The notes under the pieces were generated by a model, which made no database searches, had not been told where the DNA came from, and was given only the letters and a program-made list of their open reading frames with translations. Below are positions 1-52,842 of a stretch of 52,842 bases of DNA, piece after piece; the stretch's first letter is position 1; every line of letters begins with the position of its first letter. The position numbers were made by a program, and so were the translations under genes. This DNA is from a virus (lineage: Duplodnaviria > Caudoviricetes): positions 1-52,842 of IMG/VR virus record IMGVR_UViG_3300027657_000003. The stretch is one strand, 5' to 3'.

Positions 1-289
1 TGCATGTGCCCCGGGGCGCCAGATACCCGTGATGGAGATGGGACCGGGGGTGCCCATCGCGCGCCCCGGTGGAGCGCCGCCGCTCACCTGCCTGCTGGTC
101 CGGGATCGCGGTGGCTTGTTTGTGCCTGCAAGCTCTGGCGTCACCTACGAGGACTGCGCTGTCGCCACGATCCAAGACCCCGGGCCGTACGGCCATCCAA
201 CCACGGCAAAGAACACGGGCTCCTTGCAAAAACTCACGGTCAGATAAAAAACGCGCTATCGTCGACCAGATCACTGATACAGGGTATTT

Positions 290-871
290 ATGCAACGTTT
301 CATTGTTACCGTATTTCTCTTTGGTTTTGGCTGTCTCGGCACCGCAACGGACAGCACCGATACTCTCGTCGATGCCATGGCTGATAACGGCACCGCCGAT
401 GTGGGTGCCGAATCTGCCACCATGGCCGTAGACGCGGCCAGCGATGCGCCGGAATCGAATTTCGTCGAACAGCGCGTCGACCTTGGACTCCTCGGCTACT
501 CGATCGCCGGGGGCGGGCCATCGATTGAGCAAGCAGACAATGGTTCCTTGTCATTCTACTGGAATGCGTCATGCACGGCCGATGGCTGCCTCGTCGATTA
601 TGCCTTCGACATACCTGCGCATTGCGCGTTGCTCGGAGCCGAAGTAGCAGCCGTAGCGGAGAATGCCGCCGTGCATGTCCAGATCCATGACGGTGACGTC
701 GCTCGTCTGTCAACAGGGATCGGGGGCCAGGAGCTAATGCTGACGTATCCATTTGGATTTCGCGCGTCAGCGAATACCGCAATACGATATGTTTCCGGCC
801 CCTGCGTCGGCCCCGGCGCGTGTGGATTCCAGGTTTTGCGACAGACTCTCCGTTACAGATGTTTGGACTGA
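290..871 (+). CDS. Putative lipoprotein/exported Cys-rich protein (moron)
   Basis: MQR + hydrophobic stretch + FGFGC lipobox-like, D/A/T-rich linker, paired Cys; AT-richer than the core; convergent with the fibre gene. Confidence 0.7.
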   Translation: MQRFIVTVFLFGFGCLGTATDSTDTLVDAMADNGTADVGAESATMAVDAASDAPESNFVEQRVDLGLLGYSIAGGGPSIEQADNGSLSFYWNASCTADGCLVDYAFDIPAHCALLGAEVAAVAENAAVHVQIHDGDVARLSTGIGGQELMLTYPFGFRASANTAIRYVSGPCVGPGACGFQVLRQTLRYRCLD

Positions 872-878
872 CGGCAAC

Positions 879-1559
879 TTAGTATCGGTATTCTCCGGTG
901 TGAAAATATGCTAATTGCACGCGTATATCCTGCACCGCGCTGCCGATCACTATATTCTGACTTTCGGCGCCGGTGTCGCCGTTTATTTCATCGATTGTGA
1001 ACCGCCGATCGATAGGAGGCCCAGCGTCGAATAGCGCGGTCTCCAGAATTCGGTGGAATCGCGGTGACGCATTGCGATTCGGCTTGCAATACACGGACAC
1101 GTCAGCGCTGAGAGATTCATCGACCGTGAATGGCGGAGTGATATACATAACTTCGCCGTTGATCGCACCATTCGTATTGTCGAATGAAATGTCGAACCAG
1201 ACGATGACGGTCTTCCCAAGCCTCTGGTAGATGCCATTCCGCTTCGTGAAGTCGCCAGAATCTATAGCCGTCCCCAAGGCGCCCACCACCTCTGGCGAAA
1301 AGGTCCCCTGCTCCATTTTCTCATTCAGAGCGTCGCTGTCTGTGCTTGGATCTCCACCCAGTGCTGTAATCAGTCCGCTGACCTCGTCGTCAAGCCACGA
1401 TGTCCACTGGTAGGCCAGGTTTTTCCACCAGTTAACAAACTGGTTGGGCGGGCGCTCCCCGTTCTTCCAGCCGACATCCTTTTTCCCCTCGTTCGGTTCG
1501 ACAATCGCGCCGGCCGGGGCCGCATCGGCCCATCTCGGTAATTTTGTAGGTTTCGCCAT
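879..1559 (-). CDS. Tail fibre / receptor-binding protein
   Basis: N-terminal GWKNGERPPNQFVNWW fibre-attachment motif; beta-rich head GTFSPE..GIYQRLGKTVIVW; last gene of the tail operon. Confidence 0.8.
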   Translation of the reverse strand: MAKPTKLPRWADAAPAGAIVEPNEGKKDVGWKNGERPPNQFVNWWKNLAYQWTSWLDDEVSGLITALGGDPSTDSDALNEKMEQGTFSPEVVGALGTAIDSGDFTKRNGIYQRLGKTVIVWFDISFDNTNGAINGEVMYITPPFTVDESLSADVSVYCKPNRNASPRFHRILETALFDAGPPIDRRFTIDEINGDTGAESQNIVIGSAVQDIRVQLAYFHTGEYRY

Positions 1560-2590
1560 TATATTTCTGCTCTCGCAAATTCACCGCCCGTGCCCGGGAT
1601 GCTGCCGTCAAATTGGACGACGGCACCGCCGCTGTGCGCGTTGACGGTGTTGGTTGTGGTGAAGAAGTTGGTCGCGTCGATGCTGCTGTATTCGAGCAGC
1701 TCTTCATCGGCCGTGCCCGCATCGATGTAGATGCTGCCGGTCGCCGGGAACCCGGCCGTGCTCGTGACCGGGATGGTCGAGACGCCCGCGAGGATGCCGC
1801 CGGATAGGTCGGTATTCGCGCAGTAGCCGAAGCCCTGGCCCGGGCCGGTGGCGAGCTGCACGGGGGCGTTGTCGTCGTGGTTGTCGGCCGTGGTGCCGCT
1901 CAAGACGAACGAGGTTGACGTGCTCGCCGTATAGGTCACCGTCTCTTCCACCGCGAGCCCCGCGTCGATGACGAGTTGTCCGGTGGCCGGGAATCCCGCC
2001 GTGCTGTCCACGGTGATGGTCCCGGCTCCGGAGCTGATGGCCCCGTTCGCCAGGGTGGTGAGCCCGAACGAGAAGGTATCATCATCGTCGGCCGGGCTCG
2101 ACTCCACTAAGATGCGCACGCCCGCGGACACGCCCAGGCGCTCGAACCGGATCAGCACCTCGGCCACATCGTCGTCCACGGCCAGCCCGAGCACGCGCAG
2201 GGCCACGGCAGCCGGGAGCTGGAACTCAATCTCGATGGTCGTGGCCTCTTTGTCCTGGGTGCCGAGCACCAGCCGGGCAATCGCAATCAGGTCCTCAACC
2301 TGGCCATCGCTTCGATTCGTCCGAATCTTGGCCCGCAGGTGCCGCCGGTAGATGGCATCTGTCCGCCCGTCCCGGGGCTCCACCACGATGGTCCCGATGG
2401 CGTCGAGCTGCACGCCCACGGCCGTGTCGATGGCCCGCTCGACCAGCACCTGGAACAGCGCCTCCTCAAGCCCCTGCCACTGCGCGGCCATGTCGGAGAC
2501 GAGGCCCTCGATGTTCGGCTTGCCCCGGTCCTGCTGAACCAGGCGCGCGACTGCCTGGCCCGCGTGGTCGGTGATTTTGGTGATGCTCAT
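1559..2590 (-). CDS. Baseplate wedge subunit (DUF2612-like) with two C-terminal repeat modules
   Basis: IDTAVGVQLDAIGTIV..DAIYRRHLRAKI motif; two STAGFPATG repeats. Confidence 0.85.
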   Translation of the reverse strand: MSITKITDHAGQAVARLVQQDRGKPNIEGLVSDMAAQWQGLEEALFQVLVERAIDTAVGVQLDAIGTIVVEPRDGRTDAIYRRHLRAKIRTNRSDGQVEDLIAIARLVLGTQDKEATTIEIEFQLPAAVALRVLGLAVDDDVAEVLIRFERLGVSAGVRILVESSPADDDDTFSFGLTTLANGAISSGAGTITVDSTAGFPATGQLVIDAGLAVEETVTYTASTSTSFVLSGTTADNHDDNAPVQLATGPGQGFGYCANTDLSGGILAGVSTIPVTSTAGFPATGSIYIDAGTADEELLEYSSIDATNFFTTTNTVNAHSGGAVVQFDGSIPGTGGEFARAEI

Positions 2591-2617
2591 CGTCTGCCCC
2601 TGTACGCGGCAAGGATG

Positions 2618-2646
2618 TTGCCACCGGCCGCCGATGCCGGCACTAT
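2618..2646 (+). promoter_or_regulatory. Sigma70-like promoter, leaderless
   Basis: TTGCCA-17 bp-CACTAT-6 bp-ATG(2653); no SD. Confidence 0.55.
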
Positions 2647-2652
2647 GGGCGC

Positions 2653-3003
2653 ATGAAACGCGCCATCGCCGCCCTCGTCATTGCCCTTGCTCTCTTTGCC
2701 GTTCCCGCCGCAGACGCCGAGACATCCACCTATTGGCAGGTATGGACCGGCGATTCCTGGGCACCGTTCGGCTCGCCCACGGCAGATGTCACCGAGGCCA
2801 ACATCGGCCCCAAAGGCGAGCGCATCTGCAAGGGCGAACTCCGCCGTTATGTTATCCGCACCAGCAAGAAGCGTGGCGGGCAGTGCGTGATCACGACAGA
2901 CTATCGATATTATTGCAAAAAGCAGGGCGACAAGACCGTGATTCTTGATGCCGAGACCGCCCCCGAATGCGGGCCCGCCGTGCCGCGCTCCTGCACCGGC
3001 TGA
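2653..3003 (+). CDS. Small secreted Cys-containing protein (antisense moron)
   Basis: Signal peptide MKRAIAALVIALALFAVPAADA; 5 Cys in the mature part. Confidence 0.75.
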   Translation: MKRAIAALVIALALFAVPAADAETSTYWQVWTGDSWAPFGSPTADVTEANIGPKGERICKGELRRYVIRTSKKRGGQCVITTDYRYYCKKQGDKTVILDAETAPECGPAVPRSCTG

Positions 3004-3014
3004 GTTCGCGGCCA

Positions 3015-3434
3015 TCATGCCGACCCCGGGCGCACGAAGCGCAGCGACGCACCCAGGACGGCGCCGCGGAAATCATGGGCCATCGCGTCCATCTTCTGAT
3101 CGACGAGCGCCATCTGTCTGCCAATCTCCCGTAGCGCCGCCAGCGTGTCCGGGTGCTGGTCCGGCGGGTGCACAAAGCGCGCCTGGGCAAGCTCGCGCCG
3201 CAACTCCTGCATGCCCGCGTGTACCCGCTCGACGCCCATCTGCACGTGGCGAACGTCGTCAAGGGCCGCCTGCACGCCCTTGAGCGCATCGGCGAGTCGC
3301 TCGTCCTGAACTTGCAGCCGGTTCGCGAGTTCGCCGTGCATGCGGCCCAGCCGGCGGTGGAGCCAGAGCGACATCAGGGCACCAAACACAAGCAGGATTA
3401 GCCCCAGGTGGGTGAAGGTGACGAGCTCATTCAT
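3015..3434 (-). CDS. N-terminal TM plus coiled-coil protein (possible lysis accessory)
   Basis: LGLILLVFGALMSLWL helix then heptads; ATGA-coupled to baseplate J. Confidence 0.7.
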   Translation of the reverse strand: MNELVTFTHLGLILLVFGALMSLWLHRRLGRMHGELANRLQVQDERLADALKGVQAALDDVRHVQMGVERVHAGMQELRRELAQARFVHPPDQHPDTLAALREIGRQMALVDQKMDAMAHDFRGAVLGASLRFVRPGSA

Positions 3435-4777
3435 GGCGTGCCGTCCGAGCTGGTGACGGTGATGCGGCTGGTGTCGTACACGGCAAGCTGCCGCGTGGTG
3501 ATGGTAATCGTGGTGCTCGCGCCCGGCGCCGGTGCATCGTCAATCAGCACCTCGGAGACATCGAGCACGCCGGTCACCTTGAAGGCCTGCGCGCTGATGG
3601 CGCTGGCCACCACATCCCGGCCCGGCGACTGCGCATCGCCATAGGCCACGATGGCCGCCTTGACCATGTCGTCTCCGTCAATTGGATAGGTGTCCGGGTC
3701 CTTCTCCAGCGTGATATCCACGTAGATCTCGATCTCCTCGGGCCGCGAGAACGCAACGGTGTAATCCGTGCCCTCGCTGTCCTCGGCCGTGCCGCTCTCG
3801 GTGCCAAAGGTCCCGATGCCCGCGGAGACATTGGCCAGCAGCGCATCCCAGATATCCTGGTCGGCGCCGCCCTGCACCAGCGCCTCGACCGAATGCGGCG
3901 GCACACCGTCCGAGTCGGTGACCGATGTGTTGTTCACGAAGAGCTTGACGGCGAACACGCCATCAACCCGGAGCAGCGCCGCGAGCAGCGCCGGCGCCGG
4001 TGATGTACCCGCGCCAGCAAGCTCCTGCTCACGCCGCACCCGCAGGTCCTCGTCTGTCTCGACCAGCGAGCCCACCTCGGCATCGAGCAGGTTGATCACG
4101 CTGTCCCAGCCGCTGACCGGGGTCTCGATGACCGTGATGGTCCCGGATAGCGCCACGGTCGGCCCGGTCTCGGCCGCCTGGGCCACCGCATCGGCCGCGC
4201 CCATGCCCTCGCCCATGAAGCGCCAGGTCGCCGTGCCATCGACAATGGCCTCGCCGGTCGTGGTCGGCCCGCCGCTGCCCGCGCTGGTGCCGGCCACCGT
4301 GCTGATGTACGCCTTCCCGGCATTGGTGACGCGATCGTCGATGACATAGGCTGTGGTCGGCGCCCAGGCGTCAAGCTCCTCGATGGTCGCATCGGCCGTG
4401 GTCACGAACTCGTCGCCGGCCTCCTCGACGCTGGCGCGCGAGCCCTCGGTGACCACGGTGAGCGGCGTGCCTGTCAGCGTCAGCACCACTGCCGAGGCGA
4501 TGGCCGGCTCCCGCACCGTGCCCGTCAGCGCGCACAGGGCGTCGAGCAGCGTCTGGGTCGCTGCGTCCGGGTCATCGCTCGACACCACGGCTTCGAGCAG
4601 CTCCCAGAGCAGGGCCTCGCGCTCGCTCTGGATGTTGACGATCTCACCGAAGAGCGAATCATCGCTGAGCTTCAGGCTCGGCCCGAAGCGCGCCCGGAGG
4701 CGAGACACAATCTCGCCCTGGATGACCTCGAAGGTCTTTGGCACCAGACCATCGGCCGTGACCCCGTAGGTCGTCAT
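3431..4777 (-). CDS. Baseplate J-like wedge protein with inserted CBM5/12-like module
   Basis: MTTYGVTADGL, ETDEDLRVRR, GVPPHSVEALVQGG motifs; start 4777 by ATGA overlap. Confidence 0.92.
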   Translation of the reverse strand: MTTYGVTADGLVPKTFEVIQGEIVSRLRARFGPSLKLSDDSLFGEIVNIQSEREALLWELLEAVVSSDDPDAATQTLLDALCALTGTVREPAIASAVVLTLTGTPLTVVTEGSRASVEEAGDEFVTTADATIEELDAWAPTTAYVIDDRVTNAGKAYISTVAGTSAGSGGPTTTGEAIVDGTATWRFMGEGMGAADAVAQAAETGPTVALSGTITVIETPVSGWDSVINLLDAEVGSLVETDEDLRVRREQELAGAGTSPAPALLAALLRVDGVFAVKLFVNNTSVTDSDGVPPHSVEALVQGGADQDIWDALLANVSAGIGTFGTESGTAEDSEGTDYTVAFSRPEEIEIYVDITLEKDPDTYPIDGDDMVKAAIVAYGDAQSPGRDVVASAISAQAFKVTGVLDVSEVLIDDAPAPGASTTITITTRQLAVYDTSRITVTSSDGTP

Positions 4778-5169
4778 ATCGTCTCGCTCCCCTGGGTGAT
4801 GCCAAACGCCGTCTGCACCTCCCAATCGATCTGCACGCGCCGCGCGGCGTTGTCGTAGGTCACGTCCAGGCTCAGGATTTCGTGCACGTTATCCGCTCGC
4901 AGGATGGCCGCGCGGATCGCCGTCCGGGTCTTCACCTGGTCGAATTTTTGCCCGAGCAGCGCCGCGGCCGCGGTCACCCCGGGGCGTTCCAGCCACGGCA
5001 CACCGAGGGTGACGTCCGTGAAGACCTCGCCGCGCACCAGCAGGATGTTCCGGCGGATATCCTGGGCCACGGCCTCGACGCCAGTCACAAATACCAGGTC
5101 GCCGCCCTCGATGACAAGGTCGCCATCCGCGTCGAGCTTCAAATCTATGGGGTCGGTGAGGAGCGCCAT
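4774..5169 (-). CDS. Baseplate wedge / sheath initiator (gp25/DUF2634-like)
   Basis: DLKLDADGDL..AVAQDIRRNILLVRGEVF..GVPW; directly upstream of J. Confidence 0.85.
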   Translation of the reverse strand: MALLTDPIDLKLDADGDLVIEGGDLVFVTGVEAVAQDIRRNILLVRGEVFTDVTLGVPWLERPGVTAAAALLGQKFDQVKTRTAIRAAILRADNVHEILSLDVTYDNAARRVQIDWEVQTAFGITQGSETI

Positions 5170-5399
5170 CAGCCTTGGTCTTCGTCAGCTTCCCCCGCGT
5201 CGCTGTCCATATCCAGCGCACCCAGCTCTTCGCGGGCCAGCCGCAGCATTTCGATTTTTGCCAAGGCGCATTCGATACGCGCCTCCAGGACCGCGATCTC
5301 CGCGCTCATCGCGCGAATCGCCGCCGACAGGCAATCAATCGAGCGGCGCGCTCCATCCACGTTTACTTCGACCGTCGTTGTTACAGGTATGTTCGGCAT
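5169..5399 (-). CDS. Small coiled-coil hypothetical protein
   Basis: SD AAGGGA; stop overlaps next start. Confidence 0.6.
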   Translation of the reverse strand: MPNIPVTTTVEVNVDGARRSIDCLSAAIRAMSAEIAVLEARIECALAKIEMLRLAREELGALDMDSDAGEADEDQG

Positions 5400-5409
5400 G
5401 ACTATCCCT

Positions 5410-6192
5410 TCATGAAACCCGATAGACGCAGCCTATCGAGCAGAAAAACAGGTGGTTGCTGAACGTCCAGGATGTGAGCCCCTGCTGGGCGCCGCTGTCG
5501 TTCAAGCCGATATTGGTGCTGGTCCCGGGCCGCAGTCGGCCATAGAGCGCCCCGCCGATCAGGCTGCCCTGGCTCACAAATGTCGGCCAGAATGCCAGGG
5601 TCGTGAGCATGTCGCCGGCCTCGGGCAGTCCCGAGAATTGGATACTGCCGCCGCTGATGCTGATGTTCCCCGATGTCTGGATATAGATCGCGGCGATGAT
5701 GAGGTCGGCCAGCTTGACGTAATATCCCTGCCGGTTGGTGTATCCGCCGCCGTGGGCCACGCCGCTGAGCAGCAGAGTCGGCGTGAAGGTCGCGGCCGCG
5801 CTCACGTCCGGTTCGTCGTACTTGTTGAGGTACCGGGCCAGCCCGCCCATCATGCGCCGGTGCACGAGCGGATAGGAATACGGCAGGTTCGCGACCGCAG
5901 CGCCGCTGTCGTGCGCATTGGCTGTATTGGTCGCCGTGTAGAAATTGGTGGCGTCAAGGCTCGTGTACTCGAGCTGTTCTTCGTCCGCGGTGCCGGAATC
6001 TATCGAGATAATCCCGGTGGCCGGGAACCCGGCTGTGCTGGCCACGGGTATTGTGGACACCCCCGAGGCCATCCCAGCCGATAAGGTCGTGCTCACGGTC
6101 GCCGGCGCGGTGAACGATTCGCTGTCAACGGTGCCGCCTGCCAGGGCGGTCACGATGTAGTCGGCCAGCAGCGTTTCGTCGATGTGGCTCAT
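5410..6192 (-). CDS. Spike-adjacent baseplate protein with repeat module and RBP-like head
   Basis: ATGA-coupled to the spike gene; STAGFPATG module; ATFTPTL..GYYVKLADLII head. Confidence 0.75.
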   Translation of the reverse strand: MSHIDETLLADYIVTALAGGTVDSESFTAPATVSTTLSAGMASGVSTIPVASTAGFPATGIISIDSGTADEEQLEYTSLDATNFYTATNTANAHDSGAAVANLPYSYPLVHRRMMGGLARYLNKYDEPDVSAAATFTPTLLLSGVAHGGGYTNRQGYYVKLADLIIAAIYIQTSGNISISGGSIQFSGLPEAGDMLTTLAFWPTFVSQGSLIGGALYGRLRPGTSTNIGLNDSGAQQGLTSWTFSNHLFFCSIGCVYRVS

Positions 6193-6842
6193 TTTTTGGC
6201 AAACACCTTGCCGCTCGCATTGCCGAGGAGGGCGTGCTTCTGCCCGGTGAACGGATCGATCGCCTGCCCGGTGAGCACGCCCTCGTTGAGCGGCCCGGGC
6301 GCCGTGACCGGGTCCTCACCCAGCCGCACGGTTCCCGCCCGCGCCTCGATGTCGTCGGTGGCAATATTGATGACCGCCCCCTCGTCGGCGCCGATGCTCA
6401 ACTTGTCCGTGGGCGCGCTGGCCAGTGGGTCCGAGAACGGCCGCAGACCCGGGATAGCGATGGCGTCGTTGAGGTCGTGGCGCCGGTCATCTCCGGGATC
6501 GATGACGCTGCCGCGCACCAGCCAGCGGTCAAGGCTCGTCTCCGCGAACACGATCAACACCACGTCGCCGCGGGCCACGGGAAAGGTCACGCGAAAGCCG
6601 CCCGCCCCCGGGAACACCACGGGCACGTCATTGATGACCGGTATCTCTTCGGTCTGCCTGTCGCCGGCCTCGTCGAGATATCCGCGCTTGATGAGCGGCT
6701 TGACGCTCACGCGCTGCTGCTCGGCATCGTAGGACTCGACCCGGGCCGGCATAGCCGTGTGCACATCGAGCAGCCGGGCGTTCACGGCCCCCCGAAGAGC
6801 TGCCGGGAACGAAGGCGTGTTGCTGCGCGGCCTGTCGCTCAC
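6189..6842 (-). CDS. Baseplate central spike (Gp138/gpV-like)
   Basis: HTAMPARVESYD..VPVVFPGAGGFRVTFPVARGD..RRHDLNDAIAIPG; GTG start 6842. Confidence 0.9.
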   Translation of the reverse strand: MSDRPRSNTPSFPAALRGAVNARLLDVHTAMPARVESYDAEQQRVSVKPLIKRGYLDEAGDRQTEEIPVINDVPVVFPGAGGFRVTFPVARGDVVLIVFAETSLDRWLVRGSVIDPGDDRRHDLNDAIAIPGLRPFSDPLASAPTDKLSIGADEGAVINIATDDIEARAGTVRLGEDPVTAPGPLNEGVLTGQAIDPFTGQKHALLGNASGKVFAKK

Positions 6843-7696
6843 CGGGGCACCGCCTCGCCGGCGCTGAACCACGCCTGGCCATGGGTGTCGCCGCTGTGCG
6901 TCCCCCGCGTGAGCTTGAAATCGCCGGTGACGGCCCGGGACTGCATGCGAATGAGGCCGCCCGGGGTCAGGTCGGGGTTGAGCAACATCTGGAACGACAG
7001 AACCGGCGGCTTGCCCGGCTCGCTTGGCGCGCCAAACTCCACCGGGCCAATGAGCCCCGTGCTCTGCGACACCACGATGGCGGTCCCGGGGCGCACGTCG
7101 CCTTTGCGCAGGATCTGCAGAGCCCCGTCCTGGATGCTGGACTCCATGCCGTGCGGCGCCAAAAGGCGGTCCATCTCGCGCTGCGATGGGCCTTGCAACG
7201 TAAAGCCGGCCGCGAACTGAGCCGTGAGCTCCTTGGCTTCCTTCGCGCTCGTCGGCAGCTTGAGCCCCATGCTCTTCGCCGTCTCTTCCAGCACCGTCTT
7301 GGTATCGATGCCGCTTCGAAACGAGCGGCTCACCCGGGCATGACGGTAGGCCCGCTCGCCGTCGCCGACCTCCATGATGCTTTCCCACTCAACGCCCGTG
7401 TACCGGTGCTCAACATGGCGCAGGTCGCCGGTGAACAGCCGGGCGAGCTCGCCGTCATATCCGGCGTCCAGGCGAATATGGAGCGGCTTGCGCTGCAGCT
7501 CCGCGCGCGTGGCCTCGGCCAGGTTAGTGATCGTCACCCGGCAGGTATTTGGCTCCGCCTCAAGCGTCTTCTCGACCTCGAATTGTACGCGCAGGCCGCG
7601 TACAATGATGGCGTTTGGCTGCTGGGCAAAGAACTGCCCGGCGACCGGCCGCGCGATGGTGACCGCGACCTCGCGTTTGTAGAGGCGGTCGCCCAT
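6839..7696 (-). CDS. Baseplate hub protein
   Basis: LRVQFEVEKT..PNTCRVTITNL..LDAGY..DGERAY; position before the spike. Confidence 0.85.
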   Translation of the reverse strand: MGDRLYKREVAVTIARPVAGQFFAQQPNAIIVRGLRVQFEVEKTLEAEPNTCRVTITNLAEATRAELQRKPLHIRLDAGYDGELARLFTGDLRHVEHRYTGVEWESIMEVGDGERAYRHARVSRSFRSGIDTKTVLEETAKSMGLKLPTSAKEAKELTAQFAAGFTLQGPSQREMDRLLAPHGMESSIQDGALQILRKGDVRPGTAIVVSQSTGLIGPVEFGAPSEPGKPPVLSFQMLLNPDLTPGGLIRMQSRAVTGDFKLTRGTHSGDTHGQAWFSAGEAVPR

Positions 7697-7699
7697 CGC

Positions 7700-8023
7700 T
7701 CACAGCTCTCCGTCAGCGAAGTAGAACACCTGCACGCGGTCGCCGATGTCATCAAAGCCCGCGTCCCGCCCCTCGTTCGTCAGGTCGCTCGCGATGAGCT
7801 GCCCGGTCGGGAACTCCGGATTGGTCGATCGCCAGCCAAGCAGCACGCCCAGCACAATTTTGATCCCGCTCTTGATGGGCACCTCATCCTCGTCGAGCAA
7901 GTCGAAGTACCATGCCTCGTCGCGGCCGTTCCAGCGCACGTCCAGGATGTACTGCACCCCGTCCAGGTTCGTGCTCACCCTGTAGCTGGGCACCGATGGC
8001 GCGAATGGCAGCTGCTGGGGCAT
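7700..8023 (-). CDS. Baseplate plug-type protein
   Basis: LDGVQYILDVRWNGRDEAWYFDL motif; synteny. Confidence 0.8.
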   Translation of the reverse strand: MPQQLPFAPSVPSYRVSTNLDGVQYILDVRWNGRDEAWYFDLLDEDEVPIKSGIKIVLGVLLGWRSTNPEFPTGQLIASDLTNEGRDAGFDDIGDRVQVFYFADGEL

Positions 8024-8598
8024 CAGAGTTCCAATCCAAAGAAACCGGTCGGGCGCCGTCCATTGCGCAGGTCGCTGAGGATGCTTCCGCGCTGGCGTGT
8101 CGGTTCCGGCACGGTTGCCGCCTCAATCGTCGGTGCCGGCTTGTTCCCGCGATTGTCTTTTTTGGCCACTCTGGGCACGGATACCTCAACCACGGTCCGC
8201 TCATTGCGCACCAACTCGACCTGCACGAATGTCGCGCGGAACCGCAAAGACTGCCCGGTGCTGGCATCCTGCGGCACCTGCAGGCTCGTGAGGACCATGT
8301 TATCAAAGGTGCGCAGGTTGGTCTGAATCGTGACCGGCTCCCGCGCATCGCGGATTTCGAGCAGCAGCGTGAAGGCATCTGCCGATGGAACATCCCCGAG
8401 CACCCGTTGGTCCGCCACAGCGCCGATCGGCGAATCGCTGACCACTCCCGAGATGGACACGGTGACCGGCCGGGCGCGCACGTGGTCGGTGATATCCGCG
8501 CCGTCCTCGACCGGGTGGGAGGTGACCTCGCTCTCGAAGGCATGGTCCTCCGAGGGTGCCGCGTCGAGTCGATATCCGTCGATGATCACCATGGTCAT
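8023..8598 (-). CDS. Dit-like tail/baseplate protein
   Basis: SEVTSHPVEDGADITDH motif; follows the tape measure. Confidence 0.85.
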   Translation of the reverse strand: MTMVIIDGYRLDAAPSEDHAFESEVTSHPVEDGADITDHVRARPVTVSISGVVSDSPIGAVADQRVLGDVPSADAFTLLLEIRDAREPVTIQTNLRTFDNMVLTSLQVPQDASTGQSLRFRATFVQVELVRNERTVVEVSVPRVAKKDNRGNKPAPTIEAATVPEPTRQRGSILSDLRNGRRPTGFFGLEL

Positions 8599-10085
8599 GC
8601 ACCGATCGGGATCAAATCGCGCATCTTGCTATCCCAGAAATCGCTGATGGCCGAGCGAATCTCGCGCCCCACCCGCTCGGCGTCAGCCGCGGTCGCACTG
8701 CCCTGCACAGTTACCGCGATGTCAGCGTTGAACTCCGGCGCGATCGTCGTGTCCCCAGTTTCCGAGGTGGATGGAAACATTGCCCGACGCGGCCGCACCG
8801 CCTCCGGGTCGGCCTGAATGAGAACGCGGCGCACCGCTCCAGGCTTGCCGCCCTCGCGCGGCACGACCCGAGCCTGCCGCTCCCGCACCGGCTCATCGGC
8901 CAGCAGGTTCGGCGCAGCCTGCTGCTCAGGGCCAAAAACGTCAATGCCCAGGAAGTCCTCGATCTCCTTCTTGGCGTCCCTGATGATGCCGCCCACCTTC
9001 TCGTCGATCCACTCTTTGGCCGCGAGGTACAGGTCCTTGAACACGCTCTCGCCGCCGGTGAAGGCGTGGTAGAGGTCCTCGACAATCAGGATTACAGCTG
9101 CAATGCCGGCGGCCAGCAGAATGAACGGCGCCAGTCCAACAAGCCACCCGGCAGCAGCGGCTATCGCCGCCTTGATGGATGCTGCCCGATACAAAAGCAT
9201 GGCCACGGTAAGCGCAGACAGCGCCGTCAGCGTCAGCGCCATATTCTCCCGCAGGACCGTGAACACGTCGAGCACGGCGCCGATGGCGTCCACCAGGAGC
9301 CGCGCTGATGCCACGATGACTTCGAGTGCCGTCTGCATGCGCTGCCGGATAAGCTGCCGATTCGCCTTTATCCAGGTGATCATCCCGCGCGCGAGCTGCT
9401 TGAGGTGTGGCAGGAGTTCGCGGACGCCCTCATTGCGAATGCCGACCAGCGCCGCCTTGATGCGCGCCTGGTCGGCGTTGAACTCGGCAAAGCTTTTCGT
9501 GGTCTCATCCGTGATGACTCCGCCCAGGTCCCGAAACTCCGTGCGAAGCTCGGCGATACCCCCGCTGCCTTTGTTCAGCAGCGGGATCATCTTGGTGCCC
9601 TCGTCGCTGAAGAGCTGCATGGTGATGGCGGTCTTCTTGCCGCCGTCCTCCATCTTGGCGTAGGCGTCGGCCACCTCGTTCATCAGCGTCTCGGCGTTCT
9701 TGAGCTTGCCGGAGGAATCCTTGACCTCGACGCCCAGGGTCTTGAACGCCTTTTTCAGGTCGTCGCTGTCCGCACTCTCGACTGCCTTCTCCTGTAGGTC
9801 CTGCAGGAATTCCGTGAGGTTATCGACCTCCACACCGGTGGTCTCGGCCGCATACGCCAGCTCCTGCATCGTGGTCGATGCGACGCCCACTCGCTGCTCG
9901 ATGTTCTTGAACTGTGACGCGGCCAAGGACGTATCCTTGATGAGCCCGGCCGCCCAGTTCACGCCCGCAAGCACGGCGAGGCCCGCCACTGCGGTCTTGA
10001 TGCCCTCGATCAGCCTGTCGCCGGTCTCGAACGACTTGGCATCAGGTCGCAACGACAGCTTGGCAAAGAGGTCCGCGACCTTCAT
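8595..10085 (-). CDS. Tail tape measure protein
   Basis: Helical Ala/Leu-rich 496 aa with hydrophobic segments; MIPLLNKGSGGIAELR; position after the chaperone. Confidence 0.88.
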   Translation of the reverse strand: MKVADLFAKLSLRPDAKSFETGDRLIEGIKTAVAGLAVLAGVNWAAGLIKDTSLAASQFKNIEQRVGVASTTMQELAYAAETTGVEVDNLTEFLQDLQEKAVESADSDDLKKAFKTLGVEVKDSSGKLKNAETLMNEVADAYAKMEDGGKKTAITMQLFSDEGTKMIPLLNKGSGGIAELRTEFRDLGGVITDETTKSFAEFNADQARIKAALVGIRNEGVRELLPHLKQLARGMITWIKANRQLIRQRMQTALEVIVASARLLVDAIGAVLDVFTVLRENMALTLTALSALTVAMLLYRAASIKAAIAAAAGWLVGLAPFILLAAGIAAVILIVEDLYHAFTGGESVFKDLYLAAKEWIDEKVGGIIRDAKKEIEDFLGIDVFGPEQQAAPNLLADEPVRERQARVVPREGGKPGAVRRVLIQADPEAVRPRRAMFPSTSETGDTTIAPEFNADIAVTVQGSATAADAERVGREIRSAISDFWDSKMRDLIPIGA

Positions 10086-10363
10086 CGACGGCGCCCCCTC
10101 TTCTTCCCTCTGGGTCTGCCCCTGTCTGCGTCGGCGCGCGCCCTCGCCACTGCACGAGCCTCGGCCGCCTGCCAGGCGTCAAGAGCCTGGTTCGCTTGCT
10201 CGATGCGTTCGAGCGGTATCCGGTCGAATTCGGTCATTGCGATCTTGTCATGCAGCCAGAGCCGCCAAACCGGCCAGCCGGCGGCCAGCTCATCGTCGAG
10301 ATCTACGGGCTCGCCATCTGCGGGCTGGTCGCAGGGCTTGCGGCGGGCCCTTTGGCGAAAAAC
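10082..10363 (-). CDS. Tail chaperone -1 frameshift extension (gpT-like part)
   Basis: -1 frame open from G-TTT-TTC to a TGA overlapping the tape measure ATG; WPVWRLWL..IEQANQALDAW. Confidence 0.8.
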   Translation of the reverse strand, partial: VFRQRARRKPCDQPADGEPVDLDDELAAGWPVWRLWLHDKIAMTEFDRIPLERIEQANQALDAWQAAEARAVARARADADRGRPRGKKRGRRR

Positions 10364-10743
10364 TCGCCATAGTTCACCCCCACGGCAAAGGCCACGGCCA
10401 AGACCATGGCCTTGAGCCTGCCGGCGAACACCATGGTCAGCGTCTCGTCACGGTTGAGCTGGACCATCTTGCCGTCCAGCAGCGCAGTCGTGCTCGCGAG
10501 CAGCGCCCGGGTGAGCGCCGTTGCCTCGTCGCCGCTCAGGGTGTCGAGCATCTGCACCAAGGCCGGCACCAACTCGCGCACGTCGCTGTCCATGGAGACG
10601 CCGTCGAGCGCCAGCATGGGCGCGATGACCTTGCCCAACCGCGGCATCAGCGCAAGCGCCCGAAGCGGCGGCAGCTGGGTCGTCGTGATCTCGATGCCCT
10701 CGATATCGCGCGTCTCGGTGCGCAGTCCCTCATTCATTTTCAT
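10303..10743 (-). CDS. Tail assembly chaperone (gpG-like)
   Basis: Between tube and tape measure; ends VNYGEFFAKG. Confidence 0.85.
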   Translation of the reverse strand: MKMNEGLRTETRDIEGIEITTTQLPPLRALALMPRLGKVIAPMLALDGVSMDSDVRELVPALVQMLDTLSGDEATALTRALLASTTALLDGKMVQLNRDETLTMVFAGRLKAMVLAVAFAVGVNYGEFFAKGPAASPATSPQMASP

Positions 10744-11171
10744 CGCAGGTTACCTCCGACGTTCATCTCGAGCTCGGCGCACGCGAATACCCATTCGCGG
10801 CCGGTGGCCGTATCCGCATATTCGAGGTTTGGCAGCTTCTGAATCCAGGCGTTCGCCGCCTGGGCCAGCGATGTGCCGTTGAGGTCCTTGAGCAGCAGCG
10901 GCCCATCGCCCGTATTGAAAAGCTCGTCTTCGAGCGCCACGGCGCTCAGCAAATCATTGGTGGGCGAGGCCTGCAGCAGCGTGCATGTCACCGTGCCCAT
11001 GCGGTTCCGGTTGCGCACGCGAGTCACGTCGCCGCCGGCGCCGACGACCGTCTCATAGGCGTCCTCGGACCGCTCCGCACTGATAAAGGTGCCGTCAATA
11101 TAGCCCTGCAGGGTGATGCCGCGGAACGTGAAGATCACCAGGGCGGGATCAAAATTCTTGTAATCTGGCAT
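10740..11171 (-). CDS. Tail tube protein (DUF3277-like)
   Basis: VGAGGDV..GTVTCTLLQASPTND..LLLKDLNG..REWVF. Confidence 0.9.
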   Translation of the reverse strand: MPDYKNFDPALVIFTFRGITLQGYIDGTFISAERSEDAYETVVGAGGDVTRVRNRNRMGTVTCTLLQASPTNDLLSAVALEDELFNTGDGPLLLKDLNGTSLAQAANAWIQKLPNLEYADTATGREWVFACAELEMNVGGNLR

Positions 11172-11179
11172 AGGTCACC

Positions 11180-12802
11180 TCAGAGCAGAACGACGCCGTT
11201 GATCTCGCCGCTATGAATGGCGCCTTGCAGCGTGAACGAAAAGAAGATCCGCACACCCCGCGGCAGCAGGTCATCCATATCGGCGATAAGCGGCACCTCG
11301 ATGGTGAAGGCCGGGTCTGTCGCCACGATTGTCCGCGTCACGCCGCGCAGCAGCGACCCGCGCACCTCGGCCTCGATAACCGTCATGCCGGCATCCGTGC
11401 GCGGCACCTTTGCGGCCCCGGCCAGCGAGCCGAAGACCCCCTTGGCCATGTCGTCCTCTTGCCAGTCGAGCGACACCACGTTGTCCACGAAGCCGCGAAT
11501 CACCGCCGGGCCGGCCGCGGTCGTGCCCTCGGATACGATGTTGATGCCCGCCACCTCCTCGTAGAAGTTGGCGTTCCGCGCGACCAGATTGGCCCGCTGC
11601 GTGGCGGTGAGCGTGGTGGCCGCGATGCCGGCCAGCGTCTTGAATTTGCCGGTCCAGCTTCCGGGCTCACGCGGGGCCAGGTTGCCCTCCCATGCTGCGT
11701 CCGGGAACGAGGCGATGTTGTGGTGATAGAATCCGGCCGTCCGCGTCCGCGCCGCGGCCTTCAGGACATCCAGCGTGCCGGCCGTGCCGGTGCTGGTGCC
11801 GAGGTCGCGGGTGTCGTTGCTGCCGGCGACATAGAATTTCTTCGCCGACTCCACCCATGTGGACACCGCGTCGACGTAGGCCTCGCTGTTGTAGAGCGTA
11901 TGCAGCCAGTACCAGGTGTTGTCGACGAGCTGGATCGCGGCCAGGTCCGTGGCCACGCCCGGGTCGGCGTGGTCCATGGTCATGGACAGTTCCGTGACAT
12001 CGAGGAGCTCGAGGGCGAACCAGTCGCCGACAGCATCTCCGGTCACCGTGAATGGCTCGTCTGGGCGTTTGGTGGACGCGGTGTCGGCCAGCGTGTGGGT
12101 GCCCGTGCCGACATCGGTGATATCCACCAGGGTGCCTGCGATGGCATTCGCCAGCGAGCTCGCCACCTGAATTGTGTCGTTATCGACGCGAATCACCCAG
12201 TAATCGGTGGCGAGCGACAGCCCGGCCGGCAGCGTGTCCGTCGTCGTGAACTGCACCGGGCCATCCCCGGTGAGCAGCCCGTGGGCGGTCAGCGTCAATT
12301 CGTCGTCGCCGGTATCCACCGCCTCCACGTCGTCATCGGCCACGACCAGGGCCGCAAACGCCGCGGTGAAGTTTTTGCCGACCACGGCATTCAGCGCCGC
12401 CACGAGCCCGACGTGAATCTCTGCACGAAAAGCGCTCGCTACCGACTCATACGAGGCCAACGTGGTGGTCACGCCCTCGCCCCGGGCGCGCACCTCATAG
12501 TCGTGCTCGTTCCGGATATCGATCGCGTCGAGCTCATAGCGCATCGTCGGCGGCAACTCGCCGCGAAGGATGGCGATGGAACGCGGCCGCGGGCTCTGGG
12601 CCGCCATGGCGCTGACGGCCAAATACTCCGGCGAGCTTGTGGCAAAGCCATCGGCCGCCACCTCGGCTGGCCGCGAGTAAAATCGGACGCGCTCCGGCCA
12701 CAGCGTGGTGTAGCTGAGGATTGCCGGGATCCCGAACCCCGCGCGGGCCACGCTTACGGCATCGGCGGTGATGACGAGATCTACATGATTTGCCAAGCTC
12801 AT
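11180..12802 (-). CDS. Contractile tail sheath (DUF3383-like) with inserted domain
   Basis: ERVRFYS..DGF..SPEY; PGSWTGKFKTLAGI; KVPRTDAGM; LQGAIH. Confidence 0.92.
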   Translation of the reverse strand: MSLANHVDLVITADAVSVARAGFGIPAILSYTTLWPERVRFYSRPAEVAADGFATSSPEYLAVSAMAAQSPRPRSIAILRGELPPTMRYELDAIDIRNEHDYEVRARGEGVTTTLASYESVASAFRAEIHVGLVAALNAVVGKNFTAAFAALVVADDDVEAVDTGDDELTLTAHGLLTGDGPVQFTTTDTLPAGLSLATDYWVIRVDNDTIQVASSLANAIAGTLVDITDVGTGTHTLADTASTKRPDEPFTVTGDAVGDWFALELLDVTELSMTMDHADPGVATDLAAIQLVDNTWYWLHTLYNSEAYVDAVSTWVESAKKFYVAGSNDTRDLGTSTGTAGTLDVLKAAARTRTAGFYHHNIASFPDAAWEGNLAPREPGSWTGKFKTLAGIAATTLTATQRANLVARNANFYEEVAGINIVSEGTTAAGPAVIRGFVDNVVSLDWQEDDMAKGVFGSLAGAAKVPRTDAGMTVIEAEVRGSLLRGVTRTIVATDPAFTIEVPLIADMDDLLPRGVRIFFSFTLQGAIHSGEINGVVLL

Positions 12803-13374
12803 GGCGAAGGCTCCTCTGGGACCCAGGTGATTGATCCCGTTGTCTGGTTGTTGAGCTCCACGTACTCGATATAGGTCCCGAGATCGCTGAGCTCGCTGGG
12901 CAAGTGCAGGCGCATCTCGACCAGCGCCCGCGGCTCCTGGTCGGCGCGCCCAAGAAGGCCATCCAGTGACTGCACCGGGCCAATCGCGCCGACCCCGACC
13001 TTTGCCGCCTGCAGCGCCGAGCGCACCGAGGGCAGCCGCACCGCGGCCACCATGCCTTCGAGCAAAGCCACCGGCGACGTCGCCCCTGTCGCCGCGCCGT
13101 CGATGCCGCCGAAGGCCTGCACCGAGAAAGCAACGTCGCGCATGCCGCGGGCGCGGTGCTCTATTTCCTCGCCCGGGTCCGGATCGTCCACATCGAGCAC
13201 GTCGAGCCAGTCATGGCCGATGCGCGCAATTGATGTCAGACGCAGCGCGATATATGCGCTTGTCGGCCGCGGACCCCTTTGCAATGCCCAGATAACCTGG
13301 GCAGTGGCAAGCCCACTGCCAGCCACAGCCCACGCATGCAGGGCGTTCTCGACCGTGGTCCACGCAATGCTCAC
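12799..13374 (-). CDS. Neck / tail terminator protein
   Basis: Position before the sheath; VIWALQRGPRP..YIAL; GTG start 13374. Confidence 0.75.
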   Translation of the reverse strand: MSIAWTTVENALHAWAVAGSGLATAQVIWALQRGPRPTSAYIALRLTSIARIGHDWLDVLDVDDPDPGEEIEHRARGMRDVAFSVQAFGGIDGAATGATSPVALLEGMVAAVRLPSVRSALQAAKVGVGAIGPVQSLDGLLGRADQEPRALVEMRLHLPSELSDLGTYIEYVELNNQTTGSITWVPEEPSP

Positions 13375-13727
13375 GGGGTAACCCTCCGGGCGCACCACGC
13401 GCGAAAATGCGTGCCGCCAAAAGCCTGCCAGCGCTCGAACCTGACCACATGCCACGGCTCGCTGTCGATCGTGACGACATCCGGCTCGCTACCCGGCGCG
13501 CGCGTGCGCAGCTCCGTGGTCGTGTACACGATGCGCAACTCGTCGGCGTGGTGGCCCTCGGGCACCTTCTTCAGGTCACGTCCGGTCACCGGCTGCACCG
13601 AGGCCTCGATGGAAAACGTGCTCGTGCCCCCGGCCGCATACCGACCGACCGTGTATGCGCCAGCGGCGGTCCGCGTGACCGAATAGGTCCCAGTGGCAAA
13701 GCTCGCTATGACATCGACCAGCGCCAC
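13371..13727 (-). CDS. Head closure / head-tail adaptor
   Basis: IEASVQPVTGRDLKKVPEG motif; GTG start 13727. Confidence 0.8.
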   Translation of the reverse strand: MALVDVIASFATGTYSVTRTAAGAYTVGRYAAGGTSTFSIEASVQPVTGRDLKKVPEGHHADELRIVYTTTELRTRAPGSEPDVVTIDSEPWHVVRFERWQAFGGTHFRAWCARRVTP

Positions 13728-14245
13728 TATGCCCCCCGCGTCTTGATGAAGCGCCCGCCGCTGTCGCGACCGCGCCCGAGCCAGACCTTCCAGGTGATGC
13801 TGTTCAGCAGCCGCCCGGTGTCCACCAGTGGCCGGTCGCTGCCCTTGGCCTCGACCGTGGCAGGCTTCAGCGGCGGCGGTATATGCTCGCCGGTGATCCG
13901 GTTCTTGATGGCCGCCGCGCCCCACGCGCCCAGCATGTTCAGGGCGCGCTCGTAGGTGATCCTGCCGCTGATGTAGGCTTTGGCGAGCTTGGCGGCCATC
14001 GCCTTGTATTCGCGCTCCTGCTCGCGCATCGCACGCCGCAAAAAAGAGCGCTCGGGTATCTTGGCCCGCGGCGCGCCGAATTCATGAACGGCCGCGAGCT
14101 CGACAATGCTGAGCTGGCCATCACCGTGCTGTTGCGCGCCGCCCGCGCTCTGCAGAACCCCGACCTTCACATGCGACTCGCGCCCCGGCCTCGAATGGGC
14201 CCGGGCGTGCCGCATGATCTGGTCCCAGATGGAGGCCCTGGCCAT
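13727..14245 (-). CDS. Neck / tail completion protein
   Basis: VKVGV..AAVHEFGAPRAKIPERSFLR..KGSDRPLVDTGRL. Confidence 0.88.
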   Translation of the reverse strand: MARASIWDQIMRHARAHSRPGRESHVKVGVLQSAGGAQQHGDGQLSIVELAAVHEFGAPRAKIPERSFLRRAMREQEREYKAMAAKLAKAYISGRITYERALNMLGAWGAAAIKNRITGEHIPPPLKPATVEAKGSDRPLVDTGRLLNSITWKVWLGRGRDSGGRFIKTRGA

Positions 14246-14248
14246 CGC

Positions 14249-14599
14249 TCAGCCCTCCCTGCCCAGCGGGCGCCATCGGCGATAGAGACGGCGCCAATAT
14301 GGATAGGCAATGAAAAGCACCGCCCCCACCAGCGCGCTCCAGGCCTCCAGAAGCACGAAATACTGAACCCAGACGGCTTCCTTCGCCAGCCAGTAGCGAT
14401 TCAGCCACTGATGGCAATCGACCCCGGCCTGCTCGCGGGCAGCTTCCTGCTCCTGCAGCCTGTCGGCCACGGACATGTGCCGCGAGCTCAGCCAGACGGC
14501 AACGGCGCCAATCCACTCGGCCGCCGCTCCGCCGCTGGCAATGACCGTGACCGCCAAGGCCATGGCCATGACTGTCGCCTCGATGTGCCAGGTCTTCAT
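14249..14599 (-). CDS. Multi-TM membrane protein inserted in the neck cluster
   Basis: 3-4 hydrophobic segments, basic C-tail; ATGA-like coupling to the upstream gene. Confidence 0.7.
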   Translation of the reverse strand: MKTWHIEATVMAMALAVTVIASGGAAAEWIGAVAVWLSSRHMSVADRLQEQEAAREQAGVDCHQWLNRYWLAKEAVWVQYFVLLEAWSALVGAVLFIAYPYWRRLYRRWRPLGREG

Positions 14600-14961
14600 A
14601 GCGCCACCCCCGCTCGCGCCGGCGAGCGACGCACCAAAGACATATACGCTTGGCCGTATCCTGTCGTGGCCATCTCGTCGCCGCTCCCGCCGCTCGTCAC
14701 CAATCCATACGACCTGCTCAGCCCGCCGGCGCTCTCCGATGTCACTGGCCCAGCCGGTCCGGTTCCGCCGCGGGCCGTGACGGTGCCATAGTGTGCAGCC
14801 ATGTAGATGCGGGCCAGCCGGAGCGTAGCTGATCCCTCGCCGCCAAATTCCACGACCGCCAGCGCCTGGTTGACGTAGTTCAGGATGATCGTCTGAGCGT
14901 CCTCGCTCAGCGAGGCCAGCTCCGGCGCAATGTCCTCGACATCATCCCAGGTGATCGCCAT
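14596..14961 (-). CDS. Head-tail connector (DUF4054-like)
   Basis: IAPEL..YMAAHY..GPVTSESAGGLSRSY..TGYGQAY. Confidence 0.9.
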   Translation of the reverse strand: MAITWDDVEDIAPELASLSEDAQTIILNYVNQALAVVEFGGEGSATLRLARIYMAAHYGTVTARGGTGPAGPVTSESAGGLSRSYGLVTSGGSGDEMATTGYGQAYMSLVRRSPARAGVAL

Positions 14962-14965
14962 ACGC

Positions 14966-15622
14966 TCACACCCTCACCGGCCGCGTGAGATAAATCTCCG
15001 CAGTCACGGCCGCGCTCACGGTGCCGACAAGCGCATATGCCAGCGCCCGCGGCCGATGCCCGAGGCGCGCCGTATACCCCTTGTTGACGGTCAGCGCGAC
15101 TGCGCCATCGCCGTCATGCCCCAGTAGGCCATGACTCAGCCAGCGCAGCCGCTGTGTGTCGTCGGTATCGCTGATCGTGTGCGTCCCGGTGCCGGCGTCT
15201 CCGATGGCAACCGCGTCGCCGCCGGCAAGAACGTCGGCAAGCGTGGCGTACAGCTGGACAGTGTTCGCATCCACCACGCCAATCCAGTAATCGGTGGCCA
15301 GCGCCAGGCCGGCCGGCAGCGTGTCCGTCGTCGTGAGGCGAACGGGCCCATCGCCATTGGCGTATCCGTGTCCGGTCACCGTGAGCTCGTCATCCGCAAA
15401 GACCACCGCGTCCACATCGTCATCGGCAATGGCAAACGGCTTTGCCACCGCGCCAACAAGTTCGATGGAGCTACCCGTCACCGCCTCGTCAGCCCAGATC
15501 TCGATGTCAAACTCCGGGTGGACGCCGCGCCAATGCGACACGTCGGCCCATGACACCGGCGGCATAGGCAACGTCGCGGCTGCTGCCGCAATCGTCACCC
15601 CAGATGCAAGCTCGATCGCCAT
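14966..15622 (-). CDS. Putative virion protein carrying the same inserted domain as the sheath
   Basis: Follows the capsid gene; HGYANGDGPVRLTTTDTLPAGLALATDYW module. Confidence 0.75.
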   Translation of the reverse strand: MAIELASGVTIAAAAATLPMPPVSWADVSHWRGVHPEFDIEIWADEAVTGSSIELVGAVAKPFAIADDDVDAVVFADDELTVTGHGYANGDGPVRLTTTDTLPAGLALATDYWIGVVDANTVQLYATLADVLAGGDAVAIGDAGTGTHTISDTDDTQRLRWLSHGLLGHDGDGAVALTVNKGYTARLGHRPRALAYALVGTVSAAVTAEIYLTRPVRV

Positions 15623-15631
15623 GCGCTCAGC

Positions 15632-16579
15632 TCAGAGCCCGTCCCCGTAGGCCACGGCCACCGGATAGCGGCACACGACGCCGCCGACCGTCGCCAGCGC
15701 GTTAACCACGTATTCGAGGTTCCGCTGCTCGGGCGGCAGCGTGGTGTATTCCATGGGCACCAGACCGGCCAGTACGAGCTGGTTCCGAGGATAAACCACC
15801 ATCCGGTCCGCGCTTGCGGCGCCGGCGCCGCTGCACTGATGCCACGGCTCGATCGCCTCGATGAACGGGCTGTTGTCGAGGATGAATCGCAGGATGGTCT
15901 TGTCGGAGCCGTCGCCCATGCGCCGCTGGGCGATATCCGTGTACTGAGATACCGGAAGAACCACCACGAACCGCGAGAACACCGGGCCGCCGGCATCCTT
16001 CATGGCGTTTTTGATGGCCGTGACGGCGCCAAAGACATCGGCTGCGACCTCGTCGCTGGTCGCGCTGCTCCACGCCTTGCCGCCGGCAGCCTTGTCCGCC
16101 AGCGTATATGACGTGGTATTGCTGAGGGTCAGCAAACCGTCGAGGTTGTGATCGCTGTCGCCGACGGCTAGCAGGTTGTCGATACCGACCTCGATCGCAT
16201 ACCGCGCAGACATCGCCTTCATCGCGTCGAGCCGCGTGCCGGTGGCAGCAGCAGCCTTGATCTCCATGATATCCCAGCCGTAGGCGCTCGGAATTGCCTT
16301 TATAACCCTGGAGAACTCGGTGCCGGTCACGTCGGCGCGCGGGATGTCGTCGGCCATATTGGCTGCGATCGTCGCTTTGCCGAACTTCGTGAACTCGCGC
16401 CAGGTGTACACCTTGGCCCACTCGGGAATGCCCGCCTGAGTGGGGATGAGCTGGCGCGCCTTGTTATCCGGAAAAATCTGCTCGTATACCGTGCGATCGA
16501 TATACTCGAGCTCACGTGTGAAGAACGCCGATTCCGCGGAATCCAGGCGAAACTGCTTCTGTAGAGTATTCGGTGCCAT
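15632..16579 (-). CDS. Major capsid protein (DUF2184, HK97-like)
   Basis: FFTRELEYID..DDIPRAD..YGW..DRMVVY..GGVVCRYPVA; start MAPNT at 16579. Confidence 0.95.
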   Translation of the reverse strand: MAPNTLQKQFRLDSAESAFFTRELEYIDRTVYEQIFPDNKARQLIPTQAGIPEWAKVYTWREFTKFGKATIAANMADDIPRADVTGTEFSRVIKAIPSAYGWDIMEIKAAAATGTRLDAMKAMSARYAIEVGIDNLLAVGDSDHNLDGLLTLSNTTSYTLADKAAGGKAWSSATSDEVAADVFGAVTAIKNAMKDAGGPVFSRFVVVLPVSQYTDIAQRRMGDGSDKTILRFILDNSPFIEAIEPWHQCSGAGAASADRMVVYPRNQLVLAGLVPMEYTTLPPEQRNLEYVVNALATVGGVVCRYPVAVAYGDGL

Positions 16580-16587
16580 ATGGAATC

Positions 16588-17115
16588 TCACGTATCCGCG
16601 GTCGCGCCCGCGCGGTTGGTCATGTCGATTTCGAGCTCGGCCACGCCGGCGGCAGTGCCGGACGCCGTCCACCGCGCAAACGAGGAGATGTCGATGCAAT
16701 CGGTGCCATCGGCGGCCGTACGAAAAGCGCCGGCCTGCTCCGCACCGCTCACGACCACGCGCACGCGCACGGCGTCGCCGGGCGCCACATCCTCCTCGAC
16801 AGGCACCAGGATGCGTCCGTGGGTGAGCACTCCCATCGTCACCTTGGGCTTGAGCCCGTCGTCGCCGAGCTCCTGATCCTTGGCGTATGCGTGGCTGTGC
16901 TGCACGATGCCGAGCAGCTTCTGCTCGTTGTCGGCCGCGCTCGTGTGAGGCAGGAGAGCCTGATTGTCGGCGGTGCCCTGCACCACCATGACGCCGAAGG
17001 GAATCTCGGCGCTTGATTCCTCGCTCACATAGGAGCGAGTGTTCTTGTGATAACTGGTATCGACCAGCATCCCCGCATAGCCGCGGGTCAAAGCTGTGAC
17101 TGATGTCTGGGGCAT
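16588..17115 (-). CDS. Capsid decoration / cement protein
   Basis: GYAGML..IPFGVMVVQG..GVLTHGRILV; SD GAGGAG. Confidence 0.85.
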   Translation of the reverse strand: MPQTSVTALTRGYAGMLVDTSYHKNTRSYVSEESSAEIPFGVMVVQGTADNQALLPHTSAADNEQKLLGIVQHSHAYAKDQELGDDGLKPKVTMGVLTHGRILVPVEEDVAPGDAVRVRVVVSGAEQAGAFRTAADGTDCIDISSFARWTASGTAAGVAELEIDMTNRAGATADT

Positions 17116-17126
17116 AGGCTCCTCGG

Positions 17127-17750
17127 TCAGGCGGTCTGCTGACCCGCCGGCTTCCACGCGTTCTGGTTGCGCTCGATCATCTTCTGGCGCGCCGACACCG
17201 CGTCATTGCGCTCCTGCTTGCCGGTCTCGGCCACCTTGCGGGCCCGGGCCAGGGCCTCGCGGCCCTGCGCAAAGCTCTCGGTCGCCGAGTCGAACCGCGC
17301 GCGCACGTAATCGTCCGAATGGGTATCGTTGACCACAGCGCCCTGCAGCTTCTCGATGACCGCGACCATCACCTGGCGGTCGCTCAGCGAGTCGAAGCGC
17401 GCTTCGTCGCCGAGCACCGTCACCGCCTTGCCCTCGAGCTGCACGCGGGCCTGCACAGCCTTGCGAATGCGCTCCGGGTCATCGGCATCCATCCGAGCTT
17501 TCTCGGCCCGGCGCAGGCGATCGGTGAGCCCCTTGATCGTGTCCTTGAGCTGGGCCACATCGGCGCTGTCCACGCGCTCTTTGGCCATCTCGTCGTATTT
17601 GGCCTTCAGGCTGTCGCGCTCGCCGCTCGCCGCATCGGCGCGCTGCTTTTGGTCATCGCGCTCCTTCTCCGCCTGCTCCGCGCGCGACGTGAGCGCAGCG
17701 ACCTGGGCCAGCAGGTCCTGGAGCTGCGCCTTCATTTCCTCTTCGTTCAT
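17127..17750 (-). CDS. Capsid scaffolding protein
   Basis: Coiled coil; SDDYVRARFD motif typical of the DUF2213 C-terminal part; SD GGAG. Confidence 0.8.
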   Translation of the reverse strand: MNEEEMKAQLQDLLAQVAALTSRAEQAEKERDDQKQRADAASGERDSLKAKYDEMAKERVDSADVAQLKDTIKGLTDRLRRAEKARMDADDPERIRKAVQARVQLEGKAVTVLGDEARFDSLSDRQVMVAVIEKLQGAVVNDTHSDDYVRARFDSATESFAQGREALARARKVAETGKQERNDAVSARQKMIERNQNAWKPAGQQTA

Positions 17751-18388
17751 GCGAATCTCCCTGGCGCGCCCATCGCGCCGAGAATGTTTGCGATGCTCAT
17801 TTCCAGGCGCGGCGGCTCATACACACGAGCCCGCGCCGGTGAAATCCAAACGCCGACCGGCGTATCGCCGGCGTCCATCCGCACCCTCGCCTCCGGCCCC
17901 GCACGACCGGCGTCCACGATGGCAACGTGGTTGGCCATGATGTTTATCTGTCGAGCGTCATAGCGGCCGTACTGAGGGTGCTCGCCGCCCTCCTCGATCA
18001 AGTCCATCTCATACCCCGCCGATGTCGCGGTTTTCCCGCGCTCCATGTCAGCGATGGTCGCGGCATCAAAGACGGCCAGAGGGCCGCAAAGTCGCTCCGC
18101 ATCTCGGCGCACGGCTCCAACCGCGCCGACCGCATAGCGCCTCATGGTCGTCGTATCGAGCAGTCGCGGTGGATGGTCGTTCGTGACTGGCGCCAGTTCG
18201 TAGGACGCCATCGAGGCAGGCCGGAACACGTCCTCGGGAAGCCGCAACTCCCTCCGTATTGAGCCATCAGGCTGCAGATAGGCGAATACGCCAGGCATGG
18301 TAATGAGCGCGTCGCCAACCAGCCGCCCGTCGCTCATGCGGCGCGGCGGACGAAGCGGCGCGATGGCCATGTCGACGCGATAGGCCAT
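17747..18388 (-). CDS. Prohead maturation protease (DUF2213)
   Basis: GVFAY..RELRLPEDVF..PVTNDHP..SAGY..NHVAIVDAGRAG. Confidence 0.9.
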   Translation of the reverse strand: MAYRVDMAIAPLRPPRRMSDGRLVGDALITMPGVFAYLQPDGSIRRELRLPEDVFRPASMASYELAPVTNDHPPRLLDTTTMRRYAVGAVGAVRRDAERLCGPLAVFDAATIADMERGKTATSAGYEMDLIEEGGEHPQYGRYDARQINIMANHVAIVDAGRAGPEARVRMDAGDTPVGVWISPARARVYEPPRLEMSIANILGAMGAPGRFA

Positions 18389-19119
18389 CAGACGTATCGC
18401 CCTTCGATAAGCAGAGTGCCCGCCGGCAGCGTGACATCGCCCGTGGGCACGGTGTGAAACACCAACTCGTCATCGACATCGAGCACCAGATTGGCGTCCG
18501 TGGCCGACAGGGTAAGCTCCACAAACGTGTCAGCGGTCAGGGTCCCTTCGGCGCTGTCGGCCGTCGACCACGATGCAATAACCGTGGCGCCGCTGCGCAG
18601 CGAAATGTCGATATAGTCCGTAGCGCTTTCTGCCAGCCCGGTCGGGTTGATATACGAGACCCGGTCAATGCGATAGCGCTTCCCGAGCTTCCAGATCTTG
18701 GCGGTGATGACCTCTGCGTCGAGGCCGCCAGTCAGATTCTCGGCGGCAAATTCATCGTCGCCCGTGGCAAGCAGATTGCCCCCGGTTCCCGCCGTGTCGA
18801 CCACCAGATTCGTACTCGCGCCGACCGCTGTCTCGAAATTCGCTACCGTGGTCACTCCGTTCTCGAAGTGAAATACGATGTCGGGAAACGCGCTTTCATC
18901 CAGCGTCCCGGCCCCGGTCCCGTCCGCGACAAACGCAATGGTTGTGCTGTTGCCATCGGCGCCAGCCTCAGCAGCCGCGATGACCGTATCCACGTTGGTA
19001 GTCACCGTGCCGAGGTCGAGCGTCGCGGCCGTCAGCGGATCCGGGTCGAGCTGAGCATGCGCATACGGCATGCCCGCCACGCGGAACTGGCGGAAATCGC
19101 GCGGCCGCCGCAGCGTCAT
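18388..19119 (-). CDS. Putative virion decoration protein with internal insertion
   Basis: Paralogue of the upstream gene (YINPTGLA..EGRYV). Confidence 0.75.
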   Translation of the reverse strand: MTLRRPRDFRQFRVAGMPYAHAQLDPDPLTAATLDLGTVTTNVDTVIAAAEAGADGNSTTIAFVADGTGAGTLDESAFPDIVFHFENGVTTVANFETAVGASTNLVVDTAGTGGNLLATGDDEFAAENLTGGLDAEVITAKIWKLGKRYRIDRVSYINPTGLAESATDYIDISLRSGATVIASWSTADSAEGTLTADTFVELTLSATDANLVLDVDDELVFHTVPTGDVTLPAGTLLIEGRYV

Positions 19120-19541
19120 ACGAAGCGCCCCTCCAGCACAAGGCGCCCGGGCGACAGCGTCGCGGTCCCGGTCTCGTCGTAGAACACCGAAATTTCATCC
19201 CCGCCCTCGGCCACCATGTCGAGGTCCGTTGCCGAGTGGACGAGATCCACCCAGGTGTCCGCGACGAGAGCGCCCTGCCCACCCGGGCTGCCGCCGGTGG
19301 TCTGCGTCGACCAGTGCGCGGCGACGGTCGTGCTTTTGACGCGCACTTTGATGTCAAAGTAATTGTTCGCGTCCGCCGCCAGGCCCGTCGGGTTGACGTA
19401 GGTCGCGCGGTCCAGGCGGAAATTGCGCCCGGCCGGGACCTTGTAGAGCTTGACGGTGGTGTCGCCGGTGAGCTGGCCGTGCTCGTGCACGAGCGGCGTC
19501 ACGACATCCTGGAGAAAATCATTTGGGCGCCGCGGCTGCAT
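19116..19541 (-). CDS. Putative virion decoration protein
   Basis: Start MQPRRP aligns with the paralogue's MTLRRP; YVNPTGLA..EGRFV. Confidence 0.75.
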   Translation of the reverse strand: MQPRRPNDFLQDVVTPLVHEHGQLTGDTTVKLYKVPAGRNFRLDRATYVNPTGLAADANNYFDIKVRVKSTTVAAHWSTQTTGGSPGGQGALVADTWVDLVHSATDLDMVAEGGDEISVFYDETGTATLSPGRLVLEGRFV

Positions 19542-19639
19542 ATTCGCTATCTGCAGTGGTTTCCCGACCACCTGCAATCGCCGCCTTGTGGGCACACCGT
19601 CTTTGAATCGGATAGATATCTCCGCTACACAGCTTTCAA

Positions 19640-19668
19640 TTGCGTAGCGATCACAAACCGAATACGCT
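19640..19668 (+). promoter_or_regulatory. Sigma70-like promoter, leaderless
   Basis: TTGCGT-17 bp-TACGCT-6 bp-ATG(19675). Confidence 0.65.
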
Positions 19669-19674
19669 GCCCGT

Positions 19675-19881
19675 ATGAGCGATGAGAAGAACGCAACGAG
19701 CACAAAGCGGCCGTATGCCTATGTCCTCCGGCTCACCAAAGAGGAACGGCAGGCTGCGCGGCGGGCGGCCGGCGCAGCCGGCGCGGACATGGCCACGTAC
19801 TTTCGCCACCTCCTTCGCAAAGACACCGGGCTACCGACGTTGGGCATCCCGGTGCAGGGAGGCGAGCATGTCGCCGGGTGA
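19675..19881 (+). CDS. Ribbon-helix-helix DNA-binding protein
   Basis: YVLRLTKEERQAARRAAGAAGADMATYFRHLL (beta-alpha-alpha pattern). Confidence 0.7.
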   Translation: MSDEKNATSTKRPYAYVLRLTKEERQAARRAAGAAGADMATYFRHLLRKDTGLPTLGIPVQGGEHVAG

Positions 19882-20272
19882 TGGCAGGCCACCGCAGCCC
19901 GCGTCAAGCGCGCTGCAGAAAGAAATTGATCTGGCACTGGCGGCGTTTGGGCAATGGAAGGAGGCCCTCGAGCAAAACGCCGACACGCTGGCACACGCCA
20001 TGGCCGCAGCGTTACGGACATTCCACGAAACGATGCAAAGGCACCTAGATAGCGCCATATCCTCCCATCTGGAGCATGGCGTTGATCTTGGCGATATCGA
20101 GATACAGGAAATCCCGGCCACGCACACCACCGTGTTGCTCGTAGCCGGGAAAGAGGTGCTTCGCCTCTGGGCCGCCTATGACGCGGAGGCAGGCCGAATA
20201 GATTTGTTTCTACGCGAAACTGTTCCCGGCGCCATGGGCGGGATGACCATGGCGGGGATGGTATCTACGTGA
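19868..20272 (+). CDS. Hypothetical protein downstream of the RHH gene
   Basis: Start 19868 with SD GGAGG, overlapping the RHH stop. Confidence 0.65.
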   Translation: MSPGDGRPPQPASSALQKEIDLALAAFGQWKEALEQNADTLAHAMAAALRTFHETMQRHLDSAISSHLEHGVDLGDIEIQEIPATHTTVLLVAGKEVLRLWAAYDAEAGRIDLFLRETVPGAMGGMTMAGMVST

Positions 20273-20285
20273 GCGAAACGGCAAC

Positions 20286-21476
20286 CTACACGCCGCGCTC
20301 AAACCTGATTTTGAGCTTCTGGTTTGGAAATTCCGGCGCGACAAGCAGGCGATGACGGCCGTCGACCACCTCGTATGTCCCGTCGCGCAGGGCCGCCACA
20401 ATGACGCCTCGCCCCTGGTTCTGGCGTCCCTGGCGAAACAGGTCGCGAATCGACTGCAGCCGCTCCTCGCTGGTTGCTTTGATAGGCCGGTCGAATGCCG
20501 TGAATTTGCGCAGGTTCAAATCTGCGCCGGATATCTCGCGCTCAACACCTTCCGGGGGGATCTCCGAATACTTCGGCGGCTTGGTTGCCGCTGTGTTCAG
20601 GATTTCATCAAACACCGGCTCCGGGTAGCATCGGCACTGTATCGGCTGCCCTGGATGCCCGTCGCTTGGAGGGTCGTCCCACTGGAAGCGCTCGCCATCT
20701 CGGGCCCTGTGATCGTCGCGAACGCGCTCATCGCGCACCGTCCGCCAGATATAGGACTCCACGCCCATATCCTCCTGCCGCACCTGGTTGATACGTCCGT
20801 AGAGCTTGCCGATCTGGTCGCGGGCGATGAGCCGGGCCCGTGCGCGGCCGTCGTCGATGATGCCGGCGAGCTCGCGCTGCAGCTCGCGGGTGAGCGTTCC
20901 TGCCTGCAGACCCCTGGTCACCGCGCGCTCGATTTTGCTGATGATCTGATCGGGTATATCGCGAATCAGCGCCACGTTCTCGGTCACGAAGCCGTCGACG
21001 AGCGCACCCAGCTTCCTGTCGCTCATCAGGATATCAATGTCAAGCGCGGCGCGTATCTGCCGGCCAAGCTGCTCCCGATTGTGCTCGGAGGTGCGGCCGG
21101 CCAGGCGCTGCGCCAGGCGCTCAATCGAATCGATGCGCAGCGCCGAGCGCAGCTTGCCGGCCACCTGGGCGATGAGGTCGCGAACGCGCCGGCCCTCGCC
21201 GATATCCATCCGCACAAGGGCGTCCACGCGCTCGGAGCGCGCCCGCTCCAGCAGCGCCGGCAGCTCGAACTCAAGGGGCTGCAGTTCGCGCTGTACCTGC
21301 GCGACAAGATTCATGAGCTCGCGGGCATACTCGCGCTCGATGGCCCGCGGTGGCACCTGCCGGGGCAGCCGGCGGCGCGAGGTCCGGGCGATGCCAATGG
21401 CCCGCCGCGCCCTCAACATCTCGGCCGTCTGGCGGGTGCGCTCGTTGGCGTCCAGGCGGTACGCCGCGCCCATCAC
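20286..21476 (-). CDS. MuF / SPP1 gp7-like head morphogenesis protein with C-terminal ParB/Srx-like domain
   Basis: RARLIARDQIGKL..YIWRTVRDERVRDDH..HPGQPIQCRC; YEVVDGRHRL. Confidence 0.9.
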   Translation of the reverse strand: MMGAAYRLDANERTRQTAEMLRARRAIGIARTSRRRLPRQVPPRAIEREYARELMNLVAQVQRELQPLEFELPALLERARSERVDALVRMDIGEGRRVRDLIAQVAGKLRSALRIDSIERLAQRLAGRTSEHNREQLGRQIRAALDIDILMSDRKLGALVDGFVTENVALIRDIPDQIISKIERAVTRGLQAGTLTRELQRELAGIIDDGRARARLIARDQIGKLYGRINQVRQEDMGVESYIWRTVRDERVRDDHRARDGERFQWDDPPSDGHPGQPIQCRCYPEPVFDEILNTAATKPPKYSEIPPEGVEREISGADLNLRKFTAFDRPIKATSEERLQSIRDLFRQGRQNQGRGVIVAALRDGTYEVVDGRHRLLVAPEFPNQKLKIRFERGV

Positions 21477-22954
21477 TCGCCCTCGCCCGTGTCAGCCTCT
21501 CCAAGGACGCCGCGCAGGTCGCGCGCCCATACCCGCTCCATTGCATCCCGCAGCGCATTCCCTTCGCCACTTGGCCGGTCCTCGTCCGTCTCCGCCGCCG
21601 GCACGTCACCCTCCGGTGCATCGAGCAGAGCCCGGGCCGCAAAATCCACCTGGGTCTCAAACGAGTAGCCATCGCCGCCGAACCGCGCCAGCGCCACCTC
21701 CTCGGGGGATAGCACTCCAGATTGGATGTAGATCTGGTCGCTCTGGGCCTGCACCAGCCGCGCGTCTGCCCGCTCCTTGTCGCTGGGCTGATACAGCGGG
21801 CAGTATTCGACCGACCACAGATCCGGCTCTTTCCCCCGCGTGGGCGCATTGCGTGCGAGCATGATGAGTCGCAACAGCCGCTCGTGCCGCGGACGGAGTC
21901 CCTTCTGGTGCCGGCCTATCGTGTCGTAGAAAAACCGCGTATCGCTTTCGCCCGTGGCGTTCAGGCCCGCCGGGCTCTGCCCAAACAGTCTGGTTACGGG
22001 CATATCTGCGGCGGCGGCTAGCCTGGTAGCAAAACGGTCCAGGAGCTCTGGGAGCCCGGTCATCGGCGTGGCTTTGCGCTCGTACTCCTCGTTGGAGTCG
22101 AGGACGAGCATGCGCAACACGGACCGGCTCATAGCCATCGACTGCATTTTCTTGTAAAACGCTTTGTCATTGTCGGTGGCGAAGATTTGCGACAAGTTCT
22201 GTACCTTGACCACCGCCTGGGCGAAATCCGTCATCAGGATGGCCGCCGCCTCCCACGATAGCCCAAAATCGCGCAGCACCCCGTTCATCGAGGTGAGCAC
22301 CGAGTCTCCCCAGCCGGCCAGCGTGCCCGTTGGCTGGTCGCGGGTCACCCGAATGCCGGGCCAGATTATCAGCCTTGACTCGTGGATCTCCTGCATCATC
22401 GCCGCGCCGCGGCCAGCAATCGGATGCAGGCGATAGGTCATCGGCTCGCCGTATTTCCTGTCGCGCGGGTCATCGTAATAGGTCGCGGGGGAGAGCTCGC
22501 GCGGCTCGAACACCGTCAGGTGCTCAATCTCCATGATGTTTTGCTCGCGCAGCGGCTCGCGCAGGTCGGCAGCGCCGTCATTGCAATACGGCATGATGGC
22601 GGCCCCGCCATACGCCCGCTGGAACTCCTCGGCCCGCTGCAGCTTGGCATCCACCTCGAGGTCTTCGCAGAACGCCGTCAGCTTCTCGGCCACCGCCTTG
22701 TCCTGCATGCGCAGCTCCCCGCCGGCGCGCAGCATCTCCCCGGGGATAACCTCGATGACCTTCTTCGCGATATCGTTTCCGCGCCACAGATCCGCCGCTT
22801 CGACATCGGTCACCGGCGCCAGGCCGAAGCGCACAGCCGTCCGCGGGTCGCGCTCCTGGGTCCCCACGCCGAGCAGCGCGCTTTGCCATCCATCCTGCCG
22901 CGCCTCGGGCAACTGCCGCCGAGAGCGCGCCCAGGGCTTCCACCATGGTGCCAT
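21473..22954 (-). CDS. Portal protein (DUF1073)
   Basis: RAYGGAAI..IHESRLI..WGDSVL..AADMPVTRLFGQSPAGLNATGESD. Confidence 0.95.
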   Translation of the reverse strand: MAPWWKPWARSRRQLPEARQDGWQSALLGVGTQERDPRTAVRFGLAPVTDVEAADLWRGNDIAKKVIEVIPGEMLRAGGELRMQDKAVAEKLTAFCEDLEVDAKLQRAEEFQRAYGGAAIMPYCNDGAADLREPLREQNIMEIEHLTVFEPRELSPATYYDDPRDRKYGEPMTYRLHPIAGRGAAMMQEIHESRLIIWPGIRVTRDQPTGTLAGWGDSVLTSMNGVLRDFGLSWEAAAILMTDFAQAVVKVQNLSQIFATDNDKAFYKKMQSMAMSRSVLRMLVLDSNEEYERKATPMTGLPELLDRFATRLAAAADMPVTRLFGQSPAGLNATGESDTRFFYDTIGRHQKGLRPRHERLLRLIMLARNAPTRGKEPDLWSVEYCPLYQPSDKERADARLVQAQSDQIYIQSGVLSPEEVALARFGGDGYSFETQVDFAARALLDAPEGDVPAAETDEDRPSGEGNALRDAMERVWARDLRGVLGEADTGEGE

Positions 22955-22960
22955 TGGCTC

Positions 22961-22990
22961 ACCGTGGCGCGTATTCGTCGGCTATCGCAA
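22961..22990 (-). promoter_or_regulatory. Candidate leaderless promoter for the portal gene
   Basis: TTGCGA-18 bp-CACGGT-6 bp-ATG(22954). Confidence 0.45.
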
Positions 22991-23016
22991 CGGACTCAGA
23001 TTATCAGACGCGCCTT

Positions 23017-23511
23017 TTATTCCACTTGATATCCCGTGGATATCGATTCACACCGGAAGCGCTCGGCCTTGACCGCCTCAGCTGCCTTGATGGCCTGCTC
23101 CACCTCTTCGGCCGTGAGCTCGCCGGCAGTCGCCACGACAGTCATGGTGCCGTCGCTCATCGCGCTGACCATGGCGCGTGCTGGCATGTCGTCCGCCTCA
23201 TACAATGGGAGCATGCCGGCGCGTGAGAACAGCGAGATAGCCCCTGTCGCTGGCGACAGCACTCGGCGCAGCTTCCCGATATATTGTGGATTGGCCACCA
23301 CGTACACCACGACAGGCGGCAGACCTCGCACCATATCGACGCATGCATCGAGGTCGGCGATGGTGAGGCCCTTGCTGGGCTCCGGCTCATTGCTGCAGAC
23401 CACGGCTTCATCGCGGGCGTTCATCTCTGCAGCAGCCCAGCGCGCATGACCGTAGCCGTAGGTGGCCGGCAATACGGCCGTCGCACGCAGGCGTGGTACT
23501 TTGCCGCTCAT
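23017..23511 (-). CDS. Hypothetical protein
   Basis: Start 23511 by ATGA coupling. Confidence 0.6.
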   Translation of the reverse strand: MSGKVPRLRATAVLPATYGYGHARWAAAEMNARDEAVVCSNEPEPSKGLTIADLDACVDMVRGLPPVVVYVVANPQYIGKLRRVLSPATGAISLFSRAGMLPLYEADDMPARAMVSAMSDGTMTVVATAGELTAEEVEQAIKAAEAVKAERFRCESISTGYQVE

Positions 23512-23897
23512 GGCGCCCACCCAACAATCTTGGTGATTGGTGTCGGCGACTTGGCAAGAAAGCCCTCCCCGCCGCACAACTTGCATGGCTCCCAGACGGT
23601 GACTTTTTGCGCAACATACAGGGGGCGCTCGTGCACTTCCCCCGACCATTCATCTCGGACGTCCTCATATCCGACGTGCTTTTGCACGGTCGTCGTTCGC
23701 CCTGTCGAAACCTTGCCCTCGGAGCGGCATTGTGGGCATGGGTGTTTCAGTCCGCGCTGTCCCGCAGCATATGCGCGCTTGCAGCGTTCATGCATGATCA
23801 AATTTTGGAATATGATAATCGGTGCCGACCGCAAATCTTGAAGACATGCTGGGCATACACCATGTCCTTGAACCTGGATGATCGTCTCTGAACTCAT
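23508..23897 (-). CDS. Zinc-finger protein (DnaJ-type CxxCxxxG motifs)
   Basis: CPAC..HERC, CPQCRSEG, CKLCGGEG. Confidence 0.7.
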   Translation of the reverse strand: MSSETIIQVQGHGVCPACLQDLRSAPIIIFQNLIMHERCKRAYAAGQRGLKHPCPQCRSEGKVSTGRTTTVQKHVGYEDVRDEWSGEVHERPLYVAQKVTVWEPCKLCGGEGFLAKSPTPITKIVGWAP

Positions 23898-23917
23898 CGC
23901 CCGCCATCGTAACGCAA

Positions 23918-24250
23918 TCAAGCGCCGCTTTGGCGGCATTTTTGTATGCGCGCCGCGATTCGTTCCTCGACAAAATCCGCCATATCAGGCTCATCTCCCG
24001 GCCACGCCTCGTACACGGCCCGCCCGTACTCCTTGCCCCATCGCTCGGCATCCTCGCGATATGGCGATGATGCCAGGTATGAGTCCACCAAGCTCACGCC
24101 ATTGCCCTCTGCTTCGGCCCACGTTCGCCATCCCTCCGGCCTATTCAAGTCCGGCATCGGCGAGCTGTGCACCCGGCATGGCGCCGGCTCATCGCATCCT
24201 GGCCGTCGGCAGCGCGCCGCGCCCGTGCTTATCTCCACTCCAAATCCCAT
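23918..24250 (-). CDS. Hypothetical protein
   Basis: ATG 1 nt after the upstream stop; CRRPGC..CRVH. Confidence 0.55.
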   Translation of the reverse strand: MGFGVEISTGAARCRRPGCDEPAPCRVHSSPMPDLNRPEGWRTWAEAEGNGVSLVDSYLASSPYREDAERWGKEYGRAVYEAWPGDEPDMADFVEERIAARIQKCRQSGA

Positions 24251-24251
24251 G

Positions 24252-24665
24252 TCAGCAACCCGCCGCGTCATCATTTCCATCCCATGCAAACACGGTGATG
24301 ATCATCAGCATTCCAACCTGATCGCCGGGCGCGGGCGCCCTGTTTACTATTTCCTGCAGCAGCTGGCAGAGATTCTCATCACCCCACGCGCGAATCTTTT
24401 GCCATTCCACATCGAGCCCTCTCCGATTTGGAACACCCACCTGATGTCCGACATAGCGACGCACAGGCGGGCGCTGTGGGCCACCCTGGCCAAGAGCATG
24501 CTCTTGCAGGTGTAGCTCCGCCACACCCCAAGGCATACATTCAGCAAGGTCTGCCCGTTCAGCCCAATTGCCACCGACGCCGCCAACGACGGGGACCGGG
24601 TGAATGAAGACCGGTACCGGTGTACCCGGGTGAATGAAGGAACGTTCATCAACGGTCACTCCCAT
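24252..24665 (-). CDS. Hypothetical protein
   Basis: Fits between neighbours with 1-nt gaps; SD GGAG. Confidence 0.45.
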   Translation of the reverse strand: MGVTVDERSFIHPGTPVPVFIHPVPVVGGVGGNWAERADLAECMPWGVAELHLQEHALGQGGPQRPPVRRYVGHQVGVPNRRGLDVEWQKIRAWGDENLCQLLQEIVNRAPAPGDQVGMLMIITVFAWDGNDDAAGC

Positions 24666-24666
24666 A

Positions 24667-25251
24667 TCATTCTCCGCTCAAGAAGTCCTGATAGGCCACC
24701 CTGCAGGCTTCGCAGCCACACTTTCCGGCGCACCCAGATTCGCACTCGGCAGGGCAGGTGCCAAGCTCCCCATCGTAATCCACACAGTGCTCGGGTCGGC
24801 CGACGCGCCCGCCGAGCTTGTAATATATCGATTGCAGCTCGGGATTTGACAGGACAGCGCCAGCGATTCCCGATCCGCACTCGACGAGCGCCTGCCAGAC
24901 ATCATAAAGCGCCGGCTGTGCCATTTCCGCATCGCGCCCGCCCTCGATCTCTCGCAACGCGGCCTCGGCCTCGCCACCCATATAGCCGCAGCACATGTCG
25001 CACTGCCTCCAGTGCCGCACAAGCGCCAGCTTCTCTTCCCATGTCAACGCCTCTCGGTCGCCCGTGGTTCCGGAGCCTCCGGACGTTGCATCGCGCAGCA
25101 GCGTCGTCGCAAGCATCTTCTTCGCCAGCTCCTCGGCGGCACCTGGCCTGCCGGCCATCAGGTCAACGATCGCCTCCCGGCTCACAGCATCGTTTGTCTT
25201 TGGCTTGTCTCTCAGTATCGCCTCGCGTATTCGTTGTTCCTCTATCGTCAT
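24667..25251 (-). CDS. Cys-rich hypothetical protein
   Basis: C-terminal CPAECESGCAGKCGCEAC; follows terL. Confidence 0.65.
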   Translation of the reverse strand: MTIEEQRIREAILRDKPKTNDAVSREAIVDLMAGRPGAAEELAKKMLATTLLRDATSGGSGTTGDREALTWEEKLALVRHWRQCDMCCGYMGGEAEAALREIEGGRDAEMAQPALYDVWQALVECGSGIAGAVLSNPELQSIYYKLGGRVGRPEHCVDYDGELGTCPAECESGCAGKCGCEACRVAYQDFLSGE

Positions 25252-25263
25252 ACGCGCACCATA

Positions 25264-26856
25264 TCACCTGTACGCCGCCAGAAACAGCGAAAGCGAGGGG
25301 TCGGAGCGGAGATCGATAAGCGCCTGGCAAAGCGTGTCGACGCGGTCATTCCGGGAGCCTTTGGGAAACATGGCGAACTGGCTCACAAACGCATCGAGCC
25401 ATGGTGCCCCCTCGGCAAGATACACGTCACCCGCCTCGATCTGCGGCTGCGCAAGCGCGGCCCGGGCCTCCTTCGACACCGTCGGCGAGACCGTCACGAC
25501 CCCCGGGACACCGGCTTCTTGCAGGCTCTCGACGATGGCCGGCCCGAGGGCCTTGTCCTCCACGATGACCTTGACCGCGTTCCAGCGCCGCCAGAGCTCG
25601 ATGATCAGTTCGCACGCCTCGCGGACGCTGTGATGCCCTGATTTGTCGTCCAGCACGAACCGCTTGGCCCCGGCAGCTCCGATCGCCTGGATGCCCGTCT
25701 CGGAGCCCGACACCGTCTTCTTGCCGCTGGCGTCCACGCTTATGACGGTGATGTCCAGCTTCGGCAGAATGACGGACGGCTCGCTCGCGCATCCAGTCGG
25801 CCGCGCCGGCCATGGCCCCTCGTGCTCAGCCCAGAATCGCCACCATGACCGCTGGAATATGCCGCCCTTGGCCGGCTCCGGGTCCTGGTTGTACTGGCCG
25901 CTGAATCCGTAGCTGCCCAGGCGCACCCGCTCGCTCTCGACCACCGCCGGCGTAAAGCGCACCGGGTCCATGATGGCACCGTCCTCGGTGCGAGGGTCCC
26001 GCCATGTCTCCTCGCCACCCGGGCGATAGCGGTTGTCGTTCCCCACCGGCATCGCCGTGGCGCAGGCCTTCTCGCGCGAAAATTCGAGCGGCACGCGAAG
26101 GTGACACCACCGCGGCTGGGCTGGGTCGTCCTTCGCCGCCTTGAGCACGTATCCCGACCAGTCCTCCTCGTGCACCCGTTGCATGATGCCAATGCGGATC
26201 GAGGCGCGCAGGTCGCGCACGCGGTTCCACATGGCGTTCTTCCACTTGTTGATGACCGCCACCCGCGCCGCCTCCGAGTTCACCTCCTCGGCATCGTGGG
26301 GATCGTCGGGCAGGATGCAATCCGCGCCCTCGCCGGTGATGGCCGAGAACCAGCCCCGGCTCTTGCGGTACCCCAGCTTCACCACTCCCCCATGCTCGTC
26401 CGGTGCCTCAATGCCGAAGTCGCTGAGCGCATCCCGGTCATCCTTGAGCGTCCAGCTCGGGGCAAACCAAGTCTGATACCACGTGGATAAAATGAGGTCG
26501 CGCGAATCCCGCGCATTGTCGGCCGCTACGCGTGGGTTTGCGCTCAAGGTGATGAACGTCATCTCAGGCCAATGCAGCCACGCCCAGGCCGGCGCGCACA
26601 CGCTCACAATGCGGGACTTGAGCGACCGCGGCGGGATGTTGATAAGCAGGTTCTGCACCTGCATCTCGTACGCCGGGCCCGCCCGCTTCCGCGCCCATTC
26701 CTCCATCGTCCACTGGACATGGTCGCAGATGGCATCGAGGTGCCAGCCCCAGTCCAGGGGCGTGCCGGGCTCGATCGCACCCCAGCCGTAGCGCACGAAG
26801 TCGGCCAGCCGCCGCCGGCACTTCTCCGCCCGGACATCCTGCAGAGTCGGCCCCAC
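25264..26856 (-). CDS. terL: Terminase large subunit
   Basis: Walker A NIPPRSLKS, Walker B ILPDDP, IMQRVHEED, nuclease ISVD..EDKALG..NDRVD. Confidence 0.96.
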   Translation of the reverse strand: MGPTLQDVRAEKCRRRLADFVRYGWGAIEPGTPLDWGWHLDAICDHVQWTMEEWARKRAGPAYEMQVQNLLINIPPRSLKSRIVSVCAPAWAWLHWPEMTFITLSANPRVAADNARDSRDLILSTWYQTWFAPSWTLKDDRDALSDFGIEAPDEHGGVVKLGYRKSRGWFSAITGEGADCILPDDPHDAEEVNSEAARVAVINKWKNAMWNRVRDLRASIRIGIMQRVHEEDWSGYVLKAAKDDPAQPRWCHLRVPLEFSREKACATAMPVGNDNRYRPGGEETWRDPRTEDGAIMDPVRFTPAVVESERVRLGSYGFSGQYNQDPEPAKGGIFQRSWWRFWAEHEGPWPARPTGCASEPSVILPKLDITVISVDASGKKTVSGSETGIQAIGAAGAKRFVLDDKSGHHSVREACELIIELWRRWNAVKVIVEDKALGPAIVESLQEAGVPGVVTVSPTVSKEARAALAQPQIEAGDVYLAEGAPWLDAFVSQFAMFPKGSRNDRVDTLCQALIDLRSDPSLSLFLAAYR

Positions 26857-27167
26857 TATTTCCCCTCGGCCTCCGCCTTGGCCAGTAGCCCCTCATATAT
26901 CGCCAGCTCCTCATCAGACAGCTTGGATAGGTCGTGCTTCGGCGCCTCCACCTCCGAGACCTCCACCGTTTGCACGGGCTTGCCCCAGCCACGGTCAGCC
27001 AGGAATTTGGCCGCCGATATCCGGTCCCTTGTCTCCTCGCTCTCGTTCAGCACCACGCCGAGAGCAAACTCAATAATCATGTCAGGATTCACGAGCTGCC
27101 TCACGCGGCTCGCAAAGCCCTTCGGGCGCCCACCTGGGTTACCAGATTGTCCTTTTTTAAATGCCAT
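26856..27167 (-). CDS. terS: Terminase small subunit (DUF5681-type N-terminus)
   Basis: FKKGQSGNPGGRPKG..DRISAAKFLADRGWGKP..LSKLSDEEL. Confidence 0.9.
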   Translation of the reverse strand: MAFKKGQSGNPGGRPKGFASRVRQLVNPDMIIEFALGVVLNESEETRDRISAAKFLADRGWGKPVQTVEVSEVEAPKHDLSKLSDEELAIYEGLLAKAEAEGK

Positions 27168-27172
27168 TTTCG

Positions 27173-27201
27173 TTGCCTATCTCCTTATTATCGTGCATAA
27201 T
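27173..27201 (+). promoter_or_regulatory. Sigma70-like promoter, leaderless
   Basis: TTGCCT-17 bp-CATAAT-6 bp-ATG(27208). Confidence 0.7.
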
Positions 27202-27207
27202 ATAAAT

Positions 27208-28065
27208 ATGTCGCAAGCTCTTTTGCCACTGACCCCTTTGATGCCAAAGGACGCCGCGATAAGAGCCGAGTGCCGCTCGGCTTCTTTCCGCATCGCATGC
27301 GTCGAGTCCGCCGCGCAGGCCATCGGGAGGCTGTCGGGAGGCTGTCGAATCGTAGGCCTCACCAAAGGCCAGTTCTCGATGCTCGACCTGATTCGCGCGG
27401 TGCTCGCGCAGACGGGTCCCGCCGACCTCGTGCTGAGCACCTGGACGATGGGCATCAGGGACCTGGAGAATGCCCGGTGGCTCATCGACAACGGCGATCT
27501 CCGGTCCTTTCGCCTGCTCACCGACCGCTCGTTCGTGACGCGGCAGGCGTCCTACTGCCAGCGCCTCGTCGCACTGTTCGGCACGGACTGCATCAGGGCC
27601 TCGAATACCCACGCCAAATTTTCGACGCTCCGCAACGAGGCGTGGAGCGTCTGTATCCGGGGGTCGATGAACCTCAACCGCAACGCGCGGTGGGAAAACT
27701 TCGACCTCGACGAGGATGAGACGCTCTGCAACTTCTTCGATGGCCTCGTGACGGAGCTCGAAGCGCTCACTCCGCCCGGGCCAAATCCCAGCGGAGATGT
27801 CGTGGAGGATGTCTTCTCGCAGGCCCTCGAAACCGCAACCTGCGGCGATGTCCGCCTGGCCGAGATGACGCCGCGTGAAAGGTGGGCGCGGCTCGGATAC
27901 TCGCAAGAGCAGATCCGGGAGCGCGAGCAGCGAGCTGGCGACGAGTTCACCCGCGGCCGCGACGCCCTTGAGGACAGCTTTCGCGAGGCCACAATCGCCG
28001 CCGCTCTCTCTGGCGATGAAAAGGCGCGCCGGCTCGTTTCTCGATGGCTCGCAAAAGCCTGCTAA
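27208..28065 (+). CDS. Phospholipase D-family (HxK) nuclease-like protein with C-terminal helical domain
   Basis: THAKF..IRGSMNLNRNARWE single PLD motif; LSTWTM. Confidence 0.85.
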   Translation: MSQALLPLTPLMPKDAAIRAECRSASFRIACVESAAQAIGRLSGGCRIVGLTKGQFSMLDLIRAVLAQTGPADLVLSTWTMGIRDLENARWLIDNGDLRSFRLLTDRSFVTRQASYCQRLVALFGTDCIRASNTHAKFSTLRNEAWSVCIRGSMNLNRNARWENFDLDEDETLCNFFDGLVTELEALTPPGPNPSGDVVEDVFSQALETATCGDVRLAEMTPRERWARLGYSQEQIREREQRAGDEFTRGRDALEDSFREATIAAALSGDEKARRLVSRWLAKAC

Positions 28066-28066
28066 G

Positions 28067-28096
28067 GCCGTGTTTTCAAACGGCTTTTTGTTTTTT
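28067..28096 (+). terminator. Intrinsic terminator of the PLD gene
   Basis: GCCGT-gttttcaa-ACGGC stem followed by TTTTTGTTTTTT, just after the stop. Confidence 0.65.
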
Positions 28097-28187
28097 CGGC
28101 GACTCTTCTTCTGAGAATCGTCGCCATCTGTAAGCTGCCTGCTTGACATGATATTCCGTGTCGTGGTCCCCTCGCGCGCGGTTTCTC

Positions 28188-28868
28188 TCAGGCACTGAGG
28201 CGAAGACGCGCCGTGTACCCAAGTCCGCGGCGTCCCTCGTACCCAATGAGCCCTTTGTCCACGGCTGCCGTGATGGCCCGCCGTACGGTAGATCTGCCGA
28301 CCCCGATGCGCTCGGCCAGCTCACCAAGCGTCGAGCAGAGCAGGATATTCGCGAGCACCACGTGCATGGTCTTCGCTGGCCGGGTCGCGCCGCTGCAAGG
28401 TATCGCGATATGCCCATGTTCCAGGGTCTCTGGTTCAGCTGCACGCATGAAGCGGGCATAGGCGCTCACTTCCCGGCAGGCAGTACGAGACCGCACGCCG
28501 AACTCCCGGGCTATGGCCAGCCAGCCGACGCCTGCTCGATGCCTCTGCCAGGCCTCGCGGCGCCAGGTCGCTGCCATATCGCCGACACGCCTGATTGCCG
28601 TGTATGCTCCGGAGTACGATTTGCCGCGTTGGACGGCAATCACGCTCACAGGCACGCCCCGCTGACGCTCTCGCCACATAGCCATGTGTTCGGCTGCGCA
28701 ACGCGACGGCAGCCCGCTGGTCCGAACGACATCCGCTTCCTCGGCAGCTTGATACACGAAATGGCCGGTGACCCGGGCGATCCTGGCGACCTCGTAGACA
28801 TGCAGGCCAAGGCAGTACAACTGCACGCAGGCCGCGCGCAGCGCATCATGTGACGCAGTTGCCCTCAA
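28188..28868 (-). CDS. Multi-HTH DNA-binding protein (candidate late regulator)
   Basis: Four HTH-like units, e.g. WLAIAREFGVRSRTA and LGELAERIGVGRSTVRRAI; TTG start by overlap. Confidence 0.7.
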   Translation of the reverse strand: MRATASHDALRAACVQLYCLGLHVYEVARIARVTGHFVYQAAEEADVVRTSGLPSRCAAEHMAMWRERQRGVPVSVIAVQRGKSYSGAYTAIRRVGDMAATWRREAWQRHRAGVGWLAIAREFGVRSRTACREVSAYARFMRAAEPETLEHGHIAIPCSGATRPAKTMHVVLANILLCSTLGELAERIGVGRSTVRRAITAAVDKGLIGYEGRRGLGYTARLRLSA

Positions 28869-29266
28869 AACGGGATCACCGCCTCGCCGCACATGGTGCA
28901 CTCACCATCAGTGTCAGCGCCGCAGGCGCACCGGTCGCGTGGCGGCCACACGGCTTCGTCGGGGGCCACCGTCGTTGTTTCCGCCATCCACATCCGCATC
29001 CGTTCGATGTTATCAAGCCATTCCATCCCTTCGACGCTCTTTGGCGCCACACCGGCGGCAACGGCGCGCCTCGCAATCGCCCACCTATGAAGCGGGTCAC
29101 CCAGCAAAGGCGCCCACCGGCTTGGGTCTCCGCGACGCGTGGTGCACAGCATCCGCAGCCACCGGCGCCAGTCCCAATACAGCATTGGTCTGGCATCGCC
29201 GCGGGCAATACTTCTCTGCATCCGTTCAAACAACGGCCAAAACTCTGCCTGCCATGTTTCGAGCAT
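28865..29266 (-). CDS. Hypothetical protein with Zn ribbon and IPF C-terminus
   Basis: CACGADTDGECTMCGEAVIPF; TGATG coupling. Confidence 0.6.
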   Translation of the reverse strand: MLETWQAEFWPLFERMQRSIARGDARPMLYWDWRRWLRMLCTTRRGDPSRWAPLLGDPLHRWAIARRAVAAGVAPKSVEGMEWLDNIERMRMWMAETTTVAPDEAVWPPRDRCACGADTDGECTMCGEAVIPF

Positions 29267-29421
29267 CACTGCTGCTCCTGTTTGCGCATCAAACCCGCCA
29301 TCCGGCGGGCAATGCGCGCCCGGGCCAAATACCACGCGCGCGCCTTCCTGAGCCTGCCCAGGCGCTTGGCCACGCGTTCGTCAAGGTCCGCGGCCGCTGT
29401 CCACCACTCGCTCGCCGTCAT
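29266..29421 (-). CDS. Small basic hypothetical protein
   Basis: Coupled by overlaps on both sides. Confidence 0.5.
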   Translation of the reverse strand: MTASEWWTAAADLDERVAKRLGRLRKARAWYLARARIARRMAGLMRKQEQQ

Positions 29422-30170
29422 TGCTTCGCCCTCAGATTCGCGTCCGCTGTGCCGCGGACGACGCACCGCTTGCTCCAGCGGTCGCGCAGCCGCTCGTCGC
29501 CGAGATAGCCGGAAAACTGAGCCGGCACCAGGTTGCTGGTCATCAGCGTGGCCCGGCGGTGCTTCCAGCGCACCTCGATGAGATCCTGGACGGCGCCGGC
29601 CAGTGCAGTGACCTGAATGGCCGCATACTTGCCGTCTTTTTGCTTGATCTGTTGCTCAATCTGCTGCCCGTCCTTCCAGCCAACATCATCGAGCACCAGC
29701 GCATCAGCGTTCGCCAGCGCCTCCCAGCGGGCCTGATGGGTCACCGTGCCCATGGCCAGCCCAGCAACCTCGCGAGAGTCAACCCAGCGGCGCACAGGAG
29801 CGCTCTGGGGCAGGTGGAAGGTCATCAGCCACCGGGCAGCCGCCGTAGACTTCCCGGAGCCCAGGCCGCCGCACAACAAACCCCAGAGCACCCCGTCGCG
29901 GCGCATCTCCTCGACCGCCTGCAGCGCTGCCCGTGGCTCGAGCTGGCCCAGGGCCGCCTCGCTGTACTCGCGAGGTATGCCGGCCCGGTCGGCAATAGCC
30001 AGCCGTCGCCGCAATACCTGGTCGTCGCCGTCGCGCTGATCGCGCGCATGGTCCGGCTGGCAGCGCGAGAGCGCTCGCTCACCTACCGCAGCAAGCTCGG
30101 CCGCATCGGCGCCATGCCGGCGCACGATGTCGGCCACAAGGTCACCCGCTCTTTGTGTCATTTTTGACAT
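29418..30170 (-). CDS. DnaC/IstB-like AAA+ helicase loader
   Basis: GGLGSGKS, LVLDDVG, TLMTSNL, DERLRDR; follows the initiator. Confidence 0.9.
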   Translation of the reverse strand: MSKMTQRAGDLVADIVRRHGADAAELAAVGERALSRCQPDHARDQRDGDDQVLRRRLAIADRAGIPREYSEAALGQLEPRAALQAVEEMRRDGVLWGLLCGGLGSGKSTAAARWLMTFHLPQSAPVRRWVDSREVAGLAMGTVTHQARWEALANADALVLDDVGWKDGQQIEQQIKQKDGKYAAIQVTALAGAVQDLIEVRWKHRRATLMTSNLVPAQFSGYLGDERLRDRWSKRCVVRGTADANLRAKQ

Positions 30171-31455
30171 ATGGCAAAAACTCCTCCGGGCTTGCCGGCG
30201 GCATGCTGTGCAGTTGAGGCCCACGGCCACCTCGACCGCGATGTTTTTGGCGCTGGCGACGGCGCGCATCCTCTGGCGTTTGCGCGAGCGCTCGCACGAT
30301 CTGCTCCCGCTTCCAGTTCGTCCGGCCGTTGAAATAGTCCAGCGGAAGCTCTCCGGATTCCTTGCGCGCCTCGGCCTCGGCCGCGAACACATCAAGAGCG
30401 CGAACCAGGTCGGCCGGCGCGATATCTTTCTGCAGCTTGGCGAGCTCGTCGAGATAGCCGCCGGGGTGATCGAGCAGGGGGACAGCCGGGCAATCTGGCA
30501 CCACGCGCCGACGCTGTTCGTGCTGGTATTCCCAGAGAGCCCGGCCATTGGCGCGGCGCTGGAGCACCGTCTCGGAACCTCGCAGCGGTGAGGTCATCGC
30601 CTGCAATTCCGCGATGGTAGGCACTCCAGGTTCCCGGGTCCCGGTTCCCGTCACGGGTTCCGGTCCTGGGTTCCGGTCCTGGGTTCCCGGTTCCGGAACC
30701 GACGGGTTCCCGCCACGGTTCCCGTCCGGAACCCTGGGAACTACAGCGTCAGAGAGCGTGGGCTGAGAACGGTGGGGATCTTGGCTCTCTCTCTCGTTCT
30801 TGGCTTCCGGAGCAGGAGAAGGAGAGAGAGAAAGAGATCGCGCCAGCCCGCGCGAGGAACTCTCACGGGAACCGCGAGTTCCCGGCTGGGTTCCGTGTTC
30901 CGGAACCGGTGGGTTCCCGCCACGGTTCCCGTCCGGAACCGTGGGAACCGTGAGCCGCAAATACCCGTCTTGCTCAACGGCAGTGCCATCCTGCAGGAGC
31001 TGGCGCACGGCCGCGTACACGGCGGCCTTGCGCGCACGCAGCGCCTTGACGAGGTCTTTTCGTTTCCGCGGGCCATTGGCGAGCTCGGCCAGCATACCAC
31101 GACGCACCCTGTCCTCGACAGGAGCGGCCGCAGCCTCGTCGCTGTCGTCGTCGTCGTTTTTCCAGTCCGTTCGTTTCCTGCAGCCGCGAATCTGTATGGC
31201 GCCGCCTTCGATCTCGTCGCCAAGCTCGCTGTCAACGATCGCCCGTTTCGCCTTTTCCGCCGACAGGTCCCATAGGTCCTCAAGGTACAGGATAGCGATT
31301 TCGTCGGTCCGCCACTCCGTGCACCAATGCCACACAGCAATCATGCGCTCCAAACCAACGGCGTGGGCCCACTTTCGTGGCGCGCCCAGCAGGCGGCCCA
31401 GGCGCGTAAATCGCGGGTCAAGCAGCGCTTTGGTTTCAACGTTTACTCTCGCCAT
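30142..31455 (-). CDS. Replication initiator protein
   Basis: N-terminal wHTH-like regions, low-complexity iteron-encoded linker, upstream of the loader. Confidence 0.8.
   Translation of the reverse strand: MARVNVETKALLDPRFTRLGRLLGAPRKWAHAVGLERMIAVWHWCTEWRTDEIAILYLEDLWDLSAEKAKRAIVDSELGDEIEGGAIQIRGCRKRTDWKNDDDDSDEAAAAPVEDRVRRGMLAELANGPRKRKDLVKALRARKAAVYAAVRQLLQDGTAVEQDGYLRLTVPTVPDGNRGGNPPVPEHGTQPGTRGSRESSSRGLARSLSLSPSPAPEAKNERESQDPHRSQPTLSDAVVPRVPDGNRGGNPSVPEPGTQDRNPGPEPVTGTGTREPGVPTIAELQAMTSPLRGSETVLQRRANGRALWEYQHEQRRRVVPDCPAVPLLDHPGGYLDELAKLQKDIAPADLVRALDVFAAEAEARKESGELPLDYFNGRTNWKREQIVRALAQTPEDARRRQRQKHRGRGGRGPQLHSMPPASPEEFLPYVKNDTKSG
30628..30950. repeat. Iteron cluster / candidate replication origin
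   Basis: Many GGTTCC(C)G / GGAACC units; ~51-bp direct repeat at 30691-30741 and 30898-30948 flanking CT- and GA-tracts. Confidence 0.75.
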
Positions 31456-31467
31456 TGGCCCTCGCTT

Positions 31468-32175
31468 TCAATCGAACAGAGACGCCTCGTGTGTCCACCG
31501 CACATCGCCGCCCATACGCGCCCGCGTCGGGCCCACGGCCACGGGCGCGGCCTCGATGACATCGCCGCGGTCATTCAGCAGGATGGCGACATGAGACTGG
31601 GCCGGCCGCTGGCTCCCGTCCGGGGTGACCGGCCGGCCCTTCTGATCCCGAAACGTAAAAACCAGATCACCGGGAACGAAGCCGGCCATAGAGTACGCCG
31701 CCCGCCCGGCCTTCGCCAGCTGGGCATATTGCCGCCACGCCCCGTCGACCAGCGGCCGCCCATCGATGAGGACGCCCAGCATTCGGCAACAGGCCTCCAC
31801 CAGCTCCGAGCAGTCCCACGCCCGCACCGGGCGCAGGGCCGCCGCCGCCTCGCCCCAGGTGAGCAGACGGCACGGCAGCGACTTGATCGGCTCCGCGCCA
31901 AAGACATAGCGACGCCCGGCCGTGGCCGCCAACGACAGCGCGATCAGCGACTCCGGGTCGCCCGCGCGCAGCTCGCGCGTCGGCAGGGCCGCCTGTGTCT
32001 TCGGTCCCAGCATGCCGTCGACGCGAAGCTCGCCATTGAGCCCTCGAATGGACTGGAACAGTGCCACGGCTTCTTCAAACGAGCGGCCCGGAAACCGCAG
32101 CCACAGATATTCCAGGTCCTGAGCAGTGAGCTCTCCGGCCTGGATACGATCGTTGTTGTAGACCGATGGCGTCAT
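31468..32175 (-). CDS. Endolysin-like: peptidoglycan-binding domain plus NlpC/P60 peptidase
   Basis: FQSIRGL..VDGMLGPKT; YVFGAE..WDCSELV..PGDLVF..SHVAI; SD GAGGAG. Confidence 0.88.
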   Translation of the reverse strand: MTPSVYNNDRIQAGELTAQDLEYLWLRFPGRSFEEAVALFQSIRGLNGELRVDGMLGPKTQAALPTRELRAGDPESLIALSLAATAGRRYVFGAEPIKSLPCRLLTWGEAAAALRPVRAWDCSELVEACCRMLGVLIDGRPLVDGAWRQYAQLAKAGRAAYSMAGFVPGDLVFTFRDQKGRPVTPDGSQRPAQSHVAILLNDRGDVIEAAPVAVGPTRARMGGDVRWTHEASLFD

Positions 32176-32538
32176 CCTGCCCTCTCCTCGGCGGCAGGAG
32201 CCGCCGGCAGCGGCATCCAGTGCGTCGGCATCCAGTGGCACTCGCGGCAACGGCATCCAGTGCGTCAGCTCCAACCGGTGGCCGCTCTGCGAATACCAGC
32301 CGCCAAACACCACTGCAGGCGGGCGCCCGTGCGTTGCGCTCTGCCGCCACCGGGCGATTTTCCATGTCCGGCCAGTCCAGACCATCAACTCGCTACCGTC
32401 CCGCGGCGCATGCTCGATCGCCTGCGGCCGGCGTGCACGGTAAGCGTTCACAGCGCAGGGCGCGCACAGCGGCCGGCCATCGCAATCGAGCATATCCTCG
32501 CCAAGCCACCCGCAGTGCTGGCAGGCCGGCCTATCCAT
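32172..32538 (-). CDS. DUF551-like protein, now reading in frame into the endolysin
   Basis: IEHAPRDGSELMVW..THWMPLP; apparent ancestral stop at 32172-32174 is out of frame. Confidence 0.7.
32205..32266. repeat. 40-bp-period direct repeat of THWMPLP codons
   Basis: CGGCATCCAGTGCGTC at 32211-32226 and 32251-32266, partial copy 32226-32237. Confidence 0.9.
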
Positions 32539-33325
32539 GTGTCACCGCCTCGTCGTAGTAGCCAGCGTGCGGCGCCCACGGCGTCGGCTCGCGATGCTCC
32601 GGCTGTGGCTCTGGAGGCAGGTAGAAACACTGCAGGATCATGTCGCTCCGACCTCCTTCCCACGTCCGGTCGGCACAAAGCTCATCAGCCCATACGCACG
32701 CCGAATATCCGTTTTCGCCATGAGGCGACATCCACGCGCCCTCGCCCTCATATCGCCACGCCACCCCACGCCACGGCGCCGGCCACAGCCGCAGCCGCAT
32801 GCCGCCGTGCCGGCCAGGAATGGGCGCGACGGGGCAACCAGTATCATGATATGCCGCCTTCCAGAAATCGCCGCGTGCGCGACACGTGCACGCCAGCTCG
32901 CGCGGCGATGGGCCGGGGAGCTGGACCGTGACCTCGCAGTCTACCTCAGTCCATCCTCCCGTCGGCCCCCACCAAAGCAACACACCACCGTCGCGGCGCT
33001 CCGCCGCGGTTATCGCGGTTGATCCGCTGCCGTCCGCATGTACGTACAGCATCCCCGGCACCACCTCGCGCGCCGGGATTCGGTAGGGTGGGCGCGCCGG
33101 TTCGGTGCAGGGCCACGCTGCCGCCGTGAGAGCCGGCGTCGTCGGGGCATACTCCCAGTCCGAGAGAAACGAGCAGGCGTAGCCAGGCACACGCTCTGGA
33201 CACCCGCCCTCGGCGGCCAGTCTCCGCACAAACGCCACCCCTTTGTAGGACTGGATCGTCCGGCCAAGAATCAGCCCATTCGCGGGCCGCTTCCACTGCC
33301 ATTCATCTGGTCGTAATTCGCTCAT
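32531..33325 (-). CDS. Hypothetical protein
   Basis: 264-aa ORF tightly packed in the operon. Confidence 0.6.
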   Translation of the reverse strand: MSELRPDEWQWKRPANGLILGRTIQSYKGVAFVRRLAAEGGCPERVPGYACSFLSDWEYAPTTPALTAAAWPCTEPARPPYRIPAREVVPGMLYVHADGSGSTAITAAERRDGGVLLWWGPTGGWTEVDCEVTVQLPGPSPRELACTCRARGDFWKAAYHDTGCPVAPIPGRHGGMRLRLWPAPWRGVAWRYEGEGAWMSPHGENGYSACVWADELCADRTWEGGRSDMILQCFYLPPEPQPEHREPTPWAPHAGYYDEAVTHG

Positions 33326-33379
33326 AGTAACCTCGTGACCGTAATCCGCGCGCCTTCGTGTCCGGCGCTTTCAGGAATC

Positions 33380-34324
33380 TCACCCCGCATCCTCATCGCT
33401 GATCGGAGCCTGCTCTAAGATAACCTCGACATACAGGCCGCTCGGATCGCCATCCAAGAAGTCGCGGGCGTTCTTCCGCATCACCGCAAGGGCAATGAAA
33501 TCCTGCCACGCCCCTTCATCCATGACGAAAGATCTCGTGGCGGCCATAGTGATAAGCTTGTGGCATCCAGCGCACAAGGCGATCAAAAACTCGTTATCAG
33601 GGTCATTTGCTTTCCCAAATACATGATGAGACGAAAGCCCCTTGCTTATATGACGGCGACACAGTTGACACACGCCCTCGGCCAGCCCGATCGTGGTGCT
33701 CCGCTTGCCGCCAAAATACTGGCGGTCGACACGTTCGGCGGCAGAACATGACCGTGTGCAATTCTTCTGTTTCCCGCTCAAAGGGTAAAAGGTTTTACCG
33801 CAGTAAGAGCAGGTTTTTTCGCCAATATCAGAATGCGTGCGAGAATACTCGCCCCATCGTTCGGGGTAATACGTCTGAATCGCCCGCACAAGCGCTTCAA
33901 TATCCATTCCACGCGCGCGGCAAAATTGCCGCAATGACCCATCGAAAATTTCCAAATCGCGAGTCAGTCGCCCAACAGCCTTCTTTGTGAGACCTGCTCC
34001 ACGCGGAACTTTTCGTGCTCGCACCCCGCGATTACCGAAGTTTCCTGCCAGGCCGAGGCGTGAGATTTTACACGCCACAGAGGCATACGAGCGATTCAGT
34101 CTGCGCGCTATTTCTCCTATCGTGCACGTTCCAGCCAAGGTGCGCAGCTCGTCGTACTCCTCTCTTGTCCACGGCGTCCGCGCGAGATCGTGCCCCAATA
34201 ACTTGAGTCGCTCCCATACGGATTGCCCGGTGATTCCAAGTTGTTTTCCTGCCTTCCAAACACTTCCGGTCGCGCGATACGCTGTCACGACTTCGTCGTC
34301 GCCGACTCTTTGTCTCTGTGCCAT
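33380..34324 (-). CDS. HTH plus Zn-finger HNH endonuclease
   Basis: CQLC..SSHHVFGK..NEFLIALCAGCH; N-terminal HTHs; AT-richer than flanks. Confidence 0.85.
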   Translation of the reverse strand: MAQRQRVGDDEVVTAYRATGSVWKAGKQLGITGQSVWERLKLLGHDLARTPWTREEYDELRTLAGTCTIGEIARRLNRSYASVACKISRLGLAGNFGNRGVRARKVPRGAGLTKKAVGRLTRDLEIFDGSLRQFCRARGMDIEALVRAIQTYYPERWGEYSRTHSDIGEKTCSYCGKTFYPLSGKQKNCTRSCSAAERVDRQYFGGKRSTTIGLAEGVCQLCRRHISKGLSSHHVFGKANDPDNEFLIALCAGCHKLITMAATRSFVMDEGAWQDFIALAVMRKNARDFLDGDPSGLYVEVILEQAPISDEDAG

Positions 34325-34434
34325 TCAATATCTCCTTCCGGCATGGACGGCAGCTATTCCTAGGCCACCAAGGCCGCGCTGCCCGCTCTCGGCGAGCAGA
34401 TGGTCGAGCTCCGGGGCGGACATGGGCAGGCTCC

Positions 34435-34992
34435 TCACGCCATCTTCTCCAGCGCGCGCCAGGCGCTCAGGAACCAATCGCGGGCCTGCTCCGGCGGCAA
34501 AAAGCGCACGGTGATATCGGCGACATCTCCGGCTAGGTCCACGCCGCCGGGGTCCTGTTCGTGAGGCTGCTGTGGCCGTGCCTGCACTTGCCTCGCCTCG
34601 GCGCGAAACACGGCCATGTCGGCCCACTTCACGATCTCGTCGTGCTCGTGGGTAATGCGGAATTGAGCCCGCAGCGCCGCGTCAACGCGATCCTCGATTG
34701 CCCGGTATCTGGGCAGCAGCAGCTTGAGCGGACGGGGAATATCCTTGCAGTATGCCTCGGCGCCGTCGTGCAACAGGGCGGCGCGCAGAGCCTCCTTGTT
34801 GCCTGCCATGTCCGCGCGACCGGCGACCACGCCCAGCACATGAACGCTGTGCTCGGCCACCGAGTAGAAGCGCTTGCAGTGGCCGCCATAGCGGCACTCG
34901 TTGCCAAGGGCCGTGGCGATCTCCCATATGCGGAATCCGCCCGGGGCCGTGTAGTCGAAGCGCTCGCCGCTGACAGTCTGTATCCACGTCAC
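34435..34992 (-). CDS. HD-domain nucleotidase (YfdR/YfbR-like)
   Basis: CRYGGH..FYSVAEHSV..LLHDGAEAY..DIPRPLK. Confidence 0.92.
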   Translation of the reverse strand: MTWIQTVSGERFDYTAPGGFRIWEIATALGNECRYGGHCKRFYSVAEHSVHVLGVVAGRADMAGNKEALRAALLHDGAEAYCKDIPRPLKLLLPRYRAIEDRVDAALRAQFRITHEHDEIVKWADMAVFRAEARQVQARPQQPHEQDPGGVDLAGDVADITVRFLPPEQARDWFLSAWRALEKMA

Positions 34993-35465
34993 CGGTCACC
35001 TCGCTCACAGGAGATCCTGTAAAACTCATCGGCCGGGTATCGACGCCAGCCATGCTCGTGGTAGAGCCAGACGCCCGCAATGCCGGCGTGCAGCGCGAGC
35101 GCCGCACAGGGCACGCACCGGGGCTCGCGGCTCGGGACCTTCTGGCCCAACTCGACGCGGATGTGCAGCAGGTCGGCGCCAGCCAACACCAGCACAGGCC
35201 ACGACGGCTCAGATGCTCCCGCGTGCCATATCGCTTGCAGAATCGCGCGCTGTTCGGCATGCATCGCACGCTTTCCGCATGACGTATTGGCGCACGTCGT
35301 CGCACATTTGCCGTGAGCTGGGAGTCTGTTGTGTCCATAGCCCAGGATGCGCACTTCCGCGTTGTTCAGCGTCCGGAACACCACCGCCCCGCGTTTGCTG
35401 TTCCGGCAGTCGCTCACCATGGCCGTGTCCATGGCAACCTTTATGGCTTCCCGCGGCGGGCTCAA
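34989..35465 (-). CDS. dCMP/cytidine deaminase-family protein
   Basis: SDC..RGAVV..GHN..HAEQRAI..PRCVPC. Confidence 0.85.
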   Translation of the reverse strand: MSPPREAIKVAMDTAMVSDCRNSKRGAVVFRTLNNAEVRILGYGHNRLPAHGKCATTCANTSCGKRAMHAEQRAILQAIWHAGASEPSWPVLVLAGADLLHIRVELGQKVPSREPRCVPCAALALHAGIAGVWLYHEHGWRRYPADEFYRISCERGDR

Positions 35466-35926
35466 AACCGAGCCCCCCTGGAGCTCGACGCCAGCGCCTG
35501 AAGCGGCTCGGTGTCAGCCCGCTTCCGCGGCCGCGCCTGCCGCAAAACCGCAACGGCTATGCCACGCAAAATGTCGGCCAGCTCGTCGGCTGTCGGCTCC
35601 TCGCCGCCCCGCAAAGCGCGCATGCGGTCTCCGGGTAAATTGGCCAGTTGCTGGAGCCCCTCCCACGTCACCCCGGTGGCCACCATGAGCAAGGCCAGCA
35701 CCCGACCCACGCGCCGCTCCACCAGCGCGGCCCATTCGGCTGGAGCCGTGACGGTATCCGCGAATATGGCCCGCGCAGCGTACTCTTCGAGATGCCGGCA
35801 TGCGTCATCTGGAAGCATCAGGATCTGCCCGAGGCCAACGCAATTGCCGCGGTCATCGATATTGGCCATGAGCATACGCAGAGTATCCGCGCGTCTCAGC
35901 CGCTCCTGTTGTTCCGCACCACTCAT
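35462..35926 (-). CDS. XRE-like HTH protein
   Basis: GVTWEGLQQLANLPGDRMRALRGGEEPT. Confidence 0.6.
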   Translation of the reverse strand: MSGAEQQERLRRADTLRMLMANIDDRGNCVGLGQILMLPDDACRHLEEYAARAIFADTVTAPAEWAALVERRVGRVLALLMVATGVTWEGLQQLANLPGDRMRALRGGEEPTADELADILRGIAVAVLRQARPRKRADTEPLQALASSSRGARF

Positions 35927-36792
35927 GACGCAGGCTCCGGCGCGCCCTGGAACACCGGCACCTCTGGTAGCTCCCCGGCGATCTTGGCGCGCAGGTCGTC
36001 AATCGCGGTCTGCACCACGCGGTCCAGGTGCAGCAGCACGAACCGGAACTCCGGCACGTTCTCCCGCACACGCATCTGCAGCCGCGCCTCGATAGGGTAC
36101 GCGACCTCGCTGCACAGAAAGACCGGAATGCCCAGCAGGAAGCCGGCCGGGATCTCGGTCGAGCCGGTCTCGGTCTCCTCGCGGAAGGCGAGCGTCCGGC
36201 GACCAGTCCGGCGATCGACCTTGCTCTCGAACGCGCACTTGGTGCGCACCTGGAGCTCGCGGCCAAGCTGCATGACCGCGGCCGGCTCGCCCAGGTCGCC
36301 CTTGCCCCTCGGCTCGCTCGCCAGATCGGAGTAGTACATTTCGAGCAGCTCGGCAAAGGTCTCCTGCGCAAGCCACGTACCCGCCCAGTTCACCCAGAGC
36401 TTGTATTGCTCCGAGAAGCCGAGGTCGAGGTAAGCGCGATACCCGCACCATTGCGCGTCGACGCCCTTGTGATAGTCGATGACTGCGCAGATCTGCTTCT
36501 GCTGGCCATCGACCCAGACCACCGTTCCCGGCTCGCGATACTTGGCCACGAACGCACAGAAACTTACCGGGGACTGGTGCTTCGTGCTCCCCGTCTTTCG
36601 CCGCGGGGCCTCGCAGCGCGAATCGAGCTCGCGCAACAACTCTTTGTGCAGGTGCAAGCTCTCGCCCGGGCGAAGAACGATGACGGGGACACTGTCGGTC
36701 ACATCGAGCGCTGCAATCCGCTCGCCGGTGTTGAGGCTGTCGGCGCCCGCGTTGAACACGGCGGCCATCTCGCTCTCTCGCGTCTCAGTCAT
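35923..36792 (-). CDS. DUF2303 (YfdQ-like) protein
   Basis: SFCAFV..AVIDYH..QETFAELLE..IPAGFLLGIPVF. Confidence 0.85.
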   Translation of the reverse strand: MTETRESEMAAVFNAGADSLNTGERIAALDVTDSVPVIVLRPGESLHLHKELLRELDSRCEAPRRKTGSTKHQSPVSFCAFVAKYREPGTVVWVDGQQKQICAVIDYHKGVDAQWCGYRAYLDLGFSEQYKLWVNWAGTWLAQETFAELLEMYYSDLASEPRGKGDLGEPAAVMQLGRELQVRTKCAFESKVDRRTGRRTLAFREETETGSTEIPAGFLLGIPVFLCSEVAYPIEARLQMRVRENVPEFRFVLLHLDRVVQTAIDDLRAKIAGELPEVPVFQGAPEPAS

Positions 36793-37132
36793 GGTCCTGT
36801 TCTCCTCTCATCGGCGGCCGGTATACGACCGCCATTTTCGTCTGCCTGGGATTGTCCTTCGCCAAGCCGGATTCCCCGTCAAAGAAGAAAAACTCCGCTT
36901 CGAGCGGTGCGTCGGGCTTCTTGGTTTTGATGTCCGCGACATAGACGATCGCCTTGTCGCCCTTTCCCTTGATTTGGATCTTGACGGTGAGCTCGCCCGT
37001 GCCGCCGTGCTCACGGACCGCGGCCACGACCTCAGCCCATTTTTCACCCATCCGTTGATTTGGCTGGCCATGGCCGAGCTCCGCCAAGAACGCGGCAAAA
37101 TCGTGGCTCACGACATCGATGCCGCTGCTCAT
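36785..37132 (-). CDS. YfdP-like partner of DUF2303
   Basis: EVVAAVREHGGTGELTVKI..FFFFDGESGLAKDNPRQ. Confidence 0.8.
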   Translation of the reverse strand: MSSGIDVVSHDFAAFLAELGHGQPNQRMGEKWAEVVAAVREHGGTGELTVKIQIKGKGDKAIVYVADIKTKKPDAPLEAEFFFFDGESGLAKDNPRQTKMAVVYRPPMRGEQDHD

Positions 37133-37617
37133 AACACCAGCCTCCCGTCCACGGCCACGATCCTGGTCTCCCCGGTCTGGCGGTTGAGCTCGAGATCGAC
37201 TTTGACCTCTGGACAGGAGTTCCTGAACATGGCCAGCGCGTCGCGATCAAGCCCGATGCGGACGCCAAGCACACCCATCCGTTCCCCGCTAGCACCCAGG
37301 TAGACTGTCACCGTCTCCCTGAGCGGCGCGACCTCTCCGACTTCCTGCCCCGCGATGGCGGACCGCACAAAGCAGTCCTTGGCCTCAAGGAGCTTGCGCA
37401 GCCCTGCTGTGGTCTCCGGGTTGGCCGGGAGCCGCCCGGCCATATACTTGGCCAGCGCGCCGCATGCCCCGGAGATGGCCCTCGCGCCACCTCCCAGGTG
37501 CGAAGCATCGAACCACCGCATGATGGCCGCGATGCTCGGGTGATAGGTTGGTGCCGGCGAAACCGATTGGTGGGCCGCCGGCAACGTGTCGCTCATACTG
37601 AATCCGTTTTTGTCCAT
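37129..37617 (-). CDS. Helical-hairpin protein resembling Acb2/Tad1-type sponges, with extra C-terminal domain
   Basis: IMRWFDASHL..LPANPETTAGLRKLLEAKDCFVRS. Confidence 0.6.
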   Translation of the reverse strand: MDKNGFSMSDTLPAAHQSVSPAPTYHPSIAAIMRWFDASHLGGGARAISGACGALAKYMAGRLPANPETTAGLRKLLEAKDCFVRSAIAGQEVGEVAPLRETVTVYLGASGERMGVLGVRIGLDRDALAMFRNSCPEVKVDLELNRQTGETRIVAVDGRLVL

Positions 37618-37651
37618 GTGTCCTCGAAAAAATCCGGGCCGCGCCCGGTGG

Positions 37652-38068
37652 TTACAAAATCTCTTGAGGCGCCGTGCTCGCGGTTCGCAGACAGCACACG
37701 AGGCACCGAGACGCCGCGCCGATGATGGGCGTGCCGCACTCGCATTTTGCTCCTGGGTGCTTGGCGTTCATGTCCGCTTGCAGGCGCTCCCAGAGTTTAC
37801 CCGCCAGGCGCATCCACAGGCCTGGGCATTCGGAAGCGCGCCAAGCAGCCAATATGTCGTCCTCACTGGCGCCGCCGGCCAGGAACACTGGGTTCGGAAG
37901 TGGCGTCCAATGAGTGTATCGCCCCTCGACCCAGTCATCGTCCAATGGTGACCCCACGTGTGGTGGCTCGCCCCGCTCACAATGCCACCAAAGGACCGTG
38001 CCATGGTCGTCGTGCCACTCCTCGGCTGGGCGCGCAATCTGCCACTCGGTCGGAAGATTTGCCATCAC
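37652..38068 (-). CDS. DUF551-like hypothetical protein
   Basis: EEWHDDHGTVLWW..GSPLDDDW..YTHWTPLP; C-terminal Cys cluster. Confidence 0.65.
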   Translation of the reverse strand: MMANLPTEWQIARPAEEWHDDHGTVLWWHCERGEPPHVGSPLDDDWVEGRYTHWTPLPNPVFLAGGASEDDILAAWRASECPGLWMRLAGKLWERLQADMNAKHPGAKCECGTPIIGAASRCLVCCLRTASTAPQEIL

Positions 38069-38547
38069 GACCTCCCCGTCGAGCCGAAGCCGCCGGCGCC
38101 GCGCGCGGTCTCGCTCAGCTCATCGGCCCAGACGCTGGCAGCTTGCAGACACGGGATAATCAGCAGCTGCGCGATGCACCGGCCACTCTCGATTTGCAAG
38201 ACCGAGCGGCGCGCAACCGCCTGAATCAGCACCTCGCCGCGATAATCGCTGTCGATGGTGCCGTCGATGTCCATATCGGCGTACGCGCTCGAGCGCGTAC
38301 AGAGCTTGCCGACGTACCCGGGCGGAATCTCCACCGCCCAGCCGGTGCGCAGCCGCTCGATGCGCCCGGGCTCCAGAACGGCCGGAAATAGCTGGCGCGG
38401 AGACAGGCCCGAGATTTTCCCGGTGTAGGGCTCGCTCGAATGCACACGGCCCATGACCACCACGTCATATCCGGCGCTTCCGTGCGTCTTGCGCACCGGC
38501 AGCACAGCTTCCGGGTGCAGGCGCTTGAATCTCAGCGCGACGCTCAT
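38065..38547 (-). CDS. dut: Trimeric dUTPase
   Basis: GSAGYDV, RSS, GTIDSDYRGEV, IAQL, RGAGGFGSTG (motifs 1-5). Confidence 0.95.
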   Translation of the reverse strand: MSVALRFKRLHPEAVLPVRKTHGSAGYDVVVMGRVHSSEPYTGKISGLSPRQLFPAVLEPGRIERLRTGWAVEIPPGYVGKLCTRSSAYADMDIDGTIDSDYRGEVLIQAVARRSVLQIESGRCIAQLLIIPCLQAASVWADELSETARGAGGFGSTGRS

Positions 38548-38822
38548 GGCCGACCTCCGCGCAGCCGCCGCTCGCATTCAGCAATTGCGCGACCAAGGCG
38601 ATCGCGCTCCTCGGCGTGGCGCTTCCATTTGGCGTTGACACTGGTGACCTTTGCCCGGGACGAACCGGCCGGCAAGGCGCGCCGGGCCGCAGCGGCCTTC
38701 TCGCTCTTCAGCTGAGCCGCATTGAGCAAACGACGCAGCTCGGTGAGCGCGGCCGCGTATATGACCCGGTCGATCTCGGAAGGGCACTTGCACGGCTCGG
38801 TGTTGCAGCAGCCGCAAATCAT
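38544..38822 (-). CDS. Hypothetical protein
   Basis: ATGA-coupled on both sides. Confidence 0.55.
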   Translation of the reverse strand: MICGCCNTEPCKCPSEIDRVIYAAALTELRRLLNAAQLKSEKAAAARRALPAGSSRAKVTSVNAKWKRHAEERDRLGRAIAECERRLRGGRP

Positions 38823-39208
38823 GCCGCCACTTCCTTGCGCCGGAGCGATGACACCCAGTCGCGCGCGGCAATGCCGCGGATGAGGTGGCGCACCGAGCTA
38901 GCGGCACGATATATCCGGTCAATCTCGATCCGCTGCGCAGGCGTTGCGTACATCGCCGCCAACTGAGGCGCCGCGACAGCGAACAACCGCATCCACGGCG
39001 GCAACAGATCAGGAAGTCGCTCCCAGCCCTCGGTCCGAGCCCGACCCGGACCATGGTCACAGCACTGCCATTGCCACCGTTCGGTGGTGGGCCCATCCTG
39101 GGCGGCCGCAACCTCGATCACGAAGCCGCTCTCGCGAGCCCAATCGGCCGCGGTCAGGCGGTTGTGCGTGATTCCCGTGCCCACGCGATACCAGCGTTCT
39201 GCACCCAT
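38819..39208 (-). CDS. Hypothetical protein
   Basis: SD GGAGG; TGATG coupling. Confidence 0.55.
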   Translation of the reverse strand: MGAERWYRVGTGITHNRLTAADWARESGFVIEVAAAQDGPTTERWQWQCCDHGPGRARTEGWERLPDLLPPWMRLFAVAAPQLAAMYATPAQRIEIDRIYRAASSVRHLIRGIAARDWVSSLRRKEVAA

Positions 39209-39402
39209 CACCGCGACCTCCTGGCCCGCGCCCTGGCGGCGCGTCGGGCAGCCTTGCCGCGGGGCCACTTGCGCGGCGGCTTCGTGGTCTGGATATACAT
39301 GTCCGGCAGAGGACCGCGCGGCTCAACCAGAGTGACAGTCGCCGGCATCATTGACGCCTGGGCCAATGTAAGTGCTAAAGCAAGCCGTTGGGCATCCTTC
39401 AT
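39208..39402 (-). CDS. Small basic hypothetical protein
   Basis: Coupled by overlaps on both sides. Confidence 0.5.
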   Translation of the reverse strand: MKDAQRLALALTLAQASMMPATVTLVEPRGPLPDMYIQTTKPPRKWPRGKAARRAARARARRSR

Positions 39403-39674
39403 TTTTGCCCCCGAGCCACGCGGCGTGCCAGCTTGCCGTCGAGAAAACGCTTTCGCAACGCTGCTCGCCGCAGCGTGGCCAGCATCCTCCTCCATCTCGA
39501 CCTCTTCCATCGCGACCTTCGCGGGCGCCGGGTGATGTTGCCACCGCGCCGTGGTGGCACGTGCCGGCGATATTTCCTCTGGCGCTCCACACGTCGGGCG
39601 CCCACATAGCCAAGTACCGCGATTGCCCACGCTGCAAGAAGCAGGAGAACAACGTACAACCATGCCTCGCTCAT
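39399..39674 (-). CDS. Single-TM protein with Arg-rich tail
   Basis: WLYVVLLLLAAWAIAVLGYVGA then poly-basic stretch. Confidence 0.6.
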   Translation of the reverse strand: MSEAWLYVVLLLLAAWAIAVLGYVGARRVERQRKYRRHVPPRRGGNITRRPRRSRWKRSRWRRMLATLRRAALRKRFLDGKLARRVARGQK

Positions 39675-39895
39675 CAGTTCGGCTCCTTCGTCTTCGCCGG
39701 ACGAATAGCACCCGGCACGGCCACCACGGTGATGCGTGGCCCAGGTGGGTGAACCTGGCCGCATCTTGCGCACGGAAGCCGTTCGCCGCGCAGGCACCAG
39801 CGCTGCACGTCGATGGATCGCGAGATGACTCGCCAGGCTACAGCGCGAGCCAATTCGCAGCCCTGGACCACGCGTTTGCGGATGAGGGATGTCAT
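39674..39895 (-). CDS. Small hypothetical protein
   Basis: TAATG-coupled to the Cro-like gene; CARCGQVH. Confidence 0.5.
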   Translation of the reverse strand: MTSLIRKRVVQGCELARAVAWRVISRSIDVQRWCLRGERLPCARCGQVHPPGPRITVVAVPGAIRPAKTKEPN

Positions 39896-40170
39896 TATGA
39901 GCCCGCCCTTCGCCCAATAGGACGAGCAGAAGAACGAGGCACCAGCACCAGGTTGCAATCCAGAGCATCCGCGAAAGACACAAGCAACCGCATGCCCTCG
40001 TGCTTGCCGTTTTCAATTCGCGACAACGTCGCATGCAAGCGCCCGACGCGCCCAGCGATCACCTCCTGAGTCAAATCGCGCCTCACCCGCTGCGCAGCGA
40101 ACTCGCGACCCAAGGCTTTCGCGTCTGGCCCTGATCTGGCCCTGCTTTTTGTCCGTCTGGCCGTATTCAT
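39895..40170 (-). CDS. Cro-like XRE HTH regulator
   Basis: LTQEVIAGRVGRLHATLSRIENG; first gene of the leftward operon. Confidence 0.85.
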   Translation of the reverse strand: MNTARRTKSRARSGPDAKALGREFAAQRVRRDLTQEVIAGRVGRLHATLSRIENGKHEGMRLLVSFADALDCNLVLVPRSSARPIGRRAGS

Positions 40171-40204
40171 TTCAGTGACAACATGTGTCGGAAAAGAACA
40201 GGGA

Positions 40205-40234
40205 TTGCAAGCGAAATCGTCGTCGTCCTATAAA
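40205..40234 (+). promoter_or_regulatory. PRM-like leaderless promoter for the repressor
   Basis: TTGCAA-18 bp-TATAAA-5 bp-ATG(40240). Confidence 0.55.
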
Positions 40235-40239
40235 CGGCC

Positions 40240-40629
40240 ATGGGACGAAGACCGAGCACCGCTTCTAAGTTGCCGAAAACATGGACGGACGCTATCGCTC
40301 AATGGAGAAAGGACAGAGGGCTCTCACTGGCCCAGCTCGGCGAACAGGCCGCCGCGGCCGTGCACAGCCCGGAACCATATAGCCACGCCACGATGAGCCG
40401 GATGTTTGCCGGCACCGCCTCTGCCAACATTGTCGAGGCCATCGAGGCGCTCACCGGAATAACGCTGCCGGCGCGGGACATGGCCGCCGATGAAGCGCTG
40501 TGGCTCGAGCTGGGCCAGCGCTTGAAGGCGGCGAACCAACGGCTGTTCCTCGACACGATTCATCTATTGAGAGATCTCGTGGAGGTAATGGAGAAGCTCA
40601 CAGGCATGGTCGACAGAAAAAAACGATAG
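40240..40629 (+). CDS. CI-like XRE repressor without S24 peptidase domain
   Basis: WRKDRGLSLAQLGE..SHATMSRMFAG; divergent from the Cro-like gene. Confidence 0.8.
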   Translation: MGRRPSTASKLPKTWTDAIAQWRKDRGLSLAQLGEQAAAAVHSPEPYSHATMSRMFAGTASANIVEAIEALTGITLPARDMAADEALWLELGQRLKAANQRLFLDTIHLLRDLVEVMEKLTGMVDRKKR

Positions 40630-41022
40630 GCGCAACTTCGTACTTGAAATGCACACGCCGTTCAGGTTATCGCTTATCACGTGACGTTCTTTCTTCTGTG
40701 GCTCGCTCCAGGGATTGCCGTACGCGTCGTGTTGAAGGCGACCGACAGCCCAGCGGCGCACGCGCCGGTCGTGGCCCTGGACGAGCAAGAGACCTCAAAC
40801 GAACGCGAGCGGGTGTGAGGCCCGAAGTCCATGGCGCGCGGGAGTTTCTTCCTTTTACCCGCGTTGCCATGGGCGCAACCTTTCCGCGCGCCCGTGAGGG
40901 CACATAGCACGAGACCCGCCGCCCAGGCTCCCTTGACCTCGACACGATGATCCAGATGGGCGGCGACTCGTTCGGTGGTGCGAATCCGCCGGCGCGGGCC
41001 ACATGCAAAACAAGGAGTTGCG

Positions 41023-41310
41023 ATGAAGATTATCAGTGATACGAGGTACCCGCACCTGTCGCGCGGGGCATGGCAGCGGCGGACCGTCAAGCTGCTCGAC
41101 GGTCCGCATCGGCACCGCGAGTTTGGCGGTGAGGCTGGCGCTTTACGTGTCCATACGGACCGGTTGCCGCTTGAGGAGGTCGCCATCAGCTTCGGTCCGG
41201 TCACGGCAAAGTGGGAGTGGCTGGAGACGACGCCTGAGCAAGCCGTCGAAGAGCTGTTGGCGTACCTCGATAGTGGCGAAGAGGTCGTCGACGCGGAGTT
41301 TGCAGAATGA
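41023..41310 (+). CDS. Hypothetical protein
   Basis: SD AAGGAG; ATGA-coupled to recT. Confidence 0.7.
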   Translation: MKIISDTRYPHLSRGAWQRRTVKLLDGPHRHREFGGEAGALRVHTDRLPLEEVAISFGPVTAKWEWLETTPEQAVEELLAYLDSGEEVVDAEFAE

Positions 41311-42395
41311 GCGGCATCGTCAAAAGCGCGGGCGACGCCCGCTCACTCATCGTCAATGACCCGTTCGTGGCACGCCTGCAGAGCTGGGTGCCGAAATCGG
41401 CGCTCACGGATAAGTTCAATGGCCGGTGGTTTGTGGGCCACGCCATGCATCAGATCGACAAGGTATACAGTGACCACGAGCGCAAGCGCCGCAAAAATAA
41501 GGACCTCGGCCCGCTGCAAATCGTTCCCGGGTCGCTGGTCACGGCGATGGTGACGTTTGCCATCACCGGGCTGGCGCCGGTGAGCGCGCTTGGCCTTGGA
41601 TATCTCGTGCCGTTCACGCCAGGCCGCAGCGCATATACCATCATTACCCCGATCATCGGGTACAAGGGGTATATTCAGCTTGCGCGCTCGTCGCCGTCTG
41701 TCTCTGTGCGCGAGCTCCGCGCTGGGTGCATCCTTGATGGCGACGAGTTTGACCGCAGTATTGCGGTGGAGGAGGCGCTGTCGAGATTTTTGCCGGCCGT
41801 GGACGCAATGCCGTCGCCAGAGAACCTGTTGCATGCCTTTGCCTTATACAGAGCGGCCGATGCTCACGGCGAATTCCGGCTGGCGCACGTGATGCCGCGG
41901 GCGCACATCGAGAAGGTCCGTAGGTTCAGCAAGGCAAAGAATGGCCCGTGGCAGGAGTGGTATGGGCAGATGGCGGCCAAGACGCCAGTACGGCGCATGA
42001 TTACCGCCGGCGAGGTGAGGGTGAATTACCTGGCCGGCGTGGCGGCGGCGGCAGAGAGCGCCGCGGAGGGCGGCGACATCCGCAGCATGCGCGCGGCGCT
42101 GGCGAGCGCGGAAGGCAGCGGCTCGTGGGTAGACGAGGCGGCGCACGAGGTGGAGGACTACATCGATGTCGAGCCAGAGCCCGGACCAGCGCCGGCCGAC
42201 GTTGCCGAACGCGACACGAAGCCGGCCAAGGCGCGCGCGGCTCGCGAGATTCATGACGAAATCGGGAAGTGCACGTCGCTGGCGCGGCTGAGCGAAGTCG
42301 AAGCGGAAATCGATCGCGGCCCCGCTGCCGACCGGGATTTCTTGTTTGACAAGCTCGTGGAGCGGCGTGAGGTACTGGAGGAGCGCGGGGCGTGA
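41307..42395 (+). CDS. recT: RecT-family single-strand annealing recombinase
   Basis: GLAP..LGLGYLVPF..IIGYKGYIQLARSS..GPWQEWYGQMAAKTPVRR. Confidence 0.92.
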   Translation: MSGIVKSAGDARSLIVNDPFVARLQSWVPKSALTDKFNGRWFVGHAMHQIDKVYSDHERKRRKNKDLGPLQIVPGSLVTAMVTFAITGLAPVSALGLGYLVPFTPGRSAYTIITPIIGYKGYIQLARSSPSVSVRELRAGCILDGDEFDRSIAVEEALSRFLPAVDAMPSPENLLHAFALYRAADAHGEFRLAHVMPRAHIEKVRRFSKAKNGPWQEWYGQMAAKTPVRRMITAGEVRVNYLAGVAAAAESAAEGGDIRSMRAALASAEGSGSWVDEAAHEVEDYIDVEPEPGPAPADVAERDTKPAKARAAREIHDEIGKCTSLARLSEVEAEIDRGPAADRDFLFDKLVERREVLEERGA

Positions 42396-43552
42396 GCACA
42401 CTGCTCCAGATAGCGCGCCCCCGGAGGCGGGCGACGTGGACCGGCAGCGCATGGTGGCGCGTGAGGCGTTGCCCTGGCTCGCTGCATCTCCCCCAGGTGG
42501 ACAGCGACAGCGCGATGGCCAAGACTGGGCGCACCCTCCATGATTATCTGGAGCGTGTGGCGGTTGTCGGCCCGGCCCGAGCGCTGACGTGGGTCCCGGA
42601 GGAGCACCGCAAATTGTGCGAGGCGGTCGACGTCGACGAGCTGCCGACGGGCGCCGGCGTGGAGGTGGCGTTTGCTGTGCACATCGAGACCGGCGCCGCG
42701 CGCGAACTCGGCCGGCGGCTTCGGCGAGATTACTCCGGGGCGACCGACGAGGAGATTCCGCTGACCGCGGATGTCGCCGGCATTCTTCGCCCAGGCGTGG
42801 CTTATGCCTGCGAATACAAGCTCGGTGACCAGGACTTGCCGCCATGTGCCGAGTTCGCGCAGACGCGCTTGGAGGGCTTGGCCGCGGCCCGGGCCTACGG
42901 CTGCGACAAGGCCGTGGTCGACCTGGTCAAGATCTTTCCCGGGCGCCGGCCGCTCCGGGACCGCGCCGTGTTCGATGGCTTCGACCTCGATCTGATTGCC
43001 TGGGAGCTTCGACGCGATGCAGAGCGCGCCCAGACGAGCGACGCTCTCGCCGAGGGGCCATGGTGCAATTACTGCCCGGCCTGGGCTCACTGCCCGGCCA
43101 AGGCGCGCCTGCTGGCCTCGATGAGCGGCAAGCCGCTGGAGTTCGCCGACGACCTGTCCGTGGCCGTGACGCCCGAGATAGCGGCCAGGGCCTGGGAACT
43201 GTGTGGGCGCATCGAGGCGGCAAGCGCGAGGGTGCGCGAGCGAGTGCGCGAGTATGCCGTGGCCGCCGGCGGGCTGCCGCTGAACAACGGCAAGACGCTG
43301 GCCCAGATCACGCGGCGGGGAACGACGCGGATTGACGCCGAGATCGCTCGCGAGGTGATACGCGATTTCTACGGGCCGGCTGTGGCTCGCGAGGCCGTGC
43401 CGCCGCATGCGACACAGGACGGCATCCGGCAGGCCCTGCGCGAAGTGAGCGACGGCGACAGCCTGGCCGAGCGCGTCCGCCGGGTGATGAGCGAAATCCG
43501 CGCGCGCGGCGGGGCGACAAATGACGACCGCACGGCGGTCAAGGAGATTTGA
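42392..43552 (+). CDS. Cas4-like PD-(D/E)XK exonuclease (DUF2800-like)
   Basis: CPGS..GRTLH..TADV..EYKLG..CNYCPAWAHCP Cys pattern; next to recT. Confidence 0.85.
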   Translation: MSTLLQIARPRRRATWTGSAWWRVRRCPGSLHLPQVDSDSAMAKTGRTLHDYLERVAVVGPARALTWVPEEHRKLCEAVDVDELPTGAGVEVAFAVHIETGAARELGRRLRRDYSGATDEEIPLTADVAGILRPGVAYACEYKLGDQDLPPCAEFAQTRLEGLAAARAYGCDKAVVDLVKIFPGRRPLRDRAVFDGFDLDLIAWELRRDAERAQTSDALAEGPWCNYCPAWAHCPAKARLLASMSGKPLEFADDLSVAVTPEIAARAWELCGRIEAASARVRERVREYAVAAGGLPLNNGKTLAQITRRGTTRIDAEIAREVIRDFYGPAVAREAVPPHATQDGIRQALREVSDGDSLAERVRRVMSEIRARGGATNDDRTAVKEI

Positions 43553-43553
43553 C

Positions 43554-43781
43554 GTGAGTAGATTGTCATCGTGTGATTGCCGATGGAACCAACCCGAGGT
43601 GCAAGACGCAAAGCGTGTGAACCCAGGGCATCCCGCCGCAGGTTTGCCGACGGCGCGGTTCCTGCCGGCGGTACAGGAATACGGGAAGACCGTGTCGTGC
43701 CGAGGGTGCGGCAAGCACTCCGGGTTTCATTACAATGCGAACGCCGCCGTTTCCGCGTGGAACGCGGGCGTGAGGCAATGA
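43554..43781 (+). CDS. Lar-like (restriction alleviation family) Zn-ribbon protein
   Basis: CDC..VSCRGCG..AAVSAWN; SD AAGGAG, GTG start. Confidence 0.55.
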   Translation: MSRLSSCDCRWNQPEVQDAKRVNPGHPAAGLPTARFLPAVQEYGKTVSCRGCGKHSGFHYNANAAVSAWNAGVRQ

Positions 43782-44176
43782 TGGCGGCGCGCGCGAAAGA
43801 GCCGCAGCGGCCCGGATGGGCGCCGGCGGGCTGGTTTGGCAATGCCCAGGTGTGGGTGCATGCCGGCGGTATTCGGGTCCTGTCCGAGATCGTCGATCTG
43901 GAGATCGACGGCATGGGCATCGTTACGCCGCAATGGCTGGTGTCGGTCTCCACGGCGCACAACCGGCGCCCGACCAATAGCGAGATGCTGATGGTCCGCC
44001 GGCACTTCGGCATGGAGGAGGCAGAGGAGGACAACCACGAGCCCGGGCGCGCCCGCAAGCTGTTCCTGATCGTTGACCAGGAGCTGCGCGCGAAACACGC
44101 CGAGTGCGCATGCAAGGTCAACGAGGTGCAGCACGTCGAGCCCGATGGATATCGGTGGTCGGAGGTGAGGCGATGA
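43778..44176 (+). CDS. Hypothetical phage protein
   Basis: WLVSVS..FGMEEAEEDNHEPGRAR..ECACK; ATGA-coupled. Confidence 0.7.
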   Translation: MMAARAKEPQRPGWAPAGWFGNAQVWVHAGGIRVLSEIVDLEIDGMGIVTPQWLVSVSTAHNRRPTNSEMLMVRRHFGMEEAEEDNHEPGRARKLFLIVDQELRAKHAECACKVNEVQHVEPDGYRWSEVRR

Positions 44177-44460
44177 CGCTGAGCGATTTTTTGTCCGAAA
44201 TTGCGATGGCGGCCAGGTGGGCGGAGCCCGGTCACTCCTGCCGGTGCGCTGTCGCGCTTCTGGTCGGCGGCCCGGAGCTGGGCGTGGGGCTGCTCACCGG
44301 CTTCGATGACGGGGATGCCGAGTATCACGATGACGGCTCGCTGCTCGGCAGCCGGCGCGACAGCAGTCTGGATGCCCGCGCGTGGCTCAACGGCTTCACG
44401 CTCGGCCAGAGACTGCGCGACGAGGTTGTCCATGGAGCCACAGCCGGAGGCCGGCCATGA
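44173..44460 (+). CDS. Hypothetical protein
   Basis: SD GAGG; ATGA-coupled. Confidence 0.55.
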   Translation: MTLSDFLSEIAMAARWAEPGHSCRCAVALLVGGPELGVGLLTGFDDGDAEYHDDGSLLGSRRDSSLDARAWLNGFTLGQRLRDEVVHGATAGGRP

Positions 44461-44702
44461 TCGGGCCCGGCGGATACACGACAGCGCGGAGCTCGCGGCG
44501 GTGGCGCAAGCCGGCGATGCTGCAGGATCGCCGCGAATACCTACTGCATGCGCGGTGCTGGTCGCGAGCAGACATCCGAGCATGGGCGGCGGCGGATCCG
44601 GAAAGTCGCATGCCCGCGGGACTGTGGTATTCACGCAGGAAGTGCCAGGTTCTCGCGCGCCGCGCACGTCGCTGCATCAAGCGGCGCCGGGGGTGGGCAT
44701 GA
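44457..44702 (+). CDS. Small basic hypothetical protein
   Basis: SD GGAGG; ATGA-coupled on both sides. Confidence 0.5.
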   Translation: MIGPGGYTTARSSRRWRKPAMLQDRREYLLHARCWSRADIRAWAAADPESRMPAGLWYSRRKCQVLARRARRCIKRRRGWA

Positions 44703-45652
44703 GCAACACCGCAATGGCGCGGCTGCGCGCAGCCGTTGTGAGATATTGCTGGACGCTGGTTGCAGATGGAGCGGAGTGCACATGTGATGGCGCGGATGTC
44801 TGCCTGGCCTGCGAGGCATTTTCCACGCTCGGCCATGGCTCATGGCCCGGGCCAGAGCATGCAGCTGCCCTGCTGGATGAGGGCACGAGCCGGGCACAGT
44901 CTTCCGCTCCGGCACCTTCGGCGCCGGCGGCCACGTGGCGCGTGGACCAACTGAGGGCCGGCAACCCGGAAGTCGTGCTGGAGTGGCTGAGGCAGTTTGC
45001 CGATGAGTCGGTAAACAGCATCATCACCGACCCTGCCTACGAATCGCTCAATCGGCACAGGGCTATCGGGACGACGACTCGGCTCAAGGATCGATGGTTT
45101 GACACGATTCCCAATGAGCTGTATTGGCCGCTGGCGGTGGAGTGGCGGCGCATTCTGAAGCGCGACGGCCATCTCTATCTATTCGGCGATGCCGAGACGA
45201 CCATGGACGTGGCCAACCCGGCGCTGCTCGCTGCCGGCTGGGATCCGCAACTCCGTCGGCTGCTCACCTGGGATCGCGAGCTCCTGGGCATGGGCTATTG
45301 GTACCGGCGGCAAACCGAGCATATCCTGTTCTGGCAGAAGGGCAAAGGGCGCACGGTGCCCGACCGCAGTATTCGCGACCTGCTCCGCGTGCGCCAGGTG
45401 CGCGGCGGCTACCCGACCGAGAAGCCGCCCGAGCTCGCGGAGGTGTTCATTCGGCAGAGCACGCAACCGGGCGATCTCGTGGTGGACTGCTTCGCCGGCA
45501 GCGGCTCCACCGGAGTGGCCGCGCTCCGCAATGGCCGGCACTTCCTCGGCTGCGATGTCTCGCCCGAGGCCCTCGCGCTCTGCACTGCCAACATGGCGGC
45601 GTATCCGCGGACTGCACGAATTCCAACCGCGCCACAGATGGCGCTTCTGTGA
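44699..45652 (+). CDS. Beta-class amino DNA methyltransferase with Cys-rich N-terminal extension
   Basis: ITDPAY (motif IV), YPTEKP, VDCFAGSGSTG (motif I). Confidence 0.9.
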   Translation: MSNTAMARLRAAVVRYCWTLVADGAECTCDGADVCLACEAFSTLGHGSWPGPEHAAALLDEGTSRAQSSAPAPSAPAATWRVDQLRAGNPEVVLEWLRQFADESVNSIITDPAYESLNRHRAIGTTTRLKDRWFDTIPNELYWPLAVEWRRILKRDGHLYLFGDAETTMDVANPALLAAGWDPQLRRLLTWDRELLGMGYWYRRQTEHILFWQKGKGRTVPDRSIRDLLRVRQVRGGYPTEKPPELAEVFIRQSTQPGDLVVDCFAGSGSTGVAALRNGRHFLGCDVSPEALALCTANMAAYPRTARIPTAPQMALL

Positions 45653-45658
45653 GGTTTT

Positions 45659-46372
45659 ATGGCTCTATACATCAGGATCGAATTGTGGCCGCAGGGTGAC
45701 CAGAGCAAGGCACGCCTCATGGGCGAAGCCATGCTGGCCAACGATGGCGCCGGCACACCCGATGCCGGCTCGTACAAGTTTGCGATCGCCAAGAGCACGG
45801 CAATGGGCGCCAAAAAGCCCGGGCCATGGCGCGGCGCAGTCGTGACGGGCTGGCCCCGGCAGTCGAAGGCCGTCGGCGTCTGGGACCTGCTGCACAAGGC
45901 CCAGGGCGCGGCACTTTCCGACCGGCCGAGTCCGGGCGAGGCGCAGCGGGCGACCCGCGGGCTCACGGGGCTTGTGCGCACCATTGAGGGCGCGAGATAT
46001 GCGTCCACGTCCGACGCGGAGGCGCTGATTGCCGCCGTAGAGCGCCTGGGGGAGGTCGCTGGCATGGGTCCAGAATTGCCGCTGCTCATGTCCAGGAACA
46101 TGACGCCGATATTTGAGCGCGCAGCAGACTTCATCCGATCTCTACAGGCGCAGCTCACCGCGGCCCGCGAGCGCATCGAGGAGCTAGAGGACGTGTTCGA
46201 TGAGCACGGCAAGCTGAGGGCCGAGCACGAGGAGCTGAAGCGAGCGCTCACCACGCGTGAGCTCGCCGCCCTGCAGGGGTTTCCGGTTATGGCCAAGCTG
46301 GACGATGAGGATCTGGACCCGGAAACTGATGCCGCCACGCTGGCCGCCACGCTCGGTGAGGTGGTGTCATGA
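45659..46372 (+). CDS. Hypothetical protein (N-terminal globular domain plus coiled coil)
   Basis: IELWPQGD..ANDGAGT..GVWDLL; SD GAGG. Confidence 0.7.
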   Translation: MALYIRIELWPQGDQSKARLMGEAMLANDGAGTPDAGSYKFAIAKSTAMGAKKPGPWRGAVVTGWPRQSKAVGVWDLLHKAQGAALSDRPSPGEAQRATRGLTGLVRTIEGARYASTSDAEALIAAVERLGEVAGMGPELPLLMSRNMTPIFERAADFIRSLQAQLTAARERIEELEDVFDEHGKLRAEHEELKRALTTRELAALQGFPVMAKLDDEDLDPETDAATLAATLGEVVS

Positions 46373-46524
46373 ACTGGACCGAGAGACGATGCCGCAAGCG
46401 TCGCCGTAGACTGCGCAAGGCTCGCCGCAAAGCATGTGGTCCGCATGCACGGGCAGCGCTCGCTCGCTATCTGTGGCCGCTGGCCTCGCAGCTGGCCCAC
46501 CTGCGAGCGCGGAGGGCAGCATGA
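46369..46524 (+). CDS. Arg-rich mini-protein (51 aa)
   Basis: MNWTERRCRKRRRRLRKARRK..; ATGA-coupled on both sides; absent from the ORF track. Confidence 0.5.
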   Translation: MNWTERRCRKRRRRLRKARRKACGPHARAALARYLWPLASQLAHLRARRAA

Positions 46525-47894
46525 GCAAGGGCAAGAGCAAAATCGAATGGACCGAGAACAGCCGATCCGTGGTCCACGGCTGCGCGCCCGTGGACCCGCT
46601 ATGCCTGAACTGCTACGCGGCACGCATGCAAGGCACGCGGCATCGGAACCTGCCGATACACAGCCTGGAGATGTGCCGCGGCGAGCTCGTCACCTGCAAG
46701 AGCGCGGGCAAAGAGGGCGGGCGCGGGCGCCGCTACGTCTTCAACGAAAAGGGTGGGCTTGACCGAGCGGCGCTCGCCTCCTCGCTGAAGCGATCAGCGC
46801 TGCCCGCTGGTGTCTGCTTCTGGAATCACACCAGCGATACGTTCTGGGAGAAATTGACGAATGCCGAGATCGCCGCACAGTTCGCGGTAGCAGCAGCCCG
46901 CGAGGACGTGCAGCTTCTCGTGTTGACAAAACGAGCATGGCGACTGCCCGAGTGGTTCGAGTGGGTGCGAAAGCGCGGCGAGGATGGGCTATCGATGTTC
47001 CCAGATGACCCGCCAGAATGGCGCATTCGGCAGATGCTCTATGCGACGGCTCGGCGTATCGGCGTATCGATCCCGGCAACGATCGGAAAGAAAGGCGCTG
47101 GACATTCATTCCAAGACGGACCGTGGCCGCTGACAAACGTGGCCCTGGGCGTGAGCGTCGGCACCCGCAAGGGGCTGCACCGCGTCGATGACTTGCGCGC
47201 GACGCCGGCGTCGATGCGATTCCTGTCGATCGAGCCGCTGCTGGAAGACCTGGGCGAGCTCAACCTGGATGGCATCGACTGGGTAATCGTAGGCTGTGAG
47301 TCTGGCCCGGGCGCGCGGCCGACGCCGCTCGATGCAATTCGTTCAATTCGCGACCAGTGCGCAGCGGCAGGCACAGCCTTTTTTCTCAAACAAGCCGACA
47401 TCTGCGCAGACTGCGACGGCGCCGGTATGGCACGCGGCTTGGACCACGGGCGGATAGAGGTGCCAACGACAGAGTACCTCTGGGGCAAGCAGCACACCGT
47501 GACGCCGCGGGTTGTCGATCGCGTGTTCGGCGATGGCAGGGCGACGATTTGGGTTGCTCCGCTCAACACCCGGCCGAATTACTACGTCGTTCGCGTCGAT
47601 TCCGCTCGAGCCGAGGACATGGACTCGGATGGGTTCCGGGACATGATCGACGACGTGGTCGATGAGATAGACGACCAGTTCGGCGCGCACGATGATCATG
47701 ACGGCGACTGCACCGAGGAATGCGAGTTTCCGCGCCTGCACTACGGTGCGGGCGTGGCATGGGGGCGCTACTCGCTTGCTTGTGTGTCGTGCACGGGCAC
47801 AGGGCAAACCGGCAAGGTGCGCAAGAACTGCCCCGCGCTTGCCGGTGTGGTGCACGATGCTCGTCCGCCGTGGCTCACGGGAGGTGCACAATGA
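46521..47894 (+). CDS. Gp37/Gp68 (DUF5131) radical-SAM-like protein with C-terminal insertion
   Basis: SKIEWT..GCAPVDPLCLNCYA..LTKR..RFLSIEPLLE..DWVIVGCESGPGAR..FFLKQ. Confidence 0.92.
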   Translation: MSKGKSKIEWTENSRSVVHGCAPVDPLCLNCYAARMQGTRHRNLPIHSLEMCRGELVTCKSAGKEGGRGRRYVFNEKGGLDRAALASSLKRSALPAGVCFWNHTSDTFWEKLTNAEIAAQFAVAAAREDVQLLVLTKRAWRLPEWFEWVRKRGEDGLSMFPDDPPEWRIRQMLYATARRIGVSIPATIGKKGAGHSFQDGPWPLTNVALGVSVGTRKGLHRVDDLRATPASMRFLSIEPLLEDLGELNLDGIDWVIVGCESGPGARPTPLDAIRSIRDQCAAAGTAFFLKQADICADCDGAGMARGLDHGRIEVPTTEYLWGKQHTVTPRVVDRVFGDGRATIWVAPLNTRPNYYVVRVDSARAEDMDSDGFRDMIDDVVDEIDDQFGAHDDHDGDCTEECEFPRLHYGAGVAWGRYSLACVSCTGTGQTGKVRKNCPALAGVVHDARPPWLTGGAQ

Positions 47895-48349
47895 GCGCCG
47901 ACCCGCTGTGCCTCTGTGGGCACCCGGAATCGGTTCACGCCGCTGAGCTCGCGCCCCGGATGTGTTACGTCGGTAGCTGCAAATGCCAGGAGTACTGGCG
48001 GGCCACGCGCCCGCCGCAACCGCCACCGCAGCCGGGCAAGGACGCGGTGTGGCCGCTGGTGATTGACGTCGCATTCCGCTCCGGTGCTTCGCCAACTCTG
48101 CTGGCCGACATGCGCGAGCGCCAGGAATTTGGCCTGCGCAAATACGGCGTCCAGCTCGAAACGGAGAATGGACGGGACCCGCTCGAAGATGCCAGTGACG
48201 AGGCGCTTGATGGCGTGGCGTATATGTTCCAGTGGGCTAAGGAAGCGCCGGACGACGCGGAGCGCGCGCACCGCCGCAGGCTGTGCAGACTGGCTCTGTG
48301 GTGGGCCGACATGCTGTGCGCAGAGCGGGCCAGAAGGGATGAGCGATGA
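47891..48349 (+). CDS. All-alpha NTP pyrophosphatase-like protein with N-terminal Cys/His domain
   Basis: ERQEFGLRKYG..NGRDPLEDASDEALDGVAY. Confidence 0.65.
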   Translation: MSADPLCLCGHPESVHAAELAPRMCYVGSCKCQEYWRATRPPQPPPQPGKDAVWPLVIDVAFRSGASPTLLADMRERQEFGLRKYGVQLETENGRDPLEDASDEALDGVAYMFQWAKEAPDDAERAHRRRLCRLALWWADMLCAERARRDER

Positions 48350-49065
48350 AAGAGCGACCAATTTTGTTCAGCGGGCCGATGGTCCGCGCGATCCTCGACG
48401 GGCGCAAGACGGTCACCCGGCGCGTGTGCCAGGTGCAGCCGTTCCGGGACAGGTACGGGCTGTGGCATGCCTTCTACCCCTGGGGCGAGGGAGGCCACGG
48501 TATCTACGAGACCGAGTCGGAGATGCGCGCGGAGTTCGACCGGCTCATGCTCGCACGCTGCCCATACGGCCAGGCGGGCGATCGCCTGTATGTGCGCGAG
48601 GCCCACTACCGCTACGGCCACTGGGAGCCGGTGCCGGGCGTGCGCACGAAAACCGGCCGCCAGAAATGGCGGTTTGTGCCCGATACCGACGAGATCCGCT
48701 ATGAGCCGCCGGAGCACTTTCGCAAAGGCCGGCACCACAAGGATCCCGAGACCAAGGCTTGGTACAAGCGGCTGCCGCGGTTCATGCCGCGCTCTGTCGC
48801 GCGGCTGCTGCTGCCGGTCGTGAGCGTGAGCCTGGAGCGGCTGCAGGACATCAGCGATGCGGACGCGATCGCCGAAGGCATCGCCTATCACAGGTCACCG
48901 CGAGATTCTTTCGGGTACCGCGCACCCTCAAAGGAGGCGTTTGCGCACCTTTGGGACAGCATAAACAGCAAACCCCGGAAGCGCAAAGACGGCACGCACG
49001 GCCAAGACATCTCGTGGAAGGTGAATCCGTGGGTCTGGGTTGTCGAGTTCGAGGTGGCGCGATGA
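48346..49065 (+). CDS. ASCH/PUA-like phage protein
   Basis: MKERPILFSGPMVRAILDGRKTVTRR..CPYG..GDRLYVRE..ERLQDIS..NPWVWVVEF. Confidence 0.88.
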   Translation: MKERPILFSGPMVRAILDGRKTVTRRVCQVQPFRDRYGLWHAFYPWGEGGHGIYETESEMRAEFDRLMLARCPYGQAGDRLYVREAHYRYGHWEPVPGVRTKTGRQKWRFVPDTDEIRYEPPEHFRKGRHHKDPETKAWYKRLPRFMPRSVARLLLPVVSVSLERLQDISDADAIAEGIAYHRSPRDSFGYRAPSKEAFAHLWDSINSKPRKRKDGTHGQDISWKVNPWVWVVEFEVAR

Positions 49066-49391
49066 GCGCGCTGGAAAATCTCTCAAAGCAAGAGCTCCTC
49101 GCGCTTATCCGGCGGTGCGGACTGCGCGTGATGCCAGGCGATATCAAGGCGGTCCGCTGTGACACGCTTTGGGCGCGGTACCAGGAGGCGCAGAAAAAGG
49201 CCACGGCGGCGCTGGCGGGCGCTTTTGCAGCAAGAGCCGAGCGAATGGCAGCATTAAAACGCGGTGACCACGCTCGTATCTTGGCCGGGTGGGACAGATG
49301 GGACGCGTGCGAGAGCGCTTATGAATGCGCATCGCACGCGCAAGAACGCGCATTCGATGCCTGGAATAAGGCCACGGAGGAAAAGCAATGA
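49062..49391 (+). CDS. Helical hypothetical protein
   Basis: ATGA-coupled on both sides. Confidence 0.6.
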   Translation: MSALENLSKQELLALIRRCGLRVMPGDIKAVRCDTLWARYQEAQKKATAALAGAFAARAERMAALKRGDHARILAGWDRWDACESAYECASHAQERAFDAWNKATEEKQ

Positions 49392-49597
49392 GCGCGGCAG
49401 AGGCAGACGCCGCGCGCAAATACGCCTGCGAGGGATGCGGGCGGCACGGGTCCGGGACCGTTGCGCGGATCCCGGCGGGATGGCACTCGTTCCGCGAAAT
49501 CATCTACTGCAATCCGTGCAAGACAAACCCGCCGGCACAGCTCAGGGCCAAGAGGGCGGCGCTGGAGCGGCGGCTCCGTCGGAAATGGCGACAATGA
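49388..49597 (+). CDS. Small Zn-finger protein
   Basis: CEGC..IPAGW..YCNPC. Confidence 0.6.
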   Translation: MSAAEADAARKYACEGCGRHGSGTVARIPAGWHSFREIIYCNPCKTNPPAQLRAKRAALERRLRRKWRQ

Positions 49598-51351
49598 AAC
49601 AGCAATACACGGTCGTGCATATGTTCTGTGGCGCTGGCGGCGGCGCACTTGGTCTGGCGCAGTCCCTGGCCAAGCTCGGCGCGCACGAGGCCTCGTTTCG
49701 CACCCTGGGCGGCATCGACAATGATCCGGGCGCGGCAGATGACTTCGAGCGACTGGTCGGCGCGAGGTGCATCGTGGGCGACGTGCACGCGATGCAGCCG
49801 GCGGATTTGCACCGCGTCTTTGGCCGCCGCGCGCCCGATTTCGTGCTCAGCAGCCCTCCTTGCAAGTCGTTTTCGGCGCTGTTGAGCAAGGCGAAGAGCA
49901 CGCAACCGGAGTACGTGCGCATGGCCGAGTTGGCCATCAAGGGCGTACACCTGATGCTGGCCGCGTGGCCGGTGCCGCCGAGGCTGTTCTTCCTGGAGAA
50001 CGTGCCGCGAATCGTGAGCCGCGGGAAAACGATGTTGGCCCAGCTCCGGCAGGTGCTCACCGCCTACGGCTACTCGATCGCCGAGGGCGTCCACGACTGC
50101 GGCGAGGTCGGCGGGTTGGCCCAGCACCGGCGCCGGTGGTTCCTCGTCGCGCGCCACAGGGCGAGCTTGCCACGGGTGGTGTACCAGCCACCCAAGCGGC
50201 GCGTGCGCGGCTGTGGTGAGGTCCTGGGCGATCTGCCGGTGCCCCTGGGCGGCGGCGGGCCGATGCACCAGATGCCGAAGATATCCATGCTGTCTTGGTG
50301 CCGGTTGGCCGCGATACCCGCCGGCGGCGACTGGCGCGACCTGCCCGGCGTGGTGCCGGCCGCGGGCAAGCGGCGCGAGGTCCATCGGCGGCACATGGTG
50401 ATGGACTGGAAAGATGCCGCACCGACCATCGGCGGCACAGGCAGCAACGGTGCGTGCGCCGTTGCTGATCATCGGCTCGACGCCAAAGCGTTCAAGGGCG
50501 GCTACGGCGTCATGGAGTGGGGCGAGCCCTCCGGCGCCGTGACGGGCGAGGCCTACCCGAGCACCGGCAGGTTCAGCGTCGCCGACCCGCGGCTGGCCTT
50601 GGGCGCCACTGCTGACAATGCAGGTACATTTGCCGGCCGGCCCGGTCTCCTCGGGGTGACGCCGTGGGGGGCGCCGGCACCGACCGTGACCGGCACAGTC
50701 GCGGTGGCCAGCAGCAACACCCCCGCCGCCGTCGCTGACCCGCGCCTCGGGCTCACCTGCAAGCCCAGGAGCGGCGCATACGGCGTAATGGGGTGGCAGG
50801 AGCCGGCGCCGACGATCGCCGGCCACGCGGTCATGGACAACTCCACGGCAGCCGTTGCCGACCCGCGCGCCTACCACCGCGGCGTCATGGGCGTGCAGCG
50901 CTGGGATGCGCCCAGCTGCACGGTCACCGGCGGCGCCGCGCCGACCCGGGGCGCGTTCTCGGTGGCTGACCCGCGAGCTATGGCGGTGGCCGAGTACACC
51001 CTGGCCGACGTCGACCAGCTCTTGGGCGTGGGTGACCCGCGGCGCCCGCCGGCCGAGGTGCCGATCATCATGGCCGCGGACGGCACCTGGCACCGGCCGC
51101 TCACAACGCTCGATCTCGCCGCGCTGCAGGGGTTCCCGGTGCGTGTGGCTGGGGAGTGGCTGGTGCTCTCGGGATCGAGCACGACCGCGTGGCGCGAGCG
51201 GATCGGCAACGCGATCCCGGTCGGCGCGGCCCGGGCCATCGGCGAGCAGATGCTGCGCGCGCTTCTGGCCGGCGACATCGGCCAGCTCTTCGAGCTCTCG
51301 GCGGACCCGGTCTGGGTGGCGCCGCACATGCACGGGGCGGTGGCAGCATGA
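49594..51351 (+). CDS. C5-cytosine DNA methyltransferase with VADPR repeats
   Basis: MFCGAGG, SPPCKSFS, ENV, QHRRRWF, IGNAIP. Confidence 0.93.
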   Translation: MKQQYTVVHMFCGAGGGALGLAQSLAKLGAHEASFRTLGGIDNDPGAADDFERLVGARCIVGDVHAMQPADLHRVFGRRAPDFVLSSPPCKSFSALLSKAKSTQPEYVRMAELAIKGVHLMLAAWPVPPRLFFLENVPRIVSRGKTMLAQLRQVLTAYGYSIAEGVHDCGEVGGLAQHRRRWFLVARHRASLPRVVYQPPKRRVRGCGEVLGDLPVPLGGGGPMHQMPKISMLSWCRLAAIPAGGDWRDLPGVVPAAGKRREVHRRHMVMDWKDAAPTIGGTGSNGACAVADHRLDAKAFKGGYGVMEWGEPSGAVTGEAYPSTGRFSVADPRLALGATADNAGTFAGRPGLLGVTPWGAPAPTVTGTVAVASSNTPAAVADPRLGLTCKPRSGAYGVMGWQEPAPTIAGHAVMDNSTAAVADPRAYHRGVMGVQRWDAPSCTVTGGAAPTRGAFSVADPRAMAVAEYTLADVDQLLGVGDPRRPPAEVPIIMAADGTWHRPLTTLDLAALQGFPVRVAGEWLVLSGSSTTAWRERIGNAIPVGAARAIGEQMLRALLAGDIGQLFELSADPVWVAPHMHGAVAA

Positions 51352-52337
51352 TCGAGCTTCGAACAGGCGGGCGCCCTTCTAGGCGAGATAGGGGAGCCGT
51401 GGTGATCACCGGCCTGCATATCGGCGACTGCGAGCAGGAGCTGGCTTCGTGGCCCGATGAGTGCGTTGACCTGGTCGTGACCAGCCCACCGTATTGGGGC
51501 ATGCGCGACTACGGCGCCGAGGGCCAGCTTGGCATGGAGCCGACCCTGGAAGAGTATCTTGACCGGATAGCGCGCATATTTGACGAGGTTCGGCGCGTGC
51601 TGCGCGCTGACGGCACGTTGTGGCTGAACATTGGCGACAGCTATTGCAACGATTCGCGCGGCCGCAATCCCGGCGGCGGCCGCGGTCAACATCACCGCCA
51701 CGAGTCCGCGACAGCCCAGGCAGCCAAGCGCATGCCGCCCGGTTGCAAGCCCAAGGACTTGCTCGGGCTGCCCTGGGAGGTTGCATTCACGCTGAGATGG
51801 GCCGGCTGGTATCTCAGGCAGGAAATCATCTGGGAGAAAACCAACTGCCTTCCCGAGAGCATGAAGGACCGGCCCACACGAGCCACCGAATCCATATTTC
51901 TCCTGGCCAAGTCGGAGACCTATTATTACGACTCAGATCCGCTTGCCGAACCGCTCGCGCACAAAGGCGGTGGTGGCGGGACCGAGGACCGCAACCGCCC
52001 ACCGGGAAGTAGCCCGCACCTTGGGCTGACGGCGTGGACCGGCGAGACCCGCAACGGCCGCAATATATGGCGCATGCCGACCGCCTCGGTCGAGCGTCGC
52101 GGCAAGGGATGTCACCCCGCCCGCTTTCCCGAGGCACTGGCGGCGCGCTGCATCCTGGCCGGCAGCCGCCCGGGCGGCGTCGTGCTGGACCCGTTCGCCG
52201 GCGAGGGCACAACCGCGCGCGTGGCCGAGGACCTTGGCCGCCGATGGGCGGCAATCGACATCAATCCGAAATACGCCGACGCCATCCAGTCCAGGATGAG
52301 GCAACTCGGCCTTGGAGCCCTGTGCAATGGCGCGTAA
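51348..52337 (+). CDS. Beta-class N4/N6 DNA methyltransferase
   Basis: VTSPPY, WLNIGDSY, HPARFP, LDPFAGEGTT. Confidence 0.93.
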   Translation: MIELRTGGRPSRRDRGAVVITGLHIGDCEQELASWPDECVDLVVTSPPYWGMRDYGAEGQLGMEPTLEEYLDRIARIFDEVRRVLRADGTLWLNIGDSYCNDSRGRNPGGGRGQHHRHESATAQAAKRMPPGCKPKDLLGLPWEVAFTLRWAGWYLRQEIIWEKTNCLPESMKDRPTRATESIFLLAKSETYYYDSDPLAEPLAHKGGGGGTEDRNRPPGSSPHLGLTAWTGETRNGRNIWRMPTASVERRGKGCHPARFPEALAARCILAGSRPGGVVLDPFAGEGTTARVAEDLGRRWAAIDINPKYADAIQSRMRQLGLGALCNGA

Positions 52338-52512
52338 CACCAAAACGGTTGTAAGAATCGACACGGACGCGATCGACCGCCATCAATTCGTCGAGTCGAT
52401 GGCGAATCTGGTCTGGGCGGAAATCAAGGCGCGTCGAGACCGGAGTGACCGCGATCCGGCCACTGCTGCCGGCGACGTTGCTATAACTGAGGCCATGGAG
52501 ACAACCTCATGA
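52327..52512 (+). CDS. Small protein upstream of the integrase (candidate directionality factor)
   Basis: ATGA-coupled to the serine recombinase; function inferred from position only. Confidence 0.5.
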   Translation: MARNTKTVVRIDTDAIDRHQFVESMANLVWAEIKARRDRSDRDPATAAGDVAITEAMETTS

Positions 52513-52842
52513 GCCGACTCTTGCCCGTCCCGGCGCGCCCCGCGCTGAGATTGCTGCTGCGCCGCTCGAAAGGCGATGACCAGCAGACCTACAGCCTTGA
52601 TGTCCAGCGAGCTGGCGCGCTTCGCTTCGCCGATGGGCTCGGGATCGAGTTCGGCGAGCAGCTCGAATACGTGAGCGATGGTGTCGCCGGCGACGATATC
52701 GCTGGGCTACAGGCCCTGCGCAGCCTCGTTGCCGCCGTGGGCCCCGGGGATATCGTGGTTTGCCGCGACCACTCGCGGCTCGGCCGCGACATGCTGGAGT
52801 CGGCCACCACGATCCGTCAAATCGTGGCCGAGCGCCGCGCAC
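52509..52842 (+). CDS. Serine recombinase/integrase, 5' part (truncated by window end)
   Basis: Hand translation: LLLRRSKGDDQQTYSLDVQ..VSDGVAG..GDIVVCRDHSRLGRD; absent from the ORF track. Confidence 0.9.
   Translation, partial: MSRLLPVPARPALRLLLRRSKGDDQQTYSLDVQRAGALRFADGLGIEFGEQLEYVSDGVAGDDIAGLQALRSLVAAVGPGDIVVCRDHSRLGRDMLESATTIRQIVAERRA

Follow-up and report, generated by a model that had tools for sequence, protein, structure and literature searches.

Why does a phage carry a putative PLD nuclease gene directly beside its small terminase gene (terS), on the opposite strand? The window, that is, the whole stretch of 52,842 nucleotides analyzed here, is a viral contig of soil-metagenome origin, 68% complete, and consists of phage DNA throughout; its other genes include two methyltransferases, RecT, and an exonuclease. 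An earlier note, made from the letters of this DNA, had offered two explanations: a lysogen-expressed defence nuclease using a TerS mimic at its C-terminus to sense or sabotage packaging of rival phages, or a packaging nuclease. Small terminases are regarded as DNA-recognition rings without catalytic activity; cutting is ascribed to the large terminase (TerL), aided in some cos phages by HNH enzymes.

The PLD gene and its control region

The features of the locus are compiled in Table 1.

Table 1. Features of the PLD gene and of the adjacent terminase genes; positions refer to the window.
Feature	Position	Strand	Remarks
Large terminase P0002, 530 aa, RNaseH-like nuclease domain	25264..26856	-	phrog_38 E 4e-83; Terminase_6C E 3.6e-9
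Small terminase candidate P0001, 103 aa, DUF5681	26856..27167	-	PF18932 E 1.5e-8; 629 relatives; directly upstream of terL
Sigma-70-like promoter TTGCCT-17-CATAAT	27173..27201	+	9/12 matches; predicted transcript start is the A of ATG 27208
terS Shine-Dalgarno sequence AGGAGA	27180..27185	-	Within the spacer of the + strand promoter; direct reading
Promoter-like site TTGCGA-18-GATAAT facing terS	27187..27216	-	Overlaps the start of the PLD gene
PLD-fold nuclease gene P0003	27208..28065	+	285 aa plus stop; alternative start M12 at 27241
PLD nuclease core, residues 21-193	27268..27786	+	phrog_16945 match; Foldseek matches; model pLDDT >90 across the core
Catalytic motif H135-A-K137 ... N143 ... 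G152-S153-M-N155	27610..27672	+	Direct reading; invariant columns
Acidic helical C-terminal domain, residues 192-285	27781..28062	+	Subfamily-specific; conserved LGY(T/S)..EI ... LED..REATI.AAL.GD..AR...W
Terminator-like hairpin (8 pairs, loop 8) and T-run	28064..28097	+	Hairpin 28064-28087; overlaps the stop codon

The sample had also been assembled independently, and this assembly covered positions 25500-29500 with zero differences and with no alternative joint at the borders of the PLD gene; a second study contained only short, diverged pieces of this region. The window stretch was found only in soil-metagenome DNA runs, two of them probably derived from the source sample. A search for direct or inverted repeats on both sides of the PLD gene, which might betray the inversion or insertion of a cassette, yielded only short matches of chance size. 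When the N-terminus of P0003 was compared with those of its homologs, M1 and M12 were equally compatible as start. The database gene call P0004, which starts at M58, was rejected as too short because conserved core residues would be removed.

The single HxK...GSxN PLD nuclease domain read in the earlier note was corroborated. The motif is intact, and P0003 matched the phrog_16945 profile with E 4e-48, residues 21-193 aligning to profile positions 46-218 of 252. Residues H135, K137, S153, N155, N159, and E163 were invariant across 17 and across 24 aligned homologs, and among the 109 extended family members conservation of the catalytic motif was 90% or higher. An AF2 model of P0003 with a mean pLDDT of 87 matched 22 PDB chains at E ≤ 1e-3 in a Foldseek search; among the matches listed, all belong to the PLD superfamily (nucleases, PLD3/4, phosphatidylserine synthase, FAM83), the best one being SauUSI (7clg) with E 2.7e-5. 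The gathering score of Pfam PLDc_2 was not reached (12.3 bits vs a cut-off of 27, E 0.15), and the PDB searched by sequence with the whole of P0003 yielded no match. P0003 is too distant from the Pfam model, and it is fold and motif that carry the PLD assignment. By these, P0003 is predicted to be a single-HKD PLD-fold DNA endonuclease with residues ~21-193 as its catalytic part.

Nuc (1byr), NucT (6ehi), and Zucchini (4gel, 4ggj) matched the fold of P0003 with Foldseek E values of 7e-5 to 7e-4 and have the HxK...GSxN motif in common with it; however, P0003 is only 10-20% identical to these proteins and has an extra C-terminal domain of 94 aa. The same PLD core is present in actinophage proteins such as BetterKatz gp1 and Arthrobacter phage Andrew gp58, which are classified as phrog_16945 'endonuclease' or SEA-PHAGES 'NucT-like nuclease'. 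These homologs showed 34-37% identity over residues 1-194 (tblastn, 56 phage records), but they lack the C-terminal domain of P0003, the matches ending at residue ~194. BfiI (2c1l), NgoAVII R (4rct), and SauUSI (7clg), all of them Foldseek matches of the model, resemble P0003 in that an N-terminal PLD nuclease is followed by another module; the module of P0003, however, is small, acidic, and helical and did not match the B3-like or helicase parts of these enzymes.

The start codons of the PLD gene and of terS (ATG at 27167, minus strand) are separated by exactly 40 bp (27168-27207), and the terS Shine-Dalgarno sequence lies inside the promoter spacer; both statements of the earlier note were confirmed by direct reading. 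Its promoter at a leaderless ATG was also upheld as a promoter-like site: three such sites were found near the PLD gene as compared to 0.4 ± 0.7 in shuffled sequences, and the -10 element ends 7 nt before the A of the PLD ATG, which fits a predicted leaderless mRNA. The two opposed promoter-like sites form a divergent control region with 30% G+C. As for the intrinsic terminator that had been proposed, a hairpin with a T-run is indeed located at the stop codon, but such hairpins were no more numerous than expected by chance (1 vs 1.4), and position is the sole argument for this candidate. Among the minus-strand phage genes from about 1.5 to 40 kb, no + strand gene other than PLD was found. The inverted orientation, in which the gene has a putative promoter and terminator to itself, is peculiar to this phage and would agree with a moron.

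The C-terminal domain and fusions with small terminases

The C-terminal domain of P0003 occurred in 27 of the 225 proteins collected, invariably after the PLD core. The last ~70 aa had been thought to recall small terminases; this likeness was not borne out. Scans of residues 195-285 against Pfam and PHROGs at E ≤ 10 retrieved no TerS family, and hhalign comparisons gave probabilities of 0.5% with phrog_57-type TerS sequences and 0.2% with the DUF5681 alignment. A fold search with the model of the domain reached E 9.2 for the best PDB entry and 4.4 for the best BFVD entry, a negative result that is weakened by the modest quality of this model (pLDDT 75). The Atlas fold search retrieved generic helical matches only, and a PDB search with the C-terminal profile retrieved nothing but designed helical proteins, with E values no better than 0.9. 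Furthermore, the domain has a pI of 5.0, unlike a DNA-binding TerS domain. By sequence profile and by predicted fold, it is thus not detectably TerS-like. The partner of the C-terminal domain is more likely a protein than DNA. A complex prediction of the PLD protein with the phage's own TerS returned a score of 0.00 and no verdict.

Genuine fusions of PLD with TerS were found in other members of the family. Of the 109 PLD proteins extended by at least 60 aa, 11 contained a phrog_57 TerS domain (best E 3e-22), and one further extended protein matched phrog_141 TerS. In these members phrog_57 TerS occupies the position of the C-terminal domain of P0003, which itself has homology to neither phrog_57 nor DUF5681 TerS. 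P0022 illustrates the exchange: its core is 47-48% identical to that of P0003, and TerS replaces the C-terminal domain (BLASTP E 8e-6). At 4 of the 16 terL-linked loci (L008, L009, L022, and L029) the terS slot is filled by the PLD protein itself, the extended PLD reading frame abutting terL with no intervening ORF of at least 60 aa. The protein of L008 is built as N-extension - PLD - TerS C-part, and in proteins of this kind a TerS-like frame is interrupted by the PLD core.

The fused forms are scattered over the PLD tree; five rows need four changes and another five rows need three. The tree is poorly resolved, and fusions of single origin may be compatible with it. At least two fusion architectures were found across clusters of <50% identity with the catalytic residues kept, and this persistence suggests selection on the chimeras. 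The real TerS fusions occupy the phage's own terS slot before terL; hence, they are not decoys.

Position of PLD homologs relative to the terminase genes

A total of 41 homolog loci was reduced to 32 non-redundant ones. At 16 of these, the PLD core is followed within 3 kb (0.4-2.9 kb) by a co-directional terL, and the terL genes concerned belong to three TerL families (phrog_2, phrog_15, and phrog_38). Two loci (L020 and L040) have terL convergent to PLD; in the window it is divergent. No terL was found in the remaining 14 loci, nine of which extend <1.5 kb downstream and four at least 3.4 kb. At L004, a homolog that shares the C-terminal domain of P0003 is followed by terS (phrog_57) and then terL (phrog_15). 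In the Gordonia phage BetterKatz group (16 records), PLD is gene 1, terS is gene 5, and terL is gene 6. BetterKatz thus likewise has PLD ahead of terS and terL, but the actinophage genes are co-directional with their neighbours, and so are most PLD relatives with packaging or late genes.

The PLD family comprises 1,245 clusters at 50% identity. Homologs closest to P0003 (P0005-P0013, 60-73% identity) were located on short Logan contigs, and in representative prokaryote genomes a homolog was present in one MAG contig only. Placement upstream of terS and terL together with natural fusions ties the PLD family to packaging, and at the family level this link is real. Hence, 'packaging nuclease' is the better of the two alternatives of the earlier note; the family-level part of this claim stood, and the role of the protein itself we infer.

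Possible roles of the PLD nuclease

Since members of the family usually lie just ahead of the packaging genes, and some of them are joined to TerS, the PLD protein probably has its role in packaging and not in defence. Our preferred reading, to which we assign a probability of roughly 0.45, is that the enzyme serves the packaging module as an accessory endonuclease, much as HNH enzymes linked to terminases do. By analogy to Nuc, NucT, Zucchini, and BfiI, two PLD copies would pair, each contributing a His-Lys-Asn set to a single active site that works without metal. In other subfamilies the position of the C-terminal domain is taken by other modules, including a complete small terminase. This variable module would serve to position the nuclease, which in the fused forms would be on the TerS ring. 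We regard the family as a recurrent, horizontally exchanged accessory of packaging modules. Its common order is PLD - terS - terL - portal, at the beginning of the late arm, and the gene in the window occupies the same slot in inverted orientation. Because the 40-bp A+T-rich divergent promoter region is common to PLD and terS, both genes may be co-activated. The most likely job of the enzyme would be to cut or trim phage DNA in step with the terminase, e.g., to make termini or to clear concatemers.

Enzymes of the HK97 gp74 type reportedly stimulate cleavage by the terminase. HNH enzymes have a beta-beta-alpha-metal fold, whereas P0003 is of the PLD type and, by analogy, metal-independent; neither HNH motif nor HNH fold was found in P0003. 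A further difference is the occasional fusion of PLD to TerS. The parallel to the terminase-associated HNH enzymes of cos phages is positional only, an accessory nuclease beside terS/terL and the genome end (PMC3592412). In the openly accessible literature we found no paper on a PLD or 'NucT-like' nuclease with terminase and no biochemistry or genetics of any member. A wider proposal is more tentative: PLD-fold nucleases may constitute a second, HNH-independent class of terminase-associated nucleases, in which TerS of some phages would be a metal-independent catalytic subunit and the form in the window would dock on the packaging machinery via its acidic C-terminal domain. We regard this as possible, with the odds against it. 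If the packaging reading is true, the family represents an unstudied way to cut or process DNA during packaging; the window itself is more modest, holding an ordinary family member in an unusual inverted, self-contained arrangement.

The neighbourhood survey suggested in the earlier note supported a link to terL at half of the loci; it also revealed that the PLD gene is sporadic and a constant part of no packaging lineage examined. No PLD gene was present within ±4 kb of terS at any of 80 DUF5681-terS loci (best 80 of 386) or in any of 75 relatives of the terL of L004. When positions 20000-34000 of the window were compared by tblastx with the homolog loci, little substantial was shared beyond the PLD gene, the exceptions being a head-morphogenesis segment (L031) and a weak portal segment (L013). 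Homologs with 51-63% identity adjoin unrelated terS/terL families or occupy other modules. Such a distribution would also be expected of a selfish homing or marker-exclusion cassette in or beside terS/terL, which cuts PLD-free relatives during co-infection and has no direct function in packaging; the in-frame PLD-TerS forms would then be tolerated insertions. Both gene orientations seen, the own promoter and terminator in the window, and the PLD core interrupting a TerS-like frame agree with this reading, and terminase loci are known sites of free-standing HNH endonuclease genes (PMC3592412). We nevertheless consider a selfish element unlikely. The gene is carried by all 16 records of the BetterKatz group and by 37 Arthrobacter records, which resembles stable inheritance, and two or more fusion architectures are kept across <50%-identical clusters with their catalytic residues intact. 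Furthermore, we know of no PLD-fold homing endonuclease. Phages of the Malibo, Ruthy, or DumpsterDude type are relatives that lack PLD. A search for empty sites in viral contigs retrieved no close relative of the TerL of the window, and near-identical genome pairs with and without the PLD gene were not found; therefore, no empty site or target is definable. If the selfish reading were nevertheless right, the outcome would be a new fold class of selfish nuclease aimed at the terminase locus.

Several homologs are located outside packaging modules. In the 37 Arthrobacter phage records the PLD gene follows the gene of the ssDNA-binding protein in the early region; at L016 a homolog whose C-terminal domain is that of P0003 lies between a DNA methyltransferase and a helicase-methyltransferase; and at L030 the homolog is found near replication genes (DnaB, primosomal genes). 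These positions, as well as the order PLD - methyltransferase - terL at L005 and the two methyltransferases, RecT, and exonuclease of the window, would fit a general nuclease of DNA metabolism (host DNA breakdown, recombination, or replication) that is unrelated to the terminase, the phage's own DNA perhaps being protected by methylation. Methyltransferases are, however, common in phages, and their co-occurrence with PLD may be a matter of chance. A general nuclease leaves both the repeated fusion to TerS and the placement directly ahead of terS/terL in half of the loci unexplained, and we judge it to be rather improbable.

Least probable of all is the defence moron expressed from a prophage, or packaging interference by a TerS decoy, that the earlier note had favoured: the solitary + strand gene with a sigma-70-like promoter and a terminator-like hairpin would suit it, and PLD nucleases do occur in the restriction or defence enzymes SauUSI, BfiI, and NgoAVII, but positive evidence was lacking. 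The C-terminus is acidic and TerS-unlike in every test, true TerS fusions take the place of terS in their own phages, late genes run in the same direction as the PLD gene in most relatives, and neither integrase nor host DNA was seen in the window, a partial contig of phage DNA. P0003 shares its superfamily with DISARM DrmC and other defence PLDs; however, it matched no PADLOC model at E ≤ 1, partner genes were absent nearby, and no restriction-modification or defence context was found.

A replacement of a dead TerL nuclease by PLD was also considered and rejected for the window. Terminase_6C matched residues 373-514 of its TerL, and three acidic motifs, judged by eye, are kept; this TerL retains its own nuclease domain, and PLD is therefore not required as a substitute.

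PLD core and C-terminal domain

The 285-aa product of the PLD gene (P0003) matched phrog_16945 'endonuclease' of the PHROGs over residues 21-193 with E 4e-48; Pfam PLDc_2 gave only a sub-threshold match (E 0.15). The AlphaFold model (24 homologs) had a mean pLDDT of 87. A Foldseek search with this model yielded 22 chains at E ≤ 1e-3, and all among the matches listed belong to the PLD superfamily, among them Zucchini, Nuc, NucT, BfiI, NgoAVII R, and SauUSI (its PLD nuclease part). Residues H135, K137, S153, N155, N159, and E163 are invariant in close homologs and at least 90% conserved in 109 more distant extended members. The profile match, the fold, and the catalytic residues thus bear out the PLD nuclease domain proposed in the earlier note.

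The family comprises 1,245 clusters (50% identity) at E ≤ 1e-3 and 763 at E ≤ 1e-10. Annotation pipelines know it under a PHROG and a function name from SEA-PHAGES; the 56 records from isolated phages, all actinophages (37 Arthrobacter, 16 Gordonia, two labelled only 'Bacteriophage', and one Corynebacterium), are annotated as 'NucT-like nuclease' or 'endonuclease'. Corynebacterium phage phi16 (KY250482.1, 509-865, 'hypothetical protein') is another isolated phage with a PLD gene near its left end, with 66% nucleotide identity to the PLD gene of Gordonia phage BetterKatz.

Residues 192-285 of P0003 form a helical domain, well modelled in the full-length protein, with the conserved signature LGY(T/S)..EI ... 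LED..REATI.AAL.GD..AR...W. A profile of this domain matched 27 of 225 collected proteins, each time behind a PLD core. Its supposed likeness to TerS was not confirmed. TerS families were absent from the Pfam and PHROGs matches at E ≤ 10, and a PDB sequence search returned nothing of note. Comparison by hhalign gave a probability of 0.5% against a phrog_57-type TerS set and of 0.2% against a 30-sequence alignment of the window's DUF5681 TerS. When the domain was folded alone, the best matches in PDB (E 9.2) and BFVD (E 4.4) amounted to no match, the strength of these negatives being limited by a modest model (pLDDT 75); a protein atlas search brought up generic helical neighbours only. By these profile and fold comparisons, the domain has no detectable likeness to TerS. 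It is acidic (pI 5.0 in P0003; 17 of 22 homologs have values under 6), which speaks against DNA binding and for a putative protein-binding function.

Linkage to packaging genes

From genome, viral, and metagenome collections, 41 homolog loci were obtained; merging of identical or overlapping contigs and of one 92%-identical pair left 32 non-redundant loci. PHROG profiles identified terL in nine loci; these TerLs then served as tblastn queries for the remaining loci. In 16 of the 32 loci, a same-strand terL follows the PLD core at a distance of 0.4-2.9 kb, and in two (L020, L040) terL is convergent; none was seen in 14. Downstream sequence in loci lacking terL was below 1.5 kb in nine cases, 1.7-2.3 kb in two, and at least 3.4 kb in four. 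The linked terL genes fall into three PHROG families (2, 15, and 38); the association therefore either arose anew or was transferred between unrelated packaging modules. Locus L004, whose homolog has the same C-terminal domain (51% identity), shows the order PLD, terS (phrog_57, E 1e-21), terL (phrog_15), and in BetterKatz PLD, terS, and terL are genes 1, 5, and 6, respectively.

The strongest evidence for a packaging link is provided by fusions of PLD and TerS. Among 222 collected PLD-core proteins, 109 carry an N- or C-terminal extension of at least 60 aa; phrog_57 TerS is matched by 11 of these 109 (best E 3e-22) and phrog_141 by one. Two architectures occur. PLD is joined to a whole TerS in P0097 (profile positions 7-178 of 199) and in P0022, which has a core 47-48% identical to that of P0003 and aligns with residues 221-372 to the TerS of L004 (E 8e-6). 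An N-terminal extension, PLD, and the C-terminal two-thirds of TerS make up P0098 and the 446-aa protein of L008 (profile positions 52-175). In L008, L009, L022, and L029, the extended PLD ORF adjoins terL with no ORF of at least 60 aa between them and therefore fills the terS slot. In a quick maximum-likelihood tree built from 217 PLD cores, fused forms are scattered, with five rows accounting for four changes and another five for three; tree support is weak, and a single origin may still explain them. The packaging link suspected earlier is thus real at the family level, by synteny and fusions. This family-level linkage is the interesting part and can be tested directly in harmless actinophages. 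A search of the openly accessible literature found no report on a PLD nuclease with terminase; within that reach, the family is known from annotation only.

In 19 of the 32 loci, an inward-pointing PLD core begins no more than about 450 nt from one end of the contig (L004, L005, L007, L008, L009, L010, L019, L022, L025-L029, L032, L036, L037, L039, L040, L043), some on contigs of 10-36 kb; only about four loci are located close to the opposite end. A physical genome end may be located just upstream of the PLD gene, as in BetterKatz with PLD as gene 1; the overlap of L018 and L033 reveals at least one such end as a mere assembly break. In L040, terL (3195-4775, minus strand; phrog_2, E 6e-33) overlaps a portal-like ORF (4606-6123, plus strand; E 2e-10) by about 170 nt, either an unusual divergent arrangement or a spurious portal call.

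The inverted gene unit

CheckV rated the 52.8-kb viral contig (65% G+C) as 68% complete, and its sequence is contained in soil metagenome runs. In an assembly from what is probably the source sample, the PLD region is covered with zero differences and zero alternative joints. Identified genes from about 1.5 to 40 kb are on the minus strand, the PLD gene being the sole exception within this arm.

Features of the window and methyltransferase genes at homolog loci
Feature	Position	Strand	Remark
Tail genes	after head-morphogenesis gene in descending coordinates	-	
Head-morphogenesis gene	20286..21476	-	
Portal	21473..22954	-	
terL	25264..26856	-	
terS	26856..27167	-	DUF5681
Promoter-like site	27173-27201	+	TTGCCT-17-CATAAT; 7 nt from end to A of PLD ATG
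Promoter-like site	27216..27187	-	faces terS
PLD gene	27208..28065	+	285 aa
Terminator-like hairpin and T-run	begins at PLD stop codon	+	1 found, 1.4 expected (chance level)
ORF, 237 aa	28188-28901	-	phrog_645, E 8e-4
Several unknown genes	between DnaC-like loader and terS in descending coordinates	-	
DnaC-like loader	29418..30548	-	
ORF, 437 aa, unknown	30142-31455	-	
RecT, exonuclease, two DNA methyltransferases	from 40 kb onward	+	methyltransferases at 44201-45652 and 49264-51351
L002	1-1343		methyltransferase near PLD homolog
L005	1178-1990		PLD, methyltransferase, terL
L016	3296-4537 and 8780-11197		methyltransferase, PLD, helicase/methyltransferase

The start codons of the PLD gene and terS are 40 bp apart, as the earlier note had read, and this gap has 30% G+C. 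Three promoter-like sites were found in the region vs 0.4 expected. The spacing of the plus-strand site to the ATG is the predicted geometry of a leaderless transcript, and AGGAGA of terS falls within its spacer; both points of the note held, the promoter as a predicted site. Given the opposed site as well, the gap has the appearance of a divergent control region, probably shared by the PLD gene and terS. The claimed intrinsic terminator has its hairpin and T-run in place, at a frequency not above chance.

M1 and M12 are both candidate translation starts. The public gene call P0004 (27379-28065, 228 aa) begins at M58 and is probably mis-started, because it drops the family-conserved residues 21-57 (including A30 to S57). 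New in the window is the combination of a subfamily-specific acidic C-terminal domain with an inverted and self-contained gene layout, divergent from terS.

Several minor observations concern the neighbourhood. The arms diverge at 39.7-40.3 kb, the minus arm carrying replication, packaging, and structural genes and the plus arm RecT, exonuclease, and methyltransferases; their meeting point is likely a regulatory switch region. For the 237-aa ORF, which lies immediately upstream of the PLD terminator region, no family match was convincing; by eye it contains several HTH-like segments, and its product could be a late regulator or a further DNA-binding protein acting in the packaging region. The loader and the 437-aa ORF share about 400 nt, and GC3 is coding-like in both; probably one start is misplaced, or the overlap is real. 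In a soil metagenome run of a second study, short contigs are about 92-97% identical to 27339-27558 (within the PLD gene) and 28228-28567 (within the neighbouring ORF); therefore, a related phage exists elsewhere. The sequence beyond is unlike the window, and the pieces recovered are too short for a comparison of layout.

Distribution and possible roles

Searching by tblastn with 15 diverse PLD queries, we found no PLD homolog within 4 kb in the best 80 of 386 loci with a window-like DUF5681 terS. The 75 relatives of the L004 terL likewise carry none. Position also varies: in L016, a homolog sharing the C-terminal domain of P0003 is located between DNA methyltransferase and helicase-methyltransferase genes; in L030, the gene is near replication genes; and in Arthrobacter phages it comes after that of the ssDNA-binding protein. 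Synteny of homolog loci with the window ends at the PLD gene, save for a substantial head-morphogenesis piece (L031) and a weak portal piece (L013). With its sporadic presence and varied position, the PLD gene thus behaves like an exchangeable accessory with a preference for the head of the packaging module rather than a fixed component. Both features, and the window TerL keeping its own nuclease domain, speak against an essential packaging role.

Our tentative main reading (probability roughly 0.45) is that two PLD copies would form a dimeric, metal-independent endonuclease, tied by its variable C-terminal module to the packaging machinery and acting in concert with terminase on the phage DNA. 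In this phage, the gene occupies the slot upstream of terS but is inverted. Work on HK97 gp74 reportedly offers a parallel with an HNH endonuclease. In position, the PLD gene resembles the HNH endonucleases which flank terminase genes (PMC3592412).

A selfish homing or marker-exclusion nuclease, which we regard as unlikely, would also fit the sporadic distribution, the occurrence in either orientation, the signals that the gene has of its own, and the in-frame insertions. Still less probable is a nuclease of general DNA metabolism. The defence or TerS-decoy moron favoured by the earlier note was not upheld and is the most doubtful: PADLOC gave no match, lysogeny had been assumed, with neither integrase nor host genes seen in the 68%-complete window, and the decoy is contradicted because genuine PLD-TerS proteins occupy their own phage's terS slot.

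Genes for DNA methyltransferases were seen repeatedly in the vicinity of PLD homologs, and one is also present in Arthrobacter phage Andrew; the co-occurrence may be fortuitous or may reflect a pairing of nuclease and protection.
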